Below are positions 1 to 47,493 of a stretch of 47,493 bases of DNA, in pieces. Both the position numbers and the translations under genes were made by a program. Each line of letters starts with the position of its first letter. Positions within the stretch are counted from its first letter, which is position 1. Under the pieces are notes generated by a model. That model ran no database searches and had not been told where the DNA came from. It saw only the letters and a list, made by a program, of their open reading frames with translations. Origin of the DNA: Bacteroidales bacterium (lineage in GTDB: Bacteria > Bacteroidota > Bacteroidia > Bacteroidales > DTU049); NCBI GenBank assembly GCA_033809015.1, contig JAPXMM010000001.1, forward strand, positions 1 to 47,493. The letters are read 5' to 3'.

Positions 1-1
1 T

Positions 2-69
2 ATTGTAAATGTTAATATTCAAGCTTTTAGAGAAGGATTAGCTTTTGCTAAAGAATATACAAAAGCATA
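2..69 (+). CDS. 3' end of an unidentified CDS truncated by the window edge
   Basis: Open frame from position 2 reads IVNVNIQAFREGLAFAKEYTKA, then TAA at 67-69. Too short to assign a product. Confidence 0.3.
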
Positions 70-132
70 AAAACATTCTACTTTTTTTTGTAATTTGTTA
101 AAAAGTAATATAACGACTTTCACTTTGATTTT

Positions 133-260
133 TTCTTTTTATAGCTGAAAAATAAAGAAATTTATAAAAAATTTTTATTATAAATCAAATTAGACTCTTT
201 AAAAATATGGCTTTATTTATATTCAATTTAATAATTTATTATTAATTAAACTCCTAATTT
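133..260. repeat. MITE-like intergenic repeat, copy 1 (right half; may extend from about 78)
   Basis: Aligns by eye with 14258-14372: 'tttctttttatag(c/t)tgaaaaataaag...ctggctttgcttat...aataatttaattattaattaaac(t/a)cctaatt'. Ends 14 nt from the tRNA. Confidence 0.6.
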
Positions 261-275
261 GATTTTTTGATTCTG

Positions 276-349
276 TGGGCCCACCAGGACTTGAACCTGG
301 GACCTACTGATTATGAGTCAGTTGCTCTAACCAACTGAGCTATGGGCCC
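276..349 (-). tRNA. tRNA with CAT anticodon (elongator Met or lysidine-modified Ile2)
   Basis: Reverse complement GGGCCCATAGCTCAGTTGGTTAGAGCAACTGACTCATAATCAGTAGGTCCCAGGTTCAAGTCCTGGTGGGCCCA folds as a cloverleaf. It has a 7-bp acceptor stem, GCTC/GAGC D stem, ACTGA/TCAGT anticodon stem, loop CTCATAA, and CCAGG/CCTGG T stem with a TTCAAGT loop. G1-C72 are paired, so it is not an initiator. CCA is not encoded. Confidence 0.88.
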
Positions 350-438
350 TTTTGCGTTTGCAAAATTACATAAATATTTTTAATAAAAAAATTTTTTTTA
401 TTCTTAAAAAAAATATACTTTTATAAAAATTTTTACAT

Positions 439-3087
439 ATGAAAAAAATATTATTTTTTATTTTATTTCTAACAAGTTTGATTTCATATAGTCAGATAAG
501 TTACCCAGGGACACCTGCTAGCCAAGGAGTCAAAATAAACAAAACAAATTTATACAGTTTGCCTGCTATAGATGTAGATGCTTTGAAAATGGAGGATGCC
601 ATAGTAGATAAATACAAAGACAGACCGTGGAGATTTGGTCAAAATGTTTATGTAGATATTAACCTTACAAATAGAGATGCGGATACTATAATAAATGGGA
701 AAAAGATATGGATAATGACATTCAAATCTGACGGTGCACTCACTCTTAATTTTACTTTTGATAAATTTTATCTACCAGCAAATACTGAATTATATTTATA
801 TAATGCAGATAAAAGTATGGTGTTAGGGGCTTTTAATTATCAAAATAATAGTGCAGATAGTGTTTTCGCTACAACTTTAATTCCTGGTGATGAAGTTACT
901 ATAGAAGTAAATCAAGATGTTTCGGTTAATGAGTTGCCTACATTACATCTGTATAGGATAACACATGGTTATAGAAATGCCTATGACTATGCATTGAAAT
1001 CATTTGGTCAGTCTGGTAGCTGTAATGTAAATGTGGCTTGTCCACAAGCTGCTGGCTGGGAAGATCAGATAAGATCTGTATGTATGCTAGTATCAGGAGG
1101 TAGTGGTTTTTGCTCTGGTGCTTTAATAAATAATACTAATAATGATGCTACCCCATATGTTTTGACAGCCAATCACTGCTATTCTGACCCCTCTAGCTGG
1201 GTATTTTGGTTTAACTGGCAAAGCCCTACATGTAGTAATCCTTCTAGCTCTCCTTCATATAATTCTATGAGTGGTGCTACATTGAAAGCTAGGTATTCAA
1301 ATTCAGATTTTTGTTTAGTGCAAATAAATAATAGTATTCCCTCATCGTATAATGCTTATTTCTCTGGGTGGAATCGCACAACAGATAATAACATAAGTGG
1401 TAAAGTGGTAGGTATTCATCATCCTGCAGGGGACATTAAAAAAATCAGCTGGTCTAATTCTGGCGTAAGTACTACAACCTATTTACAGAATTCAGTACCA
1501 GGTGATGGCACTCACTGGAGAATAACCTCATGGAGTGATGGTACTACTACAGAAGGTGGTTCTAGTGGTTCTCCTATATTTGATCCTTCTGGACATATTG
1601 TAGGACAACTTCATGGAGGTTATGCAGCTTGTGGTAACACTAGCTCAGATTGGTATGGCAAACTTGGTGTATCTTGGGATGGCGGTGGTTCATCTAGTAA
1701 TAGGTTAAAAGATTGGTTAGATCCTTCTAATAGTGGCGTTACTGTACTAGAAGGTTATGATCCGAATACACCTGTAGCAGATTTAGATGCTTCTGTCATT
1801 CAAATTTTACCTACAAATAATGAATTCTGCGAAAGTACTACACAAAATTTTCAAGCTGTCATAAAAAATAGAGGTAATTTAACTTTAACTTCTTTAAAAA
1901 TATATTGGACTTTTGATGGTGGTTCTACAAATGTTATTAATTGGACCGGTTCATTAGCTTCTAATCAAACTAGCACCATTGATTTATCTTCATATTTATT
2001 AGAACAAGGTTCACATTCATTAACTGTATGGTGTGCTGAGCCTAATGGTGGTACAGATGAAAATCATAACAATGATACTTTAGACTGGCAAGGTGAGGTA
2101 TTTCCTTCTATGCGTCCTTCTCCTTTTGTAGAACTTTTCAACGGTACTTTTCCACCAGCATGTTGGGCAATATATATAGGTACTAACGGACTTGGAACTA
2201 ATTATAATTGGCAAAGCACTAATGATGCTTACGAAGGCTCTGGAGCTGCTTTTGTAGATTATGAGAATGTATCTGGTGGACAAGCAGAGGATTGGTTAGT
2301 AACTCCTAAAATCCATCTGTGTACTAATCCAGTACTTACTTTTTATCAAAAACAAGATTATTCTAGTAACTATAACTCTACCTATAGTGTACGCATTTCT
2401 ACTACTTCTCAGACTTCACATACTGCATTTACTACAATTTCTCAGTGGAATGAGTCTTCTTTTAGTACTTCATATACTAAAAAAACTATCGATTTGAGTG
2501 CATATGCTAATCAAAATGTCTATCTTGCATTTGTGATGTCACAGGATAATGGCGATAGCTGGTATATAGATAGTCTTTTAATAAAAGGCGACTGTGATCC
2601 AAACCTTACTTTAGATTTAGGCGAAGATATCGACACTATTTGTGGTCAACAAATTACTATCGATGCTGGCAATGACTTTGCTTCATTTCTATGGTCAGAC
2701 CAATCTACCGAACAAACTATCACCCTCACACCTCAAAATGGTCAAAATTATTCCTATTCATTGACAGCTACTGATTATTGCGGTTGTACACATAGCGATC
2801 AAATCAATATTACTTGCCATATTGGTGGTTCTATTAATGATTATGATAATGATTTTTCATTATACTGGTCTAATGATCATCAAGCTATTATTTTTAATAA
2901 TAAATCAAATAATCAAATCGCTATTTCTATTTATAATTCACTCGGTATGTGTGTCATAGAAAATCAAATAATTAATGCTAATAGTACACAAAATATATAT
3001 TTGAATACTGTGGCTGACGGCGTATATTATTCTCACATTTCCACAAATAATAATAATATTAAAGTGGTACCTTTTATTAAATATTAA
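439..3087 (+). CDS. Secreted trypsin-fold serine endopeptidase (lysyl-endopeptidase-like) with C-terminal accessory domains and a T9SS sorting tail
   Basis: Signal peptide MKKILFFILFLTSLISYSQ. His motif LTANHC and Ser motif TEGGSSGSPIF. A choice-of-anchor-J-like segment (FNGTFPPACW...EDWLVTPKI). C-terminal beta-rich tail ends ...GVYYSHISTNNNNIKVVPFIKY, typical of Por/T9SS CTDs. Confidence 0.75.
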   Translation: MKKILFFILFLTSLISYSQISYPGTPASQGVKINKTNLYSLPAIDVDALKMEDAIVDKYKDRPWRFGQNVYVDINLTNRDADTIINGKKIWIMTFKSDGALTLNFTFDKFYLPANTELYLYNADKSMVLGAFNYQNNSADSVFATTLIPGDEVTIEVNQDVSVNELPTLHLYRITHGYRNAYDYALKSFGQSGSCNVNVACPQAAGWEDQIRSVCMLVSGGSGFCSGALINNTNNDATPYVLTANHCYSDPSSWVFWFNWQSPTCSNPSSSPSYNSMSGATLKARYSNSDFCLVQINNSIPSSYNAYFSGWNRTTDNNISGKVVGIHHPAGDIKKISWSNSGVSTTTYLQNSVPGDGTHWRITSWSDGTTTEGGSSGSPIFDPSGHIVGQLHGGYAACGNTSSDWYGKLGVSWDGGGSSSNRLKDWLDPSNSGVTVLEGYDPNTPVADLDASVIQILPTNNEFCESTTQNFQAVIKNRGNLTLTSLKIYWTFDGGSTNVINWTGSLASNQTSTIDLSSYLLEQGSHSLTVWCAEPNGGTDENHNNDTLDWQGEVFPSMRPSPFVELFNGTFPPACWAIYIGTNGLGTNYNWQSTNDAYEGSGAAFVDYENVSGGQAEDWLVTPKIHLCTNPVLTFYQKQDYSSNYNSTYSVRISTTSQTSHTAFTTISQWNESSFSTSYTKKTIDLSAYANQNVYLAFVMSQDNGDSWYIDSLLIKGDCDPNLTLDLGEDIDTICGQQITIDAGNDFASFLWSDQSTEQTITLTPQNGQNYSYSLTATDYCGCTHSDQINITCHIGGSINDYDNDFSLYWSNDHQAIIFNNKSNNQIAISIYNSLGMCVIENQIINANSTQNIYLNTVADGVYYSHISTNNNNIKVVPFIKY

Positions 3088-3093
3088 AAAAAT

Positions 3094-5928
3094 ATGAAAA
3101 AATTATTTTGCTTAATAATTACCATAATTTTTACTTTCAATGCTAATTTATTGTTTAGTCAATCAAATATAAATGATACCATATTTGAAGGAAGAACAGA
3201 AATATATATAGCTATTCCCATTCAGGATGAAAATATTGACATTAATACACTTAAATACACTATTTATATTGATAAAATAACTACAGATACTATTTTCGCA
3301 TATGTTACTTATAAGCAATATGATGCTTTTAATGAACTAAATATAAATTTTATAAAACTAACACCACCTAGTATGAGACTAAATGAGGCTGAGCTAAATA
3401 TGAAAGATGAGAATGACATTATAAATAAACAAATAACGAGTTGGGATTATTATCCTACTTATAGTGCTTATTTAACTTTAATGCAGCAATTTGCTCAAAC
3501 ATATCCCAATTTATGTAGATTAGATACCATCGGTACTAGTGTAAATGGCAGACTTATTTTATCTGCAATAATTTCTGATAATGTAGTATTGAATGAAAAA
3601 GAACCTAAAATTTTCTATACATCTTCAATGCATGGTGACGAATTAACTGGTTATGTGCTTATGCTACACTTGATAGATTATTTACTACAAAATTACAGTT
3701 CTAACCCTAGAATTCATAAAATAGTAGATTCTTTAGAGATACATATCAATCCATTAGCCAATCTAGATGGCACATATTTTAGTAGTAATAATAGCGTGAG
3801 TGGAGCTACACGAGAAAATGCCAATAGCATAGACATTAATAGAAATTTCCCTGTTCCTGATGGCAGCATTGGTGAGGATAATACGTATTCTTTAGAGACA
3901 GAAACGCAAGCATTTATTAATTATGGTAAAAAATATCCTTTCGTAATGTCAATAAACTTTCATGGTGGAGCTGAGATAGCTAACTATCCATGGGATTACA
4001 AAACAGCAGATCATCCTGATAAAACATGGTGGAAATATATTTGTAAAGAATATGCTGATACTGCACAATATTACAGTCCCAGTAGCTATTTCGAATATCA
4101 ACCTTATGGAGCAGACTATCCTGGAGTAATTGAAGGAGCTTCGTGGTACTTAGTAAGTGGTTCTAGACAAGATTGGATGAACTACTTTACTCATTGTAGA
4201 GAAATCACCCTTGAAATTTCAAATACTAAAACTCCTGCTGCTAGCGAACTTGAAAATTTCTGGACATACAATTATCATAGCTTTTTAAATTATCTTGAAC
4301 AAGCTATTTATGGCATTAGAGGAACTGTAATAGACGGATGTACAGGAGACCCTATTAAAGCATTAATTACTATTAATAATCATGATGCTGACAGTAGCCA
4401 AGTATATTCTCATTTGCCTCATGGTGATTATTACAGACCTATAGCAGCTGGCACTTGGACAATGATAATTTCTGCAACAGGATATCAACCAGTTACTATT
4501 AATAATGTAACTACCCAAAATAAAACCATAACTGTAAAAAATGTAACCTTATATCCATATCCGCCCGTTGCCAATTTCACTACAGATGTAACAAATACAT
4601 GTACTGGCATTGTTAATTTTGTAAACAATAGCGAAACTAGTCCCAATAGTACTTTTTTATGGGACTTTGGCGATGGCACTACTAGTAATGAAATAAATCC
4701 AACTCATTTTTATACTCAAGATGGCACCTACAATATCAAACTAAAAGTATCAAATTGTGCTGGAGAAGATTCAGTTATTTATGATAACTTAATAACAGTA
4801 GAAATGCCCGTTAGCCCTACTTTATCACAAAGTAATTACGATATCTGCTATGGAGAAGGAATAACAATTCAAGCTACTGCAAATGGAAATATTTATTGGT
4901 ATAATGATAATTTTGGCAATTCAACTATCAACACGGGAAATCAATGTTCCCTTAACAATATATTAAATGATGATACTATTTATGTAAATAATATAATAAG
5001 CAGTACCTATTTCGGTGGTAAAACTGATAACAGTGGTACAGGCGGATATTTTAATAGTAATGTAGAGCATGGTCTATATTTCGATTGTTTACAATCTGTC
5101 AATCTGAAATCTATAAATGTATATGCTAATACTACTGCTGATAGAACTATAACTTTATATGATAACTCCTCTAATGTGATATATTCTCAATCGATAAATA
5201 TACCTTCTGGAGAAAGCCGCATCAATCTAAATTGGCAAATACCAATAGGAAATAATCTAAAAATCACTGCTTCTACATATCCGAATTTATATAGAAATGG
5301 CACTAATGGTGGACCTAATCTCGGCTATCCATTTAATATTAATAATTTTATATTGATTACTGCTAGTACTGCTGGCACTAATCCTACTAGCTATTATTAT
5401 TACTTCTACGATTGGGAAATAGAGGAGAAATGTGAAAGTCCATTAATTCCAATTTATATCAATGTAAATGATTTACCCACAGCTGCATTTGCATATGAGA
5501 TAAATGGTAGTAGTGTTAATTTTTCTAATCTTAGCCAAAATGCTAATTCATTCTATTGGGATTTTGGAGATGGTAATTATAGTTATGATATAAATCCTAC
5601 TCATACCTATAATAATGGTTCTACATTTATAGTGAAACTCATCGTAACTAATGATTGCGGATCTGATACTATGACAGAAACTATAAATATCACTAATATT
5701 CAAGACTTAGAAGAAGGGAAAATTACATTTTTAAATATTGATAATGATTTGATTATTCATTCTGATGTTTTGATCAATAACATTACAATTACTAATATAA
5801 TAGGGCAAACTATTTTTGAAAAAAATATAAATAATAATATTTTTGAACTTTCAACAGAAACATGGAAATCAGGTATTTATCTGATCAGAGTTAATAATGA
5901 GAAGTTTTATAAGTTTATTAAATTATAA
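3094..5928 (+). CDS. M14-family zinc carboxypeptidase with two PKD domains and a T9SS sorting tail
   Basis: Signal peptide present. Zn-ligand motifs SSMHGDELTG and NFHGGAEIANYPWD. Two PKD-like segments (FLWDFGDGTTSNEINPTHFYTQDGTYNIKLKVSN and FYWDFGDGNYSYDINPTHTYNNGSTFIVKLIVTN). C-terminal tail ...GIYLIRVNNEKFYKFIKL. It starts 6 nt after the previous gene, so co-transcription is likely. Confidence 0.8.
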   Translation: MKKLFCLIITIIFTFNANLLFSQSNINDTIFEGRTEIYIAIPIQDENIDINTLKYTIYIDKITTDTIFAYVTYKQYDAFNELNINFIKLTPPSMRLNEAELNMKDENDIINKQITSWDYYPTYSAYLTLMQQFAQTYPNLCRLDTIGTSVNGRLILSAIISDNVVLNEKEPKIFYTSSMHGDELTGYVLMLHLIDYLLQNYSSNPRIHKIVDSLEIHINPLANLDGTYFSSNNSVSGATRENANSIDINRNFPVPDGSIGEDNTYSLETETQAFINYGKKYPFVMSINFHGGAEIANYPWDYKTADHPDKTWWKYICKEYADTAQYYSPSSYFEYQPYGADYPGVIEGASWYLVSGSRQDWMNYFTHCREITLEISNTKTPAASELENFWTYNYHSFLNYLEQAIYGIRGTVIDGCTGDPIKALITINNHDADSSQVYSHLPHGDYYRPIAAGTWTMIISATGYQPVTINNVTTQNKTITVKNVTLYPYPPVANFTTDVTNTCTGIVNFVNNSETSPNSTFLWDFGDGTTSNEINPTHFYTQDGTYNIKLKVSNCAGEDSVIYDNLITVEMPVSPTLSQSNYDICYGEGITIQATANGNIYWYNDNFGNSTINTGNQCSLNNILNDDTIYVNNIISSTYFGGKTDNSGTGGYFNSNVEHGLYFDCLQSVNLKSINVYANTTADRTITLYDNSSNVIYSQSINIPSGESRINLNWQIPIGNNLKITASTYPNLYRNGTNGGPNLGYPFNINNFILITASTAGTNPTSYYYYFYDWEIEEKCESPLIPIYINVNDLPTAAFAYEINGSSVNFSNLSQNANSFYWDFGDGNYSYDINPTHTYNNGSTFIVKLIVTNDCGSDTMTETINITNIQDLEEGKITFLNIDNDLIIHSDVLINNITITNIIGQTIFEKNINNNIFELSTETWKSGIYLIRVNNEKFYKFIKL

Positions 5929-6120
5929 AAGTTTAAGCAAAATGATTAAACTAGGTTGACTCTATTCCAATATTATGCGACATCATTGTCTTTAATTTAT
6001 TACGATTATTTCTTTGTAAATTATTTCAAAACAAGACGGCTTTTTGATGATGATATATATTATTTAATTTTACAAAATCAAGAAAAAATTTTAATTTTAT
6101 AAAAGTTTTTTTTAGCAGTT

Positions 6121-7206
6121 ATGAATTATTTATTAGACAGACAAGATTTATATAATTTAGATAAAAACGAAATAATAGAATTATTGCAATTGCAAGGTGA
6201 TGATTTCTTAAAATTAGTTAAAAAAGCTAATGAAATTCGTTTAAAATATAGAGGTGACAAAGTATATTTTAGAGGTTTAATAGAATATTCTAATATTTGC
6301 AGAAAAAATTGCTTTTATTGTGGCATTAGAAGTGGTAATAAAAATTTTATTCGTTATACCATAAAAGATGATGAATTTTATAATGCTGTAAACTTTGCTA
6401 TCAGAGAGCAATATGGGAGCATTGTAATACAAAGTGGCGAAAATACTAGTCCAGCTTTTATAGAAAAAATTACAGAATACATAAAAGAAATTAAAAAAAT
6501 TAGTAATGGTAAATTAGGCATTACACTATCACTAGGGGAGCAATCATTAGAAACATATCAAAAATGGTATGATGCTGGTGTACATCGCTATTTATTACGT
6601 ATAGAAGAGTCTCATCCTGAGTTATACAAAAAGTTACATCCACAGGATGGCAATCACGACTTTGAAACTAGGTATAATTGTTTAATAAATCTACAAAATA
6701 TTGGTTATCAATTGGGCACTGGTATTATGATAGGTCTACCGTTTCAAACAGCGGAACATTTAGCTGATGATCTAATTTTTATGAGAGAGCTAGACATAGA
6801 TATGTGTGGTATGGGACCTTATATAGAACATCCTGATACTCCGCTTTATCAATACAAAGATGAGCTTTTACCTTTAAAGGATAGGTTTAATTTGACTTTA
6901 AAAATGATTGCTATTCTCAGGTTGATGATGCCCGATATTAATATAGCCGCTACCACTGCTATGCAAGCTATTGATCCAATGGGTAGAGAAAAGGCTTTGC
7001 AAGCTGGTGCTAATGTTTTGATGCCTAATATTACTCCTAAGCAATACAGAGAAGAATATTTACTCTACAATAATAAACCCTGTATAGATGAAAATCCTGA
7101 TGATTGTATAACTTGCTTAGACTCTAGGGTACAAATGGCAGGTTATCGTGTAGGCTACGATGAATGGGGTGATAGTGCTCATTATTTTAATAGAAAAAAT
7201 ACTTAA
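6121..7206 (+). CDS. hydE: Radical SAM enzyme of the HydE ([FeFe]-hydrogenase maturase) / BioB-like family
   Basis: CRKNCFYCGIRSGNKNFIRYT (CxxxCxxC cluster), IVIQSGE, LSLGE, RYLLRIE, GYQLGTGIMIGLPFQT and DIDMCGMGPYIEHPDTP. Collinear with my recollection of Thermotoga HydE. No hydA/hydF/hydG in the window. Confidence 0.7.
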   Translation: MNYLLDRQDLYNLDKNEIIELLQLQGDDFLKLVKKANEIRLKYRGDKVYFRGLIEYSNICRKNCFYCGIRSGNKNFIRYTIKDDEFYNAVNFAIREQYGSIVIQSGENTSPAFIEKITEYIKEIKKISNGKLGITLSLGEQSLETYQKWYDAGVHRYLLRIEESHPELYKKLHPQDGNHDFETRYNCLINLQNIGYQLGTGIMIGLPFQTAEHLADDLIFMRELDIDMCGMGPYIEHPDTPLYQYKDELLPLKDRFNLTLKMIAILRLMMPDINIAATTAMQAIDPMGREKALQAGANVLMPNITPKQYREEYLLYNNKPCIDENPDDCITCLDSRVQMAGYRVGYDEWGDSAHYFNRKNT

Positions 7207-7213
7207 AAAATTC

Positions 7214-8251
7214 TTAATTTTTCTTTGGTTTATATCCACTTTGTTGCAATAAAATACTAGAGTTTGTTATCGAAAAAATATTTTTAAAATTTTCATTTGG
7301 ATGGGAACGTGCATAGCTACGTATTATTTGCCATCCTATATATTGACCAATACGTGGAGCACTATTTTGTGAAAATGTACTAGTGAATGGTGCCTCACCT
7401 ATATATTTATTTATTTCACGCACATCTGTAGTATAAAGCAATTTTTTATCAATAAAAAATCCCCAAACATTTCCTTCATTGGTACTAGCCCACATATATT
7501 GCGGTGTAGTGTAATATATTTTTATACTATCAGGTATTTCTGGCAAGGCTAAATCCGTAAAATATAATATTTTACCATGATAAAGCATTTTATCCAAAAG
7601 AGTGCTATTAGGAGGATTATATTTTTCTACATATGATCTTCCTATTTCCTCCATACAATCTACTATTATGAAATCCTTTGTCATTCTATGCGAAATATAT
7701 TTAGGTATGCCAAACTGTTTATAGATGTTATAATTCTCACCTAAATACATGTCTAAGGCTATGATAAGATTATTTTCTGCATACTTAACAGGAAATTCAA
7801 AGTCGCCACCAGACACATAAGTGTAAATATTGGGTATGACAAAACTACTATCAAAATATAATATCCTTTTAAAAGCTTCTTTCAGAGACATTTCTAACCA
7901 TGATAAATCATCATATTGTTCATCTACATCTTTTTTAAATTGTTTCACTGTTTGATCTTTCAAGTATAATTTCATTTGATAAATATTTGCTGGATTATTT
8001 AAATCTTCTAATTTATAAAAAAAACCATATTTATTATGTAATGTTGTCAATCTTTCTTTTAAACTATCGAGAGGTATAGCAAACAAATCCTGCTCATATC
8101 TGCGTATTTTAATCGGTGGCACGTATATATTTGTCATTTTTTTTCTTTCTATTACTGGTAAAAATTCTTTATCTTTATTTTTATTACTACATGAGTTACA
8201 TGCATTCAATATTAGAGCAAGTAAAACAACTATTGGAAATATTTTACTCAT
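7214..8251 (-). CDS. gldB: Gliding motility lipoprotein GldB
   Basis: Lipoprotein signal (LALILNAC). C-terminal ...APRIGQYIGWQIIRSYA...SGYKPKKN matches the remembered GldB signature (GRVGQWIGWQIVRSY...KYKPKK). The length also fits. Confidence 0.75.
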   Translation of the reverse strand: MSKIFPIVVLLALILNACNSCSNKNKDKEFLPVIERKKMTNIYVPPIKIRRYEQDLFAIPLDSLKERLTTLHNKYGFFYKLEDLNNPANIYQMKLYLKDQTVKQFKKDVDEQYDDLSWLEMSLKEAFKRILYFDSSFVIPNIYTYVSGGDFEFPVKYAENNLIIALDMYLGENYNIYKQFGIPKYISHRMTKDFIIVDCMEEIGRSYVEKYNPPNSTLLDKMLYHGKILYFTDLALPEIPDSIKIYYTTPQYMWASTNEGNVWGFFIDKKLLYTTDVREINKYIGEAPFTSTFSQNSAPRIGQYIGWQIIRSYARSHPNENFKNIFSITNSSILLQQSGYKPKKN

Positions 8252-8302
8252 AAGAAATTATTTTTATAATTTTGTTTTTGAAATTCAAAATTAATAAAAC
8301 TT

Positions 8303-9019
8303 ATGAAAAGGATAGCAATTTTAATTATAGGACTTTTGTCAGTATTTTCATTAAAAATTTATGGACAAAATGATGAAGCATTAACAGAATTTAAATTTTT
8401 CAGAGCTGGTATGTATGGGACTACTGGAATTACTTGGATAAAACCTGACATGAAAGAATGGACAAATGAGGGTGTTCGTTTTGGTTATGGTTATGGTTTT
8501 ATGGCAGAGTTTGCTCTAGCACCTAATATTATTATTGCATCAGGCTTTGATGTGATGTATGGAAGTGGTAAATTGAAATTCGCTGATACACTGTTTATCT
8601 TTGATAGCTCTATAGCCAAACAGTCTGATATTAATTCTTTATACAAAATTCAATATTTACAAATTCCTATTACTATCAAAATGCGCACTAATGAAATTAA
8701 TTATTTCAGATATTATATGAGACTCGGTAGCTCATTAGGCTTCAGAATAGGAACTAAATATACTGAAGAAATTAGTGCCAAAGATGGTTCACTTGTTTCT
8801 ACACCTTATGATAATGAAAAAGCTATTGATCGTGTTCCTCTTTTCAGAGCTTCTTTCGATGTAGGTGGTGGTATAGAATATTCACTAGGTGGCACTACTG
8901 CATTATTAGCAGAAATATATTTTAATAATGGCCTCACTAATAGCTTAAAAGAATATAATAATTTTAAATATAATGCTAAAGTCAATTACTTAATGCTAAG
9001 AGTTGGCGTTTTATTTTAA
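8303..9019 (+). CDS. Small outer-membrane beta-barrel protein (OMP_b-brl/PorT-like)
   Basis: Signal peptide ending ...KIYGQ. Alternating hydrophobic beta-strand pattern. Aromatic C-terminus ...LMLRVGVLF. Confidence 0.5.
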   Translation: MKRIAILIIGLLSVFSLKIYGQNDEALTEFKFFRAGMYGTTGITWIKPDMKEWTNEGVRFGYGYGFMAEFALAPNIIIASGFDVMYGSGKLKFADTLFIFDSSIAKQSDINSLYKIQYLQIPITIKMRTNEINYFRYYMRLGSSLGFRIGTKYTEEISAKDGSLVSTPYDNEKAIDRVPLFRASFDVGGGIEYSLGGTTALLAEIYFNNGLTNSLKEYNNFKYNAKVNYLMLRVGVLF

Positions 9020-9230
9020 GATAAAGATAAAAAAATTTTCGCTTCTGCCTGCTTGAATATCGAAAAGCATCGACAGATGACTCAATTATTATTGCCCGAG
9101 AATCCTTCTGGAAAGAAGCTTTATTATCTAGAACTGAATTTGGATATAATAAAAATTAAAAAACTGCTGTTGACAAAAGCTATACGTAATGCGATTTTTG
9201 GTCCTAAACTGAAAGTGAATTAATATTAAC

Positions 9231-9405
9231 AAACATCATTTATAAATATTTGGCTAATTGGCTTTTAAATAAAAAAGTAGATTGGTTAAAAAAAACTTTT
9301 AGATTGAAAAAATTTATTTTTTGGTTAAAATAATTATTTTTATTTTTGACAAAATTTTTGAAAAAAATAACGGGGAAGCTGAAAACCGAATAGAGTAAGC
9401 AGAAA
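9231..9405 (+). repeat. Cassette-upstream module, copy A (promoter plus conserved leader)
   Basis: Paralogous to 10567-10737 and partly to 12614-12700. Contains 'aaacatcatttataaatatttggctaattggctttt...gtagattggttaaaaaaa...ataattatttttatttttgacaaaattt...aataacggggaagctgaaaa..tagagtaagcagaaa'. Confidence 0.85.
9341..9348 (+). promoter_or_regulatory. Bacteroidota-type -7 box (TAnnTTTG) inside module A
   Basis: 'tatttttg' lies 75 nt upstream of the ATG at 9423. The same box sits at the same module position in copy B. Confidence 0.5.
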
Positions 9406-9422
9406 TTTTAAATCTAAGTATT

Positions 9423-10430
9423 ATGAAGCCTAATATTTTTAGTATAGCCACAAAGGAGCTGTCGCAAGACGGTTTTTTTACTTGGCTGTTGCAATGGGGA
9501 GCACCTGAAAATGAGAAAATCGACAGTAAATTGTTTAAATGTGCTCAAAATTTTATTAAACTCCTTTTGTCAACTCACAACATCGAAATTAAAGAAATAA
9601 CTAAAGTTGATGCAGGACGTCAATGGGAAAATATAGACATTTGGGCTAAAATAAATAATGAATATCTGATTATTATTGAAGATAAAACATTTACAGTAGA
9701 ACATTCTAATCAACTTGAAAAGTATAAAAAAACTGCTGCTGATTGTTGCGAAAAAAATAATTACAAATTAATTTGTATATATTTAAAAACTGGAGTACAA
9801 TCAAAGTCGTCACTTGAAAAGATTAGAAACAAAGGATTTCAAATAATTGACAGGAAAGAATTGATTACATTTTTTGAAAAAAATGTAGTTGATAATGATA
9901 TTTATAATGAATTTGTTGAAAATCTTAATTCGCTTGAAAGTTCCATAAATTCATTTGAAACTCTACCAATAAAGAAATGGGATCATTATAGTTGGCTAGG
10001 TTTTTATCAATTTTTAGACACAAAACTTGAAGGAAATGATTGGCAATATGTTCCTAATCCCTCTGGTGGTTTTTTAGGCTTATGGTGGCACTTTTTAAAA
10101 TGGAAAGATTATGATGTTTATTTACAAATAGAGCAAGGTAATTTGTGCTTTAAAATTGGAGGAGTATCTAAAAACCATAGTTCTGTTAGAAATGAATGGT
10201 TTTCGGTTTTATCAAAGCAGATAAAATCTGAAAATCTAGTTGAAATAAAAAAACCTCCTAGATATGGTAAAGGATATTTTATGACTGTAGGTATTGTTCG
10301 TCGAGAGGATTGGCTTGGGCAAGATGATAGTATATTAGACAAAGAACAAGTTATTCGTAATTTGAAAAAATATGAAAACTTCTTATCAAATTGCGTAAAA
10401 CAATCAAACACAGAAAGTAACATCATTTAA
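9423..10430 (+). CDS. PD-(D/E)XK-superfamily nuclease family protein (defence-island type)
   Basis: N-terminal MKPNIFSIATKELSQDGFFTWLL. Candidate catalytic motif ENIDIW-x9-LIIIEDK (D...ExK). No other recognisable domain. Confidence 0.6.
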   Translation: MKPNIFSIATKELSQDGFFTWLLQWGAPENEKIDSKLFKCAQNFIKLLLSTHNIEIKEITKVDAGRQWENIDIWAKINNEYLIIIEDKTFTVEHSNQLEKYKKTAADCCEKNNYKLICIYLKTGVQSKSSLEKIRNKGFQIIDRKELITFFEKNVVDNDIYNEFVENLNSLESSINSFETLPIKKWDHYSWLGFYQFLDTKLEGNDWQYVPNPSGGFLGLWWHFLKWKDYDVYLQIEQGNLCFKIGGVSKNHSSVRNEWFSVLSKQIKSENLVEIKKPPRYGKGYFMTVGIVRREDWLGQDDSILDKEQVIRNLKKYENFLSNCVKQSNTESNII

Positions 10431-10520
10431 AAAAATTCGGTAATTAGTGCGATATCGGGCGATATAGCTTGTATCAAAAGTCGTCGCTACTTGATAGAAT
10501 ATTGCTTCGAAATATGCAAT

Positions 10521-10737
10521 AAAAATCTACAGCTGTCCTTTGTATTGCATTTAAAAACAAAAAATCAAACATTATTTATAAATATTTGGCTAATTGACTT
10601 TCAAATAAAATAGTAGATTGGTTAAAAAAATTTTTAGATTGGGGAAATTTATTTGATTGATAAAATAATTATTTTTATTTTTGACAAAATTTTAAAAAAA
10701 TAACGGGGAAGCTGAAAATAGATTAGAGTAAGCAGAA
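10521..10737 (+). repeat. Cassette-upstream module, copy B (longest copy)
   Basis: 10521-10640 is nearly identical to 12568-12680 (copy C). 10567-10737 is paralogous to 9231-9405 (copy A). Confidence 0.85.
10676..10683 (+). promoter_or_regulatory. Bacteroidota-type -7 box (TAnnTTTG) inside module B
   Basis: 'tatttttg' lies 80 nt upstream of the ATG at 10763. Confidence 0.5.
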
Positions 10738-10762
10738 AATAATTAATATAAAATTAAAAATT

Positions 10763-12466
10763 ATGCAATTTAGACAAGAAAACCTCTTAACATTTTTTGA
10801 TAGCACACAGAGATATTTTATAATCCCTGTTTACCAAAGAGCATATTCTTGGGAAAAAAGAGAATGGCAAACTTTTTTAGATGATTTAAAAGAACAAATT
10901 GAAGGGGATAATAACTATTTTTTTGGAAATATTTTACTCGAACAAATAAAAGAAGGAATAGAATATGAAATAATTGATGGACAACAGAGATTGCTAACTT
11001 TAACAATTTTTATGCGGGCATTGATCAATGTTTTTGAAAAAAGAAAAGAAAGTGGTGAAAAAATTGATGTAAATATTGAAAGTAAAAAATCTATTTATTT
11101 AAAACATAATGGCAACATAAAATTACGTCCCGTTGATTATGATAGAGCCTGTTTTGAAGATCTTATTATTAACAATATTGATTGTGAAACGAATAGCATT
11201 TCACAACAACGAATGAAAGAAGCAAAAATATTTTTTACTGAAGCTTTAAATAAGGAATCAACTGGAACACTTTTGAATATTTTGGATAAAATTGAAAAAA
11301 CAAAATTAACAACTATAGAATTAGTTGGCAAAAAAGATGCAGCTTTAATGTTTGAATTACAAAATAATAGGGGCAAAGATTTAACAAATATTGAAAAATT
11401 AAAATCCTATTTTATGTATCAAATGTATGTTTATAGTCCTGAGGGTGAAACAGAAACAAATATTGAATACGTTTCAAATATATTTAAGAATATTTATCTT
11501 ACTATTAAAGATTTAAAAGAATTAGAAGAAGATAGTATTTTAATTTATCACTGTAATGCTTACATCAATGGATATAACTACAGAACTATATCAGATATTA
11601 AAGATACTTTCAAAAATTCTAGAAAAGATAAGGTGGAATGGATAAAACATTTTGTAAATGAATTACATACAACATTCTCAAATTTTAAACGACTTGAAAA
11701 CTCAAAACTTTCTTACTATCAAGATTTAAAAAGACTTAAAATTCCCTCGTTTGTTTACCCTTTTATCGTGAAAGGATACAAATTTTTCGGTGATTCCCAA
11801 GAAAAATTAAATTCACTTTTTCACATTTTAGAAGTTTTAGTATTTAGATATCAATTAATAAATAGTAGAGCAGACATAGAAAGTCGTTTAAATGAGATAT
11901 TAGTAAATTTCAATGGAGATTTAAAAAAACTAAAAATTGATTTACAAAACAAATTAAACGAAACTTGGTATTGGAATGATGAAAGAATTAGTGAATATTT
12001 AAACGGTGAGATGCATGAAAATAAAGTTTTACATTATTTACTGTGGAAATATGAAGATTATATTCAATCGGAAGGATATAATATTAAAAAAATAAAGCTT
12101 TTAAATGAACAAATTGAGCATATTGCGCCACAAACACCAACAAATGGAGATCCAATTGCTTCAGGTTATGAAATTAATAAAAATGGTGATTATGGCAGCA
12201 AATTTAAGAATGAATATTTGAATTGTTTGGGAAATTTAATGTTAATATCAGGTTCTCATAATAGTTCCATTGGAAATAAGCCTTTTAAAGAAAAACTAAA
12301 ATCGTATATAAAAAATCCACTTTTAAATCAACAAGCAGAAATAAAAGATTTTATAAGTGGGAATTTGAAAAATCCATTGTGGGATAAAACAGCAATAGAT
12401 AAAAGACACGAAAAAATACTTGATTTTGCCGAAAAAAAATGGAGTTTTGATAACGTGATAATATAA
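10763..12466 (+). CDS. DUF262 (ParB-like NTPase) plus DUF1524 (His-Me finger) protein, GmrSD-like type IV restriction enzyme
   Basis: N-terminal IPVYQRAYSWEKREW and IIDGQQRLLTLTIF are DUF262 hallmarks. C-terminal EQIEHIAPQTP...LGNLMLISGSHNSSIGNKPF is the DUF1524/HNH-like motif. Confidence 0.8.
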   Translation: MQFRQENLLTFFDSTQRYFIIPVYQRAYSWEKREWQTFLDDLKEQIEGDNNYFFGNILLEQIKEGIEYEIIDGQQRLLTLTIFMRALINVFEKRKESGEKIDVNIESKKSIYLKHNGNIKLRPVDYDRACFEDLIINNIDCETNSISQQRMKEAKIFFTEALNKESTGTLLNILDKIEKTKLTTIELVGKKDAALMFELQNNRGKDLTNIEKLKSYFMYQMYVYSPEGETETNIEYVSNIFKNIYLTIKDLKELEEDSILIYHCNAYINGYNYRTISDIKDTFKNSRKDKVEWIKHFVNELHTTFSNFKRLENSKLSYYQDLKRLKIPSFVYPFIVKGYKFFGDSQEKLNSLFHILEVLVFRYQLINSRADIESRLNEILVNFNGDLKKLKIDLQNKLNETWYWNDERISEYLNGEMHENKVLHYLLWKYEDYIQSEGYNIKKIKLLNEQIEHIAPQTPTNGDPIASGYEINKNGDYGSKFKNEYLNCLGNLMLISGSHNSSIGNKPFKEKLKSYIKNPLLNQQAEIKDFISGNLKNPLWDKTAIDKRHEKILDFAEKKWSFDNVII

Positions 12467-12567
12467 AAGGTGGCTAACAAGCGGTATAGTTTATTGTCTA
12501 GATCATCCTGAAATCAACGGTAGCAGCTAGTTTCAAATTTCCTGCAGGTTTGCTTGGAATCTTAAAC

Positions 12568-12700
12568 AAAAATCTACTGCTGTCCGTTGTATGGCATTTA
12601 AAAACAAAAAATCAAACATTATTTATAAATATTTGGCTAATTGACTTTCAAATAAAGTAGATTGGTTTAAAAAAAACTTGTAATTAAAAAAATTTATATA
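12568..12700 (+). repeat. Cassette-upstream module, copy C (5' part only)
   Basis: 'aaaaatctactgctgtccgttgtatggcatttaaaaacaaaaaatcaaacattatttataaatatttggctaattgactttcaaataaagtagattggttt' matches copy B. It lacks the 'aacggggaagctg' leader segment. Confidence 0.8.
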
Positions 12701-12727
12701 TCTTCGTAAAGTAGAATTCTAAATATT

Positions 12728-13069
12728 ATGAGAAATTATCTATGTAAAAAATGTGCCACTCTCGTTAAAAGTGACAAAAAACCAATTATTTTTAATTGTC
12801 CTAGTGGAGGAAATCATCAATGGACTGATTTGGGTGAAGTTGGGACTACTAATTATCAATGTCAAAAATGTGCTACACACGTTAAAAGTCTCAAAAAACC
12901 AATTAGTTTTGATTGTCCTAGTGGGGGAAATCATCAGTGGACTGATTTAGGCGAAGTTGGGGATAATAATTATCAATGTCAAAAATGTGGGCTACTTCTA
13001 AAATCACAAAAAAAGCCAATTAGTTTTAATTGTCCTAGTGGAGGAAATCATCAATGGACACAGCTCTAA
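12728..13069 (+). CDS. Small protein made of three tandem 39-aa zinc-ribbon-like repeats (CxxC-x13-CPSGGNH)
   Basis: The repeat NY(L/Q)C(K/Q)KC..(V/L)KS.KKPI.F(N/D)CPSGGNHQWT(D/Q)LGEVG occurs at aa 3-41, 42-80 and 81-113. Nucleotide repeats are 12734-12850, 12851-12967 and 12968-13066. Confidence 0.6.
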   Translation: MRNYLCKKCATLVKSDKKPIIFNCPSGGNHQWTDLGEVGTTNYQCQKCATHVKSLKKPISFDCPSGGNHQWTDLGEVGDNNYQCQKCGLLLKSQKKPISFNCPSGGNHQWTQL

Positions 13070-13073
13070 TTAT

Positions 13074-13153
13074 ATGAAGTCAAACATTTTTTGTATAACC
13101 ACAAAAGAGCTGTCTCAAGATGGTAAAGAATAGACATCTCTGCTAAAATAATT
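13074..13153 (+). pseudogene. Decayed 5' fragment of a second PD-(D/E)XK nuclease gene (paralog of 9423-10430)
   Basis: atgaagtcaaacattttttgtataaccacaaaagagctgtctcaagatggt encodes MKSNIFCITTKELSQDG, versus MKPNIFSIATKELSQDG at 9423. A stop follows at 13131. Then 'aatagacatctctgctaaaataa' resembles 9631-9654 'atatagacatttgggctaaaataa', which implies internal deletion and truncation. Confidence 0.7.
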
Positions 13154-13198
13154 TACCCACAATAAACGTTATAGAAACAAAAATAAATTTAATAATAT

Positions 13199-14143
13199 AT
13201 GAATAATAAAAATGAAGGCTTGATAGAAACTAATTTTAGCTTTCCTAGCCAAATAAATTCACATAAAGGGAAAGTACGTGATATTTATGAATTTGATAAT
13301 CTAATATTAATGATCGTAACAGATAGAATATCTGCATTTGACGTTATATTACCACAACCAATCCCATACAAAGGACAAGTATTAAATCAAATTGCTGATT
13401 ATTTCCTTGATAGTACTAAAGATATTTTACCTAATTGGAAAATAATATGTCCTCATCCTATGTGTATGCTTGGTCATAAAGCCATTCCTTTTAAAGTAGA
13501 AATGGTCATCAGAGGATATCTAAGTGGTCATGCTTGGAGAGAATATAAAGATGGCAAACGCACTCTCTGCGGTCAACCATTACCAGATGGGTTAAAAGAA
13601 AATGATCCTTTCCCCCACCCTATCATTACTCCTACTACAAAAGCTATAGAAGGACATGATGAAGATATCGCACCAGAAGAAATTATCAGTGCTGGCTTGG
13701 TGTCTAAAGAAGATTATTCGAAACTCGAAAATTATACTTTGCAATTATTCGAAAGAGGTACACAATTAGCTAAACAAAAAGGCCTTATTCTAGTAGATAC
13801 AAAATACGAATTTGGAAAATTAAATGAGGAAATTATTCTCATTGATGAAATACACACTCCTGACTCTTCCAGATATTTCTATGCTGAGGGTTATGAAGAA
13901 AGACAAAAACTAGGACAACCACAAAAACAATTATCTAAAGAATTTGTTCGTGAATGGCTTATGGATCAAGGATTCTCTGGGCAAGATAATCAAAAAGTTC
14001 CTATTATGCCACCAGAGATTATTCACGAAGTTTCTCATAGATATATAGAACTATACGAAATGCTGACAGGTAAAGTCTTTCAACCTATTAATTATAATCA
14101 TCTGGAAGAAGAAATGCAAAAAAATATCTTGAAATATTTATAA
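13199..14143 (+). CDS. purC: Phosphoribosylaminoimidazole-succinocarboxamide (SAICAR) synthase
   Basis: GKVRDIYEF...[23 protein letters not shown] and [11 protein letters not shown]. Length matches the long PurC type. Confidence 0.9.
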
Positions 14144-14147
14144 AATT

Positions 14148-14372
14148 AAAATAGGCTTTTAGCAAATAATTTTTCTAAATATTTTTTATTAATAGATTGA
14201 CATCAAAATTAATTCTTTGCTCGAATTAATACCGCATTTTTCAATCTAATAATTATGTTTCTTTTTATAGTTGAAAAATAAAGATTTTAACAAGAAATAT
14301 TAAACTCTTATAAAATCTGGCTTTGCTTATATATTTACAATAATAATTTAATTATTAATTAAACACCTATTT
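14148..14372. repeat. MITE-like intergenic repeat, copy 2
   Basis: Termini are 'aaaataggcttttagcaaataattttt' and 'aataatttaattattaattaaacacctatt', imperfectly inverted to each other. Internal hairpin 'tttctttttatagttgaaaaataaag'. Homologous to copies at 133-260, 22330-22492, 24017-24291 and 37274-37808. Confidence 0.65.
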
Positions 14373-14472
14373 CAATAATATTAATAAAAGAATAAATAAT
14401 AATATGATGATTTATTATAAAATATTTATTTCTTTTTAAATTGAAAAATCATTATTTACAAACTAAGTTTAA

Positions 14473-15129
14473 TTATTTAACAATGCAACCATCTTTAATG
14501 TATATAATCCTATCTGAGATATTAGCAAAAGACTCTTGATGAGTTACCAATATAATAGTTAGATTTGCCTGATTGTGTAATCTTTTAAAAAGATTTATGA
14601 CCTCTTCTGCATTTTGGCTATCTAGGTTTCCTGTTGGCTCATCAGCTAATAAAAATTTAGGATCATTTATCAAAGCTCTAGCAATAGCAACGCGTTGTTG
14701 CTCACCACCAGATAATTCTTGCGGTTTATGAGTTAGCCGATGCTTCAGATTTAATTCAGTCAATAATCTCTCAGCTTTCACTGTAGCCTTTTCTTTACTA
14801 ATACCTGCTATTAATGCGGGCAGCATTACATTTTCTATTGCAGAAAATTCAGGTAATAAATGATGAAATTGGAAGACAAAACCAATATTTTTATTGCGAA
14901 AATTACTTAATTCTTTATCATTCAATTTATAAATATCTTTATCATCATATTTCACGGTACCTTTATCTGGTTTTTCTAGAGTACCTATTAAATGCAATAA
15001 AGTAGATTTACCAGCTCCACTAGGACCTACTATTGATATGAATTCATTATCTAAAATTTCTAAATTTATATCTTTTAATACTTCTACTGGTTTAAAAGTT
15101 TTGTATACGTTTTCTAATTTGATTTTCAT
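14473..15129 (-). CDS. ABC transporter ATP-binding protein (LolD/FtsE/MacB-type)
   Basis: Walker [12 protein letters not shown], signature [15 protein letters not shown], Walker [14 protein letters not shown]-loop VTHQ. Confidence 0.9.
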
Positions 15130-15175
15130 TATTATTACTCAAAATTTTTTTAAAATTTATCTATAAAAAGTTAAA

Positions 15176-17221
15176 TCATTTAACTTTATCACCTGGATTA
15201 GCATTATCATCAGCAAAAACAGGTAGCAATCTACCATCTTTATTTTCAGCGAAAATAACCATTCCTTCAGACTCTATTCCTCTTATTTTCTTTTTTTCTA
15301 AGTTTGCAACCACTATTACATTTTTGCCAATAATCTCATCAGGTTTTATATGCTGAGCTATACCAGATATTATTGTACGAGTTATACCACCGAAATCTAT
15401 TTCTAATTTTAAAAGTTTATCTGCATCTGGAACTTTATCTACAGATAGCACTTTGCCTACACGCAAATCAATTTTGTCGAAATCTTCCCATTTTATTGCT
15501 GGTTTGAGGTCAGATAACTTATTTTGAATAATAGTTTTGTTATCATTTTGATGTAATTTATTTAATTGCTTTTCGATCATTTCATCAGTGATTTGTTCGA
15601 AAAGTATAGATGGTTCAGCGATCATATCACCAGTTTTTAATAAAGGACTACCTATGCTATCCCAATCTAATAAGTCAATATTTAAAGTTTCACGTAATTT
15701 TTTAGCAGTGAACGGCAGAAAAGGTTCGCTAAGTAAAGCTAAATTTGCTATTATTTGTAAAACATTGTAAATAATTCCTTCAGTAATATTTGGGCTAGAT
15801 TTCACTAATTTCCACGGTTCTTTTTCTGTTAAATATTTATTGCCAAATCTAGCAACATCCATCATAGAATTTAGAGCATCACGAAATCTAAATTGCTCTA
15901 AATGATTACTTACCTCATCACGTTTATTTGCTATAAAAGAGTAAATCCTTTCTTCATCCTCAAACAAGAAATTTTCTGGAACTTTGCCATTATAATATTT
16001 ATGAGTTAATACAATAGCTCTATTAACTAGATTGCCATAAATAGCAGCTAATTCATTATTATTATGTTGTTGAAAATTTTTCCAAGTGAAATCATTATCT
16101 TTAGTTTCAGGCATATTAGCAGTGAGCACATATCTAAGTACATCTTGTTTACCAGGGAAATCTTCTAAATATTCATTTAACCACACAGCCCAGTTACGAG
16201 AAGTAGAAATTTTTTTACCTTCTAAATTCATAAATTCATTAGCAGGGACGTTATCTGGTAATATGTATGAGCCATCCATCTTTAGCATAGTGGGGAAAAT
16301 AATACAATGAAAAACTATATTATCTTTACCTATGAAATGTATTAATCTGGTTTGCTGATCTTTCCAATAAACTTGCCAATCCTTGCCTTCTCTTGCAGCC
16401 CAATCAATGGTGGCAGAGACATATCCTAATGGAGCCTCAAACCAAACATATAAAACTTTTCCTTGAGCTTCTGGTAAAGGAACAGGAACACCCCAATCTA
16501 AATCTCTTGTTACAGCTCTTGGTTGTAGACCATTGTCTAGCCAACTTTTACATTGGCCATAAACATTTGTTTTCCATTCTTTATGCTCTTCTAAAATCCA
16601 TTGCCTCAACCAAGGTTCATATTTATCTAAAGGTAGATACCAATGCATTGTCTCTTTTAATACTGGCTTACTACCAGATAATGTTGAGTGTGGATTTATA
16701 AGCTCCTGTGGACTGAGTAACGAACCACATTTCTCACATTGATCTCCATATGCTTCATCATAGCCACAATTAGGACAAGTACCTACAATATATCTATCAG
16801 CTAAAAACTGGCCTGCTTCTTCATCGAAATATTGTAAACTTTCCTGAGTGATTAATTCACCTTTATTGAGTAAATTAAGAAAAAAATCTTGACTGAGCTT
16901 ATGATGTGTTTGACTAGATGTACGCGAATAGATGTCAAAGCTAATACCAAATTCTTCAAAAGAACTTTTTATGATATTATGATAATGATCTACGATCTGC
17001 TGAGGTGATACTCCCTCCTTTTTTGCTCTAATAGTGATGGGAACACCATGCTCATCACTACCTCCTACAAATAATACTTCTCTGCCTCTCATCCTTAGAT
17101 ATCTAACATATATATCTGCTGGTACATATACTCCTGCTAAATGACCAATATGAATGGGACCATAAGCATATCGTAATGCTGTAGTAATAGTGTATCTTTT
17201 AAAATTCTTAGCTTCCGACAT
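15176..17221 (-). CDS. metG: Methionine--tRNA ligase with C-terminal tRNA-binding (EMAP/Trbp111-like) domain
   Basis: HIGH motif (PIHIGHLAG), KMSKS-like KISTSR, and a Zn knuckle [19 protein letters not shown]-terminal [10 protein letters not shown]...GIESEGMV. Start set to the ATG at 17221 (MSEAKNF...), because the upstream 17 codons of the ORF-track model are translated promoter repeat. Confidence 0.92.
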
Positions 17222-17228
17222 AAAAAAA

Positions 17229-17282
17229 AGTTTTATATTTTGCAAAAATAATAAAAGTTTTATATTTTGCAAAAATAATAAA
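17229..17282 (-). promoter_or_regulatory. Perfect 27-bp tandem duplication carrying the metG -7 promoter box twice
   Basis: 'agttttatattttgcaaaaataataaa' occurs twice, at 17229-17255 and 17256-17282. On the minus strand each unit contains TATTTTTG (plus-strand 'caaaaata' at 17243-17250 and 17270-17277). Confidence 0.6.
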
Positions 17283-17603
17283 AATTATAGTGAATTATTT
17301 AAAGACACATTGAATAAAAATTTTGGTTCTATAACGTTTACTATGAGTAAAGATTAAAAATGATTTATTTTATAAAAGATTTGATAATATTTGTTAATAA
17401 AAACCACTAAGTTCTCAAAATAATCACAAAGGACACAGTGAAGGATAGAATTAACGCAATAACAATATCAAATAACACTTTGTGAACTTTGTGTAATAAC
17501 TTTATGCTCTTTGTGTTAAAAAAAATATCTAAATATTAAAGATATTTATTTTTATGTAATAATCTTAAATTTTATTACCTATTCGAGACGTTAAAAAACC
17601 AAA

Positions 17604-18656
17604 TTATAAACTCATTTTTTGCTTATTAAGTTCTATAAATTCATAATCTGGTTTAGAAACAAAAATATCTTGTTTAATTGTAGATAATTTATTTAAGGTA
17701 GCTTTTATGGCAATTTCAGAAATATCTATTCCAATCCAGGTTCTATTATTTAATTGTGCAGATTTTAATGTTGTACCGGATCCACAAAAGCAATCTAAAA
17801 CAATACTATTTTCATTAGAAGAAGTTTTAATAATTAAATCTAATAAATCTTGATTTTTTTCTGTTGGATAAGTAGGATATTGAGGATCTTTGAATTCCCA
17901 AATATCTTGCATTCTTTTGCCAATATTTTCATCAGCATAAATAATTTTTCTTGGATTTCCAGTAGAAGACCATTCTATTAAACCTTGATTATCCCATTGT
18001 TCTAAAGTATCAACATCTACTCTCCAGTGACGCCCCTTTGGAGGTAATAATCCCTTAAAAGGCATATTAGTTTTTCCATTAACGGTTTCACCTGGTGCGT
18101 GAATAGGCACAGTAGTATAACGGCGACCTTGTTTATTAATTTTAGGGAATAATTTTTCAATATCTTTTTGTGAATATTTCACAATCGGTTCATTCCATAT
18201 AGGGTTTGCTGTTTTAGTATAAAATAAAATCATATCTTTGATATTTCCATAACCTATTTTATTAAAATTTTTAGGATTACATTTAATACGTGTAATATCA
18301 TTTCTAAAATTTTCGATGCCAAAAATTTCGTCCATCATAACCTTAACATAATGCCCAATTTTGTAATCTATATGCAAATAAATAGAACCTTTGTCTGACA
18401 ATAATTCATATAATAAAATTATCCTATCTTTTAAAAATTTAATGTAATCATCCCCTTTTATATTGTCTGTATATGCTACAGTCCCCTTTTTAGAATTACT
18501 TATAGTAGATGCACGATCATCTGTTATTGTGAAATTATTACCAGTAGCAAAAGGTGGATCTATGTATATTAGATCTATTTTCCCTTTTAATTGTCTATCA
18601 TTTATAAGGTATTCTAATGCAACAAGATTTTCACCATGTATTAATAAACTTTTCAT
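17604..18656 (-). CDS. Beta-class DNA methyltransferase (N6-adenine or N4-cytosine) of a type II R-M pair
   Basis: Motif IV IYIDPPFATG is near the N-terminus and motif I VLDCFCGSGTT near the C-terminus, which is the beta-class order. Confidence 0.85.
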   Translation of the reverse strand: MKSLLIHGENLVALEYLINDRQLKGKIDLIYIDPPFATGNNFTITDDRASTISNSKKGTVAYTDNIKGDDYIKFLKDRIILLYELLSDKGSIYLHIDYKIGHYVKVMMDEIFGIENFRNDITRIKCNPKNFNKIGYGNIKDMILFYTKTANPIWNEPIVKYSQKDIEKLFPKINKQGRRYTTVPIHAPGETVNGKTNMPFKGLLPPKGRHWRVDVDTLEQWDNQGLIEWSSTGNPRKIIYADENIGKRMQDIWEFKDPQYPTYPTEKNQDLLDLIIKTSSNENSIVLDCFCGSGTTLKSAQLNNRTWIGIDISEIAIKATLNKLSTIKQDIFVSKPDYEFIELNKQKMSL

Positions 18657-18659
18657 TTT

Positions 18660-19442
18660 CTATATTTGATATAAGAATTCTCTTAAAACTAATGTACTCA
18701 TTATATTATGATTTTTATATTTACCTGTTATCTCTTTATACATTTTATTATTTCCTGGAATATATAAAACCCCATCTAATATGGCAACTTTTATAGTTTT
18801 TACATTTTTTAGTTTGAATATATTTAAGGCCTCATTAAATTGTGCATTTTGATGACCTCCAAAATCTGTTAAAAATTTAGTTTCACCGATAATATATTTA
18901 TTATTAAAACGTCCAATAAAATCCAGCCCTTTATCATGATTATAATTTAATTCGTCTTTTGCAAATTGTAATAAAATTTGATCGCTTCCCTTTAAAATGG
19001 CATCATTTTTAGTAGAAATAAAATTTTCTAAATTTAAAGGTTCGATACCTAATGATTTTTGGTTGATCCAGTTTTTAAACATTGGACCTATTTGCCTATT
19101 AGTTTCTTTAGGTTCACTACATCTTTCATATAAATTATCAAGACCTATTTCATATATTCGTCCACATATACGATTTACTGTTTTAGGATTTCTTTCTATT
19201 GCAGATGGGTCTCTTTTGAGATATGCGATATAACTATCTTTTATGGGAAATAGTGGCAGTTTTAATGTTTCTTTTATTAAAAGTTTATTATCCTTTTTAT
19301 TAAAAGCACTTTCTATATTATCCCAGAGTCGCTGATCAATTTCTCTTATTCCCTCTGGTATAGTAGGATAAACCTTAAATAAATCATCAAGATATGATCT
19401 TTGATTAGCATATTCTATACTTAATTCCAACCAATGATTCAT
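18660..19442 (-). CDS. Putative type II restriction endonuclease (PD-(D/E)XK), cognate to the adjacent methyltransferase
   Basis: Stops 3 nt before the methyltransferase start on the same strand. Candidate catalytic motif GLDFIGRFNNKYIIGETKF (D-x12-ExK). No named family recognised. Start taken at MNHWLEL (19442); the ORF-track start at 19475 is also possible. Confidence 0.55.
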   Translation of the reverse strand: MNHWLELSIEYANQRSYLDDLFKVYPTIPEGIREIDQRLWDNIESAFNKKDNKLLIKETLKLPLFPIKDSYIAYLKRDPSAIERNPKTVNRICGRIYEIGLDNLYERCSEPKETNRQIGPMFKNWINQKSLGIEPLNLENFISTKNDAILKGSDQILLQFAKDELNYNHDKGLDFIGRFNNKYIIGETKFLTDFGGHQNAQFNEALNIFKLKNVKTIKVAILDGVLYIPGNNKMYKEITGKYKNHNIMSTLVLREFLYQI

Positions 19443-19734
19443 TATTTTTTTACAAATATATAAAAAATTTACCATTTAGATAAGTAGCAAAATTTAATGT
19501 CTAATTTGCAGATTCTCGAATGATTAGACAGATTTATAAAGTCTATAATGATTATCTTGTTTTTATACTTTATCAAAAATTTTTTTTGATAAATTGTTGG
19601 TGCAATTCATGAATTGTCTCAATGAATTACTCCATATAAAAAACAATAGTAGAAGCCATATTACCTTACGCCTAATCATCATAATATTTATAGATCAGAC
19701 AAAAAAGTTATCAAACTTATTAAACATCATTTAC

Positions 19735-19742
19735 TATTTTTG
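19735..19742 (+). promoter_or_regulatory. -7 box TAnnTTTG upstream of the LptD-like gene
   Basis: 'tatttttg' lies 48 nt upstream of the GTG start at 19790. Confidence 0.4.
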
Positions 19743-19789
19743 CAGTTAATTTGCAAAAAAATTGTAATTTAACCTTTTGATTATTTAAA

Positions 19790-22300
19790 GTGCAAAAAAG
19801 AGTTTATCTGCTTTCTATCTTGATATTTATTGATTTTTTTGCTTTGATAGGGCAAAACTCCGATACTTTATTGCAGAGTAATCAAATGCAGGACACTATA
19901 ATTACACAAAATGGAGATACTACTAAACTACACATTGCTAAAAGTAGTCAAGCTATTGATAAAAAAGTAGATTATCAATCTAAAGATAGCTTGGTCATGG
20001 AGATGAAAAATAAAAAAATAACTCTGTACGAAAATGCTAAGGTTGTTTATGGTGACCTGACTCTCACTGCAGGTATTATAAAAATAGATTTTGATAAAAA
20101 TCTGGTTTATGCTTATGGTATTTTCAAAGATTCTATTTATTCTCAAAGACCTAATTTCGTTCAAGGTACTCAAATTTTTTTAGCTGATTCGTTAGTTTAT
20201 AATATTAATACAGAAAAAGGATTAGTTTATAATGTATATTCTAAACAAGGTGATGGCTACCTACATGGCAAATATATAAAGCGAGAAAATGATAGCGTCA
20301 TATTAGTAAAAACTGGTGGTTTCACTACCTGCGAATTAACGCACCCACATTATATCATCCGATTTGATAAAGCAAAAGTAATCACCGACAAAGAAATTAT
20401 AACTGGTCCAGTATGGTTAGAAATCGAAGATATTACTCTACCTATTGGGTTGCCAATGGGTTTTTTCCCTACTCAAACAAAACGTAAATCAGGTATATTA
20501 ATTCCTACTTTTGGTGAAAGTGCTAATAGAGGTTTCTTTTTAGAAAACGGTGGTTATTATTTCGGCATTTCTGATTATGTAGATTTAGCTTTACGTGGTG
20601 ATATCTATTCTAGAGGTAGCTGGGCTCTCAAAACAGAAACTAATTATAAGAAGAGATATAAATATGAGGGTAATTTTCAAGCTAGTTTTGCTCATAATAA
20701 ATTTGGTGAAAAGGGCTTTAGTAATTATGAAGTTTATAATGATTTTTTTGTCCGCTGGACTCATAAACAGGACCCCAAAGCTCATCCTACCAATAGATTT
20801 AATGCAAATGTACAATTAGGTTCTTCCAATTATAATAAATTTAATCCATCATCTGCTAATGATTATTTATCCAATACTTTCTCTTCGTCTATTTCATATT
20901 CTACCATACTATTTAGGACTTTTAACCTCAGTCTCAATGCTAGACATACACAGAGCAATACTACTCATCGTGTAGATGTTTCATTACCAGATATTAATCT
21001 ATCTTCTAATACTATTTATCCTCTACGACCAAAAAAGTTGACTAAACCTCTGAAATGGTATCAAAATTTGAATTTCAGATATCAGCTGCAAGCTAAAAAT
21101 AATCTCTCTCGACCAGATAGTATTTTTTTCAAAAATCTTAGTTTGAATGATTTTAATATGGGTATTCAACATAATTTACCTATTTCATTAAATATTAATC
21201 TTTTAAAATATTTACAATGGTCTAATCAGTTTAATACAAATTGGCGTTGGTATTTTAAGACTATTGATAAAACATGGAATCCTATTGATAGCACTGTTGC
21301 CATCGATACTGTATTCAAATTTAGAACTCCATTAGATATATCATATTCTACTTCTTTATCCACCAGGTTATATGCATTGTATTCATTTGGTAAATTTCCT
21401 TTACGAGTTATCAGACATGTCATCACTCCATCTATTAGTTACACTTGGAGACCAGATTTTAGCAAAGATCCATGGAATTATTACGATAATTATCTTTATC
21501 CTAATGGAGAGCAATGGTATAGCCCATTTGAAGGAACTATTTTTGGCTATCCATCTAGAGGCAAATCATCTGCTATCAGCTTAATGATTTCTAATAATTT
21601 AGAAGCTAAAGTGAGACAAAGAACAGATACTGGCGAGATGTTAAAAAAAATCGTTTTGATAGAAAATTTATCTATTAGTTCCAGTTATAATTTTGCAGCT
21701 GATAGTTTCCAGTTATCACCAGTTATAATTTCTGCTCGTACAAAATTGTTTAAAAATTTTGAACTTCGTTACGCTTTAGGATTAGATCCATACTATTATG
21801 ACTCGGCTGGCAAACGTATTGATGAATTTCAATATAATGTAAATAAAAAATTATTTAATACCCAAAATCAAGAATGGAATTTCAGTGGTAATTTTATTTT
21901 AAAATATCCAAATGTCAAAAAAAATCAATCTCAGCAAGCAAGCAGCTCTACTAAAAAGACATATCCTAATTTTAATGTTACCTTCGGTATAAATCTGAGA
22001 CATTACAGTACATATATTCCTGAGACAAATATAGATTTTACTAAATCAGTTATTGCTAACGGTAATGTAGAGTTTACACCTAATTGGAGTATTTCATTTA
22101 TGACTGGTTATGACTTTGATTTGAAAGATTTTACTTACACTTCTATTAATATTCACCGCGATTTGCATTGCTGGGAAATAATATTAAACTGGATTCCTAC
22201 AGGTTTTCGCAAATCATATAATTTCACCATTCGCATTAAATCTCCTATGCTACAAGATGTCAAATTAACTAAGAAAACTGATTGGAGAGATTACTATTAA
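19790..22300 (+). CDS. lptD: Large outer-membrane protein, putative LPS-assembly protein LptD (Bacteroidota type)
   Basis: Signal peptide. N-terminal OstA-like segment (ITLYENAKVVYGDLTLTAGIIKIDFDKNLVYAYG). Long beta-rich C-terminal region. GTG start. Confidence 0.55.
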   Translation: MQKRVYLLSILIFIDFFALIGQNSDTLLQSNQMQDTIITQNGDTTKLHIAKSSQAIDKKVDYQSKDSLVMEMKNKKITLYENAKVVYGDLTLTAGIIKIDFDKNLVYAYGIFKDSIYSQRPNFVQGTQIFLADSLVYNINTEKGLVYNVYSKQGDGYLHGKYIKRENDSVILVKTGGFTTCELTHPHYIIRFDKAKVITDKEIITGPVWLEIEDITLPIGLPMGFFPTQTKRKSGILIPTFGESANRGFFLENGGYYFGISDYVDLALRGDIYSRGSWALKTETNYKKRYKYEGNFQASFAHNKFGEKGFSNYEVYNDFFVRWTHKQDPKAHPTNRFNANVQLGSSNYNKFNPSSANDYLSNTFSSSISYSTILFRTFNLSLNARHTQSNTTHRVDVSLPDINLSSNTIYPLRPKKLTKPLKWYQNLNFRYQLQAKNNLSRPDSIFFKNLSLNDFNMGIQHNLPISLNINLLKYLQWSNQFNTNWRWYFKTIDKTWNPIDSTVAIDTVFKFRTPLDISYSTSLSTRLYALYSFGKFPLRVIRHVITPSISYTWRPDFSKDPWNYYDNYLYPNGEQWYSPFEGTIFGYPSRGKSSAISLMISNNLEAKVRQRTDTGEMLKKIVLIENLSISSSYNFAADSFQLSPVIISARTKLFKNFELRYALGLDPYYYDSAGKRIDEFQYNVNKKLFNTQNQEWNFSGNFILKYPNVKKNQSQQASSSTKKTYPNFNVTFGINLRHYSTYIPETNIDFTKSVIANGNVEFTPNWSISFMTGYDFDLKDFTYTSINIHRDLHCWEIILNWIPTGFRKSYNFTIRIKSPMLQDVKLTKKTDWRDYY

Positions 22301-22329
22301 TTCTGATATTTTTTTAAAAATAAGTAATT

Positions 22330-22492
22330 AAAATAGGCATTTAGATAATGAAATTTTTTAAATTTTTTTGTATTTTTAAGAATAACCTTAAAATTACAAT
22401 TTTTTTTAAAATAATTACTCTCTTAAGAAATATAACGATTGCTGTGATTGTATCAGTAATAATTTAGTTATTAAATAAATGTACTATTAAAT
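22330..22492. repeat. MITE-like intergenic repeat, copy 3 (short)
   Basis: 5' end is 'aaaataggcatttagataatgaaatttttt' and 3' end is 'agtaataatttagttattaaataaatgtactatt'. Confidence 0.55.
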
Positions 22493-22537
22493 TAAGTAAA
22501 TTTGTTTTAATTTTGTAAATCAAAAAATTAATTAACT

Positions 22538-22987
22538 ATGTCATTAATAGAGAAAATAACTAAAGATATCATGGCAGCTATGAAAAACCATGAATCTGAT
22601 AAATTGGATGCCCTCAGAGCTATCAAATCTGCATTATTATTAGCTCAAACAGAAGGTAGTGCTAAAAAAGAATTAACCGAAGATGATGAAATAAAAGTTT
22701 TACAGCGTTTATACAAGCAAAGAATAGAATCTGCAGAAATTTATAATAACAATAATAGAACTGATCTAGCTGATATAGAGCTCTCACAAGCTGCTATTAT
22801 AAAAACTTATCTACCTGCGCAGCTTTCAGATGAAGAAATAGAAAACGAAGTGAAAAAAGTCATAAATGAGCTAAATGCTACTTCTATAAAGGATATGGGA
22901 AAAGTTATGGGAGTCGTTTCTAAATCTTTAGCTGGTAAAGCAGATAATGCTACGATTTCTAATATTGTTAAAAAACTTTTAAGCTAA
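22538..22987 (+). CDS. GatB/YqeY domain-containing protein
   Basis: MSLIEKITKDIMAAMKNHESDKLDALRAIKSALL..., ...YLPAQLSDEEI...MGKVMG. Size and pattern are typical of YqeY. Confidence 0.85.
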   Translation: MSLIEKITKDIMAAMKNHESDKLDALRAIKSALLLAQTEGSAKKELTEDDEIKVLQRLYKQRIESAEIYNNNNRTDLADIELSQAAIIKTYLPAQLSDEEIENEVKKVINELNATSIKDMGKVMGVVSKSLAGKADNATISNIVKKLLS

Positions 22988-23020
22988 TATATAAAACTTT
23001 ATTAAAATAAATTGAATTCT

Positions 23021-24010
23021 ATGCTCAATGTTGCTCTAATGTATGGTGGATATTCTGGCGAGCGAGATATCAGCATCAAAAGTGCAGATATGATAGCTAA
23101 AAATATCGATAAAAACATATATAATGTTTATCTAATTGATGTACAAAAAGATAAATGGCTTTGCAAAGATTTAAACAATAATGAAGTAGAATTACTACTA
23201 AATGATTTCTCTGCAAACTTTAATAACCAAAAAATTAATTTTGATGTGGCTTTTATAATCATTCATGGTACACCTGGCGAAAATGGTTTATTAGAAGGGT
23301 ATCTCGAAATGAAAAATATACCTCATACTACTTGCTCTGCTTCAGTATCTATGCTTACTTTTAATAAATATTATTGCAAATCTATCGTTAATGATAGTAA
23401 ATTGGTTTCTTTAGCTCCATCAGTGTATTTTCCATTTCCTTTGCCATATAAAGACTTAATCGATAAAATAAAACATTTAAATTTCCCATTATTTATAAAA
23501 CCAGCTAATAGTGGGAGTAGTGTCGGCCTTAGCAAAATTTATAATATCAATGAATTAGACACAGCTCTACAATTAGCATGGAAATATGATAAAGAAATAT
23601 TAATAGAGCAAGGGATCAAAGGTAGAGAACTCACTTGTGGCGTTTTCGGCTACAATGATAATATCATCGCTCTGCCAGTAACTGAGGTTATTTCTAAAAA
23701 AGATTTTTTCGATTACGAGGCGAAATATACTCCAGGAATGTCTGATGAAATAACTCCTGCTGATATTAGCAAGGATTTATCCGATTTGATACAATCAACA
23801 TCAAAAAATTTGTATAAATATCTATCATGCTTTGGTGTAGTCAGATTCGATTATATATGGGATGGTAAAGAATTATTTTTTTTAGAGGTTAATACTATTC
23901 CTGGAATGAGTGAAGCATCTATTGTTCCTGTACAAGCTAAAATTGCTGGATATTCACTTTCTCAACTGATTAATATGCTAATAGAGAATGCTATAAGTAG
24001 AAAATTTTAA
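23021..24010 (+). CDS. ddl: D-alanine--D-alanine ligase
   Basis: VALMYGGYSGERDISIKS, FIIIHGTPGENGLLEGYLE, FIKPANSGSSVGLSK and FLEVNTIPGMSEASI. ATG at 23021 preferred over the TTG at 23012. Confidence 0.9.
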   Translation: MLNVALMYGGYSGERDISIKSADMIAKNIDKNIYNVYLIDVQKDKWLCKDLNNNEVELLLNDFSANFNNQKINFDVAFIIIHGTPGENGLLEGYLEMKNIPHTTCSASVSMLTFNKYYCKSIVNDSKLVSLAPSVYFPFPLPYKDLIDKIKHLNFPLFIKPANSGSSVGLSKIYNINELDTALQLAWKYDKEILIEQGIKGRELTCGVFGYNDNIIALPVTEVISKKDFFDYEAKYTPGMSDEITPADISKDLSDLIQSTSKNLYKYLSCFGVVRFDYIWDGKELFFLEVNTIPGMSEASIVPVQAKIAGYSLSQLINMLIENAISRKF

Positions 24011-24016
24011 TTTATT

Positions 24017-24291
24017 AAATTTCGTTTTAATAATAAATTTTTATTCAAATTTTATTATTAAAGGAATATTTTTACAATCAATCGTAAGCTCAAATTAATA
24101 TCGCATGGGGAAATGATTTGCAATAAAACACATCGTAGTAGGGGCGTATAATTATACGCCCCTACATATTATATAAATTTTATCAAATCAGACATTTCTT
24201 TTTAAAACAAATCAAACTACACTTTTAAGAAATAAATTATTATTGATAAATTCAAAATTATTATTTAGTTATTAATTATACGTTTAATTAA
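24017..24291. repeat. MITE-like intergenic repeat, copy 4, containing a GC-rich perfect palindrome
   Basis: 5' end is 'aaatttcgttttaataataaattttt'. Internal 'cgcatggggaaatgatttgcaataaaaca' is the left arm of the foldback seen at 37554. 28-nt palindrome at 24138-24165. 3' end is 'ttatttagttattaattatacgtttaatta'. Confidence 0.55.
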
Positions 24292-24333
24292 ATTAATTTA
24301 TTTTGAACTATTATTCTTCATAAAATCGCAAAT

Positions 24334-25716
24334 TTAATCATCCATTCTATACATTGGATCCCAACTAGGCAAAAGTATTGGTTTTTGTTCTAACAATTTT
24401 AAAGTTTCTGCAGAGAAATATTTTTTATTGACAACTAATCTGAAAAGATATTCATCCATCCATTGATCAGTCATTATCAAGTTACCCTTATATCCAGCAT
24501 TACCCCAGCTATTTTCTATTAACCAGCGAGTAGGCACATCATTATTATCTGTATCTACACCTATGATGTTCATCCCATGCGAAGATCCACTAGCAAAAGT
24601 TAAAATTCTTTGTTTTTTATCCATTCTAAATGGCATATCTAATAGTTTATCATACATATAATTATTCACATCTAGTAAACCTATATTATTGTTTAATTGC
24701 TTGCCTACATCACAAGAAAAATACATTGGCATAGAATCTTTAAGAGATTTTAAAGCTAAAGCTTTTATTTCATTCATAGGCAGATTGAGATATTTCCAGT
24801 TTATACCTTCTACCATATTCCTATCATATTCTATCTCATAAACCTTATAATATGGTCTAGTCGGATCATTCATCAGCATCACGAAATCATTGAAATTAAT
24901 TTCTATTATTTCTTTATAAAAGCTCATGGGAGTATAGGTTTTCACCTCAGTAGGTTTATTATTTTTATCAACAAATCTATAAGAAAATGTCGTTGGTGGC
25001 TCACCAAAAGCGTAAACTAGTATACGATAAATTTCACTTAAAGCATCCAATTTCATTTTTTGTAAATCCACTTTTTTATTATTAGCATAGGCTTCTCTCA
25101 TTATAATGCCGTGTTCGCGCAGTTTAGTAGCCATGATAGATGAAATCTCACTAGTGTTATTGCTATGATAAGTTTCTGGCATTACTTCTGCCGGTACCAG
25201 TCCATATTTATCTACTAAATTTACAAAACTAGACCACACACCACCATCACCGATAGGATTTTTGAACCACCATTCTACTTGTCTGTCGTCCATAGGTTTG
25301 TTAATGGTAGTAATTATTCCTTCTAAAAATAAATTGGCTTTTTCTAATTGATCATAAAAAAATAGATAAGCATATGAAAATTCGAAATTTGATAAATTAT
25401 ATTTTTGAATGATAAAAGGACGAATAGTATTCATGCTTGCAAACATCCAGCATCTACCAGAGCGTTTTTGATCTGTAGGTTTTCCTGTTTTAATTTGATA
25501 TTTGAAATATGGATCAGGCTCACTGCGTAATTGAGGATTTAAAGATAATTTTTTAATTGGATTTTCTATTATTGCTGATTGTATGCCAGGATGAAATTCT
25601 TTGTAGGCATTCTCTTTTATTTTTTCTAACTCCACATTTGAAATAGTGTTTTGAGCCCAACCATTAATTGATGAGATCAGAATAAATATACAAATTATTA
25701 TTGATTTTAGTTTCAT
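24334..25716 (-). CDS. pepC: Aminopeptidase C / bleomycin-hydrolase-like cysteine peptidase (C1B), secreted form
   Basis: Active-site QKRSGRCWMFA. C-terminal ...HGMNIIGVD...WLIENSWG. An N-terminal signal peptide is present. Confidence 0.85.
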   Translation of the reverse strand: MKLKSIIICIFILISSINGWAQNTISNVELEKIKENAYKEFHPGIQSAIIENPIKKLSLNPQLRSEPDPYFKYQIKTGKPTDQKRSGRCWMFASMNTIRPFIIQKYNLSNFEFSYAYLFFYDQLEKANLFLEGIITTINKPMDDRQVEWWFKNPIGDGGVWSSFVNLVDKYGLVPAEVMPETYHSNNTSEISSIMATKLREHGIIMREAYANNKKVDLQKMKLDALSEIYRILVYAFGEPPTTFSYRFVDKNNKPTEVKTYTPMSFYKEIIEINFNDFVMLMNDPTRPYYKVYEIEYDRNMVEGINWKYLNLPMNEIKALALKSLKDSMPMYFSCDVGKQLNNNIGLLDVNNYMYDKLLDMPFRMDKKQRILTFASGSSHGMNIIGVDTDNNDVPTRWLIENSWGNAGYKGNLIMTDQWMDEYLFRLVVNKKYFSAETLKLLEQKPILLPSWDPMYRMDD

Positions 25717-25786
25717 AATTTATTTTTTTAGCAAAGTTAAAAGGTTTTTTTGATTTCGCTAAATGAAATTAAACTTATTCACTTTT

Positions 25787-27049
25787 TCAAGAGCCGAAAT
25801 CATCAAAAGCTATATTCTCTTGAGGTACACCGAGGCTATCCAATAGATTTAGTACAGCATTTAGCATGGCAGGAGGGCCACAGATATAGTATTCGCACTC
25901 TTCTGGTTCAGGATGATTTTTTAGATAATTTTCATATAAAACTTGATGAATAAAGCCAACGGAGCCATTCCAATTATCTTCGGGCTTAGGTTCTGATAGA
26001 GCAACAACAAATTTAAAATTAGGATTTTCAGCTTCTAATTGTTTATATTGATCTATGTAAAAAAGTTCTCTCAGTGAGCGACCGCCATACCAAAAAGATA
26101 CTTTACGTTTGGTATGTAATGTTTTGAAAAGGTGGAAAATATGACTACGCATAGGTGCCATACCAGCACCGCCACCGATGAATATCATTTCTTTGTTAGT
26201 ATCTTTTAAATGAAATTCACCATAAGGGCCAGATATTTTCACTTTATCACCTGGCTTGAGAGAGAAAATATAGCTAGAGCAAATGCCTGGTGGCACATCC
26301 ATAAATTTATTTTTACTCCTATCCCATGGTGGAGTTGCTATGCGAACGTTTAACATTACTATGTCATTTTCTGCTGGATAATTAGCCATTGAGTAAGCTC
26401 TAAAAGTACTTTCTTTGTTTATCAGTTTTAGATTCCATACACCTAATTTATCCCATTCGTCTCTAAATTCTTCCTCTACATAAATATCTTTTGAGTAATC
26501 AACGATGATATTCTCAGGTACATAGATTTGAATATATTCTCCACTATTAAAGTTTAATATTTCACCATCAGGTAATTTTAGCACTAATTCTTTGATGAAA
26601 GTAGCTACATTTTTATTAGATACTACTTCACATTCCCATTGTTTAACGCCAAGGATATTCTCAGGTACTTTTATTTCTAAATCTTCTTTCACTTTCACTT
26701 GGCATCCTAGTCGCCAATTATCTATAATTTGTCTTCTATTAAAAAAGCCAACTTCTGTAGGTAGAATGCTACCACCACCTTTCAGCACTTGAACTTTACA
26801 CAATCCGCAAGTGCCACTACCACCACAAGCTGAAGGGAGATAGATTGAATTATAAGATAAAGTCATCAATAGACTATTTCCTGGTTCAGTAATGACTTCC
26901 TTTTCCCCATTAATATTTATTTTGACTTCACCTTTTGGGCTAAGTTTACTTTTAGCAAAAAGTAGTCCTATTACTAATAAAATAATAATGAGACCAAATA
27001 TCACGAAACTTATTAAAATATAATTAATTAAAGACATCAAGATTACCAT
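25787..27049 (-). CDS. nqrF: Na+-translocating NADH:quinone oxidoreductase subunit F
   Basis: N-terminal TM helix. 2Fe-2S motif [12 protein letters not shown]...C. FAD/NADH motifs RAYSMANYP and [13 protein letters not shown]. Confidence 0.9.
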
Positions 27050-27061
27050 AGATAATAAATT

Positions 27062-27679
27062 TTAAATTGTGATACCTAAAAAACTCATAAAGGCTATTGC
27101 CATTAAGCCAGTAATAATAAAAGCTATGCCTGTACCGTGTAATGGTTTTGGTATATTACTATAAGATAATTTTTCTCTAATAGCTGCTATAGAAATAATA
27201 GCTAACCACCAGCCAATGCCGCTACCTAGAGCAAAAAAGAAACTCTCACCGAATGTCTGCAGACCTCTCTCTTGCATGAATAATGAAGCTCCCATAATTG
27301 CACAGTTTACAGCGATCAATGGTAAAAAGATACCAAGAGAATTATATAAAGATGGTAGAAATTTTTCCACTACCATTTCTACTAGCTGTGTAATAGCTGC
27401 TATTACTGCAATGAAAATTATAAAACTTAGAAATCCAAGGTCTACATTAGCTAGAGATGGACTGATGAAAGATAAAGCTCCTGGCAATAAAAGGTATTTA
27501 TTAATTAAAAAATTAACTGGTACAGTAAATATCAAAACAAAAATAACAGCTATTCCCAATCCGTTACTTGTTTTGACAGTTTTAGACACTGCTAGATATG
27601 AGCACATACCTAGGAAGTAAGCAAATATCATATTATCTATGAAAATGCTTCGTATGAATATATTAATTAAGTCTTGCAT
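27062..27679 (-). CDS. nqrE: Na+-translocating NADH:quinone oxidoreductase subunit E
   Basis: Polytopic RnfA/NqrE-type membrane protein (IFVLIFTVP..., AVNCAIMG). Lies directly upstream of nqrF. Confidence 0.85.
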   Translation of the reverse strand: MQDLINIFIRSIFIDNMIFAYFLGMCSYLAVSKTVKTSNGLGIAVIFVLIFTVPVNFLINKYLLLPGALSFISPSLANVDLGFLSFIIFIAVIAAITQLVEMVVEKFLPSLYNSLGIFLPLIAVNCAIMGASLFMQERGLQTFGESFFFALGSGIGWWLAIISIAAIREKLSYSNIPKPLHGTGIAFIITGLMAIAFMSFLGITI

Positions 27680-27685
27680 ATTATC

Positions 27686-28342
27686 TTAATTTTTATCTAT
27701 TAATTCTTTATTGAAACTTCTATGTATCCATATTATCACACCAATTAATATCAATGCCATTGGTGGTAAAATCATAAGTCCATTATTTACATAACCAGCA
27801 TTATAAAATGATTGAGGAATAATGTGATAGCCTAATAAAGTGCCACTACCTAGTAGTTCTCTCACAAAAGCTACAATAATTAAAATTAATCCATAACCAG
27901 CACCATTACCTATTCCGTCTAAAAAAGAATTCCATGGAGTATTACTACTTGCAAAAGCTTCTAATCTACCCATTATAATGCAATTAGTAATTATTAATCC
28001 GACAAATACAGATAACTGTTTACTCACATCATAAACAAAAGCTTTTAATACTTGATCTACTAATATAACTAAAACTGACACAATGACTAATTGTACAATA
28101 ATCCTAATACTTGGTGGTACAGTTTTTCTAATTAGTGAATAAATGAGATTAGAAAATGCTACAACAACGGTTACTGATATTGCCATTACAATTGCTGGTT
28201 CTAACTTAGCAGTTACAGCTAATGCACTACATATTCCTAAAATTTGTACAATTATAGGATTATTATTGCTCAATGGATCAGTTAAAGGTTTTAAATTCTT
28301 TTTTAAAAATACCGATTTTTTAATTGGCTTACTTTCATCCAT
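27686..28342 (-). CDS. nqrD: Na+-translocating NADH:quinone oxidoreductase subunit D
   Basis: RnfE/NqrD-type membrane protein ([27 protein letters not shown]). Lies 6 nt upstream of nqrE. Confidence 0.85.
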
Positions 28343-28368
28343 AATTATTCAGATTAAAATATTATTTG

Positions 28369-28376
28369 CAAAAATA
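28369..28376 (-). promoter_or_regulatory. -7 box TAnnTTTG for nqrD (minus strand)
   Basis: Plus-strand 'caaaaata' equals minus-strand TATTTTTG, 27 nt upstream of the nqrD ATG. Nothing resembling nqrABC lies upstream. Confidence 0.45.
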
Positions 28377-28631
28377 TAATTTTTTTATTTTTATTATAAT
28401 ATCTTTTTTAAGCAATTAATTGTAACCATTGATATAATGAGTGTTTGATAAAAAAAATGATATTTAACATCTTTTTAAAAAATTATTGTATATTAAATTT
28501 AATAAATCTTTTTTAATTTAATATATATGCAGAGTAGATATTAAATTTTATATTATAAATCTCACATCTAATCCTCAGTGTTCAATATTTTGAAATCTTC
28601 TAATTAAAATTAATTTCTCGTATAAATTTTT

Positions 28632-28639
28632 TAAATTTG
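28632..28639 (+). promoter_or_regulatory. -7 box TAnnTTTG for purF
   Basis: 'taaatttg' ends 10 nt before the ATG at 28650, which implies a very short or absent leader. Confidence 0.45.
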
Positions 28640-28649
28640 CAAAAAACAA

Positions 28650-30564
28650 ATGAGTGAATTTATAGCTCATGAGTGTGGTATAGTGCTACTACGCTTATTA
28701 AAACCATTAGAATATTACATAGAAAAATATAATTGTGCTTATCACGGGCTGGATATGCTATATTTATTGATGGAAAAGCAGCATAATAGAGGACAAGATG
28801 GTGCAGGAGTAGTATCTGTTAAATTGGATTTAGAGCCAGGATATAAATATTTAGATAGAATCAGATCTAATGTAGATTCACCTATAATAGATATTTTTCA
28901 AAAAATATATGAGCCATTACGAGCTTTGGAGATTAATAATTCACCATTATTGTATGATGGAGAATATCTAAAACGAAATATTCCTTTTATTAGTGAATTG
29001 TATCTTGGACATTTGAGATATGGTACCTATGGTAAATATCAGATAGAATATGTACATCCACATTTGCGACAGAGCAACTGGCGTACACGTACTTTGGCTT
29101 TAGCAGGTAACTTTAATCTAACCAATTCAAAGCAATTATTTCAAGATTTAATCAATTATGGTCAGCATCCTATTGAGACTTCAGACACAGTAACTGTATT
29201 AGAAAAATTAGGTTACTATTTAGATGAGATGAATAATGATTTATATGAAAAATATAAAGCTGAGGGATATACTAAAGCTGAGATCTCACCGATGATAGCA
29301 GATAATTTAGATATAGCCTCTATAGTGAAAAAAGCTACACAAAATTTTGATGGTGGATATGTGATAGCTGGAGTTTTAGGACATGGAGATTCGTTTGTGT
29401 TTCGAGATCCACGAGGTATCAGACCAGCATATTATTATATGGATGATGAATTTTTTGTAGTTACTTCAGAAAGACCACCTATACAAACTGCTTTCAATGT
29501 AAAAACTGATGATATAAAAGAAATGCCTGCTGGTCATGTTTTAATTTTGAAAAAAAATAAAGAACTCTCAATAGTTCCCTATGTAGAGCACATTCCTGAG
29601 AAAAAATCTTGCAGTTTCGAACATATATATTTCAGTCGTGGAACAGACAGAGATATTTATAAAGAAAGAAAAATGCTAGGAGCAATGCTTGCAGAACCTA
29701 TACTCAAAGCTATTGACAATGATATAGAAAATACAGTTTTTACTTATATACCCAATACATCTACCGTTGCTTTTTTAGGATTATATGCTGAAATCGAAAA
29801 ATGGTTAGATTCTCAAAAAAAGGAAAAAAATTATAAATTTAATTAATACTGACAAAAACATTACAGATAAGGATTTACGTAATATTCTAAATTTACATGC
29901 ACGCGCTGATACTTTAGTGGTAAAAGATCTCAAACATCGTACTTTTATTACAAAAGAGTCTAAACGCAACGGTTTAGCTAGTCATGTGTATGACGTTACT
30001 TATGATGTGGTGAGACCTAATGTAGATAGGGTAGTAGCTATAGATGATAGTATAGTGCGTGGTACTACTTTGCAAAAAAGTATTATCACTATGCTAAATA
30101 GATTAGAACCTAAAGAAATAATTATAGCTTCTACTGCTCCTCAGATTAGATACCCAGATTGCTATGGAATAGATATGGCAAAATTAGAAGAATTTATTGC
30201 TTTTCAGGCAGCTATCGCACTACTCAAAGAACGCCATCAAAATAAATTGATAAAATATGTTTATGATAAATGCAAACAACAAGATTCATTACCTAATGAT
30301 AAATTAGAAAATTATGTTTCATTGATATATCAACCTTTTACTGATGATGAAATAACACGAAAAATCGAAGAATTAGTTACCCCGCTTGGAAATAAAACTA
30401 AACTAACAATCATCTTTCAAACTCTCGAAGGCCTACATAAAGTCTTGGTAGATAATAAAGGAGATTGGTATTTCACAGGTGATTTTCCAACATTAGGAGG
30501 ATATAGAGTTATTAATAATGCATTTATTAATTATTATGAAGGAAAAGATCAGAGAGCTTATTAG
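28650..30564 (+). pseudogene. purF: Amidophosphoribosyltransferase (long Bacteroidota type) split by a +1 frame change in an A-tract
   Basis: ORF 28650-29846 carries the Ntn-glutaminase domain (propeptide MSEFIAHE, then CGIVLL, NRGQDGAG). ORF 29917-30564 carries the PRTase domain (VVAIDDSIVRGTTL). The second frame is open back to 29809 and reads LKKRKKIINLINTDKNITDKDLRNILNLHARADTLVVKDL. The two frames overlap only across two A7 runs (29815-29821 and 29824-29830). Confidence 0.75.
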
Positions 30565-30613
30565 TAATATTTGTAATTCCTATCATTAAACATAAATTAA
30601 TTAACCAAAAATA

Positions 30614-31903
30614 ATGACATTTGCTGAAGCAGAAAAATATATCATGGAGCAATTACCTATGTATGAAAGACAAGGTAATGCAGGTTATCAAGGTGGTTTA
30701 GAAAAAACATTGTTGCTGCTTGAAAAATTTAATAATCCACATTTGAAATTTCCTTCTATCCATATCGCTGGTACAAATGGCAAAGGTAGCGTAAGTAGTA
30801 TGATTGCTTCTATATTGCAAGAAGCTGGTTACAAAGTTGGTCTATATACTTCGCCACATTTAAAAACTATGCGTGAGAGAATAAAAATAAATGGACAAAT
30901 GATACATGCACGCTGGATAACTAATTTCACAAAAAAAAATTTACAACTAATAGAAAATATAAAACCTAGTTTTTTTGAAATAAATACTGTAATGGCTTTT
31001 TGCTATTTCGCAGCTTCTGATGTAGATATAGCTGTCATAGAAACTGGCCTAGGTGGTAGATTAGATGCTACCAATGTTATTACTCCATTGGTGTCCATTA
31101 TTACTAGTATTTCTTTTGATCATATGAAATTATTAGGTAACACTTTACCAGAAATAGCTGCTGAAAAAGCTGGAATTATTAAGCCTGATGTACCTTGTGT
31201 AATTGGTGAAAAAAATTCAGAAACTATGCCAATTTTTACACAATATGCCCAAAAAAATAACGCTCCTATTAGCTTTGCTGATGATAATTTTTTATCTAAA
31301 AATTTCTTTCAAAACTTATTACCTCCTATAATGAAAGTAGAGCTGCAGGATAAAAACCAAAAGTTATATAAATTAAAATCTCCATTAGTTGGTACAGTGC
31401 AGGTAGATAATATTAAAACTGTACTGTGTACTATAGAAATTTTGAAATCTTACAAATATAAAATTACATATAATAACATCAGAAAAGGTTTTATAAAGTT
31501 AATTGAAAATACGGGTCTATTTGGTAGGTGGAGCTATGTGCCAAATAATGCGCCAATAATAATGGATATCGGGCATAATATATGTGCAGTGAGTAATATA
31601 GTAGAGATACTAAAAAATGTTAAAAAAGAAAGATTGCATATTGTATGGGGAATGATGGCAGATAAAGATGTAGAAGGTATATTAAGATTGCTACCATCAG
31701 ATGCTCAATATTATTTTTGTAGTCCACATGTACCGAGAGCTCTAGACTCGAGAATTTTATTAGAAAAAGCCAAGAACATACATTTAAATGGCAAAGCATA
31801 TAAATCTGTTAAAAGAGCACTATATGAAGCAAAAAGAAATGCAAATTGTAAGGATGTAATATTTGTAGGCGGTAGTGCATTTGTAGTAGCAGAAGCGATG
31901 TGA
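30614..31903 (+). CDS. folC: Folylpolyglutamate synthase / dihydrofolate synthase
   Basis: HIAGTNGKGS P-loop, LYTSPHL, VIETGLGGRLDATN and FDHMKLLG. Confidence 0.9.
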   Translation: MTFAEAEKYIMEQLPMYERQGNAGYQGGLEKTLLLLEKFNNPHLKFPSIHIAGTNGKGSVSSMIASILQEAGYKVGLYTSPHLKTMRERIKINGQMIHARWITNFTKKNLQLIENIKPSFFEINTVMAFCYFAASDVDIAVIETGLGGRLDATNVITPLVSIITSISFDHMKLLGNTLPEIAAEKAGIIKPDVPCVIGEKNSETMPIFTQYAQKNNAPISFADDNFLSKNFFQNLLPPIMKVELQDKNQKLYKLKSPLVGTVQVDNIKTVLCTIEILKSYKYKITYNNIRKGFIKLIENTGLFGRWSYVPNNAPIIMDIGHNICAVSNIVEILKNVKKERLHIVWGMMADKDVEGILRLLPSDAQYYFCSPHVPRALDSRILLEKAKNIHLNGKAYKSVKRALYEAKRNANCKDVIFVGGSAFVVAEAM

Positions 31904-33049
31904 AATAAAGTGGGGGGGGAATGATGGAGAATAAAATTTTTAATGTTTTTAAAATTCAAGTTTTTAGATGATAAAAAATTAATATTTTTGCAAAAAATAA
32001 ATAATTATGAATAAATTATTCGAAAATCCGACAGAAGTATTCGCCTTGTCAAAGGAAGGCACACGTGAGTTATATGACAATCTGTACAATGAAATGATCA
32101 ATGAAGGTAAAGATGTAGTCGACTACCAAGAGCTCAAAGCCATGTCTACTGGTGTATTATGCCCAGATTGTAATAGTAGTCATGTTATTAAAAATGGTTT
32201 GCAAAGTGGAGTACAAAACTATCGTTGCAAAAACTGTGGCAGACAATTCAGAGTTACCACAGGCACCTTTATGTATGGCATTCATGAAAAGGGCAAAATG
32301 TTAGAATATATCAAATGTATGAGTGCTGGCATGAGCTTGAGAGAGTGTGCCAGGAATGTACATATTAGTCTTTCAACAAGTTTCTTTTGGCGGCACAGAA
32401 TATTGTGTGCTATGCAGTCGTTTGAAGATAATGTAAATTTCTTTGGGGTAGTAGAATTAGAAGAGCTACTAATGAATTATTCAGAGAAAGGCAAAAAGAA
32501 ACGAGACAAGAAAGAGCTAAAAAAATTGAAGAAAAAGAAACCAACAAAAGTTGCAGTATTGGCTGCCACAGATAGGAGTGGAAATATTTTGTTTAAAAAA
32601 TTAGAAGATGAAAGAGTGCAGGCCGATCATATATCTGCTTTTCTAAAATCACGAATATCTGAGGATTCGGTGGTGTGTGGCAGCAATAAAAAAGCTTTCA
32701 AGACTGTAACTGCAGAACACATCAAACACAAGGAAATAACTAACAAAAATAATATGAAACGAGGTATATACAGTGTATCAACTGTTCATAAAAAAATAAC
32801 CGATTTTGTAGGCTGGATATATTACAAGTTTCGTGGAGTGGCTACTAAGTATCTAACAAATTACATTATGTGGTTTGTAGTGAAGGGGAAGTATCTGGCT
32901 GAGAAGATTATAGAAGATACGGGGAGGATACTGAATTTGGCAGCGTCGGATAGGCGGGCGTGGGAGCGGTATAGTGATTTAATGTCATCAACATATTTAA
33001 TCTATAACATTTAAATATTTTCATAATCTCTTTCACCTTCACTTTATTT
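31903..33049 (+). mobile_element. Insertion sequence (about 1.15 kb) with a Zn-ribbon plus IS1595-like DDE transposase
   Basis: Imperfect terminal inverted repeats: left 31903-31921 'aaataaagtggggggggaa' versus the reverse complement of 33031-33049 'aaataaagtgaaggtgaaa' (15/19 match, first 10 perfect). Contains a single ORF. Sits in the convergent folC / LptFG-permease intergenic region. Confidence 0.6.
32007..33014 (+). CDS. Transposase (N-terminal Zn-ribbon, IS1595/ISXO2-like catalytic region)
   Basis: CPDCNSSHVIKNG-x8-YRCKNCGRQF zinc ribbon. VAVLAATDRSGNILF, DSVVCGSNKKAF and the ...FRGVATKYLTNYIMWF tail resemble the ISXO2-like DDE domain order. A paralog N-terminus occurs at 47427. Confidence 0.6.
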   Translation: MNKLFENPTEVFALSKEGTRELYDNLYNEMINEGKDVVDYQELKAMSTGVLCPDCNSSHVIKNGLQSGVQNYRCKNCGRQFRVTTGTFMYGIHEKGKMLEYIKCMSAGMSLRECARNVHISLSTSFFWRHRILCAMQSFEDNVNFFGVVELEELLMNYSEKGKKKRDKKELKKLKKKKPTKVAVLAATDRSGNILFKKLEDERVQADHISAFLKSRISEDSVVCGSNKKAFKTVTAEHIKHKEITNKNNMKRGIYSVSTVHKKITDFVGWIYYKFRGVATKYLTNYIMWFVVKGKYLAEKIIEDTGRILNLAASDRRAWERYSDLMSSTYLIYNI

Positions 33050-33205
33050 TATCCTTATTATTTGCTTGCATTGTTATATCATCAGTTCAAAATTGTTGGC
33101 ACAGCAATTATAGTAAGTATTATGTTTGATTGAATTTTATAATATGATTTTAACTGCTACCTCATTATATTTCTATTATAAATACAATTATTTTTTAATT
33201 GATTT

Positions 33206-34288
33206 TTATATTTCTCTATATAGCAAATAACCAGCAATGATAATATATATAAAATTAGGTAACCATGCTGCTACAAATGGTGGTAGTATGCCAGCTACAC
33301 CATATGATACACTAATTTGTTGGAATAAAATATATCCAAAGCTCAAAGATAATCCTATGGCTAGGTTTATACCCAATCCTCCTCGTCTTTTGTTTATTGA
33401 TAGAGCTACTGCTATTATTGTTAATATCATTGCAGCAAAGGGAGAGGCAAATCTATTTTGTCTTTCTACTAATAATTCATTTATATTTTCTGCTCCTCTT
33501 TGTTTTTGTCTTTTTATGAATTTATTCAATTCATTGAAATTCATTGTTTCTAAAAGTGTTGTTTCATATGCTAGGTCACTAGGTGTTATTGGCAATAATG
33601 TATCTATAGTTTTATATCTTTTTAATTGTTCTGTACTGTCTTTGATTTTTCTAATTACTACATCGTTTAATTGCCATTTATTTGTACTATTGTCATATTT
33701 TATATATGAAGACATCATTTTTTGTTTCACTCCAGTTTTGTAATCAATATTATCAATTGAGAGAAATGTACCTTCATAGTCTTTGACATCCCAATTTGCT
33801 AAGTACAAATAAGTATTTTTATCTAATTGCAAATGTATTTGTACTTCTTTTGTTTGAGGATTTCTTTTTACGTAAGTGTTTTCAAAATTAATTCTTCTTT
33901 GATTTGCTGGTGGTAAAATAAAATTTTGTAAAAAAAATGAAAATATTGCTAATAAAATACTAACAGCTAAATATGGTTTTAGGATTCTTTTAAAATCTAT
34001 CCCTATGCTGTACATAGCTATTATTTCAGATTTATTTGCTAGTTTAGAGGTGAAAAATATCACTGATATGAAAATGAATAATGCTGAAAATAAATTGATA
34101 AAATAAGGAATAAAGTTTAAATAATATTGTGTGATTATTAGTGATACTGGGGCATCTTTAGCGATGAATTTATCTATCTTTTCTGATAAATCAAATGCAA
34201 TTATTATGAATATCAATAAAGTAATAGTTAATAAAAAAGTACTAATAAATTTTTTAGCTATATAAAGATCGATTTTTTTAATTCTCAT
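33206..34288 (-). CDS. LptF/LptG-family LPS export permease
   Basis: MRIKKIDLYIAKKF start. Three N-terminal and three C-terminal TM helices around a periplasmic insert. Overlaps the tgt stop by 4 nt (ATGA). Confidence 0.8.
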   Translation of the reverse strand: MRIKKIDLYIAKKFISTFLLTITLLIFIIIAFDLSEKIDKFIAKDAPVSLIITQYYLNFIPYFINLFSALFIFISVIFFTSKLANKSEIIAMYSIGIDFKRILKPYLAVSILLAIFSFFLQNFILPPANQRRINFENTYVKRNPQTKEVQIHLQLDKNTYLYLANWDVKDYEGTFLSIDNIDYKTGVKQKMMSSYIKYDNSTNKWQLNDVVIRKIKDSTEQLKRYKTIDTLLPITPSDLAYETTLLETMNFNELNKFIKRQKQRGAENINELLVERQNRFASPFAAMILTIIAVALSINKRRGGLGINLAIGLSLSFGYILFQQISVSYGVAGILPPFVAAWLPNFIYIIIAGYLLYREI

Positions 34289-35409
34289 AATCTTTTCATG
34301 TAGGTTTCTATTGCTTTAGGATAATATTTATCATAGTCACCTTTGATAATGTGATAACGTATTTCTTGCATCAATCTTATGTAAAATGCTAAATTGTGGT
34401 ATGATGCTATCATAGGACCTAGCATTTCACCTGCTTGAAATAAATGTCTTAAGTATGATTTTGTAGTAGAATGGTCAATCTCTAATGGACTTTGAATATC
34501 TATTGGAGAAAAATCGTTTTTCCATTTTTCATTTTTAATATTAATTATTCCCTCGGTAGTAAATAATTGTCCATTTCTGCCATTCCTAGTAGGTATTACA
34601 CAATCAAACATATCCACTCCTAATGCTACAGCTTGCAATATATTTTCTGGAGTTCCTACTCCCATTAAATACCTGGGTTTATTCTCTGGCAAAATGTTAT
34701 TTACTATTTTTATCATTTCGTACATCATTTCTGCTGGTTCTCCTACGCTCAAACCTCCGATGGCATAACCTAATGTATCAAATTGACTGACGAAGTTAGC
34801 AGCTTTTTCTCTAAGTTCTGGGTAGGTGCTACCTTGTACTATTGGGAATAAATATTGTGGGAAATTGTATTTCGATGGATGCTTTTCCAAATATTCTATA
34901 CATTTTACTAGCCATTTTTGTGTCAGATCAAGTGATTTTTTAGCATATTCATAATCTGCTGGATGTGGTGTGCACTCATCAAATGCCATCATAATATCCG
35001 AACCAATGTATTGTTGAATTTCCATTACTTTTTCTGGTGTAAAAAAATGTTTACTGCCATCTATATGTGAACGAAATTCCACGCCTTCTTCGTTAATTTT
35101 TCTGATATTGGCTAAAGAATACACTTGATATCCACCGCTATCGCTTAATATTGGTTTTTCCCAATTAATGAATTTATGTAATCCATCTGCTTCATATAAT
35201 ATATCTGTACCTGGCCTCAGATACAGATGATAAGTGTTTGCTAATATTATTTGTGCTTTTATTATATTTTTTAAATCATTCCACATTATTCCTTTTACAG
35301 AACCTACCGTCCCTATGGGCATGAATACTGGTGTTTCTATTTCTCCATGTGGCAATTGTAATATTCCAGCTCTAGCTTTACCATTTTTTGATTTAATCTC
35401 AAAACTCAT
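34285..35409 (-). CDS. tgt: tRNA-guanine transglycosylase (queuine tRNA-ribosyltransferase)
   Basis: TPVFMPIGT, LSDSGGYQV, MAFDEC, GLSVGEP and VGTPE, plus the Zn site CVIPTRNGRNG...H. Confidence 0.95.
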   Translation of the reverse strand: MSFEIKSKNGKARAGILQLPHGEIETPVFMPIGTVGSVKGIMWNDLKNIIKAQIILANTYHLYLRPGTDILYEADGLHKFINWEKPILSDSGGYQVYSLANIRKINEEGVEFRSHIDGSKHFFTPEKVMEIQQYIGSDIMMAFDECTPHPADYEYAKKSLDLTQKWLVKCIEYLEKHPSKYNFPQYLFPIVQGSTYPELREKAANFVSQFDTLGYAIGGLSVGEPAEMMYEMIKIVNNILPENKPRYLMGVGTPENILQAVALGVDMFDCVIPTRNGRNGQLFTTEGIINIKNEKWKNDFSPIDIQSPLEIDHSTTKSYLRHLFQAGEMLGPMIASYHNLAFYIRLMQEIRYHIIKGDYDKYYPKAIETYMKRL

Positions 35410-35519
35410 TTTTAGTAGTTAATTTTTATTGAAATTTAGCAAAATTAATAATTATTTGAATCTTGTTTTTATAAATATAAATAGGTAAACAAGTCAAAGA
35501 ATATGAATATTAGAAATTC

Positions 35520-36620
35520 TTAATTAAGAACTTCTTTCACTTTAGTCTCATCAGCTTTATGGTTAATGCTATATTTAGCTTCTATTACTCCATCTTTCAT
35601 AAATACTATTCCAGGATTAGCCCTTATGAGCATTTTGAGAGCTATATCATCTGCAAAGACATAAGGTATTTTTAATTTATAATTATTTAATTGCTGTTCT
35701 ACTAATTTGCTATCAGAGGAAGTAACTAAATAAGTATTGAGATTATATTTTTCTGCTAAGTTAATCCAGTTTTTTAATTTTTCTGAGTTCTTTTGATTAA
35801 TTTTTTCAATATTATAGCTGACTATGAGCATAGTAGGTTTTTTATTTAGCATCACACTATCAGTGATATCATAGCCTGTACTATCATATGTCATAATTAA
35901 TAGTGCAGGTTTTTGAGCTTTTTCTATTCTAGTATCCACGAATTCATGTTCTGCCAGCCATAGGCTATCATCCCACGGATATTGATTAGCTGGATATTCT
36001 TCTAATTGACCTGTATTTTTATTTTTGTAAATGACGAAATATTTATCCTTTAGATTGGGATCAGGCTTTAGGTCTACACCTATTTTATAAGGTAAAAAAT
36101 CTATTATAGGCAAATATGTAAGTCCATATGCTGATACTCCAAATATAAATAATGCTGAAATACCAATTATTATCCACTCCACAGTATTTTTTAACCACGA
36201 TTTTAAATATTTCCTTTGCCATATTACAAAAATTATCGCAGCAGTGATTATAATGTTTTTATAAAATGTATTCCAATTGCTTAGCTTAATAGCATCACCG
36301 AAACATCCACAATCAGACACTGCATTTGTAATAGCTAGATATAGGGTAAGAGGTAAAAAGAATGCCATAAATATCAGAGAACCCCATATAGCATATTTGG
36401 GTTTCAAATTTACTAATAATGAAAAACCTATGATAAACTCTGCTGCTGGAATTAATATAGCAAGGACTAAAGCAAAGGGAATGAAAATATCCCAATTAAA
36501 TGCGATAAAGTAATCTTCTAATTTGAACTGAAACCCCCAAGGATCTACAGCTTTCACAAAACCTGAAAATACAAAAACTAATCCTATTAATATTCTAACA
36601 ATATTTACTACTTTTTTCAT
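35520..36620 (-). CDS. DoxX/MauE-family membrane protein with a C-terminal thioredoxin-fold-like domain
   Basis: Four or five N-terminal TM helices with the SDCGCFGD motif typical of MauE/DoxX-type proteins. Soluble C-terminal half. Confidence 0.55.
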   Translation of the reverse strand: MKKVVNIVRILIGLVFVFSGFVKAVDPWGFQFKLEDYFIAFNWDIFIPFALVLAILIPAAEFIIGFSLLVNLKPKYAIWGSLIFMAFFLPLTLYLAITNAVSDCGCFGDAIKLSNWNTFYKNIIITAAIIFVIWQRKYLKSWLKNTVEWIIIGISALFIFGVSAYGLTYLPIIDFLPYKIGVDLKPDPNLKDKYFVIYKNKNTGQLEEYPANQYPWDDSLWLAEHEFVDTRIEKAQKPALLIMTYDSTGYDITDSVMLNKKPTMLIVSYNIEKINQKNSEKLKNWINLAEKYNLNTYLVTSSDSKLVEQQLNNYKLKIPYVFADDIALKMLIRANPGIVFMKDGVIEAKYSINHKADETKVKEVLN

Positions 36621-36666
36621 AATAATTAATTTTTACAAATTTCTGAAATTTTTTTTAATTATTATT

Positions 36667-36674
36667 TATTTTTG
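36667..36674 (+). promoter_or_regulatory. -7 box TAnnTTTG for rdgB
   Basis: 'tatttttg' ends 8 nt before the ATG at 36683. Confidence 0.4.
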
Positions 36675-36682
36675 CTAAAAAA

Positions 36683-37255
36683 ATGGAAATTGTTTTTGCT
36701 ACACATAATGAAGCTAAAGTTCACGAGATTCAAAATCTCATTGGTGAAAAAATTAAAATATTAAGCTTAACAGATATAGGGTATATAGAAGAAATCCCCG
36801 AGACTGGTAGTACATTTAATGAAAATGCTTTTATAAAAGCTAATACAATATATCAAATTTATAAAAAACCTATTTTTGCAGATGATTCTGGACTAGAAGT
36901 TAAAGCTTTGGATGGCAGGCCAGGTGTTTATTCTGCTAGATATGCTGGCATAGGTTTAGAAAATTTCGAACCACATATTATTAAATTATTGAAAGAATTG
37001 GATGGTGTAGAAGATCGCAGAGCAAGATTCAGAACAGTTATTTGTCTGATTATCAATGAAAAAACTTATTATTTCGAAGGAATAATTAATGGGAAAATAA
37101 TAGATTATCCTCGCGGCAATAATGGTTTCGGTTATGACCCTATTTTTGTACCTGATGGTTATGATAAGACATTTGCAGAGATGAACTTAGATGAGAAGAA
37201 TACCATAAGTCATCGATCACAAGCTATAAATAAAATGTTAAAATTTTTAATGTAA
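36683..37255 (+). CDS. rdgB: Non-canonical purine NTP pyrophosphatase (RdgB/HAM1 family)
   Basis: IVFATHNEAKVHE, ADDSGLEVKALDGRPGVYSARY, GFGYDPIF and ISHRSQA. Confidence 0.9.
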   Translation: MEIVFATHNEAKVHEIQNLIGEKIKILSLTDIGYIEEIPETGSTFNENAFIKANTIYQIYKKPIFADDSGLEVKALDGRPGVYSARYAGIGLENFEPHIIKLLKELDGVEDRRARFRTVICLIINEKTYYFEGIINGKIIDYPRGNNGFGYDPIFVPDGYDKTFAEMNLDEKNTISHRSQAINKMLKFLM

Positions 37256-37273
37256 GAATATAATAAATTATTT

Positions 37274-37467
37274 GAAATAGGCGTTTAGATAATAAATTTT
37301 GCTAAAAAATTTTTTTTGTAATAATGTAAAACGCTGATATTGATTTTTATCTCTTCCTGTCCGCATTGGGAAATGATTTGCACCAAAACGATGTACCGTC
37401 AACATCCTTGTTGATAAAATATGATTTTTTTTCATAGTTAGAAAAGATAGATTTTATAAAAAAGAAT
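37274..37467. repeat. MITE-like intergenic repeat, copy 5a (left part only)
   Basis: 37274-37382 is a near-identical direct repeat of 37469-37577: 'aaataggcgtttagataataaattt(t/g)gctaaaaaattttttt(t)gtaataatgtaaaacgctgatat(t/c)gatttttatctcttcctgtccgcattgggaaatgatttgc'. Confidence 0.8.
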
Positions 37468-37468
37468 T

Positions 37469-37808
37469 TAAATAGGCGTTTAGATAATAAATTTGGCTAA
37501 AAAATTTTTTTGTAATAATGTAAAACGCTGATATCGATTTTTATCTCTTCCTGTCCGCATTGGGAAATGATTTGCTATAAAACAAGCAAGCCGTTTAGGG
37601 CAAAAGGTTTTACACTGTCTCAAGCAAGCTTTAGCTTGCGAGTTTGTAAACCCCAATGGATGATTGCGTATGTTTTATCAAATCATTTCCCCAGCGGAGA
37701 CTTTTTTTGTTACTTTTTTGTGTAGTTGACAAAAAAGTAAAATATAATTAAAACGTTATTACTATTACATTAATACTAATAATTTAGTTATTTATTAAAC
37801 GCCTAATT
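37469..37808. repeat. MITE-like intergenic repeat, copy 5b (full length, with terminal inverted repeats)
   Basis: Left end is 'aaataggcgtttagataataaattt'. The reverse complement of the right end (37779-37808) is 'aattaggcgtttaataaataactaaatt'. Contains the 145-nt foldback and a 12-bp hairpin 'ttacttttttgt gtagttg acaaaaaagtaa' at 37711-37741. Confidence 0.7.
37554..37698. repeat. 145-nt extended foldback (hairpin) element nested in repeat copy 5b
   Basis: 'tccgcattgggaaatgatttgctataaaaca' pairs with 'tgttttatcaaatcatttccccagcgga'. Inner pairings are gcaagcc.ttt.ggg / ccc.aa.gg....ttgc, ggtttt.aca / tgtaaacc, and ctcaagcaagc-ttta-gcttgcgag. Confidence 0.7.
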
Positions 37809-37823
37809 ATATAAATTATATTC

Positions 37824-38654
37824 TTAAAATAATTCCATATTATCTATCAACCTCACATCGCCCAGCCACGTTGCTATCAAAATAATTGATTTACCTTCAT
37901 TCCAATCATTTATGGTTTTTAGAGTATCAGCATTTACGATTTCTACATATTCTATTTTGAAATCTGGAAATTGACTTAGATGGTCTATCACAGCTTGTTT
38001 CACTTCGTTAATAGATTTTTTATAAGCCAAATTTTTGGCTAATAGAAGAGCTTTATATATTTCTGGGGCTAGTTTTAATTCATTTTCACTAAGTCTAAGA
38101 TTGCGACTACTCATAGCTAAGCCATTTGGCTCTCTCAATATTGAAACTGCGATTATCTCTATAGGTAAATTTTGTTGTTTTACTAACTCTTTAATTATTA
38201 CGTATTGCTGGTAATCTTTTTTACCGAAATATGCTCTATCTGGCTTAATAATATGGAATAATCTATTAACCACAATAGCTACACCATTGAAATGTCCAGG
38301 TCTGTATGCACCCTCTAAGATTTTGTCTAAATAACCAAAATCATAGCTCTCTTTTGGTGGCTCTGGATACATCTCATCTACACTTGGGGCGAAGACTACA
38401 TCACAATTATAAGTTTCTAAAAGGTTAAGATCATCATCCAATAAACGAGGATATTTATCAAAATCCTTTTTATCATTGAATTGCACTGGATTTACGAAAA
38501 TACTAACTACTGTGGTAGCATTTTCTTTTTTAGAATGTTCTATCAAAGATAAATGTCCCTGATGTAGTGCTCCCATGGTAGGTACTAGTCCTATTGGATG
38601 TTTTTGATCTGCTAAATATTCCTGTAGCTCTTTTATTTTTGTAAATACTTTCAT
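37824..38654 (-). CDS. panC: Pantoate--beta-alanine ligase
   Basis: GLVPTMGALHQGHLSL, VSIFVNPVQF, FGKKDYQQ and AMSSRN. Confidence 0.95.
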   Translation of the reverse strand: MKVFTKIKELQEYLADQKHPIGLVPTMGALHQGHLSLIEHSKKENATTVVSIFVNPVQFNDKKDFDKYPRLLDDDLNLLETYNCDVVFAPSVDEMYPEPPKESYDFGYLDKILEGAYRPGHFNGVAIVVNRLFHIIKPDRAYFGKKDYQQYVIIKELVKQQNLPIEIIAVSILREPNGLAMSSRNLRLSENELKLAPEIYKALLLAKNLAYKKSINEVKQAVIDHLSQFPDFKIEYVEIVNADTLKTINDWNEGKSIILIATWLGDVRLIDNMELF

Positions 38655-38717
38655 AATCTTGAAAATTAATTTTCAAAATTAATAAAGAATAAGGAAACAA
38701 GAGATAAATAAAAAATA

Positions 38718-41700
38718 TCAGTTTTTTGGTTTAAAGCCCAATGTATTTCTTTCATGAGGTTTATTTGGGTTTGTAGTATTGACTACATTTTGAATATCTT
38801 CTTTAGTAATTAAAATAAGGTCATTAGAAGTTATATTATCTAATTTAGCTATTCTATCACTTTGAGTTTGAAGAATTTTTTCAAAAATATTTCTTACAAA
38901 TCTACCATTACCGAAATGTTTATCTTTATTTTCGTAAGAATCTATGAAATAGCTTATAAGTAATTGCTCAGCATCAGGTTCTAATGTCATAGATCTTTTT
39001 TTGATAAATCCATCAAAAATGTCCATTAACTCATCGGGTTTGTAATCTACGAAGTTAAAATACCTATTAAATCTTGATTTCAAACCAGGATTAGTTTCTA
39101 TTAATTCTTTCATTTCATCAGGATATCCTGCTAAAATAACCACAAATTTACCTCTATCATCTTCCATTCTTTTGAGTAGAGTTTCTAATGCTTCTTTACC
39201 AAAATCATTGCCACTATTAGGTGGATTTAAAGAATATGCTTCATCTATAAATAGTATTCCGTGCATGGCTAAATCGATGACCTTATCAGTTTTAGGACCA
39301 GTTTGGCCGATATATTCACCTACGAGGTCGTTACGAGATACTTCTACTACGTGTCCTTTAGGTAATAAACCTAGAGATTTATATATGCGACCTATTAATC
39401 TAGCGACTGTTGTTTTACCAGTACCTGGCGGACCTTGAAAAACTGCATGTAAACTTAAATTTTGTGTTGCTAAACCATGATCAGATCTTAATTTTTCTAC
39501 TCTAATATAATTTAAAAGTTGTTCAACATCTTTTTTAATATCATCCAATCCAATTAGTTCATTTAATTCAGACATTATATCTTCTATATTTTCTGAAATT
39601 TCTTCTTTAAATTCATCATCTATAGCATTATTAATATCCACTATATCTATTGTGCAAAGATCTTGATCGCTTATATTATCCATTTCTGCTAATCTAGCAG
39701 ATTGATATTGGACGATTTCTTCAAAAAGATTTCTCACTAATCTAGCATTGCCAAAAGTATCAGTTCTCGATTTATAAACATAATCTAAATATTTTGCTAC
39801 TTTTTCTTTAGCTTCATCAGTTATTTGAAAATTAGAAACTTGAACAATTCTGTTAAAAATTTCCAATAATTCTTCAGGTGTGTAATCTTTAAAAGAAAAA
39901 TATCTGGTAAACCTAGATTGCAAACCAGGATTAGATAAAATTAATTTATTCATTTCATTAGGGTATCCAGCAATAATAACCACCATTCTATCCCTTAGGT
40001 CTTCCATTCTTTTTAATAAAGTATCTATAGCCTCTTTGCCAAAATCATTCCCACCATTTTCTGGCATTAATGTGTATGCTTCATCGATAAAAAGTATACC
40101 ATCTATAGCACTATCAATAACTTTATTTGTTTTAATAGCTGTTTGCCCAATATATTCACCTACTAATTGAGAACGATCTACTTCAATTAAATTTCCTTTA
40201 GATAATAATCCTAATGATTTGTATATTTTACCCAAAAGTCTAGCAACGGTTGTTTTGCCTGTACCTGGAGGTCCTTGAAAAACTGCATGAAGAGATATAG
40301 GATTAGAACTCATACCCCTATCTCTGCGCATTTTTTCTATTTTTATATATTTCATTAAATTATTTATGTCTTCTTTTATATTAGATAATCCTACAAGTTT
40401 GTTGAGTTCTGCCATCAACTCATCTAAAGATTTTTCTTCAATATTTTCATTATTTTGTGATGTATTTTGAGGTATTATAGTATTTTTAACAGTTTCTGCC
40501 TCTTTGATAGAATCTTTGAATAGTTCCTCGTCAGGGTCTAATTTTAATGCTTTATTAAAAAAATCAATTGCTTCATCAGCTAGTTTATTATCTAATAACA
40601 CTTTGCCTAAATAATAAAATACAGAAGAATTAGTAACATTATTAATAGTTTTCTGAGAACAATTTTTAGCTATTTCTAATAGTTCATCAAATTTATTTAA
40701 ATCATATAAACAAAAAACTAAATTAGAAAAAATAGTAGGATTGGTTTTATCTATTCTATATGCTTTTTTGTAATATTCTAATTCTTTATCACTATCACCA
40801 AGCCAAGACCATGCAGCACCTATACCATTAATTGCAGAAGCAAATTCTGGATTTATTTTAAGTGCATTTTCAAAATATTCTATTGCTTTAGAATAATTTT
40901 TTTTATTAAAATACTCCATGCCAGTAGTGAATAACCTTTGAGCTTTAGGATCTATTTGTTGTATATTTTCTATTTCATCATTTTCTTTTGATGGATCATA
41001 AGTTCCTTCTTCATCACTATCATGATAGGTATTTATCATTATCGGTATAGACATTATTATTAACCACATGCCATTGCCATAGCAAACATTTGTAATTTCA
41101 TAACCTTCATTTAATTTTTCTCTAACATCTGCTTCTGGGAAATTATAATCTAAAATATAAAATTGATTTTCATAGGGAGCAATTTGACTCATTACTAGAC
41201 CCCATTTATTGTTTGAAGGACATATTGATGTAATAAAGTAGCCTTTAGACCAGTAATCTTTTATTGTTTTTGAAGGGAATTCGCTATATAACCCAAAAAT
41301 TTGTTTTCCTAAATTATTTGACTTTCCAAATACTATTATCCATCTATCATATGAAAATGATAGATGGATAATAGTATCTCCTGATTTTAAGTAATCTTTA
41401 ATCTCATTTGATGGAAAATCTTGTTTTGTTAACCATTTTTGATCAGATATTCCTGTATTTGTTGACATTACAACATACCATACTCCTTCACCAAATCCTA
41501 TATTGCTAATATCAAAATTGTCTTCCCATCCATTTGTTATTACTTCTTCTGGAAAATCTAATCTAGTACTCCATTTTTGATCTAAATATTTGCTATCATT
41601 ATCATATACTAATATCCATTTATTCTCTCCATATGCTAAACGATTTATAAAAGCTCCTTGTCTCCAGATATCATTGATTTGTTCTTCTGGGAATTTTTTT

Positions 41701-41726
41701 GAAAATAAAAAGTTTTGTCCACTCAT
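38718..41726 (-). CDS. Multidomain protein: 5 x 46-aa N-terminal repeats, TPR region, and two tandem CbbX/SpoVK/EccA-type AAA+ ATPase modules
   Basis: aa 12-226 hold five units that each start with FP at exact 46-aa spacing (FPxxxIxxxWxxGxxI...W.(V/I)VMS). TPR-like helices span about aa 260-400 (YSKAIEYFENALKINPEF...). Two modules each have Walker A VFQGPPGTGKTTVARL, Walker B GILFIDEAY, and GYP.EM...NPGL.SRF. Confidence 0.8.
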   Translation of the reverse strand: MSGQNFLFSKKFPEEQINDIWRQGAFINRLAYGENKWILVYDNDSKYLDQKWSTRLDFPEEVITNGWEDNFDISNIGFGEGVWYVVMSTNTGISDQKWLTKQDFPSNEIKDYLKSGDTIIHLSFSYDRWIIVFGKSNNLGKQIFGLYSEFPSKTIKDYWSKGYFITSICPSNNKWGLVMSQIAPYENQFYILDYNFPEADVREKLNEGYEITNVCYGNGMWLIIMSIPIMINTYHDSDEEGTYDPSKENDEIENIQQIDPKAQRLFTTGMEYFNKKNYSKAIEYFENALKINPEFASAINGIGAAWSWLGDSDKELEYYKKAYRIDKTNPTIFSNLVFCLYDLNKFDELLEIAKNCSQKTINNVTNSSVFYYLGKVLLDNKLADEAIDFFNKALKLDPDEELFKDSIKEAETVKNTIIPQNTSQNNENIEEKSLDELMAELNKLVGLSNIKEDINNLMKYIKIEKMRRDRGMSSNPISLHAVFQGPPGTGKTTVARLLGKIYKSLGLLSKGNLIEVDRSQLVGEYIGQTAIKTNKVIDSAIDGILFIDEAYTLMPENGGNDFGKEAIDTLLKRMEDLRDRMVVIIAGYPNEMNKLILSNPGLQSRFTRYFSFKDYTPEELLEIFNRIVQVSNFQITDEAKEKVAKYLDYVYKSRTDTFGNARLVRNLFEEIVQYQSARLAEMDNISDQDLCTIDIVDINNAIDDEFKEEISENIEDIMSELNELIGLDDIKKDVEQLLNYIRVEKLRSDHGLATQNLSLHAVFQGPPGTGKTTVARLIGRIYKSLGLLPKGHVVEVSRNDLVGEYIGQTGPKTDKVIDLAMHGILFIDEAYSLNPPNSGNDFGKEALETLLKRMEDDRGKFVVILAGYPDEMKELIETNPGLKSRFNRYFNFVDYKPDELMDIFDGFIKKRSMTLEPDAEQLLISYFIDSYENKDKHFGNGRFVRNIFEKILQTQSDRIAKLDNITSNDLILITKEDIQNVVNTTNPNKPHERNTLGFKPKN

Positions 41727-41752
41727 ATATAATGATTTATTTTTTTAGAAAA

Positions 41753-41782
41753 AAAACCTGCCAATATATCGACAGGTTTTTT
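41753..41782 (-). terminator. Rho-independent-type hairpin between the small membrane gene and the AAA+ gene
   Basis: 'aaaacctgcc aatatat cgacaggtttt' has an 8-bp stem aaaacctg/caggtttt. It is flanked by A/T runs on both sides; on the minus strand a T8 run follows the hairpin. Confidence 0.5.
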
Positions 41783-41804
41783 AGATTTTTTTTAATGTTA
41801 ATTT

Positions 41805-42167
41805 TTAGCCTCTCTCAGCAATAGCTTCATTTAGTGCATTGACAATTCTGTCTATATAAGCTTCATCTTTACTTGTTAATGCTTCTTCACTTCCTGAAGC
41901 ACTTGCAAGGCTAATTATGTACTTGTTTTTTTGCATTATCCACCATAGTACGGCTCCAGCTAGTAATATTATTGCTAGAACCCATTGAAATGCAAAACAT
42001 ACTAATCCGATAATACCTAATATAATCGGACCAGTTCTTTTAGGTTTTACAATGTATTTAGCTACAGATGTTACATTACCCATAGAATGCATTTTACCAT
42101 AGGTTAAAAAACGAGCATTAGTAACTTTTACATCACCTTCATCAAAATAAATTTTTTCTTCTGCCAT
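41805..42167 (-). CDS. Small membrane protein: N-terminal beta-rich (bPH-like) segment, TM hairpin, short C-terminal helix
   Basis: IYFDEGDVKVTNARFLTYGKMHSMGNVTSV, then GPIILGIIGLVCFAFQWVLAIILLAGAVLWWI (two TM helices), then IISLASASGSEEALTSKDEAYIDRIVNALNEAI. From memory the layout resembles DUF6232-type proteins; this is unverified. Confidence 0.55.
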   Translation of the reverse strand: MAEEKIYFDEGDVKVTNARFLTYGKMHSMGNVTSVAKYIVKPKRTGPIILGIIGLVCFAFQWVLAIILLAGAVLWWIMQKNKYIISLASASGSEEALTSKDEAYIDRIVNALNEAIAERG

Positions 42168-42425
42168 ATAATTTTTTTTGGGGGTTTATTAAAAAATTTT
42201 TACAAAAATAGTAAAATATTTGATATAATAAAATATTTTATATAATTGAAAATAATTTATTTTGTATTTATTGGATTAAATCTAAAATTATAAAGAAAAT
42301 TCAAATATATTAAGTCTATTTTTACAATAATTTACTAAAGAAAATTATTAAAGAAAAAAATAAACCAATAACAATTATTTTACATTAAATAAATATATTT
42401 ATTTAATGAATTAACAAATTTTATT

Positions 42426-42433
42426 TAATTTTG
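42426..42433 (+). promoter_or_regulatory. -7 box TAnnTTTG for the glycogen gene cluster
   Basis: 'taattttg' lies 20 nt upstream of the ATG at 42454. Confidence 0.4.
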
Positions 42434-42453
42434 CATAAAATATACTATTGAGT

Positions 42454-44406
42454 ATGAGTTATTTATCATTTGATAAACAGCAGCTTGTAAATTTAGAGTT
42501 TTCATTGAATAGAGAAATTATCAGGGCTAATAGAGCTGGAGCATATGCTAGCACTACTATTATATATTGTAATACGCGAAAATATCATGGTTTATTAGTA
42601 TCACCACAGCCTCAATTAGATGATGATTTACATGTTTTCCTTTCGGCTATAGATGAGAGCATTATACAGCATGATGCTGAGTTTAATATTGGTATTCATC
42701 AATATCCTGGTTCTGTTTATTTTCCTAAAGGGCATAAATATGTTGAGGAATTTCAGAGTGTGCCTATTCCTACGCTTATTTATCATGTAGGAGGTGTAGT
42801 TTTGTCTAAACAACTATTATTTATAAATAAAGAAGATAGAGTCCTCATCAAATACACTCTATTAGATGCTCATAGCGATACTTTATTGCGTTTAAAACCA
42901 TTTTTAGCTTTTAGAAATTACCATACTCTCAGTAAAGCAAATATGTATGCTAATAAAAATTACGAAGAATGCGAAAATGGTATTATGATGAAGCTATACA
43001 AAGGTTATAGTCCATTGTATATTCAAATTTCTAAAGAAGCAAAATATGTTCATGCTCCAGATTGGTATTATAATATCGAATATCGAAAAGAGCTAGAACG
43101 TGGTTATGATGGACACGAAGATTTACTTGTACCAGGTTATTTCGAATTTCCTATCAAAAAAAATGAAAGTGTCATCATAAGTGCAGGTTTATCAGAGACT
43201 AAACCTAATATGCTAAAAAGATTATTTAATAATGAGCTAAAAAATAGGATACCACGTGATAGTTATGAAAATAATTTAATTAATTCTGCACAGCAGTTTA
43301 TCATACAGCGAGGTAATGATGTAGAAATAAAAGCTGGTTATCACTGGTTTGGCAGATGGGGACGTGATACTCTAATTTCTTTACCAGGATTAACATTAGT
43401 AACGGGTAACTATGATCTATGCAAAAAAGCTATAGATACACTTTTAGCTGATAAAAAAGGTCCATTGCTACCTAATGTAGGTAAACAGGAACGAGTAGCT
43501 ATCAATTCTGCTGATACATCATTATGGCTTTTCTGGACTTTGCAGCAATATCAATTATTTACTAATGAAGCACCAATGAAAATCTGGCGTTTATATAAAA
43601 ATGACTTGCAATCTATTCTTTATGGTTATCGTAATGGAGAGGCTAAAGGCATATGGATGAGTGAGGATGGATTGATAAATGCTAAATTACCAGGATATGC
43701 TTTGACATGGATGGATGCTATTGTAGATGGTAAACCTGTGACTCCTCGTTACGGAAAGCCAGTAGATATAAATGCTCTATGGTATAATGCTATTTGTTAT
43801 GCTATTTATTTAGCTGAACACGTAAATGATAACGAATTTATAGATGATTGGTTACCAATAAAAGAAAAAATCGAGAACTCTTTTTTAGAAACTTTTTGGG
43901 ATGAACAACATGACTATTTAGCTGATTATGTAGATGATGGAGAAAAAGATTGGTGTGTACGTCCTAATATGGTTTTTGCAACTTCATTACCATACGTTTG
44001 TTTAGATGAGAAAAAAAGATTATCTGTTTTGGAGAGAATACAACAAGAGCTTTTGACACCAAGAGGATTGCGAACTTTGAGTCCCAAATGTCCACATTAT
44101 CGTGGTCATTATGAAGGCCCCATAAAAGAGAGAGATCTCGCGTATCATCAAGGAACAGTGTGGCCATGGCTTTTAGGTGCTTTCGCTGAAGGATATCTTA
44201 GGATTTTTGGTAAAAATGGAATTCCATTTATTGAAAAAATTTATTTCGATTTAGAGTCTACTTTATCTGAACATGGTGTGGGTAGTATAAGCGAAGTCTT
44301 TGATGGAGATCCACCACACAAACCTGGTGGAGCTATTTCTCAGGCTTGGAGTGTAGCAGAAATTATGAGAATGAAATGGTTAATTGAAAAATATAAAAAT
44401 CTATGA
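42454..44406 (+). CDS. Glycogen debranching enzyme (amylo-alpha-1,6-glucosidase, GDE N- and C-terminal domains)
   Basis: REWLLTN-like start region (REIIRANRAGAYASTTIIYCNTRKYHGLL), GYHWFGRWGRDTLISLPG, and YHQGTVWPWLLGAF...ISQAWSVAE. ATG at 42454 preferred over the TTG at 42448. Confidence 0.85.
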   Translation: MSYLSFDKQQLVNLEFSLNREIIRANRAGAYASTTIIYCNTRKYHGLLVSPQPQLDDDLHVFLSAIDESIIQHDAEFNIGIHQYPGSVYFPKGHKYVEEFQSVPIPTLIYHVGGVVLSKQLLFINKEDRVLIKYTLLDAHSDTLLRLKPFLAFRNYHTLSKANMYANKNYEECENGIMMKLYKGYSPLYIQISKEAKYVHAPDWYYNIEYRKELERGYDGHEDLLVPGYFEFPIKKNESVIISAGLSETKPNMLKRLFNNELKNRIPRDSYENNLINSAQQFIIQRGNDVEIKAGYHWFGRWGRDTLISLPGLTLVTGNYDLCKKAIDTLLADKKGPLLPNVGKQERVAINSADTSLWLFWTLQQYQLFTNEAPMKIWRLYKNDLQSILYGYRNGEAKGIWMSEDGLINAKLPGYALTWMDAIVDGKPVTPRYGKPVDINALWYNAICYAIYLAEHVNDNEFIDDWLPIKEKIENSFLETFWDEQHDYLADYVDDGEKDWCVRPNMVFATSLPYVCLDEKKRLSVLERIQQELLTPRGLRTLSPKCPHYRGHYEGPIKERDLAYHQGTVWPWLLGAFAEGYLRIFGKNGIPFIEKIYFDLESTLSEHGVGSISEVFDGDPPHKPGGAISQAWSVAEIMRMKWLIEKYKNL

Positions 44407-45698
44407 GAGTATTGATGTTTGGTTGGGAATTTCCACCACATATTTCAGGAGGTTTAGGTACAGCCTGCTATGGGCTCACAAAAGCTCTCCTCAGGCAAGG
44501 TGTAGAGGTTGTTTTTGTTGTTCCTAAAGCCTTTGGCGACGAAGATAATGAAATTAGAATAGTAAATGCTTCAGATTTTGAAATTAATTTAGAAGATCAA
44601 TCTACTGTAGAACTATGGAAAAGATTGAAATATATCCAAGTAGCTTCCAAAATAATTCCTTATATTAGTCCAGAATATTATACCCAGGAATATGAAAAAT
44701 TATTAAAAGAAGAAATTAATAAAAATAATATTTTTAAACAAAAATATCAATTCGCAGGTACATATGGCCCTAATCTGATGTATGAAGTTTCTAGATATGC
44801 ATTAATTGCTAGCGCATTGGCTGCTACAAATGATTTCGATGTAATACATGCTCATGATTGGTTAACATATCCAGCTGGCATAGCTGCTAAAAATACTAGC
44901 GGTAAACCATTAGTAGTTCATGTACATGCTACAGAGTTTGACCGTAGCGGAGAAAATATTAACCAAGATGTATATAATATCGAACGTGAGGGCATGATGC
45001 AAGCTGACAAAATTATTACCGTATCTAACTATACAAGAAATATTGTGATTACTAGATATGGCATAAATCCTGATAAAGTTTTTACTATCTATAATGGTGC
45101 TGATGCATTTAAGTTTAATACTAGACCTAAAGTGCAGAAACCATATAAAGAAAAAGTTGTAACTTATATTGGGAGAATAACTTTCCAGAAAGGACCAGAA
45201 TATTTTGTAGAAACTGCTCGCAAATTATTACAATATGATAATAATGTGAGATTTGTGATGGCTGGCTCTGGAGATATGTTTCCCCGAATAATAAGATTAG
45301 CAGCTCGATATCGTATAGGACACAAGATTCATTTTACTGGCTTTCTAAAAGGTCCAGAAGTGGAAGAAGTACTTTCATATAGTGATGTTTATGTGATGCC
45401 AAGTGTTTCTGAACCTTTTGGTATCTCACCACTAGAAGCTTTGATGTCTAATATTCCTATTGTTATTTCTAAACAAAGTGGCGTAGCAGAGGTTCTCAAA
45501 CATGCTATTAAAGTGGACTTTTGGGATATAGATGCTATGGCTAATGCTATTTATGGCATTTTAAATTATCCAGCTATTAATAAAATGTTTCAAAAATATA
45601 GTAAAGATGAGGTAGATCAGCTAAAATGGGATAACTCAGCTTTTGAGGTTAAACAACTATATGAGTCTTTATTACGTGAATATTTAATTTTAAAATGA
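44403..45698 (+). CDS. Glycosyltransferase family 4 (glycogen-synthase-like)
   Basis: FPPHISGGLGTACYGL, HAHDWLT, GRITFQKGPEYF and PSVSEPFGISPLEA (the EX7E region). Overlaps the upstream stop by 4 nt. Confidence 0.85.
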   Translation: MRVLMFGWEFPPHISGGLGTACYGLTKALLRQGVEVVFVVPKAFGDEDNEIRIVNASDFEINLEDQSTVELWKRLKYIQVASKIIPYISPEYYTQEYEKLLKEEINKNNIFKQKYQFAGTYGPNLMYEVSRYALIASALAATNDFDVIHAHDWLTYPAGIAAKNTSGKPLVVHVHATEFDRSGENINQDVYNIEREGMMQADKIITVSNYTRNIVITRYGINPDKVFTIYNGADAFKFNTRPKVQKPYKEKVVTYIGRITFQKGPEYFVETARKLLQYDNNVRFVMAGSGDMFPRIIRLAARYRIGHKIHFTGFLKGPEVEEVLSYSDVYVMPSVSEPFGISPLEALMSNIPIVISKQSGVAEVLKHAIKVDFWDIDAMANAIYGILNYPAINKMFQKYSKDEVDQLKWDNSAFEVKQLYESLLREYLILK

Positions 45699-45705
45699 TA
45701 AGTGT

Positions 45706-47250
45706 ATGAGATATATCTGTTTCTATTTTCAAGTTCATCAACCTATGAGATTGAGAACTTACAGATTTTTTGACATTGGAGTAAATCATCATTATTATGA
45801 TGATTATCAAAATCAATATATACTTCGTAGAGTTGCAGATAAGTGTTATTTGCCAATGAATCATTTGCTGTATGAACTTATCCAAGAGTTTGGACAACGA
45901 TTTAGAGTGGCTTTCTCCATCTCTGGAGTAGCCCTTGAGCAATTTGAGAAATATGCTCCAGAAGTTATTGAAAGTTTCAAATTATTAGCCAATACTGGTG
46001 CAGTAGAATTTTTAGCTGAAACTTATAGCCATTCCTTGGCTTCTGTTATTTCTAAAGAAGAATTTTATTCTCAGATTAATTTACAACAAGAAAAATTACA
46101 ATCTTTATTAGGTGTGAAACCTAGTACAGCTTTTAGGAATACTGAGCTTATCTATAGTGACCAGATAGGTGAATATGTAGCAGATTTGGGATATAAAGTA
46201 ATGCTGGCAGAGGGTGCTAAACATATATTAGGCTGGAAAAGCCCACATTTCCTTTATTATAACGTAAGAAAACCTGAACTTAAACTTTTACTAAAAGACT
46301 ATCAACTTAGTGATGATATTGCTTTTAGATTTTCTAATAGAGAATGGAACCAATGGCCATTGACAACAGAAAAATATGTAGATTGGCTTAATAATATTGA
46401 TAAAAACCATGAAGTCGTTAATTTATTTATGGATTATGAAACTTTCGGAGAACATCAATGGAAGGAAACAGGTATTTTTGATTTCATGAGGGCATTACCA
46501 GGTAGGGTATTTTCACATTCAGATTATGAGTTTGCTAATCCTACAGAACTCACAGAAATACTTCAACCCGTAGCTCCACTTCACGTACCATATCCTACTT
46601 CATGGGCAGACGAAGAAAGAGATCTCACTGCTTGGTTAGGAAACGATCTGCAAGAGGATGCCTTTAATACATTATATTCACTCAGAGATAAAATCTTACA
46701 AACAAATAATCCAGACATTTTCAAAGATTGGTTGTATCTGCAAACAAGTGATCATTTTTATTATATGTGTACCAAATGGTTCTCTGATGGCGATGTACAT
46801 AAATATTTTAATCCTTATGGTTCACCATATGATGCATATATTAATTATATGAATATTTTAAGTGATTTCATAACTAGAATTGATAATATTTTATCTCAAC
46901 AATCTGATATAAAACTAAATGATACTAAAAAACAAGAAGGTGTTCACATAAATAAAACTACTAATAGAAGTCTTAAAAAAACTGATGTTAAAAAATCAGT
47001 TAAGAAAAATAACAAAAATGATAATATTAAACTCACAAAAAATCAAATAGAAACAATAATTAAAGAATTCACATTAAAAGAATTAGCTTTATTATCTAAA
47101 CAATTACCAGAAAATATTTTTAATAAAATTAATGATCAACTAGACGAAAAACAAAAGAGTAAATTAGAAAAAGAAATAGAGAAAATAATACGTCCTAGAA
47201 AAGATAGTATAGACAAAATAATGACAAAGTTTAAAGAATTAGTAAAGTAA
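45706..47250 (+). CDS. Glycoside hydrolase family 57 protein (alpha-amylase / glucanotransferase type) with a Lys-rich helical C-terminal extension
   Basis: ICFYFQVHQPMRL, FSISGVALEQ, LAETYSHSL, MDYETFGEH and WADEERDLTAWLGN. The last roughly 120 aa are K/N/E-rich. Confidence 0.85.
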   Translation: MRYICFYFQVHQPMRLRTYRFFDIGVNHHYYDDYQNQYILRRVADKCYLPMNHLLYELIQEFGQRFRVAFSISGVALEQFEKYAPEVIESFKLLANTGAVEFLAETYSHSLASVISKEEFYSQINLQQEKLQSLLGVKPSTAFRNTELIYSDQIGEYVADLGYKVMLAEGAKHILGWKSPHFLYYNVRKPELKLLLKDYQLSDDIAFRFSNREWNQWPLTTEKYVDWLNNIDKNHEVVNLFMDYETFGEHQWKETGIFDFMRALPGRVFSHSDYEFANPTELTEILQPVAPLHVPYPTSWADEERDLTAWLGNDLQEDAFNTLYSLRDKILQTNNPDIFKDWLYLQTSDHFYYMCTKWFSDGDVHKYFNPYGSPYDAYINYMNILSDFITRIDNILSQQSDIKLNDTKKQEGVHINKTTNRSLKKTDVKKSVKKNNKNDNIKLTKNQIETIIKEFTLKELALLSKQLPENIFNKINDQLDEKQKSKLEKEIEKIIRPRKDSIDKIMTKFKELVK

Positions 47251-47292
47251 AATTTTTAAATTATCTTGATTGGAGTTAATAGAATTATGCGT

Positions 47293-47493
47293 ATTAAGGG
47301 GGAGAAGTAGATATGGTATTATAATGGATAAAATTTTAAAAGATTTTATCCATTATAATAAAACATTTATTTATGTTTAACTTTTCATGTTAAATATATT
47401 TGTTATTTTTGTAAAAAATTTAAATTATGGAATATACAGCTGAAAACATAGAAAAGATGCTGGCTCTGACCAAAGAGGGTAAACGTGAATTTT
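47293..47493 (+). mobile_element. Left end of a second, diverged IS of the same family (truncated by the window edge)
   Basis: 'attaagggggagaagtagatatgg' resembles the left TIR region 'ataaagtggggggggaatgatggag' of the IS at 31903. It is followed about 130 nt later by a paralogous transposase start. Confidence 0.4.
47427..47493 (+). CDS. Transposase N-terminus (partial), paralog of 32007-33014
   Basis: MEYTAENIEKMLALTKEGKREF versus MNKLFENPTEVFALSKEGTRELY. A 'tatttttg' box lies about 20 nt upstream. Confidence 0.45.
   Translation, partial: MEYTAENIEKMLALTKEGKREF

What the first reader, a model, noticed from the sequence alone, without database searches (positions are those of the whole stretch)
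9231..13176. Tandem array of defence-type genes, each preceded by a paralogous promoter/leader module
Three unrelated ORFs with defence-island domains follow each other on one strand:
- a PD-(D/E)XK nuclease (9423-10430)
- a DUF262/DUF1524 GmrSD-like enzyme (10763-12466)
- a 3x zinc-ribbon protein (12728-13069)

Each is preceded by a copy of the same non-coding module: A 9231-9405, B 10521-10737, C 12568-12700.
- All three share 'aaacat(c/t)atttataaatatttggctaattg(g/a)cttt...gtagattggtt'.
- A and B also share 'ataattatttttatttttgacaaaatttt' (with a TAnnTTTG -7 box) plus a conserved leader of about 70 nt: 'aataacggggaagctgaaaa-N5-tagagtaagcagaaa'.
- B and C also share an upstream 'aaaaatctac(a/t)gctgtcc(t/g)ttgtat(t/g)gcatttaaaaacaaaaaatcaaac'.

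The array ends in a decayed 5' fragment of a second PD-(D/E)XK gene (13074-13153). This overlapping A/B/C pattern is what repeated homologous recombination through a shared upstream module would leave behind. That suggests a cassette-exchange hotspot for immunity genes.

I see no integrase, invertase or attC-like folded sites in the window. I cannot assign this architecture to a described system.
Basis: partly seen in the sequence, partly recalled or inferred. Interest (0 to 1): 0.8.

Follow-up and report, generated by a model that had tools for sequence, protein, structure and literature searches.

The report
Defence-gene hotspot built from repeated regulatory modules
Between two housekeeping genes of an uncultured Bacteroidales bacterium lies a strain-variable slot for anti-phage genes, each behind a copy of one promoter-plus-RNA-leader module whose copies also recombine and so appear to help swap the genes.

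Summary
The three ORFs are PDDEXK_4, GmrSD and a 3x zinc-ribbon protein. Modules A, B and C are real repeats found only at this locus in the window.

The interpretation, a cassette-exchange hotspot working through the shared module, is supported. Public metagenomes and MAGs of 77-98% identical relatives show about 11 arrangements between the same OMP and purC flanks. Cargo includes UzuA (GIY-YIG), two type II restriction-modification-type pairs (MTase+REase; MTase plus an unannotated 262-aa gene), a type III-like REase, a second GmrSD and an unknown 241/390-aa gene. Module copies are chimeric: L042 has an A-type core, a B-type leader and no PDDEXK, and 32 of 66 site pairs fail the four-gamete test. 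Island segments are often more similar between lineages than the flanks.

New findings:
- The "conserved leader" is Rfam RF02914, the DUF805b RNA (39.4 bits against a 35.6 cut-off). Copy B is degenerate.
- At least 120 phage contigs carry it as a covarying hairpin plus a loop-tail pseudoknot, 17-22 nt before start codons.
- It also precedes PDDEXK_4 operons and a Zn-ribbon homologue in other lineages.

I found no integrase among the ORFs scanned (three large ORFs were not scanned), no attC-like fold and no genome-wide spread. The closest precedent is the PeSL regulatory cassette of T4-type phages. The invariant 23-nt core and the exact start-codon fusions remain unexplained.

The parts
8303..9019 (+). 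Left flank: OMP_b-brl_2 outer-membrane protein, a conserved core gene
   Evidence: Precomputed Pfam annotation on contigs carrying the identical protein. It is 81-95% identical in the variant contigs.
9034..9159 (+). 3' remnant of a UzuA-type GIY-YIG gene. It is intact (285 aa) in L055, L053 and L048 and cut off by the contig start in L042.
   Evidence: The frame translation NFRFCLLEYRKASTDDSIIIARESFWKEALLSRTEFGYNKN* matches the C-terminus of the 285-aa protein. That protein hits PADLOC UzuA at 4.4e-51 and Pfam GIY-YIG at 7e-4.
9230..9422 (+). Module A. Core 9230-9290, with a 10-bp palindrome at 9238-9247 and TA(A/G)ATTG boxes at 9255, 9278 and 9300. Promoter-like -33 TTTG at 9320-9323 and -7 TATTTTTG at 9341-9348. 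Leader runs up to the ATG.
   Evidence: The promoter is inferred from the Bacteroidetes consensus and is not shown.
9369..9401 (+). DUF805b RNA (Rfam RF02914), copy A. Hairpin CGG/CCG, loop GGAAGCUGAAAA, tail AGAGUAAGCA. It ends 21 nt before the ATG.
   Evidence: 39.4 bits against a gathering score of 35.6. It conforms to the hairpin and pseudoknot pairs counted.
9423..10430 (+). Cargo 1: PD-(D/E)XK nuclease (PDDEXK_4; PADLOC candidate PDC-S26)
   Evidence: Homologues lie next to type I restriction-modification genes, HNH genes and IS elements.
10431..10520 (+). PDDEXK-specific 3' flank
   Evidence: It travels with PDDEXK in L171, and a relic of it is present in L047.
10521..10762 (+). Module B. 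UP block 10521-10565, core 10566-10626, -33/-7 promoter-like site 10652-10683, then the leader.
10702..10734 (+). Degenerate DUF805b copy B. Loop and tail are kept, but the 3' stem strand CCG has become UAG. It ends 28 nt before the ATG.
   Evidence: 15.4 bits, below the cut-off. The GmrSD leader has an intact stem and scores 39.4 bits in L045 and L055.
10763..12466 (+). Cargo 2: GmrSD-type (DUF262 + DUF1524) type IV restriction enzyme
   Evidence: It is 94-98% identical in L042, L045 and L055, with different neighbours in each.
12467..12567 (+). GmrSD-specific 3' flank, with an imperfect hairpin that is not conserved
12568..12727 (+). Module C. UP block 12568-12612, core 12613-12676, then the Zn-ribbon gene's own diverged proximal region 12677-12727. 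No -7 box and no DUF805b.
   Evidence: 12677 is a recurrent homology boundary.
12728..13069 (+). Constant gene: 3x39-aa zinc-ribbon repeat protein. It has 2 repeats (74 aa) in L169-L171 and in most homologues.
   Evidence: A distant homologue has a DUF805b-like leader 21 nt upstream (33.1 bits).
13074..13153 (+). Decayed 5' fragment of a second PDDEXK_4 gene, starting 4 nt after the Zn-ribbon stop codon
   Evidence: (D8)
13135..13176 (+). 'END' piece: the 3' end of the 'cacaaag' intergenic element. A full copy lies at the island's left edge in other strains and at window 17320-17540 (minus strand).
13199..14143 (+). Right flank: purC (SAICAR synthetase), a conserved core gene

Best explanation
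Window 9030-13198 is a strain-variable defence-gene hotspot. It lies between an outer-membrane-protein gene and purC in the chromosome of an uncultured Rikenellaceae/Bacteroidales bacterium from anaerobic digesters.

**The module as an expression unit.** Most cargo genes sit behind a copy of one regulatory module of about 190-240 bp. The module has four parts:
1. An invariant 23-nt core.
2. Three TA(A/G)ATTG boxes about 23 nt apart.
3. A Bacteroidetes-type -33/-7 promoter.
4. A 5' leader carrying the DUF805b RNA, a small hairpin plus a 3-bp loop-tail pseudoknot that ends about 20 nt before the start codon.

This gives each single-gene cassette its own transcription. Most likely it also supplies a translation-initiation element for a phylum that does not use Shine-Dalgarno pairing.

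**The module as a recombination substrate.** The tandem copies are 85-100% identical. Crossovers and gene conversion between copies, within a genome or with incoming DNA from relatives, delete, duplicate and replace cassettes. Occasional illegitimate joins create new module-cargo fusions.

**Likely origin.** The module probably came from the promoter and leader of an ancestral operon made of a small repeat protein plus PDDEXK_4.

**Shown:** the repeats, the cargo families, the population polymorphism, the chimeric modules, and the identity, structure, covariation and spacing of DUF805b.

**Inferred:** promoter activity, the translational role, anti-phage function, and RecA-type recombination as the agent.
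For: **Polymorphism.** About 11 arrangements share the same flanks. Several recur in independent assemblies: L012/L038, L169/L170, L040/L054, and more than 20 contigs of the window type.

**Cargo annotation.**
- UzuA, 4.4e-51
- Type II MTase 9e-32 plus REase 6e-37
- Type III REase-like, 4e-20
- GmrSD and a second GmrSD_C
- PDDEXK_4

**Recombination inside modules.**
- L042a matches module A at every informative site through the promoter and module B at every one from the leader on. The switch lies between alignment columns 112 and 161, which include the 29-nt tract identical in A and B, and PDDEXK is absent.
- 32 of 66 informative site pairs are incompatible, giving Rm = 4 in about 200 nt.
- Module variants are shuffled relative to cargo.
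- GmrSD (94-98% identical) has different neighbours on both sides in four arrangements.
- L171 differs from the window by replacement of GmrSD with the 241-aa gene, with both breakpoints inside modules.
- Island segments are more similar than flanks in some pairs: L047 module A is 99% identical against 83% for OMP, and L055 GmrSD is 98% against 91%.

**DUF805b.**
- Scores at or above the gathering cut-off occur in front of PDDEXK_4, GmrSD and the 241-aa gene across strains.
- Across 93 unique instances, 94% of cells pair against 74% when shuffled. All four hairpin pairs show compensatory changes. The pseudoknot pair occurs as CG 62, UA 20, UG 11 and never unpaired.
- The motif-to-start distance is 17-22 nt in 74 of 97 cases.
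- It is intercistronic in phages, including cultured Flavobacterium phages, where it lies 19 nt before a ParB-like gene.
- It precedes PDDEXK_4 operons and a Zn-ribbon homologue in unrelated lineages.

**Not a generic repeat:**
Against: - No transcription or translation data exist. The -33/-7 pattern is not enriched in the window (4 matches against 2.6 expected), and module A has a 17-nt spacer.
- The leader is not obligatory. Copy B in the window is degenerate (15.4 bits). The Zn-ribbon gene, the L169 MTase operon and the 241-aa gene in L042 use other leaders.
- Homologous recombination does not by itself explain three things: five unrelated left flanks or deletion endpoints converging within about 13 nt of CAAACAT; the A-type leader being identical up to the ATG of four unrelated ORFs; and the invariance of the core across species that lack the promoter.
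- All comparative data are short-read metagenome contigs or MAGs, which can be chimeric at repeats.
- OMP may simply evolve faster than the island genes, which would weaken the 'island more similar than flanks' argument.
- Defence function is inferred from family membership only. Zn-ribbon homologues lie in unrelated contexts.
Confidence: 0.68

Rival explanations
1. This is an ordinary defence island. Cargo turns over by recombination in the flanking core genes or by unrelated mobile elements landing in the slot. The repeated modules are passive by-products of duplicating one strong promoter region and play no part in the exchange.
For: - Core-gene-flanked defence hotspots are well documented (PMC10250203).
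- An IS1595-family transposase sits next to purC in L012 and L042 and elsewhere in the window.
- Promoter reuse in front of unrelated genes is known (PMC3575422).
- Several junctions are illegitimate rather than homologous.
Against: - The same GmrSD cassette is combined with different left and right neighbours, and the junctions fall inside modules rather than in OMP or purC.
- There are clear A/B chimeric modules, and Rm = 4 within 200 nt.
- No mobile-element genes lie inside the island in any variant.
Confidence: 0.17
2. A site-specific process acts on the module. The invariant core would be the recognition or cleavage site of a trans-acting recombinase or homing-type nuclease (for example the GIY-YIG protein encoded just upstream of the first module in some strains). 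This would make the array an integron-like or homing-driven capture platform.
For: - The conserved block has a sharp left edge behind at least 4 unrelated flanks, plus a deletion endpoint at the same place.
- The core is invariant and retained in other species where the promoter and leader are missing. There it also abuts a junction where contigs that are 100% identical upstream diverge completely.
- A GIY-YIG gene lies immediately upstream of the first module in L042, L048, L053 and L055.
Against: - No integrase, invertase or serine/tyrosine recombinase is found among the window ORFs scanned.
- No conserved attC-like hairpin exists. Fold z-scores range from -0.05 to -2.3, and changes between strains break pairs rather than compensate.
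- Right-hand breakpoints are scattered: the core/mid boundary, after the -7 box, within the promoter tract, and at the ATG.
- The core is absent from viral contigs.
Confidence: 0.1
3. The apparent variation is an artefact. Metagenome assemblers mis-join contigs at the ~200-bp repeat and so create false arrangements.
For: Many contigs end inside modules (L012, L017, L018, L041, L053, L054). All the comparative sequences are short-read assemblies.
Against: - Variant-specific cargo is joined to unique flanks through non-repeated junctions, for example the 241-aa gene's 3' flank running directly into the Zn-ribbon upstream region, or OMP running to UzuA.
- Arrangements recur in independent assemblies.
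- Variant contigs differ from the window by 2-20% throughout, so they represent different strains.
- The identical tracts between copies (29 nt or less for A against B) are shorter than the final k-mers usually used.
Confidence: 0.04

Closest known systems
PeSL (promoter-early stem-loop) mobile regulatory cassettes of T4-type phages (Arbiol et al. 2010, PMC2839356; Comeau et al. 2014, PMC4122927)
   Same: Short regulatory cassettes are repeated between non-essential, variable ORFs in a hyperplastic region. Recombination between copies causes insertions, deletions and replacements that distinguish close relatives. Each ORF keeps its own promoter.
   Different: This is a bacterial chromosome rather than a phage genome. 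The module has no conserved terminator stem-loop. It is longer and carries a structured RNA leader (DUF805b). Mini-circles were not tested. The cargo is host defence genes.
Core-gene-flanked defence hotspots, e.g. cDHS1/cDHS2 of Pseudomonas aeruginosa (Johnson et al. 2023, PMC10250203)
   Same: A fixed slot between conserved core genes, occupied by varied arrangements of defence systems across isolates.
   Different: This one is very small (about 4 kb, mostly single-gene systems). Each cargo carries the same repeated regulatory module, and the exchange junctions lie inside these modules. I do not know of an equivalent internal repeat described for cDHS loci.
Integron cassette arrays / CALINs carrying defence genes (bioRxiv 10.1101/2024.07.02.601686)
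   Same: A one-strand array of compact, mostly single-gene defence cassettes separated by a recurring non-coding element, with cassette shuffling between strains.
   Different: There is no IntI integrase and no attC-type folded site. The recurring element lies upstream of each gene and supplies a promoter and leader, whereas integron cassettes are mostly promoterless with attC at the 3' end. Breakpoints are not at one fixed site.
Rfam RF02914 DUF805b RNA motif (clan CL00115; from the Weinberg et al. 2017 motif survey, PMC5737381)
   Same: Copy A matches the family model end to end above the curated threshold and lies upstream of a coding gene.
   Different: Here it precedes defence-type nuclease genes rather than DUF805 genes. 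Copy B has lost the stem. The pseudoknot pair, the fixed spacing of about 20 nt to start codons and the abundance in Bacteroidota phages were derived here. I could not check whether the original authors reported them, because the supplement is not held.
Putative mobile promoters / promoter reuse (Nijveen et al. 2012, PMC3575422)
   Same: Near-identical promoter regions, sometimes carrying RNA motifs, sit in front of non-homologous genes.
   Different: Here the copies are tandem within one locus and are tied to population-level cargo exchange.

Membership tests
Rfam RF02914 DUF805b RNA | Covariance-model score at or above the curated gathering score (35.6 bits) | tested here: met
   Copy A (9369-9401) scores 39.4 bits. 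Copy B (10702-10734) scores only 15.4 bits and so is not a member by score.
Rfam RF02914 DUF805b RNA | Short hairpin closing a conserved 12-nt loop GGAAGCYGAAAA, followed by the conserved tail AGAGUARGCA | tested here: met
   Copy A has a CGG/CCG stem and the exact loop and tail. Stem covariation was verified on 93 instances. Copy B keeps the loop and tail but not the stem.
Rfam RF02914 DUF805b RNA | Located in a 5' UTR or intergenic region upstream of a coding gene (cis-regulatory type) | tested here: met
   It ends 21 nt (A) and 28 nt (B) before the start codons. The phage-wide mode is 19 nt.
Integron / CALIN | IntI tyrosine recombinase adjacent to the array (integron). Absent in a CALIN. 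| tested here: not met
   No recombinase domain appears in the Pfam results for 29 window ORFs. Three large ORFs (19790-22300, 38718-41726, 42448-44406) were not scanned.
Integron / CALIN | attC sites: imperfect inverted repeats with R''/R' boxes that fold as single-stranded hairpins at the 3' end of each cassette | tested here: not met
   ssDNA folds of both flanks on both strands give z-scores from -0.05 to -2.3. The hairpins differ between flanks B and C. Changes between strains break pairs rather than compensate.
Integron / CALIN | Mostly promoterless cassettes expressed from a common Pc promoter | tested here: not met
   Modules A and B each carry their own promoter-like -33/-7 site. Promoter activity itself was not tested.
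Defence island / core-gene-flanked defence hotspot | The same conserved flanking genes with variable content between related genomes | tested here: met
   About 11 arrangements between OMP and purC
Defence island / core-gene-flanked defence hotspot | Content enriched in known defence families | tested here: met
   PADLOC and Pfam hits to GmrSD/HEC-06, PDC-S26, UzuA, type II MTase and REase, and a type III REase
Defence island / core-gene-flanked defence hotspot | Protection against phage | not testable with these tools
   This needs cloning and phage challenge.
PeSL-type mobile regulatory cassette | Composite of a strong promoter and a stem-loop terminator | tested here: not met
   A promoter-like site is present. 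No conserved stem-loop or terminator is found in or before the module.
PeSL-type mobile regulatory cassette | Recombination between copies generates the indels and replacements that distinguish close relatives | tested here: met
   Chimeric modules, Rm = 4, and breakpoints inside modules
PeSL-type mobile regulatory cassette | Excised mini-circles formed by exchange between nearby copies | not testable with these tools
   This needs outward-facing PCR or long reads.
GmrSD type IV restriction enzyme | N-terminal DUF262 (DGQQR) plus C-terminal DUF1524 (His-Me/HNH-like) domains in one protein | tested here: met
   PF03235 at 2.5e-32 and PF07510 at 9.5e-20. DGQQR is at residues 72-76.
PD-(D/E)XK nuclease, PDDEXK_4 | Pfam PF14281 above threshold with a D...(D/E)XK motif | tested here: met
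   39.5 bits against a 22.3 cut-off. D72 and E86-D87-K88 are in the sequence.

The most novel reading that the evidence does not exclude
The module is a dedicated gene-capture platform, a functional analogue of attC plus Pc without an integron integrase. In this reading, a trans-acting protein recognises the invariant 23-nt core and focuses breaks or strand exchange at the module's left edge. The DUF805b pseudoknot, a leader otherwise abundant in Bacteroidota phages, makes any ORF fused about 20 nt downstream translatable in a Shine-Dalgarno-less host. It could even couple defence-gene translation to the state of the ribosome during phage infection.
Probability: 0.12. Interest if true: 0.85.

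Novelty: new variant of a known kind. Interest (0 to 1): 0.6.

Why it matters
**For defence-island biology.** Defence hotspots are usually described only by their flanking genes. How compact single-gene systems are exchanged and immediately expressed is mostly unknown outside integrons. This locus offers a concrete, testable answer for Bacteroidales: a repeated promoter-plus-leader module that serves both as an expression unit and as a recombination substrate. It is a bacterial counterpart of the phage PeSL cassettes.

**For an orphan RNA motif.** The work gives DUF805b a structural model (hairpin plus pseudoknot), a positional rule (about 20 nt before start codons, intercistronic in phages) and a gene set (ParB-like, SSB-like, GmrSD, PDDEXK operons). 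This makes a role in translation initiation in Shine-Dalgarno-independent Bacteroidota directly testable.

**For gene discovery.** The slot nominates an unannotated 241/390-aa gene, and possibly a pair made of a small repeat protein plus PDDEXK_4, as candidate defence genes.

Tried and rejected
- **attC-like sites.** ssDNA folding of both post-gene flanks and both cores gave no conserved hairpin. An AAC...GTT-ended imperfect hairpin in the GmrSD flank looked promising, but comparison across strains shows pair-breaking rather than compensating changes.
- **Core or UP block as a known RNA.** Rfam at E <= 10 finds nothing there. The core folds worse than shuffled sequence.
- **Core as the end of a coding gene.** The frame ...IIYKYLAN* ends in the core in B and C. 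However, the B/C differences in that frame are 1 synonymous to 2 non-synonymous, and A has no stop codon. I treat this as at most a trace of origin.
- **Terminal inverted repeats or target duplications around the module.** None were seen by inspection.
- **Core on phages.** 0 hits in viral contigs.
- **Generic sigma-70 promoter and terminator scan.** Not above the shuffled expectation. The Bacteroidetes -33/-7 pattern is not enriched in the window either.
- **GC-rich ~300 nt upstream of the core in the L013-type species.** No Rfam family matches, and the fold z-score is -0.06.
- **Literature.** 'DUF805b' appears in one unrelated benchmarking paper. The supplement of the 2017 motif paper is not held. 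Searches for the motif sequence returned only unrelated primers.
- **Zn-ribbon protein as a defence gene.** There are no PADLOC hits, and distant homologues lie in unrelated contexts.
- **Loop-tail pseudoknot in the host copies alone.** L045a has GCU changed to ACU without a compensating change. The host-locus copies are therefore too few and too decayed to test the structure, and the test rests on the phage set.

Full report
**1. Observation**

- 9423-10430 is a PDDEXK_4 nuclease: PF14281 at 7.6e-10, PADLOC candidate PDC-S26, with D72 and E86-D87-K88 visible in the sequence.
- 10763-12466 is a two-domain GmrSD enzyme: PF03235 at 2.5e-32, PF07510 at 9.5e-20, PADLOC HEC-06/Orf5 at 4.5e-48.
- 12728-13069 consists of three 117-nt tandem repeats, each encoding a CxxC...CPxGGxH unit. 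It has only sub-threshold zinc-ribbon hits and no defence-family hit.

The non-coding repeats are real and local. The 22-mer TTTATAAATATTTGGCTAATTG occurs exactly three times in the window, against 0.02 expected. The leader 20-mer occurs twice, against 0 expected. The B/C upstream block is 92-93% identical. The 13074-13153 fragment translates to MKSNIFCITTKELSQDG, against MKPNIFSIATKELSQDG in the intact gene. It is the C-terminus of a GIY-YIG/UzuA gene that is intact in other strains.

**2. Anatomy of the module**

I aligned 20 copies from the window and related contigs. The conserved block starts sharply at CAAACAT (9230, 10566, 12613) and contains:
- an invariant ATTTATAAATATTTGGCTAATTG;
- three TA(A/G)ATTG boxes 22-23 nt apart (9255, 9278 and 9300 in copy A);
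- a Bacteroidetes-type promoter. Copy A has -33 TTTG at 9320-9323 and -7 TATTTTTG at 9341-9348. Copy B matches TTTG-N20-TAnnTTTG at 10652-10683;
- a leader that runs to the start codon.

The promoter assignment rests on the published Bacteroidetes consensus, which I recall from memory. The pattern is not statistically enriched in the window, so the promoter is inferred and not shown. Module C shares the UP block and the core, then continues into the Zn-ribbon gene's own diverged proximal region, with no -7 box and no leader motif.

**3. The leader is a known RNA family**

Rfam places 9369-9401 in RF02914 (DUF805b, cis-regulatory) at 39.4 bits, against a gathering score of 35.6. Copy B (10702-10734) keeps the loop and tail but has lost the 3' stem strand and scores 15.4 bits. 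In other strains the GmrSD leader has an intact stem and scores 39.4 bits. Bona fide copies precede three unrelated cargo genes across strains: PDDEXK_4, GmrSD and a 241-aa gene.

To learn what the motif does, I collected instances from viral contigs.
- The strict pattern hit 14 contigs.
- In 93 unique instances the bases flanking the 12-nt loop covary extensively. Pairs 5-22, 6-21 and 7-20 are 97-98% paired, with 39, 19 and 45 double changes.
- Loop position Y and tail position R occur as C:G 62, U:A 20 and U:G 11, never C:A (Fisher p = 8e-13). This supports a 3-bp loop-tail pseudoknot, GCY with RGC.
- Overall 94% of cells pair, against 74% in shuffles and at most 44% when the partner is slid. 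The sequences are related, so the p-value is only indicative.
- The motif ends 17-22 nt before the next start codon in 74 of 97 cases, with a mode of 19 nt.
- In phages it often begins right after the stop codon of the preceding gene, so it is intercistronic.
- The downstream phage genes are mostly ParB-like (24 of 97; PHROG 12305). Others have SSB-like acidic tails.
- Cultured Flavobacterium phages (lillamy9, morran9) carry it 19 nt before a ParB-domain gene.

The motif also appears in host genomes of other lineages:
- 21 nt before a 'small 3x-repeat protein + PDDEXK_4' operon (L181, 38.8 bits);
- before an 'SH3 + PDDEXK_4' pair (L182, 34.1 bits);
- 21 nt before a marine homologue of the Zn-ribbon gene (L176, 33.1 bits).

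The fixed spacing, the intercistronic use and the phylum's lack of Shine-Dalgarno pairing (established knowledge) make a translation-initiation role the most economical reading. That is inference. A protein- or ligand-binding switch is not excluded.

**4. The locus is highly polymorphic**

The organism is an uncultured Bacteroidales bacterium. The closest named record is the MAG 'Rikenellaceae bacterium DTU001', about 95% identical. More than 20 metagenome contigs carry the window arrangement.

Scanning for the 20-nt core gave 5 genome loci, 0 viral and 19 metagenome loci. Look-ups through the Zn-ribbon protein gave more. Together they show about 11 arrangements. Those whose contigs reach a flank share the same OMP and/or purC genes; the flanks of arrangement 11 are unknown.

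| # | Loci | Arrangement (| marks a module or its remains) |
|---|---|---|
| 1 | window | PDDEXK \| GmrSD \| ZnR |
| 2 | L171 | PDDEXK \| 241-aa gene \| ZnR(2x) |
| 3 | L012/DTU001, L038 | 241-aa gene \| ZnR |
| 4 | L047 | 390-aa form (+DUF6530), then a relic of the PDDEXK flank \| ZnR |
| 5 | L042 | UzuA \| GmrSD \| 241-aa gene \| ZnR |
| 6 | L055 | UzuA \| GmrSD \| remnant of the 241-aa gene \| ZnR |
| 7 | L048 (and L053) | UzuA \| core only \| ZnR |
| 8 | L045 | ZnR-like fragment + type II MTase/REase \| GmrSD \| ... |
| 9 | L169, L170 | MTase + 262-aa gene \| 239-aa gene \| ZnR(2x) |
| 10 | L044 | a second GmrSD_C gene \| ZnR |
| 11 | L040, L054 | type III-like REase \| PDDEXK fragment \| ... 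(flanks unknown) |

The Zn-ribbon gene, the PDDEXK 5' remnant and purC are constant.

**5. Evidence that the modules recombine**

- **A/B chimera.** L042's first module matches window module A at every informative site through the promoter and module B at every one from the leader on. The switch lies between alignment columns 112 and 161, a stretch that includes the 29-nt tract identical in A and B. PDDEXK is missing, which is the product expected from an A x B crossover.
- **Four-gamete test.** Among 11 full-length copies, 32 of 66 informative site pairs are incompatible, and the Hudson-Kaplan minimum is 4 events in about 200 nt.
- **Shuffling relative to cargo.** The 'ctagattgatt' core variant, for example, precedes GmrSD in L055 and the 241-aa gene in L042.
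- **Same cassette, different neighbours.** The GmrSD cassette (94-98% identical) has different neighbours on both sides in four arrangements.
- **Breakpoints in modules.** L171 differs from the window by replacement of GmrSD with the 241-aa gene, and both breakpoints are in modules.
- **Island more similar than flanks in some pairs.** L047 module A is 99% identical against 83% for OMP. L055 GmrSD is 98% against 91-92% for OMP and gldB.

Not every junction is homologous. L055 derives from an L042-like array by a deletion running from the core's left edge into the 241-aa gene. L169's MTase operon joins straight after the -7 box. The A-type leader is identical right up to the ATG of four unrelated ORFs.

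**6. Alternatives tested**

- **Genome-wide repeat:** rejected.
- **Integron or CALIN:** Pfam results covering 29 window ORFs show no recombinase. The only mobility gene is an IS1595-family transposase at 32007-33014. No conserved attC-like fold exists. The one suggestive hairpin, in the GmrSD flank, shows pair-breaking rather than compensating changes between strains.
- **Assembly artefact:** unlikely. Variant cargo is linked to unique flanks through non-repeat junctions. Arrangements recur in independent assemblies. Variant contigs differ from the window by 2-20% throughout.
- **A site-specific component:** cannot be excluded. Five unrelated left flanks or deletion endpoints converge within about 13 nt of CAAACAT. 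The core is invariant. In a second species (L013, L039, L051) it lacks the promoter and leader yet sits 74 nt before a point where contigs that are 100% identical upstream diverge completely.

**7. Most likely mechanism**

Each cassette consists of a module (upstream boxes, promoter, DUF805b leader), a cargo gene and the cargo's 3' flank. The module makes a newly arrived single gene expressible at once.

The tandem copies are 85-100% identical and provide homology for two things: unequal crossover and gene conversion within a genome, and double-crossover replacement by DNA from relatives that carry the same module. Rare illegitimate events create new fusions, and selection keeps those that preserve the spacing between leader and ATG.

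Three observations suggest the module began as the promoter and leader of a 'small repeat protein + PDDEXK_4' operon:
- the Zn-ribbon stop codon lies 4 nt before the PDDEXK remnant;
- L045 has an A-type leader running into a Zn-ribbon fragment;
- L181 has the same leader-operon architecture.

Confidence that the locus is a module-structured, recombining defence hotspot is about 0.7. Confidence that DUF805b acts in translation initiation is about 0.5.

**8. Comparison with what is known**

- The slot is a member of the well-known class of defence hotspots flanked by core genes (PMC10250203).
- It works like the PeSL regulatory cassettes of T4-type phages (PMC2839356, PMC4122927). It is not a member of that class, because it has no terminator stem-loop and lies in a bacterial chromosome.
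- It resembles integron arrays carrying defence cassettes (bioRxiv 10.1101/2024.07.02.601686) in outcome only. It fails every defining feature I tested.
- It is an instance of promoter reuse (PMC3575422).
- Its leader is a member of Rfam RF02914.

I rate it a new variant of a known kind.

**9. Caveats**

- All comparative data are short-read assemblies.
- Promoter activity, the leader's function and the defence function are inferred.
- The phage motif set was collected with a pattern that fixed most loop and tail positions, so only the stem and the Y/R pair were free to vary.
- The genome-collection scan used an exact 20-mer, so diverged copies would have been missed.
- Three large window ORFs were not domain-scanned.

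Noticed in passing
window 17320-17540 (minus strand) and 13135-13176; also L041, L045, L053, L055, L169, L014: A separate intergenic repeat, the 'cacaaag' element, has internal inverted CACAAAG/CTTTGTG motifs and ends in ...ACCCAC..AAACGTTATAGAAC. It lies upstream of metG in the window and after OMP at the island's left edge in other strains. Its 3' ~40 nt also lie just before purC. The island is therefore bracketed by a full copy and a 3' fragment of the same element.
   Followed up: partly
window 17604-19475 (minus strand): A second defence locus: an N6_N4 DNA methylase (2.3e-42) plus a Tsp45I-type restriction enzyme (3.6e-123), adjacent to metG and to the 'cacaaag' element.
   Followed up: partly
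window 32007-33014; L012 1530-2383; L042 5771-6781: An IS1595-family (ISXO2-like) transposase. A ~68%-identical homologue sits right next to purC in the DTU001 and L042 strains but not in the window, so IS elements move around the hotspot.
   Followed up: partly
window 12728-13069; L169-L171: Copy-number variation of the 117-nt coding repeat in the Zn-ribbon gene. The window has three units (113 aa). Close relatives and most of 56 homologues have two (74 aa).
   Followed up: partly
L012 4238-4915 (minus); L038 186-911; L042 3058-3783; L047 1077-2249; L169 5419-6138: A 239-241-aa cargo gene (MEKHIDKSFDKQLEAIT...) has no Pfam, PADLOC or PHROG hit. A 390-aa form carries DUF6530. It occupies the same slot as known defence genes and is a candidate new defence gene. 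It occurs behind two different leaders.
   Followed up: partly
L181 88-1436; window 13066-13076; L045 719-845: A recurrent pairing of a small tandem-repeat protein with a PDDEXK_4 gene immediately downstream (overlapping, or 4 nt apart), behind a DUF805b leader. This may be a two-gene unit.
   Followed up: partly
L013 4971-5092; L039 2459-2600; L051 2654-2800: In another Bacteroidales species the 20-nt core is kept without the promoter or leader. L013 and L039 are 100% identical over 2.5 kb upstream, then diverge completely 74 nt after the core starts; L051 (97% identical upstream) diverges at about the same point. A GC-rich ~300-nt non-coding stretch upstream has no Rfam match.
   Followed up: partly
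Viral loci L024-L168, e.g. L068, L070, L072, L087, L101 (contigs of about 68-105 kb): DUF805b-like motifs are very common in phage contigs. One subgroup on contigs of about 68-105 kb has no ORF 20 nt downstream and is instead followed by a small hairpin (ctaaca...tgttag).
   Followed up: no
window 14139-14190, 22321-22372, 37265-37316, 37460-37511: Another intergenic repeat family (AAATAGGCGTTTAGATAATAAATTT..GCTAAAAAATTTTTTT) lies at gene ends. At 37265-37583 it forms a ~195-nt tandem duplication.
   Followed up: no
L042 947-1007: The GmrSD leader in this strain carries a 21-nt tandem duplication of 'aaaatagattagagtaagcag', which doubles the DUF805b tail.
   Followed up: no
window 39006-39305 and 39846-40145: A 300-nt internal direct repeat (74% identity) inside the 1002-aa ORF at 38718-41726.
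   Followed up: no

Follow-up and report, generated by a model that had tools for sequence, protein, structure and literature searches.

A conserved family of predicted tandem zinc-ribbon proteins, in part encoded directly upstream of DNA-targeting defence enzymes

Introduction

The window analysed here is a stretch of 47,493 nucleotides from a Bacteroidales bacterium (assembly GCA_033809015.1, contig JAPXMM010000001.1). Next to purC it contains a 113-aa ORF which consists almost wholly of three head-to-tail units of 117 nt. This locus raises two questions: whether such an ORF is a gene at all, and, if it is, what a small Cys-rich protein may do among nuclease genes. The initial annotation, made from the sequence alone, had proposed three zinc-ribbon repeats and a possible former partnership (as sensor, inhibitor or antitoxin-like protein) with the nuclease whose remnant follows the ORF.

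Results and discussion

The gene and its three repeat units

The ORF (referred to below as the Zn gene) and its units were delimited by the ORF listing, a repeat search and Tandem Repeats Finder as follows.

12728–13069, + strand: Zn gene with ATG start, encoding a 113-aa protein of three zinc-ribbon-type units (ORF listing)
12734–12850, + strand: repeat unit 1, residues 3–41, putative ligands C6, C9, C24 and H30 (repeat search and Tandem Repeats Finder)
12851–12967, + strand: repeat unit 2, residues 42–80, putative ligands C45, C48, C63 and H69; an extra unit, missing from the two-unit alleles of close relatives
12968–13066, + strand: repeat unit 3, residues 81–113, putative ligands C84, C87, C102 and H108; the "last-unit" type of the family (CGLL.KS)

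Tandem Repeats Finder reported 12734–13059 with a period of 117, 2.8 copies, 85% matches and a score of 460; the second repeat search agreed, giving 12734–12850, 12851–12967 and 12968–13084. Units 1 and 2 share 86% nucleotide identity and 31 of 39 amino acids, and unit 3 shares 78% nucleotide identity and 25–26 of 33 amino acids with either of them. The three 39-aa repeats initially described are thus present, but to call them near-identical was somewhat generous at 78–86% nucleotide identity. Every unit of the window protein reads Y-x-C-x2-C-x9-P-x4-C-x5-H-x-W followed by an LG-x-x-G linker, and the N-terminal half of unit 1 is of the "first-unit" type of the family, with T at unit position 8.

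Distribution, conservation and architecture of the family

A word-indexed search found 57 homologues. When 1.84 billion representatives were searched exhaustively with HMMER, 547 clusters passed E ≤ 1e-3 and 330 passed the stricter limit of E ≤ 1e-10. A scan of one genome per species yielded 80 loci. The 80 genome loci were retrieved via two peptide patterns, so that the locus sample is biased, and the genes in them were called by a simple ORF heuristic. Most loci belong to Bacteroidota (Bacteroidales, Flavobacteriia, Chitinophagia, Hymenobacter and Algoriphagus), and others to Verrucomicrobiota, Lentisphaerae, Lachnospiraceae, Spirochaetes and further phyla. The exact window protein was absent from a collection of 15 billion sequences; its relatives are nameless or auto-labelled "RPC12/RpoP", a JGI label carried by some of them.

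Alignment of 52 sequences revealed that the Cys residues of units 2 and 3, P58, P97, H69 and W71 are invariant and that H108 and W110 are at least 90% conserved, while in the alignment of two-unit members all eight ligands are invariant. The sole point in favour of a spurious ORF is its position in a tandem DNA repeat. Against it, the ligand pattern stays invariant across phyla although synonymous sites have diverged, the AlphaFold2 predictions described below are very confident, the module is also present inside fusion proteins, and RNA-derived contigs lie over the gene. Metatranscriptome contigs from four runs cover the ORF (DNA carry-over is possible), for example X28 over 12796–13059 at a depth of 65 and X32 over 12796–13054 at a depth of 101, and RNA-contig depth over the Zn gene is at least that over the flanking GmrSD and purC genes. 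The initial annotation had reckoned with a spurious ORF in the case of no conservation elsewhere and no expression; about 550 clusters and metatranscriptome cover were found instead. We conclude that 12728–13069 is a genuine gene, and we consider the chance of a spurious ORF to be practically nil.

Among the genes at the retrieved loci, 60 have two units, 24 have three and two have six, the rest being fragments. The ordinary form of the family is a 74-aa two-unit protein without signal peptide. The median computed pI is about 9.2, and the net charge is +5 to +10 in most members. The exhaustive search also found two kinds of fusion, signal peptide–SH3_3–TM–linker–Zn x2 and Zn x2–TM–SH3_3. As judged by the positive-inside rule, the Zn units of both topologies would face the cytoplasm, with the peptidoglycan-binding SH3 domain on the outer side of the membrane.

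A single relative locus was found among 2.9 million IMG/VR viral contigs, and all matches in PHROGs are of unknown function; a phage anti-defence protein was rejected on these data. The Lar family likewise comprises very small Cys-rich zinc ribbons tied to restriction, but the match to it is weak and sub-threshold and concerns a six-unit relative only (E 0.003). Moreover, Lar is prophage-borne and anti-restriction, whereas the Zn family is nearly absent from viral contigs and lies beside the host's own nucleases.

The purC-adjacent cassette hotspot

The genes and other features around the Zn gene are listed below.

8303–9019: outer-membrane beta-barrel gene, left edge of the cassette stretch
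9423–10430, + strand: intact PDDEXK_4 nuclease gene, PDC-S26-like (Pfam PF14281, E 7.6e-10; PADLOC PDC-S26, E 1.2e-11)
10763–12466, + strand: GmrSD gene (type IV restriction, HEC-06-like), directly upstream of the Zn gene (GmrSD_N, E 2.5e-32; GmrSD_C, E 9.5e-20; HEC-06, E 4.5e-48)
12558–12697, + strand: 5′ part of the cassette module, 92% identical to 10511–10613; the module also lies upstream of PDDEXK_4 (9175–9317) and GmrSD (10511–10653)
12677–12727, + strand: gene-specific leader, where homology to the two-unit alleles of loci L001–L004 starts; right boundary of the variable region
13074–13133, + strand: PDDEXK_4 remnant of 19 codons plus stop; 51 nt are 86% identical to 9423–9473
13199–14143: purC, right edge of the cassette stretch

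The order is beta-barrel gene, PDDEXK_4, GmrSD, Zn gene, PDDEXK_4 stub and purC. Each cassette is preceded by a common module of about 190 nt. The Zn gene had been credited with its own copy of this module; it has the 5′ part only, and the DUF805b-like 3′ part is missing.

The ATG of the remnant at 13074 comes 4 nt after the stop codon of the Zn gene, and its ORF reads MKSNIFCITTKELSQDGKE*. The likeness of these 51 nt to the start of the intact gene at 9423 bears out the remnant PD-(D/E)XK gene already noted at this distance downstream. A second remnant fragment, 13120–13151, matches 9623–9654 (32 nt, codons 67–77 of the intact gene). The PDDEXK_4 remnant is kept in L001, L002, L004 and L017–L019.

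Comparison by blastn aligned 12677–12942 of the window to 6212–6484 of locus L001, the flanks of which are 95% identical to those of the window. L001 carries genes for an N6/N4 methyltransferase, a 262-aa protein and a 239-aa protein, then a two-unit Zn gene and the same stub; L003 carries PDDEXK_4, a gene for a 241-aa protein and the Zn gene. The Zn gene and the stub thus make up the constant right end of a strain-variable hotspot. A sigma-70 promoter scan was uninformative, with 3 sites found and 4.3 expected.

Age and origin of the extra middle unit

The closest relatives of the window, L001–L004, with flanks about 95% identical, carry the two-unit allele, and dropping 117 nt from the window gene (starting anywhere in 12850–12873) produces the L001 allele with only 5 nt differences. 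Unit 2 is a chimera: its first 22 nt repeat the start of unit 3 exactly, and the remainder is unit-1-like, which is the pattern that would be expected from unequal crossing-over. It is not fresh, since there is still a difference of about 15% between the unit-1-like remainder and unit 1. L018 and L019/L021 have this middle unit too, and therefore the three-unit allele is as old as the species group. The two-unit alleles of related strains may be deletions, and some of the two-unit records could reflect repeat collapse in short-read assemblies.

The three-unit form is no artefact of this assembly. Its span was recovered in unitigs of four independent DNA metagenomes (wastewater, anaerobic digester and activated sludge), and two of the unitigs reach from the end of unit 1 into unit 3 and agree with the window without a mismatch (X1, 12796–13053; X2, 12790–13053). 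An identical gene is present in L017 and a 96% identical three-unit gene in L018, a Rikenellaceae MAG.

Across the family, signatures in the N-terminal half separate first from last units (T at position 8; D versus K at position 31). Because first and last units keep their own signatures throughout, the duplication that gave two units is ancient. The recent or homogenised duplication initially proposed therefore holds only in part. The plan of two units is shared by the whole family and is ancient; only the middle unit is lineage-specific, yet not fresh. Conversion is real in the window lineage, where the C-terminal halves of the units share 92–96% nucleotide identity.

Predicted structure and family assignment

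AlphaFold2 with the family alignment gave a pLDDT of 96.8 and a pTM of 0.87 for the three-unit protein, and 95.6 and 0.80 for a two-unit member. The predicted fold consists entirely of beta hairpins, and a 14-residue strand element (residues 32–45), a long hairpin, bridges consecutive units. With so high a pTM, the units are predicted to stand in a fixed arrangement as one rigid all-beta body, not in the beads-on-a-string arrangement initially suggested. Every unit has two knuckles, C-x2-C and C-x5-H, as in zinc ribbons; the Cys-Cys-Cys-His set recognised earlier in each unit is conserved in the alignments. On the model, the unit is probably of the zinc-ribbon fold class, and the four residues are putative metal ligands. 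Foldseek found no global structural match in the PDB or among viral models (all E > 1, TM ≤ 0.37). Likeness was confined to single units (33–45 residues, 2–4 Å rmsd, E > 1), with desulforedoxin, Rpb12, MCM zinc domains and FmdB-like phage proteins.

Searches of Pfam, NCBIfam, PADLOC and PHROGs gave generic CxxC-knuckle matches below cut-off, with the exception of a partial match to DUF723 (PF05265). The latter reached a summed 27.9 bits against a gathering cut-off of 20.9, over profile positions 27–60 of 60 only; it is made up of two partial stretches straddling unit boundaries and is absent from the precomputed Pfam lists of the relatives. The following assignments were rejected. Zn_ribbon_8 (PF09723) scored 26.2 bits against a cut-off of 34.4, and the second knuckle of the Zn units is C-x5-H, not CxxC. 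FmdB (TIGR02605) scored 20.3 bits against 31.3. For RpoP/RPC12, the variant P0049 scored 20.6 bits against a cut-off of 63, and the window protein had no match to the NCBIfam RpoP equivalog models; RpoP is an archaeal and eukaryotic single-ribbon subunit. A ricin-B/CBM13 (QxW)3 beta-trefoil lectin had as its sole basis a phmmer match to 1knl at E=0.1, Foldseek found no trefoil (FGF18, TM 0.13–0.17), and most members have two units, not three.

The best generic sequence matches, FmdB/Zn_ribbon_8 (CxxC_CxxC_SSSS), are likewise small stand-alone bacterial ribbons, but with a single ribbon as against 2, 3 or 6 in the Zn family. The nearest functional analogy for tandem ribbons is the C-terminus of bacterial topoisomerase I, where several zinc ribbons also stand in tandem and which binds ssDNA (PMC4678816). 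However, zf-C4_Topoisom was not among the Pfam matches at E ≤ 1, and the Zn family differs in its Cys3-His ligands, its C-x5-H knuckle, its free-standing form and the predicted rigid joining of its units.

In PADLOC-DB 2.0, 0 families matched the window protein or P0049. Within the ORF, no Rfam family reached its threshold; a minus-strand match to TEG147 stayed below it. Literature searches on tandem zinc-ribbon defence proteins, PDDEXK_4 and PDC-S26 returned nothing relevant. Thus no curated family, defence catalogue or searched literature describes this family or its pairing with nucleases, and the earlier remark that the repeat belongs to no named family holds against Pfam, NCBIfam, PADLOC and PHROGs.

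Matching variable residues at the tips of the units

Unit positions 15, 17, 18, 19 and 26 flank the second knuckle (P-x4-C-x5-H) and are referred to as the tip. Identity at these positions is 15–33% between proteins, as against 63–91% between the repeats of one protein, and the matching is seen in two-, three- and six-unit proteins alike. In 101 adjacent unit pairs, 394 of the 505 tip positions match; in 45% of these matches the two codons are not the same, and in 39 they are at least two nucleotides apart. Identical codons make up 0.55 of matched tips (0.40 expected at random) and 0.60 of other matched positions (0.49 expected), so the excess at the tips is no larger than elsewhere.

On this evidence, recent gene conversion was rejected as the only reason why the tips match; it accounts for a minority of the tip matches. 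Outside the window lineage, the codon comparison suggests that selection must hold the tips of all units alike. Packing of unit against unit would not account for a rule that holds whether a protein has two, three or six units, but a ligand that is itself repeated or symmetric would.

Genes downstream of the Zn gene

A same-strand gene at most 60 nt downstream of the Zn gene or overlapping it was found in 30 of the 77 de-duplicated loci with a called downstream gene, and the remaining 47 have no such tight partner. The tight downstream genes are as follows.

GmrSD: 7 loci
PDDEXK_4: 4 loci
cl2 (unannotated, 230–300 aa): 4 loci
DEDDh exonuclease: 3 loci
cl3 (unannotated, about 240 aa): 2 loci
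Mrr: 1 locus
Weakly UDG-like protein: 1 locus
Others: 8 loci

The pairs include overlaps of −4, −16 and −40 nt. Intact Zn genes followed by PDDEXK_4 (MK.NIF..TKELSQD) occur in at least six sources besides the window; after gaps of 0–5 nt they are present in L008/9, L051, L052, L056 and L098, of which L051 and L056 come from Hymenobacter. In L039 the pair is frameshifted, and the PDDEXK_4 start likewise comes 0–5 nt after the Zn stop. Intact pairs with GmrSD include L020, L024 and L060. Gaps as short as 0–5 nt indicate co-translation with the partner, and from the intact pairs elsewhere it follows that the stub at 13074–13133 of the window is a decayed partner. The suspected partnership with this PD-(D/E)XK family is therefore found at several loci, but PDDEXK_4 is one of several interchangeable partners, along with GmrSD, Mrr and possibly a UDG-like protein. 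Membrane-tethered SH3_3–TM–Zn fusions have the same partners, namely PDDEXK_4 3 nt downstream in L098 and cl2 in L099/100.

The cl2 and cl3 proteins carry the motifs GQE.N / YHPNYL and VGESHY / H.S and match nothing in Pfam, NCBIfam or PADLOC. A family-4 UDG match (E 0.06) and a mutual hhalign probability of 59% are weak leads, from which cl2 and cl3 are possibly UDG-like; we take this only as a lead. DNA glycosylases are a known kind of anti-phage defence (PMC11078745).

Neighbours of the family match PDC-S26, HEC-06, PDC-S02 and PDC-S48 of PADLOC, where the partner enzymes are single-gene candidates, and they often occur without a Zn gene, as does the nuclease at 9423 here. Conversely, solitary intact copies of the Zn gene survive loss of the partner, as in the window and L001–L004 (95–98% nucleotide identity). 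The same tip types occur with different partners, and near-identical Zn proteins are followed by PDDEXK_4 in L052 and by cl2 in L057/58. It follows that partners have been swapped faster than the Zn gene evolves, and that the tip does not track the partner.

These observations bear on an inhibitor or antitoxin-like role, in which the Zn protein would bind the nuclease and hold it inactive until infection. The Zn gene lies upstream and appears translationally coupled, with overlaps typical of type II toxin–antitoxin pairs, and one small domain accompanies many unrelated effectors, as does the hyperpromiscuous antitoxin domain of Panacea (PanA, DUF4065), which lies beside many unrelated effectors in two-gene modules (PMC8832971). 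Panacea is the nearest analogy for such pairing and would be the model for a promiscuous neutraliser, but its fold is unrelated, neutralisation has been shown for it, and the Zn family is also solitary and exported. Tight upstream coupling at 30 of 77 loci would fit an antitoxin, yet solitary intact copies outlast the partner, the partners are restriction-type enzymes whose families are commonly found alone, near-identical tip types go with different partners, and exported forms exist. A role as inhibitor or antitoxin-like protein seems improbable.

The Zn protein may, with somewhat better but still low probability, be a regulator that controls the downstream cassette at the level of transcription or translation, the SH3 fusions then being ToxR-like sensors. 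Its gene precedes the effector gene on the same strand and often abuts or overlaps it, the protein is basic, the repeats would be cytoplasmic in both fusion topologies (Zn–TM–SH3_3 and SH3_3–TM–Zn), and TAGATTG-N14-TAGATTG is found in the module that precedes the cassettes. However, a crude search of the 150 nt in front of 56 family genes showed no excess of direct repeats (longest repeat 6.79 nt, as compared with 6.26 nt in shuffled sequence), the exported forms cannot act as transcription factors, delayed expression is not needed for type IV enzymes, and comparison with known DNA-binding regulators gave no similarity. Small regulators encoded upstream of nuclease or defence genes are exemplified by the C proteins of R-M systems and by BrxR/WYL. 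They resemble the Zn gene in being small genes directly upstream of, and often overlapping, the nuclease in mobile defence cassettes; they differ in being helix-turn-helix or WYL proteins with defined operators, whereas the 56 upstream regions yielded no operator-like repeats.

Exported and solitary forms

A Sec-type signal peptide was predicted in 19 of 73 proteins, mostly three- and six-unit forms from rumen Bacteroidales. Their genes adjoin housekeeping genes (HtpG, Peptidase_M28 and QueG) outside defence islands, so the module is confined neither to the cytoplasm nor to defence. In L016 (the same locus as L053; partial copy in L041), a prophage-like region that includes a terminase gene, the gene for an exported three-unit form overlaps a gene for an exported Endonuclease_NS. 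The commonest variant, P0049 (>130 contigs), is solitary in a Lachnospiraceae mobile element, beside a divergent HTH gene.

With such forms in view, the module could be a general-purpose one for binding polyanions, envelope components or metal, which rides in variable gene-dense regions and has no tie to nucleases. More than half of the loci have no nuclease neighbour, exported multi-unit forms stand in housekeeping contexts, there are fusions to the peptidoglycan-binding SH3_3, and the viral contigs yielded one locus. On the other hand, the same few partner families lie directly downstream across distant taxa, of free and membrane-tethered forms alike. We regard a general-purpose module as unlikely, to about the same degree as a controller.

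Proposed role

We infer, with a probability of about 0.4, that the Zn protein is a multivalent DNA-binding accessory of nuclease cassettes, both the DNA ligand and the accessory role being part of that inference. Three Cys3-His ribbons would be welded into one rigid, basic, all-beta body. The genes of cytoplasmic members would typically come first in a two-gene module and be followed by the gene for a DNA-targeting defence enzyme. As every unit presents the same variable tip around the second knuckle, binding would be multivalent and directed at a repeated ligand. Taken together, the intracellular and extracellular nuclease contexts, the positive charge and the identical tips point to a repeated polyanion, most likely DNA, which the protein would bind or recruit for the neighbouring nuclease. 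In the window, the PDDEXK_4 partner has decayed to its 19-codon stub, and the Zn gene has stayed intact. Several observations weigh against a DNA-binding accessory: no DNA-binding family matches, 47 of 77 loci lack a tight partner and P0049 stands alone, 19 of 73 proteins have a signal peptide and lie in housekeeping neighbourhoods, and the partner enzymes often occur without the Zn gene.

A far more speculative possibility, to which we give little credence, is that the family reads densely modified phage DNA in a multivalent manner. Each unit would then offer the same small pocket (positions 15, 17–19 and 26), and avidity would be gained only on DNA in which no copy of a given base is left unmodified. 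From lineage to lineage the pockets would shift with the modifications of the phages, in all units together, and the DNA would be passed to a downstream modification-dependent effector (GmrSD, Mrr, PDDEXK_4 or a UDG-like glycosylase). The membrane-tethered forms would act at the site of DNA entry.

Implications

The locus illustrates how strains that share 95% nucleotide identity come to differ by the rebuilding of the cassette hotspot beside purC. Annotation pipelines overlook the Zn family or mislabel it as an RNA polymerase subunit. The identity of variable residues within one protein is unusual and offers an experimental handle on the ligand of the module. If the link to nucleases is functional, PDC-S26/PDDEXK_4, GmrSD/HEC-06 and PDC-S02/Mrr would have an unrecognised, interchangeable small partner, at least in Bacteroidota.

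Strain-variable cassettes between the beta-barrel gene and purC

Comparison of the window with L001 (3160-6620) and L003, two genome loci holding relatives of the zinc-ribbon (Zn) gene, revealed a cassette hotspot that varies by strain and extends from the outer-membrane beta-barrel gene to purC (window 9020-13198). It contains PDDEXK_4 and GmrSD genes in the window; genes for an N6/N4 methyltransferase, a 262-aa protein (possibly BsaWI-like) and a 239-aa protein in L001; and PDDEXK_4 with a 241-aa protein in L003. A module spanning about 190 nt of intergenic sequence recurs in front of every hotspot cassette, and a 30-nt element was found near purC:

Window 9175-9405, 10511-10738 and 12558-12697: intergenic module
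L001 about 3510-3649 and L003 about 1178-1417: further copies of the module
Window 13147-13176 (+): 30-nt element; purC lies about 23 nt downstream
Window 17327-17345 (-): partial copy of the 30-nt element

The module, within which TAGATTG-N14-TAGATTG is present, probably acts as a promoter carrier and as a source of homology for cassette exchange. Rfam placed a DUF805b RNA motif (RF02914) at window 9369-9401 (+), scoring 39.4 bits against a gathering score of 35.6, in the 3' part of the module that immediately precedes the intact PDDEXK_4 gene. At this stretch, the module copy in front of GmrSD (10672-10738) is 82% similar, yet no Rfam match was reported for it.

In metagenome and metatranscriptome unitigs, the 30-nt element showed a 10- to 200-fold depth excess, with many flanks differing among unitigs. 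A related copy sits 5' of metG, and in L001 there is one to the left of the first module. The element looks like a promoter or leader shared within Bacteroidales.

Further along the window, a 350-aa ORF (window 17604-18656, -) carries the IDPPF motif typical of DNA methyltransferases and adjoins a 271-aa ORF (window 18660-19475); the two may form a separate restriction-modification pair.

Relatives and neighbours of the Zn gene

A Zn gene identical to that of the window was found on a 4-kb contig (L017, JAKPCM010000176.1) in a MAG labelled Caldisericota; since the other close relatives are from Bacteroidales or Rikenellaceae, this contig is probably mis-binned.

Three- and six-unit Zn proteins with a signal peptide occur in rumen Bacteroidales, in conserved housekeeping neighbourhoods and not in defence islands. 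Other members are membrane proteins joining an extracellular bacterial SH3_3 domain to cytoplasmic Zn-ribbon repeats, and PDDEXK_4 starts 3 nt after one of their genes. Two unannotated families repeatedly adjoin the Zn gene (alignments A6 and A7):

L023, L026, L032: signal-peptide forms beside HtpG
L030-L033, L037, L063: signal-peptide forms beside Peptidase_M28
L098 2026-2703; P0168, P0201-P0203, P0188, P0100, P0153, P0200: SH3_3/Zn-ribbon membrane proteins
L042 6210-7118, L057 2657-3352, L064 6210-6935, L001 5419-6138, and relatives: unannotated families

Both unannotated families are weakly similar to family-4 uracil-DNA glycosylase and contain UDG-like motifs (GQE.N...YHPNYL; VGESHY...H.S). 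They may be glycosylase-type defence proteins.

Follow-up and report, generated by a model that had tools for sequence, protein, structure and literature searches.

A DUF7477-TPR protein with two SpoVK-EccA-like AAA+ modules, encoded beside membrane-protein genes in Bacteroidota: a candidate membrane-recruited chaperone

The SpoVK-EccA-like clade of AAA+ ATPases has only recently been defined, and its three studied members are each a dedicated chaperone for one client. The client of SpoVK is MurG and that of CbbX is Rubisco, while EccA serves type VII secretion substrates; CbbX is a hexameric remodeller of its single client. The clade was placed among the classical AAA+ ATPases together with criteria for membership, which include a helical hairpin directly before Walker A, also present in FtsH, and a conserved Asn that precedes the first Arg finger by four residues; SpoVK itself was described as a Bacillus subtilis sporulation chaperone promoting MurG function (PMC11513918).

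The protein compared with these systems here is encoded by an ORF of 1002 aa (38718..41726, minus strand) in a window of 47,493 nt from a Bacteroidales bacterium (contig JAPXMM010000001.1), the window being the whole stretch of DNA that was analysed. The ORF starts with ATG, its start and length match those of about 50 full-length homologs, and its product has no signal peptide. Both this gene and the adjoining DUF6232 gene were covered by metatranscriptome contigs; the protein is real and transcribed, and belongs to a little-studied but widespread Bacteroidota family. The domain order is DUF7477, TPR array, AAA+ module D1, AAA+ module D2 and a C-terminal tail. A first-pass annotation made from the letters had proposed a repeat domain followed by TPRs and two CbbX/SpoVK/EccA-type AAA+ modules, and this order is correct.

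The N-terminal aa 1-229 (41040..41726, minus strand) matched Pfam DUF7477 (PF24289) with 135 bits (gathering threshold 27, E 3.5e-39) and consist of five 46-aa strand-helix-strand-strand units, located on the minus strand at 41556-41693 (R1), 41418-41555 (R2), 41280-41417 (R3), 41142-41279 (R4) and 41040-41141 (R5). The residues 'FP' recur at aa 12, 58, 104, 150 and 196, an exact 46-aa spacing in which the exactness concerns the spacing only, the units being approximately 25% identical to one another. Periods from 40 to 52 were scored and only 46 gave a positive value, with a summed BLOSUM62 score of +512 against -476 +/- 47 for shuffles (z = 21), which bears out the five evenly spaced units read at first pass. 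The repeat, which could not be named then, can be named now as Pfam DUF7477 with the 7TPU N-domain fold.

The AF2 model of the domain (pLDDT 93.4, pTM 0.88) places a helix and three strands in each of the five repeats. A Foldseek search with this model returned 7tpu_A (E 2.7e-5, probability 1.0, TMq 0.53) as the only PDB match with E <0.001, and the domain is thus modelled as a barrel-like five-fold strand-helix-strand-strand fold, as in the N-domain of the fungal polyglycine hydrolase Fvan-cmp (7TPU), whose fold has been described (PMC9912923). Both have five quasi-identical strand-helix-strand-strand repeats of about 44-46 residues with barrel-like closure, and for both a protein-binding role is a suggestion. 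The likeness is at fold level only, without detectable sequence similarity: the A1 profile searched against the PDB gave zero matches even at E = 10. In the fungus the domain is part of a secreted protein, joined to a beta-lactamase-like protease, whereas DUF7477 here is a cytoplasmic domain in front of TPRs and AAA+ modules; its repeats are recognisable in sequence (FP...W...G...W.VVMS...Q.W), whereas the fungal ones were noted only as structural repeats. A beta-propeller, which had been considered possible at first pass, was rejected, as the units are built of three strands and a helix instead of four-strand blades and no propeller was among the Foldseek matches.

DUF7477 was found in 1421 representative clusters in an exhaustive representative search, fused to caspase (21/85), kinase (12/85) and TIR (3/85) domains and also to AAA domains. 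Given this spread and these fusions, DUF7477 appears to behave as a portable binding module. The earlier view of the N-terminus as a recognition region is supported. No paper naming DUF7477 or DUF6232 was found in the literature.

An acidic, low-confidence linker (aa 230-260; 40947..41039, minus strand; pLDDT <50 for aa 233-244), variable in alignment A1, is followed by the TPR array (aa 261-401; 40524..40946, minus strand), in which about four repeats were located by Pfam (TPR_1/2/8/11/14/16) where TPR-like helices had been suspected. The ATPase region contains two AAA and two AAA_lid_6 domains according to Pfam, arranged as module D1 (aa 436-703; 39618..40421, minus strand) and module D2 (aa 716-985; 38772..39581, minus strand), which are 56% identical over 272 aa and whose motif residues are invariant in alignment A2. 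Each module carries Walker A GPPGTGKT (aa 485-492 in D1, 765-772 in D2), Walker B ILFIDE (544-549, 824-829), AGY (586-588, 866-868, with GY at 587-588 and 867-868), NPGL(Q/K)SR (NPGLQSR 599-605, NPGLKSR 879-885) and sensor-2 GN(A/G)R (GNAR 659-662, GNGR 939-942). The pore-loop Tyr was aligned with the CbbX motif 'GQYIGHT', and residues G587, Y588, G867 and Y868 were invariant in 18 homologs. Judged by these motifs, D1 and D2 are both complete: the motifs for binding and hydrolysing ATP are intact in each, a pore-loop aromatic residue is present, and the earlier reading of two complete CbbX/SpoVK/EccA-type modules with like Walker and sensor regions holds.

The clade signatures appear to be present in both modules. 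In the alignments, aa 431-480 and 711-760 correspond residue by residue to the N-terminal helices of the EccA1 C-domain and CbbX, placing a helical region before each Walker A; the GY motif is carried by both modules; Asn599 and Asn879 are invariant in alignment A2; and the sensor-2 Arg is kept and invariant (R662, R942). At the first Arg-finger position, which is Arg in EccA1 and CbbX, D1 carries Gln603 and D2 carries Lys883, and the ATPase mechanism may therefore differ; an Arg two residues downstream of it (R605, R885) is invariant. The closest solved relatives were the EccA1 C-domain 9LUR (4e-59) and CbbX 3SYK/3ZUH (1e-57).

Assignment to one of the named families was evaluated per module with NCBIfam. 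The SpoVK model (TIGR02881) was the top-scoring one for each module alone, with 300.9 and 295.4 bits against a cut-off of 422.95, and the whole protein, at 584 bits, exceeds this cut-off solely because the two modules sum. The corresponding values were 275.7 and 261.4 bits for EccA (TIGR03922, cut-off 466.65), and 231.8 and 243.1 bits for CbbX (TIGR02880, cut-off 459.25). The whole protein passes all three of these mutually exclusive 'equivalog' cut-offs by adding up two modules, so that automatic annotation can misname such proteins SpoVK, EccA or CbbX. SpoVK proper was rejected on the per-module score and on the different N-terminus and taxon. EccA proper was likewise rejected: each module stays below the cut-off, and although the protein has TPRs, it has two modules, and neither the window nor the related loci contain type VII secretion genes. 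CbbX proper was rejected on score, on the two modules and on gene context, as no Rubisco genes were present in the Pfam-scanned flanks (30614-47250) or in the gene tables of the related loci.

Tandem proteins of the clade with 2 to 5 modules were found, among the matches listed, in Streptomyces, Saprospiraceae, Clostridia, Bacilli and Prevotella, and DUF7477 with two AAA modules was present in 76 of the 120 best matches. Genome and metagenome scans with the full-length alignment, in which Walker-motif patterns dominate, added among the matches listed the DUF7477 loci L012, L096 and L097, of which L096 is identical with L007, and made plain how frequent tandem modules are. In Bacteroidota the exact architecture is widespread, with dozens of clusters. 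The doubled module had been thought unusual, and the architecture more so in Bacteroidota; neither view survives, as multiple modules occur in many phyla and most of the best matches share the layout seen here. The first-pass annotation would have been refuted by a well-characterised repeat domain in a common annotated family with a known housekeeping role; only half of this case applies, as the domain does have a name and the architecture is common, and the known housekeeping role is the part that did not hold.

The protein ends in L-G-F (aa 996-998; 38733..38741, minus strand), a copy of a conserved basic-(I/L/V)-G-(F/Y) tail motif whose G997 is conserved in at least 90% of alignment A2. Among the best 120 relatives, and in counts that are not phylogeny-corrected, the (I/L/V)-G-(F/Y) tail occurs in 40 of 50 DUF7477-TPR-AAA proteins, likewise in the long-TPR relatives, but in 0 of 52 TPR-less proteins, bar the N-terminally truncated fragment P0118. 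Judging from these 120 sequences the motif is found only where TPRs are present, and the tail probably docks on the TPR array of its own chain or of a neighbouring subunit.

Upstream of the AAA+ gene lies a DUF6232 gene of 120 aa (41805..42167, minus strand; Pfam PF19744, 64.2 bits against a gathering threshold of 27.4). Its AF2 model (pLDDT 84) shows five strands, a transmembrane helical hairpin (aa 45-78), two strands and a C-terminal helix, and the top Foldseek matches were PH domains (GRK2, Sin1, Brag2, AKT3), which are weak (E 0.14-1, TMq 0.35-0.45). A PH-like fold is a seven-stranded sandwich with a C-terminal helix as its cap, whereas the model has 5 + 2 strands and that helix, interrupted by the hairpin. 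The protein is a candidate PH-like protein, probably cytoplasmic and anchored in the inner membrane, with the putative PH-like domain modelled on a transmembrane hairpin. Between the two genes, 23 nt before the AAA+ ATG, is a terminator-like hairpin with a U8 tract (41749..41782, minus strand; dG -16.5 kcal/mol, z -2.7). The depth of the RNA contigs was 36-944 for DUF6232 versus 3-10 for the AAA+ gene, and at least one RNA contig reads through the hairpin and spans the DUF6232/AAA junction.

Membrane-protein genes precede the AAA+ gene on the same strand, mostly 4-190 nt away, in all 11 distinct DUF7477-AAA loci, a small sample. These neighbours encode DUF6232 (6/11), a LamG-SH3-multiTM-zinc-ribbon protein, hereafter LamG-TM (8/11), and a 330-aa membrane protein (3/11); the LamG-TM gene is absent from the window and from its closest relative, L004, and DUF6232 is absent from L001 and L011. 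The small transmembrane protein pointed out at first pass is this DUF6232 protein, and with its recurrence in six loci it merits attention. Approximately 150 tandem-AAA loci without DUF7477, among those listed, had no DUF6232, LamG-TM or 330-aa neighbours, nor did the long-TPR relative in L176 have these membrane-protein neighbours, which indicates that the membrane partners track DUF7477. DUF6232 as an obligate partner was rejected: it is widespread in Proteobacteria, Cyanobacteria and Chlorobi without this ATPase, for example in Janthinobacterium, Chlorobium and Cyanobium.

From the domain content and by analogy with the clade, we consider with moderate confidence that the protein is a membrane-recruited specialised chaperone or protein-remodelling machine at the inner membrane, the most likely working place since the gene adjoins small membrane-protein genes. 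The protein would assemble as a hexamer like CbbX and EccA, with the D1 and D2 rings stacked. DUF7477, aided by the TPRs, would recruit the motor to cytoplasmic parts of membrane partners, namely the putative PH-like domain of DUF6232 or, where a genome has the LamG-SH3-multiTM protein, the loop and zinc ribbon of the latter. Powered by ATP, the motor would then work at the inner membrane on one dedicated client, which it would remodel, activate or extract, and binding of the C-terminal tail by the TPR array would probably be a regulatory or assembly contact. An envelope-related role is our best guess.

The genomic surroundings bear on three other explanations. The window flanks contain LptF/G, tgt, Ham1, PanC and glycogen genes, the latter (GDE, GT4/GT5 glycogen-synthase-like and GH57) lying divergently just upstream on the opposite strand, and in L004, with 66% identity, genes for glycogen synthase and phosphorylase lie downstream. 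This arrangement would fit an activase of the CbbX kind that serves an enzyme of carbohydrate or glycogen metabolism, CbbX being itself an activase of a metabolic enzyme. Yet the glycogen genes are confined to these two genomes, which are closely related, and in the window they are on the other strand, while the flanks of the remaining nine loci are unrelated; the link was rejected as lineage-specific synteny, and we regard this explanation as very improbable. An EccA-like chaperone for secretion or export is more plausible and still doubtful; here the TPRs and DUF7477 would capture secretion substrates and hand them to an envelope export machine of Bacteroidota, or unfold them for it. TPRs followed by a CbbX-type AAA+ module are the layout of EccA, the EccA1 C-domain is the closest solved structure, and the neighbouring genes encode membrane proteins, of which one has a large LamG-SH3 region outside the cytoplasm. 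Against this, no conserved secretion-system genes (type VII, type IX or other) lie next to the DUF7477-AAA gene in the 11 loci, the modules reach 261-276 bits where the EccA cut-off is 467, and to our knowledge type VII secretion is not a Bacteroidota system.

The protein might also be the NTPase of an unrecognised conflict system (anti-phage or programmed-death-type) or of a transmembrane signalling system, in which DUF7477 would be the ligand sensor, detecting an invader- or stress-derived ligand, the LamG-SH3 and hairpin proteins would be sensor or effector, for instance by disrupting the membrane, and the AAA+ motor would switch them on. The most frequent fusion partners of DUF7477 are caspase-like peptidases, Ser/Thr kinases and TIR domains, a set typical of bacterial conflict-system sensor domains (cf. 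GUN4 and FGS, PMC7159879). No two genomes have the cassette in the same surroundings, its make-up is modular, with either DUF6232 or the 330-aa protein and an optional LamG-TM protein, and in locus L006 a caspase gene and a CsgG-like gene are found just upstream. PADLOC-DB 2.0 gave weak matches of the ATPase to IetA (76 bits, aa 420-591) and TRIP13, which are partial, reflect generic P-loop similarity and are far below family level, and it gave no matches for DUF6232, the LamG-TM protein or the 330-aa protein. The operon has no recognisable effector enzyme, the viral structure models searched with DUF7477 yielded no match across the full domain, and the window flanks are housekeeping genes; the locus does not lie in a defence island, a setting that had been asked about at first pass. 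Taken as a whole we consider a conflict or signalling function unlikely. It is equally unlikely, in our judgement, that the DUF6232/LamG-SH3-multiTM-zinc-ribbon/DUF7477-TPR-AAA2 cassette is an unrecognised Bacteroidota module of this kind, in which an extracytoplasmic lectin-like sensor and a membrane-hairpin PH-like protein would be coupled to a cytoplasmic double-ring motor, DUF7477 would be the same sensor that is joined to caspases, TIR domains and kinases in other bacteria, and the motor would be held in check by the TPR array on its own C-terminal (I/L/V)-G-(F/Y) tail. If true, this would offer a first way into the function of the 'all-kingdom' polyglycine-hydrolase N-domain fold.

What is new here are the membrane-gene neighbours at all 11 loci, the fusions of DUF7477 to caspase, kinase and TIR domains, and the tail motif that accompanies TPRs only. 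The family adds to the clade a widespread tandem-module branch, a new putative recruitment domain and candidate membrane partners, and is therefore a tractable place to ask how such motors choose their clients. The DUF7477/polyglycine-hydrolase N-domain fold occurs in more than 1400 protein clusters, for which conserved operon partners and the fusions to caspase, kinase and TIR domains give testable binding hypotheses.

Compared with the described systems, the membrane-recruited chaperone proposed here is closest in sequence to EccA1 of Mycobacterium type VII secretion, the best PDB match (9LUR C-domain), with which it has the GY motif, the Asn of the second region of homology and the sensor-2 Arg in common. 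EccA has one AAA+ module and no DUF7477, in contrast to the two modules and DUF7477 found here, reads NEGLRSRF where D1 reads NPGLQSRF, and belongs to a type VII secretion locus, of which no genes adjoin the present one. CbbX (3SYK/3SYL/3ZUH) belongs to the same AAA+ clade, was aligned with D2 over its full length (1e-57), and has the pore-loop Tyr and the Walker and sensor motifs conserved; unlike the protein described here it is a single module of about 300 aa without a large N-domain, is encoded with Rubisco genes, and has R-S-R where D2 has K-S-R. SpoVK has the clade-defining signatures in common with the protein and is alike in concept, as a specialised chaperone with one client at a defined membrane-proximal site, but has a single module and a short N-domain (three strands and one helix) and is restricted to sporulating Bacillota. 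The type II AAA+ unfoldases (p97/Cdc48, NSF, ClpB), of which p97 was the next-best PDB group (about 1e-14), likewise carry two modules per chain behind an N-terminal adaptor- or substrate-binding domain; D1 and D2, however, are recent duplicates from within the SpoVK-EccA-like clade, as their 56% identity suggests, and relatives reach 3-5 modules per chain, which classical type II proteins do not.

The ORF at 38718..41726 (-) is genuine and encodes 1002 aa without a signal peptide, with TPRs at aa 261-401 followed by two AAA + AAA_lid_6 modules (Pfam). At the N-terminus, 'FP' dipeptides were located at aa 12, 58, 104, 150 and 196, spaced by exactly 46 residues, while the five units themselves are diverged, with an average pairwise identity of 25%. 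The first-pass annotation of FP repeats, TPRs and a doubled AAA+ module was correct in this respect, if its 'exact' repeats are understood as exactly spaced. The summed BLOSUM62 score of the five units in the 46-residue register was +512, whereas composition-preserving shuffles averaged -476 +/- 47 (z = 21), and when periods of 40-52 were scanned none except 46 scored positive. Judged by these scores, the units are clearly homologous despite their divergence.

The same annotation could not name the repeat and suggested a beta-propeller. A Pfam name exists, DUF7477 (PF24289, 135 bits, cut-off 27), and an AlphaFold2 model built from a 23-sequence alignment (pLDDT 93.4, pTM 0.88) predicted five units of one helix and three strands each, which is not a propeller. 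Only one PDB entry matched the model with E < 0.001, the Fusarium vanettenii polyglycine hydrolase 7tpu_A (E 2.7e-5, probability 1.0, TMq 0.53), and a sequence search of the PDB with the DUF7477 profile returned no match. The N-domain of 7tpu consists of five quasi-identical strand-helix-strand-strand repeats of 44 residues each in a barrel-like arrangement, and was described as a novel fold, present in all kingdoms and possibly involved in protein-protein interaction (PMC9912923). The predicted likeness is at the level of the fold only, and this model-based identification is new here. No paper mentioning DUF7477 was found in a literature search.

When 1.84 billion representative proteins were searched exhaustively by HMM, DUF7477 was found in 1421 clusters (351 at E <= 1e-30), in proteins of 224 to 1465 aa, frequently in two copies. 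Partner domains in the best 85 of these clusters were Peptidase_C14 (caspase-like, 21), Ser/Thr kinase (12), TPR (7), AAA (5) and TIR (3), and many of the 85 proteins have signal peptides. The caspase fusions (P0241 and 20 others), many of them with signal peptides, make up a quarter of the best DUF7477 proteins. Because its fusion partners are so varied, DUF7477 appears to be a promiscuous, portable binding or sensing module, a portrait that is also new.

For the ATPase part, the nearest solved relatives were the EccA1 C-domain (9LUR, 4e-59) and CbbX (3SYK/3ZUH, 1e-57), with p97-type proteins far behind. The first module (D1) and the second (D2) are 56% identical, and both carry Walker A GPPGTGKT, Walker B ILFIDE, AGY, NPGL(Q/K)SR and GN(A/G)R. 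The higher-order 'SpoVK-EccA-like' clade was defined in 2024 by four features, namely a helical hairpin that precedes Walker A, a GY signature around sensor 1, an Asn located four residues N-terminal to the first Arg finger and a retained sensor-2 Arg; its members are described as chaperones of narrow substrate range, which recruit their client through variable N-terminal domains and are not linked to peptidases (PMC11513918). The aligned N-terminal helices, GY, Asn and sensor-2 Arg are all present in D1 and D2 and invariant in 18 homologs. The modules deviate at one point: compared with EccA1 (NEGLRSRF) and CbbX (NPGFRSRI), the first of the two arginines in the Arg-finger region is replaced by Gln in D1 (NPGLQSRF) and Lys in D2 (NPGLKSRF), whereas the second is invariant. 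The whole protein scored above the curated cut-off of each of three NCBIfam equivalogs that exclude one another (SpoVK 584, EccA 531 and CbbX 470 bits), which is an artefact, because the scores of the two modules are summed. Scored apart, the modules reached 301/295 bits for SpoVK (cut-off 423), 276/261 for EccA (467) and 232/243 for CbbX (459), a shortfall of 120-230 bits. By sequence, the protein can thus be placed inside the SpoVK-EccA-like clade and outside the SpoVK, EccA and CbbX families. This equivalog pitfall, described here for the first time, is likely to lead to the misannotation of proteins with tandem modules.

The combination of a doubled module with a repeat domain had been considered unusual, but DUF7477 with two AAA modules was found in 76/120 best database matches, about 50 of them in the order DUF7477-TPR-AAA-AAA (~1000 aa), almost all from Bacteroidales, Bacteroidia or Lentimicrobium metagenome-assembled genomes. 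Variants were DUF7477-AAA2 without TPRs (~820-845 aa), TPR-DUF7477-AAA2, a long TPR array with AAA2 (~1250 aa), Hsp70 with AAA3, and three-module proteins. Among the matches listed from genome and metagenome scans, tandem proteins of the clade with 2-5 modules occurred in Streptomyces, Actinomadura, Saprospiraceae, Clostridia, Bacilli and Prevotella, those of Prevotella having four. Four-module relatives of ~1100 aa were seen at six Prevotella/Bacteroidales loci (L046, L054, L058, L076, L077, L081), and five-module chains in Arthrobacter (L067, 1966 aa) and an uncultured Eubacteriales MAG (L068, 2114 aa). P0054 (1625 aa, Gastranaerophilales) fuses two chaperones, an Hsp70 domain preceding three SpoVK-clade modules. 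With a known AAA+ clade, an existing Pfam domain and an architecture common in Bacteroidota, the protein is therefore less odd than first thought.

A conserved C-terminal motif, basic-(I/L/V)-G-(F/Y), reads LGF at aa 996-998 (window 38733-38741), with G997 at least 90% conserved. Among the 120 best matches (P0001-P0120) it was present in 40/50 DUF7477-TPR-AAA2 proteins and also in those long-TPR-AAA2 proteins whose TPRs directly precede D1. It was found in none of the 26 DUF7477 proteins without TPRs adjoining D1 (the TPR-DUF7477-AAA2 form included), in no three-module protein, and in 0/52 proteins without TPRs before D1, one truncated fragment excepted (Fisher's exact p ~1e-9, kinship ignored). 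TPR domains commonly bind C-terminal peptides. The restriction of the motif to relatives with TPRs before D1 suggests that the tail is a ligand of the protein's own TPR array, either in cis or across subunits; alternatively, the tail may dock a partner, a candidate role by analogy with the IGF loop of ClpX. The apparent coupling of TPR array and tail motif is new here.

In the window, the AAA+ gene lies directly 3' of a 120-aa DUF6232 gene (41805..42167) on the same strand. Same-strand upstream genes were compared at 11 distinct DUF7477-AAA loci among the matches listed, and all 11 are linked to membrane-protein genes. DUF6232 stands alone in the window and L004, with a 527-558-aa membrane protein in L003, L005, L007 and L012; the latter occurs alone in L001 and L011 and with a 330-aa membrane protein in L006 and L009, and the 330-aa protein is alone in L097. 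The 527-558-aa (LamG-TM) protein combines a signal peptide and a multi-TM region with a Laminin_G_3 (ConA-like) and an SH3-like domain, and in most copies a zinc ribbon forms the C-terminus. None of these neighbours was found at ~150 tandem-AAA loci without DUF7477 (among the matches listed), nor beside the long-TPR relative found in Flagellimonas. The membrane partners are thus associated with DUF7477 rather than with the motor. This conserved membrane-protein cassette is new.

In the AlphaFold2 model of DUF6232 (pLDDT 84), a TM helical hairpin separates five strands from two further strands, which are followed by a C-terminal helix; the top Foldseek matches of the model were PH domains, albeit weak (E 0.14-1). 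As basic residues flank both TM helices, the PH-like part probably faces the cytoplasm. DUF6232 also occurs without the ATPase in Proteobacteria, Cyanobacteria and Chlorobi. In Janthinobacterium (L092, 5001-7581) the genes after it encode a 566-aa coiled-coil/TM protein and one of 126 aa, both without recorded Pfam matches and dissimilar to the cassette proteins, and in Cyanobium it adjoins an integrase gene and toxin-antitoxin pairs.

The window sequence was detected in anaerobic-digester, wastewater and activated-sludge samples, and metatranscriptome contigs cover and join both genes, one error-free contig (41695-42050) spanning the junction. Within the 78-nt spacer, 23 nt from the AAA+ start codon, lies a terminator-like hairpin with U8 (41749-41782, -; dG -16.5 kcal/mol, z -2.7), which was not among the predictions of a consensus terminator scan. 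Contig depth was 36-944 for DUF6232 and 3-10 for the AAA+ gene, a drop of ~10-100 fold across the hairpin, though expression is poorly reflected by contig depth and some DNA may have been carried over. The simplest, tentative reading would be a single transcription unit whose terminator leaks, giving much anchor and little motor.

In the window, housekeeping genes flank the locus, with LptF/G, tgt, a MauE-like gene, Ham1 and PanC to one side and GDE, a glycogen-synthase-like GT and GH57 to the other. A single sign of a mobile element was seen nearby: between a Mur-ligase-like gene and lptF/G lies an ORF (32007-33014, +) whose product has an ISXO2-like DDE transposase domain (IS1595 family). 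The Ham1-PanC intergenic region (37265-37590, 37664-37691) holds an element of ~125 nt in two direct copies, 90-91% identical and spaced by 194-195 nt, together with part of a third copy in inverted orientation. No Rfam family matched the element, which is possibly a small repeat or else a regulatory region that was duplicated. An Rfam DUF805b RNA motif (9369-9401, +; 39.4 bits, gathering 35.6) lies directly upstream of ORF 9423..10430. At L006, genes for a caspase (Peptidase_C14) and a CsgG-like protein (517-3077) are directly upstream of the cassette.

Taken as a whole, a membrane-recruited motor remodelling a dedicated client is the reading we favour, at slightly better than even chances. 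A conflict or signalling NTPase would fit the fusion of DUF7477 to caspase, kinase and TIR domains elsewhere and the varying genomic location of the cassette, but no effector, defence-island context or database match was found, PADLOC giving no specific match for any cassette protein, and we regard it as unlikely. An EccA-like export chaperone is less probable again, and an activase of a glycogen enzyme very improbable, since glycogen genes next to the AAA+ gene are confined to the window and its closest relative.

In the favoured reading of a membrane-recruited motor, the protein would form a double-ring hexamer, DUF7477 and the TPRs would bind cytoplasmic parts of DUF6232 and/or the LamG-TM protein and so recruit it to the inner membrane, and contact between tail and TPRs would regulate the motor. 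There, a dedicated client would be remodelled, activated or extracted with ATP, by analogy with SpoVK-MurG, EccA and CbbX.
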